This document shows, piece by piece, positions 1 to 64,000 of a stretch of 64,000 nt of DNA. A program made the position numbers and the translations under genes. The stretch is taken from assembly GCA_051362555.1 (NCBI GenBank), contig CM120641.1, positions 41,236,401-41,300,400 on the forward strand, written 5' to 3'. How positions within the stretch are numbered: position 1 is the stretch's first letter; each line of letters opens with the position of its first letter. The DNA is from Lingula anatina. Lineage: Eukaryota; Animalia; Brachiopoda. The notes below the pieces were generated by a model. That model was not told the DNA's origin. It ran no database searches and worked only from the letters and a program-made list of their open reading frames with translations.

Positions 1-770
1 ACTCTACTTAGAAACTTTTGGAACATGGAAGATTCAGTCTAACAAGAAGGTGAGTTTGAAAGCCGTACAGGCAATGTCTGCCACTGCCAGTTGTTTAAAA
101 ACCAATTGGTGTCTTTGGTGTCTTATTCTGGCACGTTTCAACATAATAAATGGGTTATAAGAATATAAATCTTAACCCATAATGAATAATGTCACCAACC
201 ATAACTTCTCGAAAGTTAATGTTTACAAATCAAGAGAGTAGTTCTAAGAAATTTGTGGGATTAGATATGGAAAAATATTCAATGGACATTCTTTTGATCT
301 TTATATTAATTTTCTTGCCCTCAGGAACTATCAGCCTACTAATTAACCAAAAAATACTGTTATACTATTACTTACATTATTTGAAAATTGTATTCAGCTG
401 ATAAGGAAAAAAAGTACTGTCTATATTATTTTCAGTGCTGACAAATATGGTATCTTTATACACAGGCAGAACTCCCTGTTCATCAGGCATGTGACAGATT
501 TCCAGGACATAAAAACATGTCCCAAAAACAAAAGAACTGATACTGTCTATCTAAGTCTTCACTATCCAAGAGATGAAAGTGGACCTATAAAAAAACAATC
601 ATGAAAATGCAAGCCCCATTGGCACGGTGCTCTTTATGGGGGTCTGGGTGTATAAATACAACCCCTAAATTTCGGTATAAATTTGAAAAACTTTTATCTC
701 AAAAGACCAAATTTTATTGCTTTTCTTTTTCTTATAAGCTGAAAATCTAGTTTCTGTTATTGGGTAATGA

Positions 771-1005
771 GGACAGTTTCACAAAAACACTTTATGCTCA
801 AAGATGGCTCTTTACTTATAGACTAAAATTCTGGTCTACTTCAATTGAGGTGTGAAGCAGTACACTAAAATAGAATTATAACTATTACAAAGGTCTACAG
901 TACCAGCAACTTTCTCATATTAAACAGTTGCAATATGTCATTTCATTAGCCTATTACTGATATATTTATTTACACAAAGTTAAGTCATTTTGTGAAACAG
1001 GTCCC
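771..1005. mobile_element. Short TIR element (MITE), possibly PIF/Harbinger-like
   Basis: Left end ggacagtttcacaaaa (771-786) is an imperfect inverted repeat of ttttgtgaaacaggtccc (988-1005). Related ends recur at about 2918, 4713-4731, 41694, 42764 and 46195-46217. No ORF. Confidence 0.55.
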
Positions 1006-2128
1006 AATTTGAGATTTTGCCAACTGACAAATGCTTGTGCATCTTAAACTGGCATTGGTATCCTTTCAGCATTTACTTTGGCCTTATTTTCCATGCCCAA
1101 TTTAGCAAGTAGTGAAAAATTAAAGGTTGTCACTCTGCAAACAAGAATAGTGGTGTTTATTTTTGTTAATACATAACCATTGCAACCATTTTTATACTTA
1201 TTTACAGAAAAAAATTAATCCAGAATCGCACCTTCTCACCTTCTGCACTACTTCTGCTATGTATAAACTGCTACATTTGGTATGGTCCATATTTTTTCCG
1301 AAAGAAATTCCCTAAATGTTTAATAGGCCATCTTCAAATTTTTAAAGCAAAACTGACCAGTATTTTTTCCTAAGGTTTACTTAGCAACAAATGATTAGTA
1401 TATAATTTTCTTAATGGGACAAGCTCTTTTTTTTTTGCTGACAATACTTAGCTTAAAACATCAAATGTTTCAGTTACACTTAATTATGGAATTACACTCT
1501 GTTTTCTATCTTGAATCATATAACCAATTCTCTTTAAATTAAATGATAGAACAGAATATTTACAAAATATTAACTGCACACAATGAGTTTTAAATCTTTG
1601 CATAGAAAAAAAATTCTGAAAACTTCTGCATAGATTTTGGATTAGGTACATGTATTTCCAGGAATTTTTTCTATTGGCTTTATAAAAGGGAAATGAACTC
1701 TGTATGCCTTCAAAGATAGATAAGCACATTTAATAAGACTAGAGTGAAAGTAAATAAGAAATTTCAAGAATACTTGAGTGTCTGTGAGAGAAGTTAATAA
1801 GGAATAACACTTATCAATAAGGAAAACACAATTTAAAAAAATTAAACTAACACCAAGAACACAATCTCTGAGGAAGAGGCTACTGAAAAAAAAAACTATT
1901 TCAATTAATTTTACAGGGCATCATCTAAAAAGAAAAGAAAAGAAAAACAGCATAGCACCAATAATATTTGCGAATCAGCGAAAAGCTAATAGAGAAAAAG
2001 CACTTAATTCTACAAGCTTAGTATGAATGAGTCATATATTCATCCACTTTAAAGGCACCTTATGAGATAAGGTTACTAGATCATCTTGGGGAAATCTCTT
2101 AATCTTCCAAACTGCGCGACATTGAGGT

Positions 2129-2830
2129 TAACAAAGAGGCCATGATAAGAGATTAAATATGCTAAGTGATTATTCACTTGAAATTATTTTTTATCACAAA
2201 TGGAAATGGTGACCTTAATTGGAAGCAGGATTGGTAAGCTTGCCTTAAGTTGCTGCAATTACTGAATGGCAACTTCACCTTTGAATCAAACTAAACCAGG
2301 CTGAAATTCCATGACATCAATGACTTGCATTTCTAAATCAAAATTGGTATGCATACAGTAATCAAATTAACATATTATAAATAAAATGTGTGTTAACTCC
2401 ATACATGTTAAGTTTCATTGATGCTGATTGAAATTGCCAGAAAATATTTTTGAAAAATTTTCAGATCCCAATATATATTTTTTTATATGCAAAACATGTA
2501 ATCAAATTAACATATCATAAATAAAGCATCGGGTGTGCAAACCTAATGCCTGTTGTTAAGTTTCATTGAAGCTAATTAAAACACCAGAAAAAAGCTCAAA
2601 TTCCAAATGTTTTTTTTTTTTAATTTGCAAAAAAGCATAAAAACATAGAAAAAGTTTAAGATTTACAATAATTGTTACAGTAAAGGTATCTATGTAAGTA
2701 AATATTCATTGAAATTGATTAATTACTTTTATTAATACTTTTGGATGAGATGACCAGACAAGATTACATAGACAGGCAGACAGACACACAGCAAGACAGA
2801 CTGCCCAGTACTGGTGGACCTGCTCATTTT
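2129..2830. mobile_element. Degenerate HINE/Helentron-like remnant with about 2.5 internal ~140-bp repeats
   Basis: gtaatcaaattaacatat..ataaataaa and gttaagtttcattga recur at ~140-150 bp spacing (2358/2498; 2406/2555). These are followed by a GACA-type microsatellite (2755-2800), and the region starts with aacaaagaggccat. This core-repeat plus microsatellite layout is typical of bivalve HINEs. Confidence 0.45.
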
Positions 2831-4823
2831 CCTACCAAAGGTATTACACACCATACTTCACAGCACTTGTGAAGCACTTTAAACAGGATCAAAATAGAAT
2901 GAAAATGCAGGATATGTGGCCAGTTTCACAAAAGGACTTTGATATATTATATATATAATGTAATAAGAAAAATACTAAATTTATTTAAACACTATTTATA
3001 TGAAGTAAGGTTCACTTGTATTTTATATTTTCATGGGACACAATTCAATGGAAGGAATATACAAGCCTTGCCCTACTGACATTCCTTTAATGGGAGTTCT
3101 GCTTGGTTGCACTAAGCCATTTAGGCACACTATTCCACTTTTATTACAGCAGTGAGTTTATAAACTGTGACTACCAAATGTTCTTATGCTTTTGTGAAGA
3201 GAAAAACAAGAAATGGAAGAACAGAAGGAATGGTTTTTGTGGTGCTTCATACACATTATACATAACTATTAAATTATAAGTAACACTTTTAGTGCCAGCT
3301 ACTGCATCAAAGTATCAAGGTTTTCAAAGCATTTCTATTTAATTTAGTAGAATTTAGGAAAATTAATTTCATTTATCTACTTGTTTGTACATGGCATACC
3401 AATTAAGTCACAAGCTCATTGAGTCCTTATATTTTATTTAGTTTTTTAGATGAACGTTTTCTTTAAATTGCAATGCCTATTACTAACTAAAAGATGTTTT
3501 ATCACCAGTCAAGGGCTAAAATCAAAACCATTGTATAATCTTTACCCTAACTCTGATAGAAGAAACTATCCTAGTAACTGAGCAATTAACACAGGTAATG
3601 GAATTCTTTACAGAGATCCACTACCTGCATCTAATCTTGTCTGAGATGCAATAAAACATTTGCACTTTTAAAATAATAGCTCCAAGAACAATATCTTATT
3701 CATGCTATGTAGTTACGCATTTACTTCACACAGGCAACTTCTTTGATAACCAAAATCTGGTAGCAACTGATGTACAGACAAAAAAAACAGAGGTGGTATT
3801 CTATTCAGAAACAGACCTGAATAGAATACCAATAATACATCCACATCAGATAAAAACAACAAATGTCCAATTACGCACCAAAAATGTGCAGCACTTAATA
3901 CCAGTTGCCATGGTTTTTTTAAACACCTCCCTCCCACCCCACCTTATATCTTAACTTTGATCTGACTATTACCAAGCCCAAGGTTACCAAAGGTGTGGCT
4001 GAGAGCCACAAAGAAACCACAAATTTTACCAAAAAAGAAAAAAATACAGACTTCAGCCACACTTCACTGCCTTAACTGGTGTTTTTTTTAAACTTTCAAA
4101 ACAACAAGAGGGAGTAAGCTGACATTCTCAGAGGTAGATTAACCTAACCTTGCACTGTGACAATGTCAAAGCAAGTTACTAAGAAAACTACTACCGTTTT
4201 AGTCAATAAAGCCTAAAAATCTACTCAAATGTATTTGCACATTTGTCTTGGGTACCTCATCCATTAAACAATTTACATTAATCTTTCCTCTTTTTTCTTG
4301 GTCTGAATAACTCAAGTACAAATGCATACAATGAAAGACTACTGAATAAGATGCCTTTTCTCTTCAAAACATATCAAATTAACAAAACATAAAATACAGA
4401 CTACTGATCCCTTCCAGATTGAGAAAAATAGAATACCAAACAACAGTTCAACGATATTATTATTATGATTATGTAATTTTTCGTCCTAAGCTATAAAACA
4501 TGTTGCTTTTTCATTCAACCATTACCTAATTTATCATATATAAATAGCATCATGTCAGCATAATACTTCTGGTCATGCACTGGCATAATAAGTAAATACA
4601 GAAAAACAAAGCAAAAAAAAGGGGAAAAATGAACTCTTTGATTATTGTTGGTATTTCTGCTGACCTAACAAATTTTGGTTCAACTAAATAAGACCCACTC
4701 TCAGTCTTAAGTTCCTTTGTGAAAACAGCCCCTCAATTTAGCCAAAACAAAATACTGAAAAGAAAAAATGGAGAGACCAAGTCCATTAACTATTTGTTAT
4801 TCCTTCAGGTGATTTGCCACCAG

Positions 4824-6152
4824 ATGGAGCTGTGTCAGGTTGTGTTGATCGTGCTGGCTCACCTGACCACCTCGGCCTATCAGATTAAAGGAAACAGCAC
4901 GCACATCTACTCTGATGCCCCGTACCCAGTAAAGAGGCCTCGGACCCAACTGTACATGACGGTATTTCCATTCTCGAAAGCCATATCCATACGGTGGGAT
5001 TTAACTTCCTATGACTACATCACTGATATTACTGCAAAGTACAATGTTACCCCGGGATCGCTGATCACTATATCAAATATCACCAGGTTTACCAAAGAGG
5101 TGAACATAACACACCTGCCAGCCAACAGACCTGTGACAGTTTGCTTACATGTTACGTTCAGCAATGAAAAACCAGTGCGAAAATGTAGCACAAAGACAAC
5201 ACTAAGGAAAATACAGCCCATTCCTCCTGTAAATAATGTTCAAGAGCTCAGCATTGAAGCCACTATCACTCTCTCAGTGCTGATCATACTTATCGTGGCT
5301 ATCGCAGTAATATGCATCATATTTGCCAGGTATCAGAAAAAGCAAGCTCTGAAAAGACAGCAAGCCCGAGCACTGCGGGTAAGAGCTCGTATACAAGGCC
5401 GAGTGAGTCAAGACCCAAAGAAGGCAGCAATAGGTAAAATTCTAGAGCACAAACACCTCCCGCTGGACAGTAAGACTCTTACAGAGGACTGGAGTGTAAG
5501 CAGTGAGGTCAAAGTGCAAGACTGGCAACAGAATCGAATTAGTTTGGACTTTGAACCTCCGTCTGACGCCCCAGTGGTCGACACGGAGGACCTGGTTTTC
5601 TTCCAAAATCACACAAATGGTAAAATAAAACACGACGACGGCAAGTCGAGCAGTTTGAATTCACAAAGTAAAGTAGGCAGCAAGGCGTCTGATGAGAAAC
5701 CATCAACAGAAGAGAAGAGCAGTCTTAAGGAAGCTCATGAAAGTCCCAGTGCTACGCTCTCCCCTGAAGCAGCAGTTGCTGAGGATATAACACCCAGATC
5801 CTCTGAAGAAAATGCCCCAACTGAAACTGCGAAAACAACAGAGGAGAAAAAATCAAGTCGTAAGACTACCAGTGGTCCCCCAAGACGCAAAACACTGGAA
5901 GAAAAACTACGCTATGCACGAAAAATCAATGCAAGAGCAAATAGAATGAACAGCAAGTCAGGTACAGACAGGCGTTCTGGAAATAAAACATCGAGTGGCA
6001 AGAGAAGGAGTAGTAGGACTTCAGGAGAGAGATCTCGCTCCAGAAGTTCACACAAACAAGATGGCGAGTCTGGTGAAAGGCCCAGCAGCCATTCTACCTC
6101 TCAATCTAAAAGTCAACCAGCAGAATCACATAATCCAGTGTCTACAGACTGA
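4824..6152 (+). CDS. Type I membrane protein: signal peptide, one FN3-like domain, TM helix and a long S/R/K-rich disordered cytoplasmic tail (~442 aa)
   Basis: Long ORF in GC-richer sequence. Acceptor ttattccttcag ends at 4808 and the ATG is at 4824 (MELCQVVLIVLAHLTTSA, signal-like). FN3-like segment AISIRW...VNITHLPANRPVTVCLHV; TM segment ITLSVLIILIVAIAVICIIFA followed by RYQKK; stop at 6150-6152. Confidence 0.85.
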   Translation: MELCQVVLIVLAHLTTSAYQIKGNSTHIYSDAPYPVKRPRTQLYMTVFPFSKAISIRWDLTSYDYITDITAKYNVTPGSLITISNITRFTKEVNITHLPANRPVTVCLHVTFSNEKPVRKCSTKTTLRKIQPIPPVNNVQELSIEATITLSVLIILIVAIAVICIIFARYQKKQALKRQQARALRVRARIQGRVSQDPKKAAIGKILEHKHLPLDSKTLTEDWSVSSEVKVQDWQQNRISLDFEPPSDAPVVDTEDLVFFQNHTNGKIKHDDGKSSSLNSQSKVGSKASDEKPSTEEKSSLKEAHESPSATLSPEAAVAEDITPRSSEENAPTETAKTTEEKKSSRKTTSGPPRRKTLEEKLRYARKINARANRMNSKSGTDRRSGNKTSSGKRRSSRTSGERSRSRSSHKQDGESGERPSSHSTSQSKSQPAESHNPVSTD

Positions 6153-8132
6153 TATCTTGATGCCAAGATTAAACATAATGCAAAAAAAAAATGTATATCA
6201 AAATATGAACTTTCCCTTACTCAATTGTACATATCTCAATTTTTTTTATCAATTTTTAATTTTTTTAATGACGTTAGTGCATATAAAATCATCAAATAGC
6301 ATTTAAAAAACCCTGACAACTCTACGTCATATGGCAATTATGTGCACCTTCAAATGGTTTCCCTGTACAGTTGAAGCATAATCCAGATAATTAGCCTGCC
6401 AGACTGTGACGACCAAGCAAAGGCCACCCAAGTAAATGTTTTCATATGCGCACCTAATGTTTAAACAATTTGTGGGCATGTTCTAAATTCTCAACCTAGA
6501 CAGATTTACTTAATGGATCAGTGTGTAAAAATGCATATATTTTACAAAAAATATAGTTAAAATGACTGTCAAAATAATAAAATTTTCATAATAAAAGCAA
6601 ATTAGGTTTGTAATTTTAAAAAACTTTTTTACAAGCCTTTCTGTGCTTATTACAATTGTCTGCCTCCCCCCTTCCCTTTTTTGGAGGTAGGTTGAGAGAG
6701 AGGCTATGAACCAATGCTTATGTTAATGGCTCAAGAGAAAATAACATGTAATGGCTGTTAGACTGCAATCTTCTCTTCAACATATCGGCATATTGCGGTT
6801 TAAAAATGTCAATGTCATTAATGCCCTTTGAATAATTATCCTGCTATTATGAAAAGCTTTTAATTAATATTCTAAAATGTCCACCAGTAAAAATTACAGT
6901 TATGCATGCCTTTATCATTAAAATGTGCCCTTTGCCAAATAAGATATTTTTAACACTTACTCTCGACTATGAGATTTATCACCCTAGGATATTTTATCAT
7001 ATTTGAAATGTTCCAGTCAAAAATCCAACAATATATTAAATCTGACCAAGTAAACAAGTTGGAAGCAGTTCTTTGCATGTCAACCAACTTCGGGTTTTAA
7101 TGGCAAAATTTATCATTTGTGAATACAGTGATTTACATCTACAAAACTGTAGTAATAAAATCAAACAATACACCTTTATATAATGGCAAAAAAAGTAGAA
7201 AGTACAATATCTGTTTGAAGGGATCATAATTTTTTTAACATATTTATGCCTATTTATGGACTAAAATCACATAATCTTTATCATTGTGACATAAAAACTT
7301 CTCTAAAAAAGACAAAAATGACAATTTTATGTTTGATAATCAAACCAACATCATAATACTCTTTTAATTCAGCAGAAAACCCACGATGCTAACTCACAAA
7401 AACTACTTTTGAGAAGTTTACAAAATATGACAGACAAAACTGCATCTTCAGCTTCTGAAATAGCACTGCCACACAGACAACACATAAAGCTACATCAGAG
7501 AAACCCTGGACTCTCTTAGACAGCAATACCAAAGTAAACATCAACTGAATCCACTATTCTTTAAATAGAAATAAATCATTTATATGCATCTTTTACCCTT
7601 GATGCATGTTGCTGAGAAGACATTATTAGCCAAAACCGTGGATATGTTTAGGGGGTCATCATATATGACCCAGGAAATTCTATGAACCATGAAAACACTC
7701 CATAAGAAGCTAAGAATGTGAAACCCATAAGTGGATACTAATGCAGTCTGCTATTGGCCCCTGCCTCAATGAAAATGAAAAGCAGATTTGGTGTTGCACT
7801 AAAAAAACAAGCTTTATGTCGGAACTAATAAAACTTATAGCAGAAATGGTCTTGATTAGAAAAAGATTAACTCTACAACCTAAAGAGTAATTTTTGAACT
7901 GGACAAATGAAAATGTTATATGTCAGGAGTGGCGCATTTCTCTTTTCATATTCTTTTAAATGTTAATGCTAATCTTAAGTTTAAAACAGTATGTATAAAT
8001 TAAAGCAAGCAAATAAATAAAAATAACTAACACACTCTTTCAAAATGGTACCCAGATGACACAGAATCTTTCATATTTCAAACATTTCACTTTTTCTTGT
8101 AAAAAAAAGGATTAAAACAAAATGGTCCATAC

Positions 8133-17142
<9,010 letters not shown>

Positions 17143-17759
17143 GGCAGAGCTTTACATGTGCAGTAGAACATATTTTCCTCATACATTTGGTTTGATGCTT
17201 GAATCCCTACTCAGCATCACATTCATGCAAACCGCATAGAATCAACTATTGTTCTGAAAAGTGTGGAAGGATCTATTAGTATTTAATTTACTTCAAATTT
17301 CAATATGTGACATTACAGCCTTGGCCCTAAATGCCAATTAAACAGAAGCCGGACTAGTAAAATTTTGGAAATTTATTAAGTTAATGGTCACTATGTATAT
17401 TTTTTAGACTCTGGTGTAAAAGCTGTAACATGGGAACATAAAGCAATTTTTTGATTGCATTACTACTTGTTCGGCAGCAGCAGTGGCAAAGACACCCTGC
17501 AACACCAGGCAATAAATGCACATTTAACAATCTAATTCTTAAATAATTCTATGTTCATTTTTACGGAGTTCTGGGCCAGTGAATAATACAAACCTATACA
17601 AACCAAAGTTTCCTCCAAGCCTCGTTTTAAGTAGGTCAGTTTTGTCTTATCAAAATAATTAAATTATTGAAGGTACTGTTTAATTAAACATTCCCTACAG
17701 AGATTGGAGTTAAAACTGAAAAAAAAACTCAATTTTTTATAGGTTAAATTATGATTGTG

Positions 17760-17960
17760 TCGAAGATGACGCTACAAATACTCCACTCAAACCTTCTGCG
17801 ACACCCATCACGACAAACGTAAAGGGATACTATATAAATCAGTACCCACTGAAGGCATAACACCCACGAGTTTTGAAAGGTTACAATTTTTCGGGCGCTG
17901 GGGAAAGTGGGGTATTTTGTCTGTGGTTTTGTATCTAACTTGCAAGCAGGTTCGTTTATT
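17760..17960. promoter_or_regulatory. Putative bidirectional promoter shared by CCDC57 and the LRR gene
   Basis: CpG-richer patch between two divergent ATGs (17142 on -, 18093 on +). Candidate 5'UTR donors point outward: - strand at ~17845 (tgg|gtactg) and + strand at 17950 (cag|gttcgt). Matching acceptors are at ~17254 (-) and 18076 (+). Confidence 0.6.
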
Positions 17961-18092
17961 ATACTGAGTTTATTACGACAATATCCGGATAATTAAAATA
18001 TTATGATTTGATAACAATTTATTCCGGTTATCAATATAATGTTGAAAATATTTAAAATCGTGTCGTTTCATTACAGATAATTGGTGTGCACA

Positions 18093-21000
18093 ATGGAGAA
18101 AGTTGAAGAGCTTATACGATGTTATGAAACAAGAAAATCCACAAACAGCTCAAGCGACGGCACCCAAAACAAAACAACCCTTTCTTTGAATTCTCTTGAT
18201 CTCAAAGTTATACCTACAACTGTATTGAAGTTGAGTTTCTTGACACATTTATACTTGGACTATAATGACATAACACATCTACCTGACAATCTAGGGCAGT
18301 GTCTCACATCACTTGAACTGATATCTCTCATTGGAAACCAGTTAAGCAGTTTACCAGAATCCGTAAGAGAAATGACAAAACTTCAGCAGATTTTCCTTAA
18401 TGAGAACCAGATCACCCAGCTGCCTGCTTCTCTCTCTGGCTTGCAGAAGCTGAAAGTCTTAAATTTTATTGGAAATGAACTAACAAGTTTGCCTGATGAT
18501 TTTGGACATTTGATCTCACTTGAGCAAGTGTATGGGGAGGAAAATAGACTTCGCTTGCTCCCAGATTCCATCTGTTCTTTGGGGGAACTACAAGTGTTGG
18601 ATCTGTTTGGTAATAAAATCAAGAGCCTTCCAGATAATATTGGTCAGCTCATAAATCTACAGGTGCTAAATCTTAGAGAAAATGCACTGTTAAGTTTGCC
18701 CAGCTCATTCAAGGATCTGTGTAGTCTAAAGCAACTAGATCTCTCATACAACTCTCTCCAATATTTGCCAGAAGACTTTTTATCATCTCATTCCTTGGTC
18801 AAGCTTTATGTGGATAAGAATGAACTGAAGTGTTGCCCACCTTGGATCAGTGACATGCCAAACCTAGAGGAACTATCACTTAAAAGCAATCTTTTGTCTG
18901 GGCAGTCGCTGTCTGATTCATTTGGCGACAATTGCAAGAAGTTGAAAGTTTTGAGACTTTCTGGGAACTTCATGAAGAAACTCCCAGACTCTCTGGGCCA
19001 GCTGCAGAACCTGGAGTACATCCATTGTGGGAGCTTTCTAGATGAATTGGAGAGAGGCAACTTTCAGAATGGAAATCATTTGCAATACTTGCCTGATAAC
19101 TTTGGCTGGTTGACCAAACTGACAGAAGTTCGGTTTGATGAGAATCACCTCCATGCTTTGCCAGAAAACATAGGTGGTCTGATCAGTTTGAGGTTCCTGG
19201 ATTTAGGTAATTGTTCACATGGCAGTATATTGCCTAAAATTGTGGCACTTCTTCTCACATTCCAACTCTAATTTCAAGGTAGCTTTTTCTCTGTGATTGT
19301 GTTTTAACTGAAACTTGTTAAAACTTGTAAAAATGAAAATGATGATAATTCATTGAAAAAAATACTGAAATTTTACAAAATATGAACATGTGTACTGTTA
19401 TCTACATTCTCTTTATAATAAATATATCAGTAACAAGAGACCCTTCCTGACACTGACTTGCTGACACTTACAATAAGTAAAATGAATTTTTTTACTGGTT
19501 ATTAATAGTGATAATTCCTATGGTCATGGGTTATTTTAAAAAATTCTTGAAAATTTTTTTCAGGTCAGAATATCCTGAGAGTCCTTCCAGAGTCATTTGG
19601 TCAGTTGCAGTCTCTTGAAGTGTGCTTGTTGTCCAGGAACCAAATACAGATCTTGCCAGAGTCATTTGGCAATTTGACCAGCCTCATAGAGTTCAGAGTG
19701 GACAATAACTTGGTAAATTTAAATCTGTTGTGTTTCAGTAGATATATTCTGGCTTATAGCCTTTCTAGATGAACAAAACACAGGTTTAATGATTTAGCAT
19801 CACCTTTGTAAATTTTTTTGGTTTCATGCGTCAACTCTTTTTTTATGCAAAAAAAAAAAAAAAAAAAAAAAATTGAAAAGGCCAATGGATAACAGCAAGG
19901 ATATATTACCATCTTGGTAATTCATTCTTAATATTTACATACTAGACTGTTTGATATTATCATCTTACTATTATATATTCAAGCATATTTGGGGTGATTA
20001 CTTCATCTGTTCAGTGCTACAAAGTTGATATTTCAAATTTAGCTTGCTAGGTTGCCGGAGTCATTTTGCAAGTTGACACAATTGAAGACTTTAGATCTGT
20101 TTCACAACAGATTGGAAGTTATCCCCCAGGCACTGAGCTATCTCACCAACTTGGTCAGGTTGGACCTAAACGAGGTGAGTTTTCTCTTTTAATTTAACCT
20201 ATTCCTAGTCCACTTCAAATGCATAATGATCATTTTTACCACCATTTTGACAGTGTTAACTCTGTCAAAGCCCAAATTTTAATGACAAAAGAAAAGTACA
20301 TCTGGAAATGAGAATGTCTCCAAGCAAACATTTTCTGTCAAGTTTGATGAGCACTATGAAATTAACAAATTGCTGCAATGTCTACAGGTATTTTCATTGT
20401 ATTTTTTTTGCATGTGCAATTGCAGAACAATTTTGGTCTCCCAGTGGAAGAGATTCCAAGTATTCTCATCAATTCCAAGTATGCCCCGAGAGACAAGGCT
20501 CTGAGTCACAACTGGAGAGGACGTGGAAGGAAGGATCAGACAGAGATTGAAGTGACTAAGGTTGGTGGCCATTTTACCTAGGCAGACATCATGCTTGTGG
20601 ATTTGTCGTGCCTCGTTTTTAACATCTGATTCAGAATTTCCATAGTCATTTATATGAACATTTAAAAGTTTTTTTTTTTTCATTTTATGGACTCACAGGT
20701 CAATTACTTTAATGGAGTTAGTAAAATTTTGAAATAAAAAAAACCTTGGCCGCAGCTTTTGAAGAAGCTGAAATAGATTAATAAGCATTTCAAATTTATT
20801 TTCCCATCGGCAAGTGTTTATTTTTTATTTTTGACAAGTATCTAATCACATTTCAGGTAGAATCCACTGTTGATAAAAATGAAGCCGAGACTGAACAAGA
20901 AATACCTTGGAATCCAACTATACTGAATATTGCAATGAGAAGAAACATGTCCCTGTGGAAGTCTCATGAAAGTGGCGCCACCAAGAGGGAAAAGTTCAGA

Positions 21001-22357
21001 AGGGAGGACGTAGTATGGAGACAACCAGAGCTGGAAAACAGAAACGTAGAGAGTTCTGATGAAGAGTGGGAGACATTACCAGAAATATGTGAGATAATCA
21101 CAATTTTTAAAGCAAAGATTTGTGAAATTGTTCTTTCATGTTACCAACTAATGGTCATCCCCTGAAAACTGCAAGTCAAAATCAAAATTAACCCCTTTGT
21201 AGGCAAAATACACAGATAAGAAAAAAATGTCTAAGAAAGATACTAAAATTTCTTCTAGTCCAAGAAGAAAATTATCTTTGACAAATTCCATTTTTTATTA
21301 GTCAGATGCCAAGTTTCCTAGTGGGCAGCTGGTGGACTATTGTCTTATGCCATAAACTACACAGAAGTAGGATTCCAACTGATTACATTTTCATGATTCA
21401 TGAAAAACAAATTGTTTACTGTCCTTAACTAGTGCCTCCAGCGGGCAGAAATATTAAGACATATATTTCTCCCTGTTTATAGCCTCTAGTGACCTCTCCA
21501 GCAGCATGGGCAGTGGTGTAACATCTTCTATTGAGGGATACTCAGTTGGTGACACTGCCATCAGGGACTTGATTCTCCAGAGCAAAGATGATGAGGAAAT
21601 TGAGGATTGGGATCAGGAGGCAGATGAGGACCCATATTGTGAGTGCAGTTGATTTTTGGTGGCATTTTAGATGATAACACCTTTTTTCTTTCCTTTTTTT
21701 TTTCTCACAATTCTTATAGTTTGGTCTTAATGGCAAGTGGAACAGTTACACTTCTATTTCAACTTTTTTGAGGAGTCATGAGGTTATTTATTGTAATTAC
21801 AAGGTTTCCACAAATTTGTTGTATCAAATACTGTCATCAGTGTCATGTATAATAATAAATTTTGTTGTTTATGATAAGTGATAAGTTTACCTTCCTTAAT
21901 GACAATAATTATGATAGTTAATGATTTTGGCAGCTAAAATCATTTATATTGCACTTTAAATTTATGTTTTAACAGGAGACCATTAATAGGTTAAAACAGT
22001 ACATCCAGACACATACAGGTCTTTAGAGAACCGGTTACATTTTGAAATATCTGGCATTAGCAAATATTTTAAATTACTTTTAAAAATGATTTCTATTTTT
22101 ATGGATTTTGAAATAACTGACAGTCCACAATTTTTTCACAACATGAAAAGGTCAGATATGAATATTTTGTATTATTCTTTCTAGATTCTGTCCCAATATA
22201 CAAACACCAAACTGTGTATCCCAGGGATACAAGTCCTGTAGATCACATCTTTGTACCAGATGATATCCATGTGCCAGCAATATGCCGACCACAGGTCAGT
22301 TTTCCGGTGGAGGAAGGTCAGTTTGATGATGTGGACAATGAAGATGACAATTGGTGA
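18093..22357 (+). CDS. Leucine-rich repeat protein (~19-20 23-aa LRRs) with an acidic COPR5-like C-terminus
   Basis: 7 phase-compatible exons: 18093-19206, 19564-19712, 20043-20174, 20426-20560, 20857-21088, 21483-21638, 22185-22357. Repeats follow LxxLxLxxNxLxxLP. The C-terminus reads ...EEIEDWDQEADEDPYYSV...HIFVPDDIHVPAICRPQVSFPVEEGQFDDVDNEDDNW*. Confidence 0.9.
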
Positions 22358-25026
22358 GGGAGTTGAAGTACTTGCACAACTTTTTTTTTACTTCCATCGC
22401 ATAGTAATATATGAATGTGGATGACTGCAAACCCAGAGAGTGCCCATTTACAAGGAGGATCAGTGAATTGCATGTAACAGGGAAGAGAAAGTTGGACGTT
22501 TGGAAAAGTCAGAGTGTGACATTTAAAGATGGAATATCCGGCAATGACTCTCTTTTTTCAGTGGAGGAAAATTGTGATTTTACAGATACTGAATTTTTTT
22601 ACCTCATAAATTCCTGAAATTAGAACATTCCTTTTGAGTGGTAGCAACAAACTTGAGAAGCAGGCTACAAAGTATTTCTGTTCTATATGGTAAGAGCCAC
22701 ACAATTGAAACACACAAAAAATTTTTTAAGATAACAAAATTAGGTTTCTGGAAGATTAAAAAATTTTTCCCCACTGAAAACATCCGAGTCTTCACCGTTG
22801 TTCCATATCAGGATTACTTTCAAAAACCGTCTCATTGGCAGCATAGAAATGACTTTAAGAAGGCATACAAACTTGTAAGTGAGGTGAACATGAGAAAAAA
22901 GTTCACTTTTGATTCAAATAAAAAAGACTTGGTACAAAAATTAATTGGTAAGATTTATTTTTTTAAATGTTTTGTTACATAATGAAGCATGAGCAAGAAA
23001 AAGTCATTCCATTTGACTAGTAATCATCTAATAAATACCTGACAAAAATACTGACTAGATTATTTACATACTGTAACTTGAGAAATAAGAATTTGTTTCA
23101 TTTGACTAGAATGACACAGTTCATGTTTTTGAACATATGTTGACTAGAGGAGCAGTTTGGCCAAGTAAAACCATGGCACATTTTCCAATAGTCAGTATTG
23201 CAATATTAAAATTACAGGGAGATCACTCACTGCTGTGGGTTGTTCAGTATCAGCTCAGAAAAGATGGTCAAACAATGATAAAACTCATTCACTTATTTTA
23301 GGCTTAAAATATGAATTGCCTATTCCACTCTTAAGAACTAACAACGAAAATGTCTTGTCAGCATATTTCATATTAATAGTTTGAACTCGCCACAAAAGAA
23401 AGCAGAGTTATATGCCTGAACTGATAATTAACCACTTCTTTCATTACACATTCAGCATGAATAATTGATCCCTTAAAGTCTGAAAAATATGCCTTAAAAT
23501 GCTGGTATGTGATCATATTGAACTGTTCTGAAAGTGTGCATTATTGCACTTAATTATGTGCATGTCTCGTGTTCCCCTTAAAAATTCATACTATGACAGC
23601 CTTAAAATACAAGCTTTAAGAAAGATACTAAAACAATAATAGAAATAAGATTTAAATTCAAAACTTTATACTTCTCTCCAGCCACCTGCTAAGGTTGCAG
23701 CACCTGATGTAAAAAGACTTATCATTCGTAATCAAAATATAAATGTGTATAGTATATTAAAATGTAATGGTTTATAAGAATGAATGCCACATTTTTGTTT
23801 TAAAACAATTTTACTTAGTGATGGTTATAAAAAACTTTAGCAAAACACTGCCGACACAAATAATTGAAACTATTAAACTTAATATTCTAAAAAAAAAAAA
23901 AAAACACTTCTGTACCAAGTGCTTAATATATATTTTGTTCTGCAATTATCACAGTGGTATAAAAATCAGTCTGTGAGAAATAAAAAACATTAAAATTAAG
24001 TAATACCATTTAAATAGAAGTAATTTAGCTAAATTCTGACCATTTTTCTTTGTCTGAGGAATGTGCAGAGCAGAAAACATTAAAAGCTGAATGCTGAATG
24101 CTTAAAACCACACCTTTTCATCAAACAAAAACATAAAATTCACAATCATTTTTCCAGAATCAGTTTTAAGAAGTTGCACATAGTTTGGTATAAATCAAAA
24201 GACATTTACATTATTTTGACATGAGACTTTACACACATTTTTTCTTAAAATGACTAGTATCAGACAAGTTGATATAATCTTTACAGAAAATATAATACAC
24301 TAATACATAACAAGTACAAGTATGAAATGATTATGTGATGACAAATATATATGTTTACAAACAGAAATTTAGTCATCAAAATGTAATTACAGTTGAAACC
24401 TTTTCCTTGTTAACTAAATCAGAATAATTTTTTAAGAAATCCCCAAAATAAAATGATAATACGAATCAGAAATGGATTTAGACTAGAAAAACATTTGACG
24501 AAACCTCAAAACCTGCATAGATTACCAGGACTATATTCAATATGGTGACATCTTATTTATAAAATAAAATATAAGAAAAAGTTTATGAACTCTTTATTTG
24601 TTCAAAGAACCTGAAAATTCCCCGGATTCACATTGGGAATTTCCTCAGATCTTTGCTATAGCAAATAGCATACAGATGCTGATTTTTGAGGAGTTTCCAT
24701 AAAACTCTGAAACTGGAGGCACCAAGTATGTTCCCTTACATGTTTGATATCTTGTGCAATCTGCCTACATCAATTTGTACACACAATTTAGTATTTATTT
24801 ACATCTGTATTAGAAAAGCACTCTTACAACTCTCAATTTAACCCTTCTCCAGAGAATAATATAACAATCTGCTGACTTAAACCAATGTCTTCCTGTAAGA
24901 CCTACAGACCATCCCCTGTGAAACCTATCTTCCCAAATTGAGCAGAAGGAGACTTTTTCTTTTGATATCTTTTATCAGGTTTCTCTTGTGCTAAAGGCAT
25001 GCTGCCCAACTTGGTCTTTCATTTGT

Positions 25027-28000
25027 TTACCTGGCCCCAGGTACAAGAGGTGCAGAGCGATCATTTGTAGCAGTTTTCTTCAATTTGACATTGGCGAATG
25101 GATTGTTTCTGAAACAAACAGATGGGAAATTCTTACTTAAAAGTTTTTATTGTTGTTATTACTGATAGACGTGTGTAAAAAATGGAACAATTTACCAAGA
25201 AAAACAGCTAAATTGTACACTTTCACATAAATGGGCTTGAAGCACCAAGCCTTAAGGAAAATTTTACAACAGGAATTCAACTTCTCATACCATCAATTAG
25301 TCTTGTCAAATGGATTGCTAATGTGATACTGTATAAATAAAACCAGATTGACACCAACATAAACTTAGTTTTGGAGTACAAAAGCTGGTAAAGAAAACAC
25401 AGCAAAAGAGAAAAGATTTATGACACCTGTTTATTTCAATTCATGGCCCGTTTAAAAGTAAATATGTCACCAAATGATATTAATTATTTGTCACAACATA
25501 AACTTCAATTACCAACTTTCATTTCCAAAATAATGTTCAAGTGGTGATCATATGTGATAGTCCTCTGCTGAGAAATCTCCACCAAAACAATGGTTTTAAG
25601 TTGTGTGATAATCAGAAAAGACAGCTATGATATAATGACACATTTACCCCCATAGTCAGACCCCGACACCAGAAGTTCATTGATCAATCTAACTTCAGGG
25701 ACCTCACTGTTACACAAAATCACTCAAAGACTGAACATTTTTTCAACAAGACCAAATGTGACCTAAGATAGATAGGTTATAGTCTAGTTAAATTTAATAT
25801 TTTGCCCTTTTTATTTAAGAAAAGAGATGACCAACATTGCATACCAGATTTTTCAGGTTTTAAAGTTGAGAACAACTTTCAGTTTCAAGTTCCTTTGTGT
25901 AAACTGCCCAAGGACCTTTCTGACTCATGTACCCTATACCAGAGATCAGCTGGACGAAAACATGATTTCTGTGCTAAAATTTTAGCTGTACAGAAATGTG
26001 CACAGAATTAGCCCGAGTAATAGCTGTGAATATCTGGAAAAAATCTTTCCATAACACTGGTAGACAGTAGGTAACAGGCAGAAGTGTAGCTATAGCTGCC
26101 TCCATCACCACAAGCCATGAGGACACTTACAAGGAAATTTTTCTCACTTTCAAGTTTTCCATGTTCTTTTTTCTACAAAAATTATCACATTTTTTTTTTT
26201 TGCAAACCTACACACAAAGTTCATCATGTAGTTTATTTACATTTAACTCCCAAAGGAACAACACCGAAAAAAATCCACCCAGCTTTCTCAAGAAATTTTA
26301 TAGAGGACTTCCAAATAGAAAAAAAAAGAACCTTAAATAACAAATTTCTTTACCTATTACATGCTTAATGTGGATCAGTATCTGAAATAATAATAGAATT
26401 CATGCAAGTGCTACTAGAACACAGTAAGTCAGTACTAGAGTTAATTACTTCATGAAGGGGTGGAATGTTGTTGGGGAGGTTGGGCACAGACATCAAGTGT
26501 AATAATAAAATTATCGTTTCAACAAGCTGGGAGTATATGGTCATACTAAGCTTAGTAGAATATGTCATGAAATGGGGGGGGGGTGTGCATTCTTTATCAT
26601 ACATTAAAAAGGTGGGGGAGGGAAAGAACATTTGATTGCACTTATGGTTTATAATATCATGGAATGTTTATTATTTATTTTTTAAAAAATTTGCACAGTT
26701 CAAGTTTTCAAACCAGAATGGAGAATTGCAGCCCTTCCTTTCCTCCCTCTTTTCCAAACTAGAAATTGGTGTTTGAACTGAGATTTAATAAATATTCTGG
26801 GTCCAAAATATCACACAGTAAAGACAAAGTAATATTTCTGTTGATGTGAAAAAACAATTTTTCAATTAAAACGGTGGGTCAGGTACTTTCAGGATTAAAT
26901 ATATCATCACTGCTTGAATGGCAGACAAAGATATATGGAGGAAGTAGCCCAAGTCAGGTTATGGATAAAGAGGCCAATGCAGAGTTAGGATATGAGTGCA
27001 TGAAGGTCAAACCAGACCAAAGTTTACAGAACTTCCATTTTACATTCTAATATCTTCTTAACTTGTCTTAATGAGTTTGATTTGTAGATTTGGTGTGTAC
27101 ATCAGATCCATCAAGAAACGTGAATAGCAGTTGAACAAGGTGAAACTGATACTGTCACAGTGTAGTAACCTTACCATGCCATATATCATGGTGCTGTAAG
27201 TTCTCTACAAAAATACAACAAACACCACCTGTTACTAGTCACTAACATGACAGCAAATCCTTTAATAAAACCTGCAATCTACACAACAAATATACACATA
27301 CATATAAGAAATACAACAAAATAAGTCTTACTTCTGGGAATCCTCATCACTGTAGTCCGCAGCAGGAGGAGAGCTATGGTGGCCAGCTCTCCCATAGGGA
27401 TCCTCCATGGCTGAGCTCCCCCTAGATGAAGACCTGTCACTCTGGCGATCCTGCGACATATGAGGGTTATTATAATACCTGGGTCGTCCTGGGCTGGCCC
27501 CCTGATGCTGGGAGTGGTAAGGAGAATGCCTGCTGTAACCATTAGGGTCATGGCTGGCTGGGGAGTAGCCACCAGGACGCTGAGGGTGACCTGGCTGTCC
27601 ATTTGGATGGAGAGAGGAAGGAGGCGGGGGAGGAGGAAGAGGTTGTTTGTGATTGTCTGCGATTGGTGGAGGTGGAGGGGGTGGCGGCCCTCCTGGGGTC
27701 AGTTGGCTGATGTCAGGGGTACTCTTGGCATGGAACTGGAAAAAATATGAAGCTAGGTTTCAAGGACTGGAACGCTGTTTTTTTTTCTCAGCAAATTGAT
27801 TTATGATTGTTGCACATGGAAAAGAAATATTCTTTTCAGTTTTGTTGCTCCATGCTGGTATTGTAAGCATAACTGTGCCATCATGGTGCAAGAATGTACA
27901 TATGAAATATGTTTATCAGAAAAAATAAATGAAGAATATTGCTGAAAAAATAAAAGACTGTGCATTATCACACTTCCATACCTGTCAAACAAAGCAACCA

Positions 28001-31000
28001 TGCTGTCAAATATTAAAGCTACTTTAAAGTATTAAAAACAGTAATGTTTTTAACTCTAGAACCAAGCAAAGTCACACAGATATTTGAATTATATTTCTAC
28101 AATACATTTTCATGCAAAAATGAAGCCAGCAGATAAACCTGCAAAAACAAGAAGCAACTAAATAGATATTCATCAACAAATAAAACATTTCAAAGGCACA
28201 TATGCAACATGTTATCACTAAAAAAGCACTACTATCCATAAAGCAAGCAGGGTAATTGAAATTTGTGTTGGGAACCAGTGATATAGGGGGTCATGCCATA
28301 GAAACACTCAGTGCTGGGTTTCTTCTCATAAGATATATACAAAGACACGTCACTCCAGCCAATGCATGCACAGTACCTGTGCTGTATCGTTGTTGTAAGA
28401 ATCATTCCCACCACCAACGCCACTGCTCCCACCACTAACACTAGGGCCGTATCCCCCATCATCATGTGCTCCGTTCACACTGACTGCGCTTCTATTTTCC
28501 TGTTTCGGATGGTGGAGATGATGATCGTAATAACTGTGCCTAGAGTTCACGGGCTGAATAGAGGGAGTCCCATCACCATAGTAAGAACCACTGTGTTGAT
28601 GTTGATGATAAGCTTTAAGTCCAGTGTTTGTATTACTATGACTACTGTTGGAATGATAGTTGTTTGATGGCCTGCTATTATGCATTGGTCCACCAGAGTA
28701 GCTTATATTGGCATCTCTATCATAGTCATTTCCATGTTTTTGGTGATGTGCCTGATGTCTATAGTAACCTCCTTGCTGCCCAAGTGGCACAACTGAGTAT
28801 GTCTTGGTACCCATATGGGGTACAGCATACCCCCCTTCCAACTGAGGTGGGTGGGCAGGTGGGGGAATGTCTGGTAACGGAGGGGGCAAAGGTTGTGGAG
28901 TTGATGGAGACTGATCTGATTCCTGCGAAAGCCCAGAAAGAAACACACACCATGTCAGATACAGCAGAAGCCCAATTACATTAAATTAAGAGTGAAAAGA
29001 TTAGTCCACTTAATCAATAAAGTTAAAGGAAAAGCAGGATGGGATTAACTCCCAAATTCCCCAAAGCCCAACAATTCCCAAGAAATAAATTAGATTGTTA
29101 AAATTAGAAACACCAGTGGTTATGTCGATCATTGTTCTGAAAATCAGCGCCATACCATCATGCTCTTCCCTATGTAGCCATCTTCATATGGCTTAGGCAT
29201 AGTCCTGCTGCGTGGATCTGGACTGACTCCAGAGTCGCTGCCGTCAGATTCATCTGCCAATAAGTCCCCCATACTGCGCACTCTCTGCATCATGGTTTTG
29301 CTGGTAGAACATAGGAATAGCATGCACCATTAAACTTTTCAGTCCACTGAGGGACTAGATAGCCTCAGAAAACTACCAGTCCAAATCAAAATTCTTCTAT
29401 GAGATGAATTCCATATGTTTAATCCTCTAGTTTGGCATTGCACTAAAGGATGTCTGTTTTTTTATCGTTTATATGTTATCTATAATTTAGGATACAAAAT
29501 AATTTAATATAATAATTTCAACAGAAGGGGTGAAATTTGATAAGTAAATGCGAAAAAAAAATATTTCACTTGTCAAAAACTAAATCCACCAGTCAGCTGC
29601 ATCAAACTGACAGCTTATGTCACAGACCATTTTTTTAAATAAAAGTTGCATCTTTAGATCTACAAATTTAGAGCCAGAAGTGGTTTTAATCTACAAATGT
29701 TTCAAGAAAAATTGGTCACTAGGTGATGCACGCACGCACGCACATACACACAAATAAAACGCCATTTTTTCTGCTGCTTAGACACTTACCTCCTGTTAGG
29801 TGCTCTGTTGACTTTCTCTGTAAAGGACACTGGGAACCAGCCCCGTCTAAAAAGTAAACCATAAACCAAAAGATAATAATATTAAAAATTAAAAATTAGA
29901 ACTGCCAAAAATGTTTCTCTCAAAAGTATATTTTATTGTTAATAAATGCTTTACACTAGATTATAATATATTTCATTTGAATAACCTAGAAATAATATAT
30001 TATTTTTAGTTTTATCAGAAGCTGGAAAATACAGATCTAAATAATTTAAAGTGTCTTTCTATTTGTACTAATCTTCCCCATAGTGTGTAAATCAAAATAC
30101 AAATTTGATCTCATTGTACTTTAAATAACAAATGTCATTTATTAGATGCAACATCTGTTAAGTATTTTTCATTTAACTTTTTATCTTATTGCCTCCACCC
30201 CTTTAATGAAAGGCTCAAGCAGATAATTATGTATACTAACTGCACTCTTTACCTATCTGTCCTGGTATTCTCTCCATAGTGCCATCCTTTATTCTCCTCC
30301 CCTATCAGGACCACGATGTCCCCTTCAGTAAAGCTGAGCTGGCTGTCCTGTTCTGCTACATGTGTAAACAGTGCTCTCACACAAGACAAGCCACTACCAC
30401 CAGATGGAGGCAGTGACATCTCTCTGGGCAATGTCATAGCTGTAAGGAATAAAACACTTAAAGAATCCTTCTGTTATTTTTAACTTTAATTTATGTCCTT
30501 TTAAAACTTACTAAACAACTACTATACACTACCACTTATGACTGTCATAAATATTTCAAGTGTGATAATATATATTTTCTTAATAGCTTTCATTAATATT
30601 TTTAGATTCATCACATATTAAATACTAAACACCAAATTTATCACATATTAAATACTAAACACCAAATTTTGAAATAAAGGCCATGTTTAAAATAAGATGA
30701 AATGATTGTTATGTTCAGAATGCATGATTGATAACTTCTGAACTGGCAACAGAGCATTTTTATGAGCCTGCTTTGTGTATCAAAACTGACCATTTGTAGA
30801 TCCCACTTGCTATCAAATTATTATTATCATTAATATTATTATTATTATTATTATTACCTCCACCATGATATTGTCCAGTGAACTCTACAGAAGATGTTGG
30901 CCTTCCATTTGGCATCCTATTTTCATGACTGCCTGTGCTGTTGGCATCTGTCCCCTTTCTTCTACGTCCCATATCCTCTCCACTGTAAGAGCTCATGTCA

Positions 31001-31050
31001 TCGCGCATGTCATATGTGTTACCATATGAATCCTGGGTAAAAAGTGATCT

Positions 31051-31139
<89 letters not shown>

Positions 31140-34100
31140 GAGTAAATAATATTAAAAATTCATTAAAAAACAACACTGAGTTTAAGTAAATACTATGGAG
31201 TCCTCCGACTTACAATCCTGCATATAAATTGTTGACACTATATCTTATATTAAATACCAGTATTAGTCGGTATGTAACAAAGTGTCATCATGAACCAAAA
31301 CTTGTGCTAATGAAGACTTTCCAGATTTATTTAATGATAAAAAATTTCTCTTGCCTGTCTTCCAAGTCTCGTCATGGCTTCTACTGGGGGAGGTAGGGTG
31401 CCAGGGTTTTTGCAGGCATTTTCCCACTCTGGGAGTCTGTGACTTAGCAAATCATGGGACTGAAACAGTGAGAATTCTTTTGTGAAAATAATGACTGGAC
31501 TTATACTTGAGCACCTTATTCCTTATCTTGCTAAAGCAGGTTAAATATTGCTGTGAATTAATTTAGGAATGAATTGATGAATCAGAAACATTAGCCAAAA
31601 AATTGACATTTAGAAAGTTTCTGCACAACATGCTGGAAGCCATCCAAGGTAGGAAAATGAGACCAATATTTTGATTAACAAAGAAAAAATTCCATGAAGA
31701 CCAGCCATATTCCCCTGGCCATAAACCCTGTTAAAAATAAACTAGATATTTTTCCTGAGCCAACACAAAACATCACAGAAAGGCTCTCATATCCAGAGTT
31801 TGTTAATTTCTTTTGTCTAGAGGGAATATTGTTAAGCTTTGCTAATAGACTTTTCTCACAGATCTTTTCTTGGAATGATTTTCCACTCCGAGAGAAAAGT
31901 GAAGCAAAATATAGTTACTGTATCATAGAACCTATAGAAATCTCTCTCCCCTCCCCTCAAATTTATAATATACTTAAGTTAACAGCATATCTTTAAAAAA
32001 TCTCAGCCATATCAAAAAACCAATTACTGCAGAGATAATTAAGAGATATTTCAAACTAGAACTTATGAGGAAAGCCAACAAATGATATGAACCACACATC
32101 ACATATTATCTAAATTGACATCTGCAAAGCCTTGCATTCATTACCATAGTAATTTAGGATGGCACACTTCTACATTCAAATGTTCAAATTTACATGATAT
32201 TCATTACCCTTAGCTTCAGAACTGATGTATACCAGCTTTTTCATTTTCAAATATCCACATCAACTAGAGGATCAGAGAGGCGATACCGCCTCCAAATATT
32301 GTACCACCAGCTGGAGCAAGTGCATTCGTATAGACCCCCACATACACAAAATAAGCCACCAGTTTTGTGCTTGACAAGCTGTAAAAATGCAATCAACAAG
32401 AATTTTTAAACTATTGCAAAAAAAATATAGGGTACAATCAAATTTAAGTTCTTCGTAAGGTAGGTCAAGGGTCAATTTCAAGGTCACAGTAAATTGCCAG
32501 TATATGACTTCCTATTCAAGTTCAAGAGTAACTATGGACCTATCTCTGTCAAGTTTGAAGTTAAAAGAGAAAGAAATTAGCAGAGTTCAGTTCATGATAA
32601 AAAGTAGGTCAAAGGTCAATTTCAAGGTCACACTTAGATTGCCAGTATAGGACTTCCTATTCAACTTTTATAGTAACTATGGACCTATCTCAGCCAGTTT
32701 TGGAGATAAAAGGGAAGCAAATTTTGCAAAATTCAGTTCATGGTGAAAAGTAGGTCAAAGGTCAATTTCAAGGTCACATTTAGATTGCCAGTATATGACT
32801 TTCTATTCAAGTTCAATAGTAACTATGGACCTATCTCTGCCAGTTTTGGAGATAAAAAGGAAGCAAAATTTGCAAAGTTCAGTTTATGGTGAAAAGTAGG
32901 ACAAAGGTCAATTTTAACGCACATTTATAATGCCAGTATATGACTTCCTATTCAAGTTCAATAGTAACTACGGACCTATCTCAGCCAGTTTTGGAGATAA
33001 AAGGAAAGCAAAATTTGCAAAATTTGCAAAATTCAGTTCATGGTGTAAAGTAGGTCAAAGGTCAATTTTAAGGTCACATTTAGTTTGCCAGTACATGACT
33101 TCCTTTTCAAGTTCAATAGTAACTATGGACCTATCTCAGCCAGTTTTGGAGATAAAAGGGAAGCAAAATTTGCAAAATTCAGTTCATGGTGTAAAGTAGG
33201 TCAAAGGTCAATTTTAAGGTCACATTTAGATTGCCAGTATATGACTTTCTACTCAAGTTCAATAGTAACTATGGACCTATCTCTGCCAGTTTTGGAGATA
33301 AAAGGGAAGCAAAATTTGCAAAATTCAGTTCATGGTGTAAAGTAGGTCAAAGGTCAATTTTAAGGTCACATTTAGTTTGCCAGTATATGACTTCCTATTC
33401 AAGTTCAATAGTAACTATGGACCTATCTCAGCCAGTTTTGGAGATAAAAGGGAAGCAAAATTTGCAAAGTTCAGTTCATGGTGTAAAGTAGGTCAAAGGT
33501 CAATTTTAAGGTCACATTTAGATTGCCAGTATATGACTTCCTTTTCAAGTTCAATAGTAACTATGGACCTATCTCTGCCAGTTTTGGAGATAAAAGGGAA
33601 GAAAAGTTTGCAAAGTTCAGTTCATGGTGAAAAGTAGGTCAAAGGTCAATTTCAAGGTCACATTTAGATTGCCAGTATATGACTTCCTATTCAAGTTCAA
33701 TAGTAACTATAGACCTATCTCTGCCAGTTTTGGAGATAAAAGGGAAGCAAATTTTGCAAAGGTTTATGGTGAAAAGTAGGTCAAAGGTCAATTTTAATGT
33801 CACATATAGATTGCCAGTATATGACTTCTTATTCAAGTTCAATAGTAACTACGGACCTATCTCAGCCAGTTTTGGAGATAAAAGGAAAGCAAAATTTGCA
33901 AAATTCAGTTCATGGTGTAAAGTAGGTCAAAGGTCAATTTTAAGGTCTTATTTAGATTGCCAGTATATGACTTCCTATTCAAGTTCAATAGTAACTATGG
34001 ACCTATCTCTGCCAGTTTTGGAGATAAAAGGGAAGAAAAATTTGCAAAGTTCAGTTCATGGTGAAAAGTAGGTCAAAGGTCAATTTCAAGGTCATAGTAA

Positions 34101-35581
34101 GATTGCCAGTATATGACTTCCTATTCAACTTCAATAGTAACTATGGACCTATCTCTGCCAGTTTTGGAGATATAAGGGACTAGATGTTATAATTTTGGAG
34201 TTACCATAATGTGCCTTAAATTTCGTACAGAAAAAATTAATTAAAATAAAGAAAATGTCATTTTGGTCAAAATTCTTGAAATAGGAGGTGCTCTGAAGTT
34301 TCAGAAGTTCAAATTTGATGAAAAAATGTCATTTTTGAACACAAGTTGTCTGCTTTGCCAAGCCTTATGTTTTATTTTTCCAGAGTTCAAAATTTATTAT
34401 CTATTACCGTACTGCACATTTTGCTTTTACCACCAATATGTACTTTTTGATACAGCGTAACTCGAAAACCGTATGGAATACAAAAAAACCGAGACCACCT
34501 CCAGTGTTGGGCTTTACATGCTCTACAAAATGCAAAAAAGAATGGGTCTCTAGCATTAACGGTTCCCGAATTAGAGACAGTTTTCAGTTTCAGTATCTTA
34601 TGGCCGCTACTCCCGTGAAAATGCACCGATTGACCCCAAATTCATGGAGATGAAAGATGACCTGAAGGGTAACACTTTCCAATAATATTATTGGTTAAGT
34701 CTGTGTGGTGTCTGAATAACAGGGCAAAAAAAAATTTTTTCGTAAAAAATTTCATTTTTTTGAAAATTTTGGCCCATTTGACCTTGAAGTAAAGGTCAAA
34801 GGTCAAATCCAAGGGTATATTTGAAATCTACACATATGACTTTTGGAAAGCCGTCTATAGAAATTTTTCCCATAACTCCTTCCGTAGGGTAGATAATTAG
34901 CATTTAATTTTGCTATTTTTAGACAAGGGTGCATTGCAATGAGTGCCACACCCAGACCCCAATACCGACAAAGCCCAAATTTTACGTGGAACGAGTTGAG
35001 ATTATAGGTGACCTAAATCCATGAGATGGGTACGGGGGCCCTTACCGTCTAGGAGGAGAAGCGGTAACGGTAGCCGTCCGGCGGAGCCGGCGGAACGATC
35101 CGGACGGGACCGAAACCATGTGTACCGCCAGCGCTAACGCTGGTGGTACAATAAAGCATTTACCTGATAAGCAAATAAACATATGTGAAAATTTCAAAAT
35201 TGAAAAACTGGCCGAAATATTCACCATCCGCCTGGAGACTTAAACAAAAAGCTGGTATATCACTTACTTGGTTGTGATGCGAGGAGAACCTCTTCATTAC
35301 TGTGGAAATTCTGTCCAATATAAGACAGTATCTCTTCCTTTCTTCCAACAGAGCCTAAGGTGAGAATTTTCATATGTAAGAAGCATATGTAATGTAAGAA
35401 CCATTGCAAATTTAAATCAATGTGCTTTTGCAGTAAAATTTATGGGTACTGTGTGTGCATTAAAAGATAAGTAAATCTTCAAAACATAGTAAACCCTATA
35501 GATACAAAGCTGTGGTATATTTCTTAAATTCAACTGTGCATTCTACCTATATCATGGAGAATGGATTGGGTGTTTAGTTAT

Positions 35582-35667
<86 letters not shown>

Positions 35668-35724
35668 TAATAAATAAATAAAGAAGTAAAAATATACATT
35701 TTTTTACAAAAGGAATCCTGCCCC

Positions 35725-35755
<31 letters not shown>

Positions 35756-38700
35756 CTAGGTGCTCTTTATAAAGTTGTGGTAAACTCAGTTGACCCCTAT
35801 CACTCCCAAAGTAAATGTCCTGATAGTATCTCTGGATTAAATGGTAAGTATACAGTAAAATGGAAATTAACTGAGCAACTGGCAGCCTGATAACACTGTC
35901 CAGCTTTTGAATATAAAGATAGGTAGTCTTGTGGAAACGACCATGGCATTTTAACACATTTGTAATTTTATATCTTCTAATATTCTTGCTTTTACAGTCT
36001 GATGACCCTTAGTTTGCCCTAGAAACACACTCACTCTCTCTCTCTCTCTCTGAAACATTACACAGGAAAATTTAAAATATCTTAAGTTTGTTTTGTAAAA
36101 GACTAGATTAATGTTTTGATACAGAATGCCAGATGATTTGCTCCAAAACTCAATGCTGTCTACTGTAATCTTGCTTGGGCCACCAAATTAAAACTTCTGA
36201 TTAGCATTTGAAATGCTGTGTGTACCTTTAAAAGAGATGCTGGCAAATAAAACTCCACCCAGTCTGAGAGCCAGCCACCAGTCCAAGGTAACTGACAAGT
36301 AGATTAAGTGACAAAGCAGTGGCAAAAAAAGAGGGTCTTCAAAAGGTCACTTGTCTGCTCAGACTAAAGGACATTTCAGTGGTTCGTTTGGTTTATTTTC
36401 CCAATATCTATAGATTTTATCTGCAGACTAGCAGTTTTATAGGGTCCAAGTGACCAGTGAGCTAAAAAGTAGACTGAAAAGGGGCAGACTGCCTACCTGT
36501 TTAAAGCCGGAACTTCTGAAGTTTTCCAGCTTGATGCTTGTTTCTTGCACTGCATGCTTATACTAAAAATATAAATTTTATTAATAGTTACAAGGTTGTT
36601 TAGCTTTTTAACAGTATTTTCTAACTTCAGTATCCTAATTCAATAAATTAGGCTGATTTAATTTCACTGCTGTAGTATACTGGCACTGACATAGAAGATG
36701 GTGGTGCTTAATCTTTTATCATTATTAATATGAGTACTAGCACATACATTTGTAAGACTGTCTAAGGTAAGATGAGGGTGCTATAAAGACAGAGTGGTTG
36801 ATAAAAGTTGAAATGTAAGTATAACATAATGAAGTTTTGAATTTTTGTTCTTATGAAAGTGATGCACTTAAAAAAAAAAAAAAAAAAAAAAAAACAAACA
36901 AACATGGACATTCCCATTAAGATTAATGATAATGCAAATGTAGGAAGGTCACTGAACATGGCAGTTTAACCGACCAGCATTAATCTTCTATATTAACTTT
37001 TCACGTCTTTTCTTGCTCGTAAAAGCCTCTGTAATATACAATTTTACCAGCTCGTAAAAGCCTCTATAATATATAATTTTAACAATTTTAGTTGTAAGAA
37101 ATGAATTACATCACAATAATAAGCATAGGTATAATTAAAGGAGTCTGTTCCTGTTAATGTCAATCTTTTCCATGTGCAATCACTGGAAGACCTCTGATAT
37201 TAATTTCATTCCTTACGCCTAACTGTATACATGTACTGTGTAATGAGCCTTTAGCATGTTAAACTGAATGCTGTCATGTTCTGTTGAATGTATTGGCTAC
37301 ATAGCCTTTTTTTAATTCTGGAAGGATTGCCTCTCAGCACATCAAAACATATATATATATAATGGACAGCTGGGACAGTTGTTTACCAAATTTTAAAAAG
37401 CCGCCCTGGGTTTCAGAGATTGCTGGAAACTCTTCCTTATTATCAGCATGCTTCTGCAGTCACTGGGAATAATACTAATAACAGAAGTGAGTAATCCAGT
37501 TTTCTGTGAACTTCAGGGCACAAAAAGTTTATGTATCATATTAGCAACTAAAAATATGGTCTCCTTCAGTGAGACAACAGGCATGATGGGGGAAGAGCTG
37601 GCAATTGGCTATCATACAATTCCCTTTACTACAATCTCATCTCCATGAAAGAGTTAACATTTTGTTAATTTTCAGGATTTACATTGCTAAACATTGTTCA
37701 CTCATACAGGTTTATATAAGACCCTAAAATAACAGCCCCATGCTGCTGGTGAAATGATTTTTGCTCATGGCACGAACAGAGGTATCTTTATCACGTATCA
37801 GCTTACAGATGTCTGATTAATGAGCTAATAAAGGACATTGGCTACCAAGTGCAAACCTATACTTCTTGTACAAGACAAAACTGCACTGGATTTCTCACAT
37901 GCATGACCATCTTAGGAAACAGTCCTTTTCATATATACTACACTGTGCATGAGCTATGTCGCATGTCAAGCTTATGCGAGCTGCATTAGGCATACAGTCA
38001 TGTACTTCTCAAGAGCAGGCTTTAATATCACAGCCTTAGTGCCCGCTATCTTCTAATTATAGGCCATATATATAAGTAATGCATGCAAGCAATGATCTAT
38101 AAAGAGCCTGTAACCTAATGGAGGTTACTGGTCTTCAGGAAATCAAATGTTAAGTTTTTTGGGCAAGATATTTGGCTTATACTAGCATGCTAAAAGTGAC
38201 ATGAATTAAATTTCAATGCCTGTTATTTTTATTAAGTATTTAACTTATGATAAAACAGTTAAATATTCCTCATAAAAATAATGTTATCACATGCATTGTC
38301 AAGGCAAGTGCTTGCTGATGGGTCATCATATCTTATTTCATAGCACTTTGCTACTGAAACTGAACTGCTTATAAAGCATTATTTTAAACTCTTCACAGTA
38401 CAAGTATAGGGAAATAATTGATTGGAGGACAAGCAAACATCAACTGACTCAGTACATTTAAGCAGCTCAGGAAAAAAGATCAAAGTGCAAAAGTAGCTTA
38501 TTAAACAATGTAGCCCTTCAAGGTAGCTGAAATATTGCTCCTGGTGTGGAAAGATAAGACTTAGTTTTATAATTGATGAGGAGCTTTAAAGAAAACAAGA
38601 GTATTTTTTGTACATTAAATATACTGTATTATTCGACTTAAAGGGATAATAACTCTTCGTATGAGATCTATATTTCACAATAAAAACCTTGTGAATAATT

Positions 38701-40413
38701 CATAGAAATATAATATATTCTGTTTTACCACAAAAACAGCAGTTATAGCTTTTATTCTGATATCTGAACTTGTCTTTAGACCATGTGACCTCCATTGATG
38801 TCTATACTCTGTTAAAATCTCTTAAGAGATTTTAACAAAAAACCAAACTTTTTAGAAAAAAACCAGGGACTACCTTTGAATGTAAAAATGGATTCATTAA
38901 CCATTGGTAAGTATGGGAAAATTGTTGTTTACTCCAGGAAAATTCATTTTTTGGCCGAAACGAAGAGTTATTATTGCTTTAAGAAACCTTCAATATAAGT
39001 TAGAGTATGATAAATATTTCATAGTTTACAAATCCTTGAAATCCCCCCCCCCCCAAAAAAGAAAAAAAATGGGGGGGGGGGGGGAATAATGTGATCATGC
39101 AACATGAAATATTGGTTTTTCAAATGCATTATTTTTCATCAATTACAGCATAAATCTGATCTCACCTGGTTTTCTCTGGGATCAGCTATCCCCTTTCCTC
39201 TACTCTTCTTCTGGCATTTTTTAAGATTAATGCATGCCTTTTCATGCGGCTGCATCACCATCTTATGTGCTTGGCCATACTTTTTTTGTTCTGCCTACAA
39301 TGTAACAATTTTGATGAAAAATATTCTTTTTATTGATTTTTATATGATTGAATTTGATTAAAACAGGAAACACATTAGAAACTAAAATATGAAGATTGAG
39401 AGTTTATATTACTGTCATAGGTGAAACCAGGTATGTAATATTATAAGCAATAATGTGATTTTATCTTCATAAAACACATCTTTGATCTGTTTCTTCTATG
39501 ATTTACAAAAAGTTGAATATTTGTCAACTATATGCAGTTATTTTTTGCTTCCTTTACAAATTATTTATATGTTTGAATTTTAGGTGTTTTTTTCCAAAAA
39601 CATACATATTTACACTCACTCACCTGTAAAACTTTATTGTCCCCATCAATCTTACTTTCTAATGGTATCAACAGTTCTGTGTGAAATGTTTTGATCTGGA
39701 AAACATAATGGTATATCCAATTTCAATCAGAATAATGGGATATCACCTAATCAAAATTCACCTGCAAAATGTTACTATTATCCTTAACCCTGTTTTTAAC
39801 TTAAACTTTCTTCTTCATAATTTAATGACAAAATTAAATTATCCTTATGGCATGTTGTTAAGTTAATATCATAACTATCAGTCATAAGTTAATACAATGC
39901 GCAAATGTTTTATGGCGCAATTTCTTAGAACATAAAACACATGCAATTTAAAATGAAAGTGAATACAAAATAGGAAAAATACCCTGAAGCAATGCAATTG
40001 CTGACCTTTGGAGTTATAAACCCAACACAGGGTTGAATCTTATCAAGTCCGGTTCCTTGTACAAACCAGAGTAAGACATGATATAGCATACAGCCTGATA
40101 TGTACAATACTCTAAGTGAAGGTTTTTTTTGATAAAAAGGATACAATCACAACAAGTAAACTTGTCTCTGAATTATATCCAAATGAATGAAAACCATTAC
40201 AGTTTGATATAGGATGAAGATGTTTGGGATTCCTTAAAAGTTGATTATTGTTTGATTTTACCCAATCAATTAATGGGCTTATACCTAAAAGTAACCTCTT
40301 ACTTAAACAGCTTAAAATAAAATATACAGACACAACACTTGCTGCCTCTAGTTAAACCCTCTATGTAAGTGATGTTCACTGTGTATTGGTTATCTGCCCC
40401 CTCCCTCCACTCC

Positions 40414-40500
<87 letters not shown>

Positions 40501-43500
40501 TACTCAATACATGATGTACATGGTTAAGTATAACTGCAGTGCTTTCCCACTAAAGTTTCAGAGGTTACTTATTATTTTAAGGTTCTGAAGAGGCAATGGC
40601 ATCCTGATAACAGAGGTGAGTTTTCAGAGTAGCTTTGAAATTCAAGCTGATCACGCATAGCATGCGCTGAAAAAATGCCAACCTATGACATTATGTTTAG
40701 GTGCATGCAAGATCCTGGTCACAATAGTTGCAACAGCACTTCAACAATGAGATGCGAACTTTGTTTAGTCTAACAAGAATGTGTGCAATCTTGTTATTCT
40801 TTTTTCTCTTTCAGTGCACTGTAAACTTTCAATTTTTAAACCAGGATGCAGATTTAGCCTTGGCAGAGCCACTGAGAAAAAAAAATGATTGAAGAAAATG
40901 TTTTTTCCTTTTAAAGGCCAGATCTAAAAGTTAGTGTCAGGACAAAATTTGCAACATCCTGGCTACCATCTCTTTAAAGGAAAAATACTTAAAACTGTAA
41001 CAGAATGTATAGCTTGGAAAATTAATGATGACAAAAAATTGTGATAAAGGAGATTGGGGACAGGGGAGAAAAATATTATCTCTCATCTGACAAGTCATAT
41101 CAAGTGGAATCCACAATGATATGAGCCATCTTAAAATGATATTGTATCAGGTACCCTGCAGGGGTGTGTATCACGGTTAGTATACTCACATTTTCTTCCA
41201 CATCTTTCTGAATTTCCCTATGTGTGTTTGCTATCTCTGCTAAGGCTGTACCTGAAACAACACAAAGAACTCATATATACAAGTGTTACTTTTAAGCAGC
41301 CATTTGTTTTTTTCTTTTTTTAAAGAAAAATGTATCAGAAATTCTAACTTATATTCCAAATGAAATAATGCACAAAGAAAACAAAGAGGCAGATTTTACT
41401 TTTTGATTTCATTTTTCTAGTTTCTACAATTAAACAATTGCAGAACACTGACTTCATCTATTCCCCACTATGTCCCCCCACCCCCAACCCCATATTAAAT
41501 GATTTCACATTAATAAACATAAACAGTGTTCATACTAAACAATACAGCTATAGTAATTCTGTATCTCAAATAGATATAATTCTACAGAGATATAAAACAG
41601 AACTGTTACATATGGCATTTGCGGTGCAAGGGTACATTTAGATCTTATCTGCATATTCATAGCCCAGCCTGCTTGGTCAATAGACCTTCCCATGGGCCAG
41701 GTTCACATAAGAACTATATAGAATGAAGACTTGTCTGAACTTTAACATTAAAAAAAATTGTCTTTGTCTTCTATGACCTGAGATAAGCCAGAGAAGAAGT
41801 CTTCTAATTAAGAAATATTGGATTTTTAACACCCAATGTTTCAGACCAACAGTTGCTTTACTTAGTGAGCCATATTCTGTATGAAGTCTGTATACCATAA
41901 AGTAAACTTGCCTTAAATAAAATCAAAACTAACCATTTCAAGTCATTTTGTGATACCTAACACATGACTACTTATTGAACTATTTAACCATAGAAAAAAA
42001 AAAAAACTCGCAATTAAAATCTCTACAGATAGTTTTAATTTCAAACAAATGAAAAGAAGAGGGACTGTCAACAGTTACATTGGGTAGATTTCAAAGTGAC
42101 ACAATTAAGAATGTTGATAAAACACATCAGTTAATGTTTATTAAGGACCTATTTAATCATTTATAAACAGTATTGTGCTCCAATCCTAAATGAATGCCAA
42201 CAGAGGAATCTTAAATGAAATATGGTCCATAAACAGACATACACACACCAATGTAAAAACATTGCAGCTAAGACTAATACAGAAGTTCAGTTTAGTTAGA
42301 TTGGTTTCAATTAGTTCAAGTTGAATTGTTTTTTTTTTAATTATTATTATTTATCTGTTTCATTTTAATTAAATCAATTTTTCTGCTTTTGTTATTTTTC
42401 TACAATAAGGCTTTTGTCCATTTCTCTCTTCCATATTCCTTTCTCTGTCATAATTTCAATGCCTTTAATATTTTATATTTATGAGATATAAAATGTTTGT
42501 GATCTGCTCAAGAAAGTGTGATCTCCGCAATAAACTGAAAGGTCTTGCTATTGACTTCCCATTAATTCTCATGAGAAAATGGTCCATAGCCACTCCACGG
42601 CCAGTGTGTTCATCACACAAAATACCAAACAGCTTGACAACCTCTTGGAGAACCAAGTCCTTTCCTCAAAACATTGAGATATTTATATATTTGTATTCAA
42701 CACCAGGTCAGGATCTTTAATTTAGGCATTACAGGTGGGGCACAAACATTACAGCAGTGTTTGGTACAGTTTCACACAACCACTTAACTTATCAAGACTG
42801 AAAAACTAATGTCAAGGAGCCCACGGCTACAGAAAGGCAATAAGTAAACAACAATTTAGATATTATCAATGGCCGAATGATGCAAAATGTCTGTGTTAAG
42901 GGGAATAAATCAGATAAAAAGATCATTAAACTGTGCTCTTCATCATCACAAGCTCACTGAGGAATGCACTCTATTCATATTATATCAGTATTTTCTCTTA
43001 AAGAAAGAGATCTGGATAAATGACTATTTACGGTAAAGTTTATTAAAACAGGATTACCGTTCGCCTTGGTAACCAGAGATCAAGGCATAAATCATTTGAA
43101 TACAGTGCATACCAAGTTATTTTTAATACATATTAATTATTTCTTGGTTTGACTTGCATTTATCTCTCAAAAATGACTTTGCATATTTGAAGACTTTAAC
43201 AACTCCCCAGAAATTTTCAAGAAAATAGCTAATCTTTATTGGGGCAATGCATTCTTCAAACCAAACATGTGCAACTTTTGAAATAACACCCTCATAGATG
43301 TCTAAATAATGACATAGGATGGAAGAAATGTATATTTAGTTTTGAATTTCTATACCAATTAAACCCATAGGAAGTCAGGTACTTCTCCTGTTGGAAAAAT
43401 TCTGCTTCCGCTTGTCATCAAATCTGTGCACTTTTCTACCCACCCGTTATATTCCGCCCATTATCTTTAAATGAGAGTTTAAAACATATCATAAAACAAA

Positions 43501-45291
43501 ACAGGAGTTGTCATGCCAGAAGTAGTTATGATGTGTGTATAGATAACATTATCTATGTTATGGGAACTCAAATCATGAACCCTACTTGTGCAAGGGGGAA
43601 GTACCCTTGTAAGTAAATAAATAAATATAAAGATGGTCTTATCTGGGGCTTTTTTCCTCGTTCTATACGAAGTAGCACAAGTTAAAGGCTTGCTGTGAGT
43701 AAATCATTAATCTCATCTTTTACACTACATTTTCAACATTTACACTGGGAGTTGGTGTGTATATCTGTCTAGATCACTCTATATCTAGATTTGCACTGTC
43801 ATTATGAATATGACAATAACATTATGACAAAGATGACAAAGTCAAGAAATCTATCAAGGGAAATGTGTGTGTGTGTGTGTGTATGTGCATGTGTGTGTAA
43901 TGTTATCACACAAACCTATAGTTTATATTTATCCAAGCCCACTGCCTTGTAAAGGTCAATACAGGTAGATATAAAATGATGTCTGGTGATGGTAAGTTAC
44001 TCTAACCTGTTTCACACCTTACACTCATAAGGAAGTGGAAATTAAGCTACTGCTCATTCTTTAGTCACAGTTATAAATCTTGTATGATCCCACACATACA
44101 AGGGAACTCCACTGACCACAAGTTATATCTTTCAAATTCCAACCACAAAAAGGTATTTAATGAGAGCTCTAGGGCTATTTATCCTTCAGTGCATTTATTT
44201 GTTTCCATTTTGTTCCTGATAATGTTTCTTTATGTAGAGAAATCTTGTTCTTTTTAAATCTATGTAACTTTACTTAAGTGATACAAACATGGCAAAACAT
44301 ATTAACAAAAGGGGACGATATAATATACATTGGCTCAAAAATCTGTTCAATGTATGGGCTTGTAAACAAAATGACTTTGTTTTATGTTTCTAAATTTTTC
44401 ATTGAAATGTTCTGAATTATTTAGAACTTACTGTTGCAGGACTGACATATCAAGAGTCAGGTTATCTTCCTGAAGTATGACAGCCCATATGTGTATTATA
44501 TAAAATATAGCAATATACAAAATTTTCATTCAATTTTTCTAATCTCATCATTTTTAAAAATCCTATTAGTTTCTCATGCTTCCAAACCTGCATGCTTATA
44601 AAACAGTATAATATCTTATACAAAAAAATTTTGTCTGATAGATATATTTTTTTAAATTTGTTTTTAATTTTCCAAGAATACATCCATGTCTTGGTTTATC
44701 TAATGTCTTTAAAGGTAAAAAAAATCTGATATCATTAAAGTTATAATTGTAATAACAATTGAGTTAGATAACATTGTTCTCATTCCCTTTCTAATTAATA
44801 TGTAAACATTAAAAATGCATCGCTTCATTATCTTGTTGACAGCATTACATGTATATGTAACTATAATTTTAGTAGGGGTGTAATACATTGTATTGACCTG
44901 ATAGAGAACGGATGATTCAGAAATAATCAACCCTTAGCCATTTATTTTACGTTCACAGATAATATCAGTACCCACAGTCATACCTTTGGACGTCAAGTAT
45001 AGGATTAAAATGTACAGGTAAAGTGGATAAGCATTACGATTAGTTTACTTAGGGAGGGATGTAAACAATGGACTTAATTTCAGACACAATGCCCAATAGC
45101 GACAAGCTTCGTCTGTTTTACAAGCTGTTTATGCTCTGTAGATATTTGGTGGTTGAACCAAATGAGAAGAAAGGAACTCGTTTAATGGATTCTCAATTAG
45201 TGTGCTTACTTTTAGAGAAAAAAAAATATATATAAATGTATATTGTCAAGGCTTAATTCTGAACTGTTAAACAGCTGACTTGAAGCCAACC

Positions 45292-45341
<50 letters not shown>

Positions 45342-47013
45342 CAACCTGACATTTTATCACAGTTGTATCTTATCTTAATGCAGACACATGCCCTCTTCAC
45401 ATTTGTGATTCAGTGATTCACAAGTTAATCATAGCACCAACCCACCCAACAATAACACCACCACTGAAGAAACAATGCCTTATTATTCAACCCTACGCTT
45501 CCGAAGTTTATTTATAAAAGATTTAAGCAGACAGCAGTGTCAGTCTGCATAAGGAGTTTATATGAATTGTGTAATATTTTTATATATCAAAGATTCAAAT
45601 ACTAGGCTTTGTATGAACTAATTTTAAGCATAATTTGTTGATAAAAGATTTAAATCTTAATCTGAGATGGATTTGCAGTAAAGCTTTTTATGGTATAATT
45701 AATCATCGTACCTATGTCTCCGACTGCTCCTATTTGGTTGTTTGCTCCTTGAGCCACCTTAGTGATTGCATCGAAATATGCCTTTGCTGTCTGAGACACA
45801 CCTGTAAAAACAACACAAAGGTTCATTCATTTCTTTACAGCACTGATGAAGATAAATAACAATTAATGAGACTTGTGTCAAGAGAAACTTGAAGGTAAAC
45901 AGAGCAGTTCAACATATTAATATCTAATTAAGCGAAAGTATGAAAGGCAGTGACTTATCTTAACTGATACCCTAAAGAACCTCAAACTTAAAGTAACCTT
46001 AAGTTTTGGATCAAAATTTGGGTTGAATGTCCCTATTATAGCCACTGTACAAAGGTTATTACTGGTCATATTGACAATTATTTTTTGTAACATTACAAGC
46101 AGGACATATAATTTCCTTGGACCACTTTTGATTTATATGAGGGCAAAGTTGACTAAAATTTGGGTATGAAAATTTTGATTCATTTTCAAACTATAGTTCT
46201 CACATGAAACAGGCCCTAGCTCCTAGAACCAGATGAAAACAGAGCATAATCAAATAAACACATCAATATTTCTAATTGTAAGGATATTATACTGCTGTGT
46301 AAGAGTTTTAACTCACCATGGAGTGCCTTCTGGTATGCTCTCCCTGCAGTGATAAGCTGCCTGACAGATGGGTGGTAGTTTTCCAATAAATTCTGTAACA
46401 CAAAATCAATGACCCATGAGGGTTAGAACAGAAATCATTTGAAGGTGGCTGTCAAGCTTTATGAATTTTCAGAATGAATTTGATGTCAAGTAAAAATCTT
46501 GAATTTGACGTCATTAATAAATTCTCTTAAATTAATTATCAACAGTGACTTTGAATAAAATATATGTATGCTTGTGCCACTTAACACAACAGAAGTAACA
46601 ATTACAGATTACATTTGATTACATTTATGCTGTAACTCATATCTCCAAATGCTTCTCGCAGAAAATAAAAGACCGAAAAGTTATTTATATTATATATGTT
46701 ATTCTGTTTAGGCGCCACAAACTCTAAATTTTCTATTACGGGAAATAAATAATCAGATTATAAATGTTTACCAACAAAATGACTAGAATATAAAACACCG
46801 CTTGTTTAGCACAGTATCTGGACGTCTAACATTCAAGATTTTATCTCAGGGCACAAGAGACAACTTCGTTCATCAAACAGCCGCGGGTAATTTTCCTCCT
46901 CATAATTTGCTCACGCTTCCGATAAAACATCCAACCACGGTATTTATAAACATATGATATCTCACCTTATAAATTGCCTCCGTCCTTCTGCTTAATTCTA
47001 TACTTTCCAACAT
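25027..47013 (-). CDS. BAIAP2-like: IRSp53/BAIAP2-family protein (I-BAR/IMD, SH3, proline-rich region, C-terminal WH2-like motif)
   Basis: 16 exons: 47013-46966, 46392-46317, 45801-45712, 41251-41190, 39695-39624, 39294-39166, 36562-36497, 35354-35268, 31459-31355, 31032-30858, 30439-30253, 29846-29790, 29300-29156, 28922-28377, 27735-27332, 25108-25027. IMD motifs: RTEAIYKNLLENYHPSVRQLITAGRAYQKAL and ALLEERKRYC. SH3: VRALFTH..QLSFTEGDIVVLI..KGWHYGE..RRGWFPVSFTE. Also RVRSMGDLL and a terminal NPFANVKLKKTATNDRSAP. Confidence 0.93.
30610..30669. repeat. 30-bp tandem duplication
   Basis: atcacatattaaatactaaacaccaaattt twice. Confidence 0.9.
31054..31137. repeat. (TA)n microsatellite
   Basis: Directly visible; ~20 bp upstream of the IRSp53 exon 10 acceptor. 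Confidence 0.98.
32262..35153 (-). mobile_element. Non-autonomous Helentron (HINE/DINE-1-like) with an internal satellite, in IRSp53 intron 8
   Basis: 15-bp perfect subterminal inverted repeats: tattgtaccaccagc (32297-32311) and gctggtggtacaata (35139-35153). Hairpin tgtaccgccagcg-ctaa-cgctggtggtaca (35121-35150) at one end. Palindrome gaggcg-atac-cgcctc (32277-32292) and CTAGTT terminus (minus strand, 32262-32267) at the other end. Internal tandem array and no transposase. Confidence 0.85.
32440..34180. repeat. Satellite array, ~12 units of ~146 bp
   Basis: aggtcaaaggtcaattt[ct]aaggtcac...gccagtatatgacttcctattcaagttcaatagtaactatggacctatctc recurs near 32462, 32606, 32752, 32898, 33052, 33198, 33344, 33490, 33636, 33778, 33924 and 34070. 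Confidence 0.97.
35585..35663. repeat. poly(A) run joined to (TA)n
   Basis: Directly visible. Confidence 0.95.
37015..37082. repeat. ~35-bp tandem duplication
   Basis: gctcgtaaaagcctct[ga]taatata[ct]aatttta twice. Confidence 0.85.
40415..40498. repeat. (CA)n microsatellite
   Basis: Directly visible. Confidence 0.98.
41694..41957. mobile_element. Degenerate MITE of the same TIR family as 771-1005
   Basis: Starts gggccaggttcacataagaactata and ends agtcattttgtgatacc. The start resembles the reverse complement of tatagttctcacatgaaacaggccc (46192-46217). Confidence 0.45.
45294..45336. repeat. (TA)n microsatellite
   Basis: Directly visible. Confidence 0.97.
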
Positions 47014-47470
47014 TTCGACTATATGTTTTGTGCCTTCTGTGGGTCGTCTTCACAAATTTAAAACGGAGTCTACGCTTGAGTCATACCGCATCGTCTGTTC
47101 ACAGCTGAGTGTGATTTGCGTATAGGTCAGAGGTCACATCCTCTTTGTGCCTCCGTATACAAAAGATTTTTGCTAAAGACTAGAATAAGTCATGTAATTA
47201 ATTAAGACCATGAGTAAGATGCGAAACGTTACGTCTTCTTATCTCATAATTTGGTATAGGTATGAATATTTTGTAGCAAAATTGAAATTTTGTCAAATTT
47301 TCTGCTTTTTGCGGTTCTAGATCTTGAATTCGTGCACCTAGAACTATTCCATTAGGATAGATTCCATTCTGATTCCGTTAGGTGAGCCTATAAATTGTCA
47401 GCTCAACCGTATTTCAGCGCAATCTAGTTACGGGGTACTCGGATAACAAAATCAAACGATTCAGGGACAC
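47014..47470 (-). promoter_or_regulatory. Putative IRSp53-like promoter/5'UTR with DR1 and AP-1 motifs
   Basis: CpG-richer region upstream of the ATG at 47013. TGAGTCA at ~47077-47083 and AGGTCAgAGGTCA at 47124-47136. Confidence 0.5.
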
Positions 47471-48770
47471 GTTTCTCTTTTGCACGAAAAAAAATCCATC
47501 TACACTTTCTGACCAATTTTTATGGGGCAGTAAAAGTTGCTTGGATAACAAGACCACTAAAAATCTCATAGACAAATCACAACTTTATAATGGTTTTAGT
47601 CTTGTGAGTTATACTTCTGGGAAATATATAAAATACCTATAAAGAGACAAAAATAGTTTTTCTGATCATTTTATTATTTTTCCCTAATTTTAAAACAAGT
47701 ATGTTACGTTACATTTAGGTAACTTTTGGATTACCAAAGAAGTTTACAACTTGCTAAATAATAAAAAAGATACAATATGCACAAGGGGTGAGAGGAAGCC
47801 TTCACACATAACTTGGCTTTCTGTACAATTCCTTTTTAATTAAATTGTTGTAGTCAAAGATGGCAAAATACATTTCCTGTAACAGATAACAGAGATGTTA
47901 AGAAAGCAAAATGTTAAATAGATTGGAAATAAAATGTCAAAAAGGCCATTTTCTGCCCAGGAACAAAAGTTTGTAGATCCACACGGATTTGTCTATCACA
48001 TCAATTGCATGCATATCATTTTTATAGTGATCTGCAGTTGCAACATAAGAAAGCAACAGCAAGATAATTTGGGGCACACTTTGAAACTCGAGTCCAAAGC
48101 AATAACCTGAATTACACTATAAAATAAGAAATTACTTTCACTGGTATTCATTCATAAGTTTAGTTACACTACTTATGGTATTGTGTTGTTAAATTGTTTG
48201 TAATAATGTCAGTTCTCCCAATAAACATTTTTTTGATAATTTGAATATTGCCAAAAACATCTTTGCCCAGTGTACGCAATAAAAAATGCTACCAGAAATG
48301 CCTCAGAATTCAGGTAAAGAGGACACCTGCAAGTACAAGAATGTATTGCTTTCTTGGGTAGCATATCAGCAGTTGTGTTCAGTTGAAGCTGGGAAATGAG
48401 CTGTATGCTTAGCCCATGGCTTAAAATAAGCCTGACACTTATATGACACTGCCTCAGGCTATATAATGCTGCCAAATTTTAATGAAAAAGAAATAATAAA
48501 ACGGTGGACACAAAATGCCGAACTAGGTTTCCAACTCAACATTTGCAAGATGTACAGGGCCTTTGAATGCCTGTGTAAACTTTTTTCTGCACTGTTCCAT
48601 TTCAACCTTGGGATAGCATAGCCTACAGATTCCTCCTTAGAATTTTTCATCAGTTCTCCTTGTCTGTGATAAACTTCTATCAGGTTGTCACAGATTCAAC
48701 ATTCTTACTAGTGCAGAAGGCATTCAACCGGGATAATAAAGAAGGGAGGGATAGAAGTATGCAAATTCTT

Positions 48771-62103
<13,333 letters not shown>

Positions 62104-64000
62104 CTGCAATGCAATTGTCAATACATATTTCAGAAAATTGGCAGAAAAAAAAACTTTTGCATAAATTAAACATGGTCTTCAGTCTTAACATTCAGATTAT
62201 TAAGTTAAATGGTGATACCTATGATGACTGGAAAAACTATTCAAGAAGAAAATAAATAGCACTGATGATTTAATAATTTTTTTCTGTAAATTTTATATTA
62301 AAAATGTTTGTCACTTCTGAATGTTAATGCTATTCAGAGGAAGGAGCACACATCAAGCATTCCTCATGTCCATAATAACTTAATAATGTAAGAACTTAAT
62401 GTGTTCTATTTCTTTTACCGCCTGATAAATAAGTTAAGCAACATGTTTTGTGCAACTCTTCTTTTAGCAATTTTCATAAAATATTTGCAAATGGGAAATG
62501 ATCAGTCACACTAAAACAAATGTTGTATAACCAACATATTGTCTATTATTCCACATGGGTACCCACTGTGGCCCAAAAATTGGTATAAAAATCAATACAA
62601 AGCCACACATGTAAACACACATTAAAAATCCAGTTGATAATGCACATATATTAAAATATTTATTACCATTAAATCCAAATAGTTTTAGAATTTCATTCAT
62701 CTGCCAGAAACACTGTTTATCTTCAAAGTATAGATAATATATCCCATTACTGCACAACATTATACTAGGGATTCACATTGCTGTGTATGTGTGGGAGTAC
62801 AACTAAATTCCTATTAAAATTTTCTCTTTCTCAGTTCTGATAATCAATCAATATATACTGCAGTAAGTAATAATTAGATAAAAAAAAACTAGTCATTTAG
62901 TAATTGTAATCAACTGAAAGTCTTGTCACATGGCATGTTACCACGGTCTAGGCATGTTAAATCAACATTCATTTTCTCCAGAGACAAAATGGTCATTAAC
63001 CACATCCTATGTTTGCTATAGGATCAATTGTCTATTGAATAACTGCTTAATATGTAGGAGTACTGGTAGGTGTAGAAATATAAAATGATATTTGTTTCTT
63101 AACAATGACATACAATACTTGTGGGTATTTGTTTTTAAATCTACATATGTATGTATGTACATCAAAGTTTTTTTCACGGCCAGTTGAGGCCTTGTGACCT
63201 TATAATCTTCTTCTTCCTCCTCTTATTATCATTATTGTTTGATTTTCAACTTGAACATTTTGAAAGTTCTGTTGTCAATGTGCATTTAAACCCCTCAGTA
63301 CATTTGAGTTACCTGTGACCAAATGCCCCCCCCCCCAAAAAAAAAAATAATAATAAATAAATAAATAAATAAATAAATGAAAAAAGAAGTAAAAATCATC
63401 ATCAGTCTGTACAATACAACACCAAAATTCAAAGTCATGCAAATAGACTATTGGTGGCAATGAATTCAAAGACTGAACTAAAAAGGGTATTTATGAGGTA
63501 ATAGGAGATGACATTGTCCACATAATGCTACAGCATGGTACAGATTTATACAATGCAAAGAAGGCCATGCTCTCAGTAATCTCATAATACTGACAGATTT
63601 CATTTTCTAGCAACCAAAATGCAACAGACAATTATAAGAGACTTAGTTTTATTTTTTTTTACCAGAATACTTCAAATAGTGTGATGGCTAACTGTCTCTT
63701 GCTATTTATAGATAATTTGTGACAGGTGATACTCATGCACATATGGCTGTATGGGGCTAACACTCCTGATAGAATTATTATGAAATACTACAGTACTATA
63801 TTACCGAAGTTGTGACATGAATCCTTCAGGATAATTTTTCTACCCAAGTGTTCCTAAGACCTTGGGGATTGAAACTATTTTGACTTAAATGGATGATAAA
63901 ATTACTTTGACACCAATCACCACCCCAAATACTATCAGACATGACAACTTGGCAAGGATAGAGGGGTGAGTGAGTAGCATTAGTTACAATATGCTATCAT

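Follow-up and report, generated by a model that had tools for sequence, protein, structure and literature searches.

An LRR protein of Lingula anatina with a COPR5-like tail is a likely PRMT5 adaptor

The LRR protein described here from Lingula anatina is, on the evidence of its sequence, likely to be a PRMT5 adaptor of the COPR5 lineage, combining a tail that would dock on PRMT5 with LRRs that would hold clients, and the LRR-bearing form is probably the ancestral one. An overlooked adaptor is likely because the tail matches COPR5 and the docking motif is kept across many invertebrates. The gene structure, the splicing, the conservation of the motif and the sequence similarity to COPRS are matters of observation.

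Gene structure and expression

Coordinates refer to the window, which is the whole 64,000-nucleotide stretch of DNA analysed. The gene has seven coding exons from 18093 to 22357 on the plus strand and encodes a product of 696 aa ending in one stop. Its features are as follows.

17950..18076, + strand: 5'-UTR intron, with 19 junction reads in RNA run X1
18093..19206, + strand: coding exon 1, with the ATG and LRR1-14
19029-19082, + strand: LRR13 family-specific loop GSFLDELERGNFQNGNHL, inside coding exon 1
19564..19712, + strand: coding exon 2, LRRs, with RNA junctions
20043..20174, + strand: coding exon 3, the last LRRs, with RNA junctions
20426..20560, + strand: coding exon 4, LRR cap region and conserved NWRGR motif at 20510-20536 (GRG in Lingula)
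20857..21088, + strand: coding exon 5, a helix, the conserved S[IL]W[KR]SH block at 20947-20967 and the beginning of the acidic disordered linker
21483..21638, + strand: coding exon 6, linker, E.WD.E block at 21593-21619 and DPY; the intron after it is phase 1
22185..22357, + strand: last coding exon, F.P.D.H block at 22244-22276, VEEGQFDDVD at 22307-22336 and the stop codon
22316..22336, + strand: core motif GQFDDVD, residues 684-690, six residues before the C-terminus

The transcript starts upstream of the 5'-UTR intron; a coiled-coil gene on the minus strand lies in head-to-head orientation to it.

The original prediction had spliced the last three exons (20857-21088, 21483-21638 and 22185-22357) together in frame. 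They do have GT/AG ends and are in frame with the four upstream exons, with phases 0, 1 and 1, and the RNA junctions agree, including on the frame of the last exon. The splice evidence consists of raw RNA reads from the same species in four runs. All six coding junctions are supported by this RNA-seq check, with 11, 36, 38, 24, 21 and 19 reads in run X1. Runs X7 and X9 add reads at the 21088/21483 junction, and the last junction (21638/22185) has reads in X1 alone, one of the four runs. Seven AG acceptors lie within 22120-22260; for five of these the frame ends in a few codons, the one at 22242 retains the motif, and reads are listed only for 22185. Since RNA junctions connect the tail exons with the LRR exons, the product is one protein and not a stand-alone small protein of the COPRS type. 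The gene and peptides originally noticed are therefore real: SSDEEWETLPE is at 21052-21084, EEIEDWDQE at 21593-21619, HIFVPDDIHVP at 22244-22276 and GQFDDVD at 22316-22336.

The LRR domain

The predicted structure model has 19 LRR strands, close to the roughly 20 repeats first estimated, and pLDDT is below 50 across most of the tail. A Pfam scan of the exons and the whole Lingula protein finds LRR families and nothing else. In the ESM Atlas, residues 290-696 retrieve generic LRR clusters only, and the tail as query gives no usable match. The profile scores of the LRR parts of the insect proteins are not above those of unrelated LRR proteins.

It had been anticipated that automated annotation would see only an LRR protein, and the NCBI name for a Lingula anatina protein almost identical to this one is indeed 'LRR protein SHOC-2'. 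Taken at its word, this name would make the protein an ordinary SHOC2-like scaffold whose tail has no PRMT5 role. SHOC2 structures (7TVF, 7T7A) are among the best fold matches, with TM by query of 0.49-0.59, and like SHOC2 and other intracellular LRR solenoids the protein has about 19 regular 23-residue repeats. However, identity to SHOC2 is 25-29%, not above that to a bacterial LRR protein (32%), whereas the Lingula protein and its orthologues form their own group at 35-45% identity; the similarity to SHOC2 is a generic fold match. Unlike SHOC2, the Lingula protein has the LRR13 loop and a 220-residue tail with the COPR5 module, and at least 90% of 34 orthologues retain the Q and F of its motif although the rest of the tail varies. 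An ordinary SHOC2-like scaffold is thus barely credible.

Similarity of the tail to COPR5

A profile built from invertebrate tails alone was searched against 1.84 billion proteins at a threshold of E<=1e-3. It has 70 matches and retrieves named vertebrate COPRS at E from 6e-7 to 1e-3. Of 20 matches looked up by name, eight are annotated COPRS or cluster mates thereof, and none is a mammalian COPRS. The Pfam COPR5 cut-off is passed by six of the 70. A Pfam scan of the 58 new matches (best five families for long proteins) shows no pICln or RIO family member, and neither pICln nor RIOK1 was identified among the 70; therefore, there is no sign of homology to these two beyond the motif.

In the reverse direction, the vertebrate profile scores 31.3 bits on the Lingula protein (11.1 without the motif), none of 89 further LRR proteins exceeds -0.5, and the profile-profile probability is 98.7 with the motif and 95.6 without it; these scores and the agreement in spacing given below are biased upward, because the 12 vertebrate sequences were chosen via the invertebrate profile (ten found by it and two cluster mates of one such match). 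The motif-free profile-profile score is 42.9, compared with a maximum of 18.65 over 200 column shuffles that keep composition.

Significant similarity is confined to the last ~70 residues, and the N-terminal two thirds of COPRS have no significant alignment. The proposed check against the Pfam COPR5 family (PF15340) went the other way: at E<=10 it matches neither the Lingula protein, nor its tail, nor any of five singly scanned exons, the last three included. It hits five of 21 orthologue tails weakly, with a best E of 0.0017. Named frog COPRS, at 24.5 and 26.5 bits, are also under its gathering cut-off of 27 bits. When the last exon was the sole query, the two candidates yielded nothing but the Lingula protein. 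Neither the tail profile nor frog COPRS matched any PDB sequence among chains of 20 residues or more.

The blocks originally listed for vertebrate COPR5 do recur in the same order and with similar spacing, namely E.WD.E..PY, [FY].P...H (F.P.D.H in Lingula) and GQF[DE]D[AV][DE]. E628 and W630 of the first are invariant in 34/34 orthologues. FVPDDIHVP is the Lingula counterpart of the vertebrate Y.PS.HH.P block, as originally listed. Its His lies 16 residues before the motif in Lingula, 8/10 vertebrates (a set pre-selected by profile), 4/4 tick-type sequences and 11/19 LRR-bearing invertebrates. The last Lingula intron follows DPY (DPY/Y) in phase 1, and the isoform pairs of vertebrate COPRS, compared as proteins and not as vertebrate DNA, diverge at [PY]Y or one residue later in 4/4 cases; a last intron after PY thus appears common to both. 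A pairing of the vertebrate N-terminal W[KR]P[RK] with the invertebrate S[IL]W[KR]SH was rejected, as it came from forced global alignment only, with no local match.

Convergence could in principle explain the resemblance to COPR5, if an acidic disordered tail had gained a short PRMT5 motif on its own. Short linear motifs arise repeatedly, with one shared by pICln, RIOK1 and COPR5, the Pfam cut-off was missed, and acidic composition, which COPRS and the Lingula tail have in common along with disorder, can inflate scores. Nevertheless, the motif-free match beats 200/200 of the composition-keeping shuffles, the blocks agree in order, spacing and intron position, and neither of the other adaptors was identified among the 70 matches of the tail profile. 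We consider convergence very unlikely. The originally proposed homology to COPR5 is supported at the sequence level, by significant profile searches that persist without the motif.

The PRMT5-binding motif

pICln, RIOK1 and COPR5 have in common a motif near the terminus and outside folded domains. In COPR5, the part reported to bind PRMT5 is 141-184; the hot spots of the motif, according to an alanine scan, are Q, F, G and the second D (PMC8252068). The Lingula motif is likewise terminal and outside the folded domain. GQFDDVD has the single A-to-V change noted at the outset and so departs from the exact consensus GQF[DE]DA[DE], with all the hot-spot residues intact. The published alanine scans left out the Ala position. 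The same change is found in caecilian COPRS, with motifs GQFDDVD and GQFEDVD.

Conservation among orthologues, on which the original prediction depended, is found: among the 120 matches listed, 28 of 33 orthologues have the motif near the C-terminus, 12 exactly and 16 as variants. Ala occupies the position of the Lingula Val in 17 of the 28. In five bivalve-type sequences, Asn replaces the hot-spot Asp, with bivalve motifs reading QF[DE]NC, and four orthologue motifs lack the Gly. The five records with no motif (P0009, P0028, P0031, P0036 and P0041) resemble gene models that were truncated or wrongly joined. The remaining 89 LRR matches, two truncated orthologues among them, show no motif variant within their final 40 residues. 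When the 221 residues after the LRRs were shuffled 200,000 times, GQF[DE]Dx[DE] arose by chance in 7 cases.

Proposed function and descent

Docking on PRMT5 is the likely role of the C-terminal module, and the LRRs would probably keep client proteins close to the enzyme so that their arginines are symmetrically methylated. By analogy to the solved adaptor-peptide structures, GQFDDVD would enter the TIM-barrel groove, whose residues include N239, K240/241, F243 and Y283/286, via its four hot-spot residues. Two other blocks, E.WD.E..PY and F.P.D.H, may also touch the PRMT5 complex or a basic partner. Relatives that lack LRRs have kept both, so the blocks do not depend on the repeats. The weakest step is the client-binding surface, which we would place on LRR12-19 with the LRR13 loop. 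Residues G313, S314, E318, R321, N326, G327 and N328 of that loop are invariant in 34/34 aligned orthologues, and concave-face conservation is 0.67 in LRR12-19 versus 0.50 in LRR1-11.

The choice of substrates by the LRRs is an inference. A COPR5 homologue could bind PRMT5 with LRRs that localise or scaffold the complex, or it could compete with pICln and RIOK1 as a regulator, or itself be a substrate via WRG[RK]. Adaptors compete for one PRMT5 groove (PMC8252068, PMC11847536), vertebrates and tick records have no LRRs, and COPR5, although it has no LRR, binds histone H4 and brings PRMT5 to chromatin, according to reviews citing Lacroix 2008. For the substrate role, W[RK]G[RK] follows the LRRs in 28/34 orthologues and WRG does so directly in 27/34, GRG being the preferred PRMT5 methylation site (PMC11847536); however, the full WRGRG is in just 3/34. 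Against LRRs that do not select, the invariant loop and the conservation of the concave face suggest a specific ligand, and the layout resembles that of the known adaptors, those studied being flexible tethers (PMC11847536). pICln/CLNS1A and RIOK1 also have a folded domain, a flexible linker and a terminal GQF[DE]Dx[DE] peptide, but in the Lingula protein the folded domain is an LRR solenoid. On balance, LRRs without a part in substrate choice seem rather unlikely, and we retain the client-holding adaptor as the preferred reading.

Clients of such an adaptor could include germline PIWI-pathway proteins, conceivable because mouse Coprs co-precipitates Miwi (PMC6325579).

The Lingula protein, with 696 aa and 19 predicted LRRs, differs from COPRS of ~150-220 aa without LRRs. 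Loss of the LRRs in vertebrates, as first proposed, is the most parsimonious reading; parsimony suggests that the LRR-bearing form is ancestral and that the repeats were lost separately in vertebrates and probably in ticks. Chicken COPRS is on GGA18, and the paper that places it there is silent on the genes adjoining the Lingula locus.

Significance

Just three motif-bearing PRMT5 adaptors have been described so far, and the motif-defining paper placed COPR5 homologues in tetrapods only. The chances seem evenly balanced that corals, sea urchins, molluscs, spiders and insects have an unrecognised fourth adaptor architecture whose LRR solenoid selects substrates, with vertebrate COPR5 an LRR-less remnant and an independent loss in ticks. 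If true, the origin of COPR5 would move back to the cnidarian-bilaterian ancestor or earlier, and a large folded domain would be present where vertebrates have none. The two conserved blocks that precede the motif at a set distance would be candidate second contacts beside the PRMT5 groove, which is now of interest as a drug target. Many proteins annotated as 'SHOC-2-like' or 'lrrA-like' would become testable as PRMT5-binding candidates with LRR clients.

Gene Structure and RNA Support

The coding exons of the LRR gene are separated by introns that all have GT-AG ends, and the seven exons join into one reading frame of 696 residues with a single stop.

Coding exons of the LRR gene (window positions, joined reading frame)
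18093–19206, plus strand, exon 1
19564–19712, plus strand, exon 2
20043–20174, plus strand, exon 3
20426–20560, plus strand, exon 4
20857–21088, plus strand, exon 5
21483–21638, plus strand, exon 6
22185–22357, plus strand, exon 7 (last)

The last three exons had been predicted to splice in frame, and the RNA reads bear this out. Junction evidence came from four of nine same-species RNA runs (X1, X4, X7 and X9). Reads of X1 span all six coding junctions (11, 36, 38, 24, 21 and 19 reads), and another 19 cross an intron in the 5'-UTR. X4, X7 and X9 confirm part of the junctions, with only 24–45 reads per run versus 495 in X1, and the last junction is seen in X1 only. Over window 18000–22800, RNA depth is about ten- to twenty-fold apart between runs at similar letters read; tissue or stage may lie behind this gap between X1 and the other three. 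No read difference among those listed falls in the motif codons (22316–22336). The database protein P0002 (696 aa) differs from the window model at seven positions, none in the motif, and its name, 'leucine-rich repeat protein SHOC-2 [Lingula anatina]', is the plain LRR annotation that had been anticipated.

Other features of the window
4692–6149, plus strand, open frame of 486 codons, partly Ser/Arg/Lys-rich
8100–17220, minus strand, multi-exon coiled-coil gene with a spliced junction at 16539/17054
27300–46400, minus strand, IRSp53/BAIAP2-like gene, exons with IMD and SH3 matches
32460–34179, tandem array, 11.8 copies of a 146-bp unit with 91% matches
49100–62200, minus strand, USP7-like gene, exons with UCH and USP7_ICP0_bdg matches

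The coiled-coil and LRR genes are arranged head to head, with under about 1 kb between them. The former presumably resembles CCDC57; Pfam shows no clear family for it and no significant family for the open frame at 4692–6149. Minus-strand reads near 23000–23200 may be the 3' end of the IRSp53/BAIAP2-like gene, converging on the LRR gene. The tandem array appears to sit in an intron of that IMD/SH3 gene.

Protein Anatomy

AlphaFold2, given an alignment of 34 sequences, places 19 predicted LRR strands with high confidence between residues 29 and 462, in keeping with the original prediction of about 20 LRRs, while residues 476–696 mostly have pLDDT <50. LRR13 bears an inserted loop, seven residues of which are invariant in all 34 orthologues, and concave-face conservation is 0.67 in repeats 12–19 versus 0.50 in repeats 1–11. 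SHOC2 (25–29% identity) and a Leptospira LRR protein (32%) are among the best fold matches, which is a generic resemblance. The chain after the LRRs is variable and acidic (net charge −27 across residues 571–696), with conserved islands in the order NWRGR, S[IL]W[KR]SH, E.WD.E..PY, F.P.D.H and the terminal GQFDDVD. The first of these (window 20510–20536) directly follows the LRRs; W[RK]G[RK] is kept in 28/34 orthologues, and Lingula has GRG there, described as PRMT5's preferred target site (PMC11847536).

Orthologues and Motif Variation

Residues 300–696 used as query gave 2,347 matches from 7,988 scored candidates. Among the 120 matches listed, 33 cluster together when only the LRR region is compared, and the named members of this group include bivalves, gastropods, annelids, spiders, echinoderms and two corals. 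The motif proved to be conserved in this group: among these listed matches, 28 of the 33 carry a variant within the last 40 residues, and 12 of them have GQF[DE]DA[DE] exactly. Where Lingula has Val, the 28 have A (17), C (7), V (3) or I (1); in the same listed set, the second Asp is replaced by Asn in five bivalve-type sequences, and the Gly is missing in four orthologues. The bivalve-type P0003, P0004, P0007, P0012 and P0015 combine xQF[DE]NCD with a conserved C-terminal V[DN]PVF, a sequence pattern that may reflect altered or co-evolved binding. The five listed records without the motif look like gene-model errors: one is marked partial, two end right after the SH block, one turns to unrelated sequence past 'DNPY', and one coral model changes past the E.WD block. 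Among the other 89 LRR matches listed, a set then including two truncated orthologues, the motif is absent.

Relationship to COPR5

The tails of 21 invertebrate proteins were combined into a profile, which returned 70 matches at E ≤ 1e-3 from 1.84 billion representatives; six of these exceed the Pfam COPR5 cut-off. Eight of 20 matches checked by name are annotated COPRS or cluster with such (ray at E 5.7e-7, bird, two caecilians, coelacanth, newt, sturgeon and frog), and none of the 20 is mammalian. An unnamed shark protein scores 24.9 bits against the Pfam COPR5 model. Neither pICln nor a RIO family is listed in a Pfam scan of the 58 new matches; the heptamer they share with the tails is thus not enough by itself to pull those proteins in. 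In a word-indexed search, the same profile reached Xenopus COPRS at E 4.2.

Profile–profile comparison of 39 invertebrate with 12 vertebrate tails gave a probability of 98.7 for full tails and 95.6 with the motif and its three preceding residues removed; 200 column shuffles averaged 9.3 and peaked at 18.65, against 42.9 for the motif-less comparison. Scored with the vertebrate profile, P0002 reaches 31.3 bits, or 11.1 once the motif is cut, and none of the 89 other LRR proteins exceeds −0.5. The scores of both comparisons are biased upward because the vertebrate set was chosen by the invertebrate profile or by clustering with its matches. Orthologue scores spread widely, several bivalve and spider tails falling to about zero once the motif is removed.

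The last Lingula intron interrupts the codon following DPY, and all four vertebrate isoform pairs, read from protein isoforms and not vertebrate DNA, diverge at or one residue past the matching [PY]Y. Similar motif spacing had been claimed and holds: the distance from the middle-block His to the motif that follows is 16 residues in Lingula, in 8/10 vertebrates and in 4/4 tick-type proteins; among LRR-bearing invertebrates, it is 16 in 11/19 and 17–18 in five more. The C-termini of annotated COPRS from caecilians read GQFDDVD and GQFEDVD; therefore, the A-to-V change noted in Lingula occurs inside the vertebrate family.

The COPR5 family profile itself went the other way: Pfam COPR5 has no match to P0002, whether the whole protein, the tail or the scanned exons are compared, and 5/21 orthologue tails match it weakly (best E 0.0017). 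The N-terminal part of COPRS has no significant alignment to the Lingula protein, which is not a formal member of PF15340. From the tail comparisons, the Lingula protein is very probably homologous to COPR5, and on sequence grounds we regard it as a COPR5-lineage protein bearing an LRR domain. The original observation was real, and sequence and reads, as far as they go, support its interpretation.

Proposed PRMT5 Docking and Possible Role of the Repeats

GQF[DE]DA[DE] is reported to be necessary and sufficient to bind the PRMT5 TIM barrel groove and, in the human proteome, to occur only in pICln, RIOK1 and COPR5 (10.1101/2020.08.22.256347). The Q and F are described as indispensable, with the G and second D also mattering and the Ala outside the tests, and the reported PRMT5-binding region of COPR5 is 141–184 (PMC8252068). 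The Lingula motif has all the hot-spot residues. The studied adaptors are described as flexible tethers competing for one site (PMC11847536). The protein also has their design, a folded domain, a long flexible linker and a terminal motif. Because the hot-spot residues are complete and the design is the same, we infer PRMT5 docking along with COPR5 homology; docking is likely by this analogy.

The GQFDDVD tail would then dock on PRMT5 while the LRRs would choose substrates, and we lean towards this putative choice as the likeliest role of the repeats. The chief alternative is that the protein serves as a scaffold, localiser or competitor, in which case the WRG site is perhaps a methylation target.

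Distribution and Proposed Loss of the Repeats

COPR5 homologues are said to occur in tetrapods only (10.1101/2020.08.22.256347); fish and ray COPRS are already named in databases. In the literature searched, which covers few subscription journals, no listed title or abstract start describes an invertebrate or LRR-bearing COPR5 relative. Earlier notice elsewhere, for instance in orthology databases, is possible.

Proteins with LRRs and the tail were also found in thrips, wasp, dragonfly and butterfly; the insect repeats score no higher than unrelated LRR proteins, though they have an insertion at the repeat corresponding to LRR13. Amphioxus, tunicate, lamprey, teleost, Drosophila and nematode have no record among the matches checked by name. 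Amblyomma and Dermacentor have proteins of 104–268 aa with the tail and no LRR. These may be split gene models; they include several RefSeq isoforms and one assembled contig product. The tick proteins P0125, P0126 and P0168 have no LRR, a doubled E.W[DE] block and a full tail, and possibly represent a second, independent repeat loss. Parsimony favours an LRR-bearing ancestor, with the repeats lost in vertebrates and probably in ticks.
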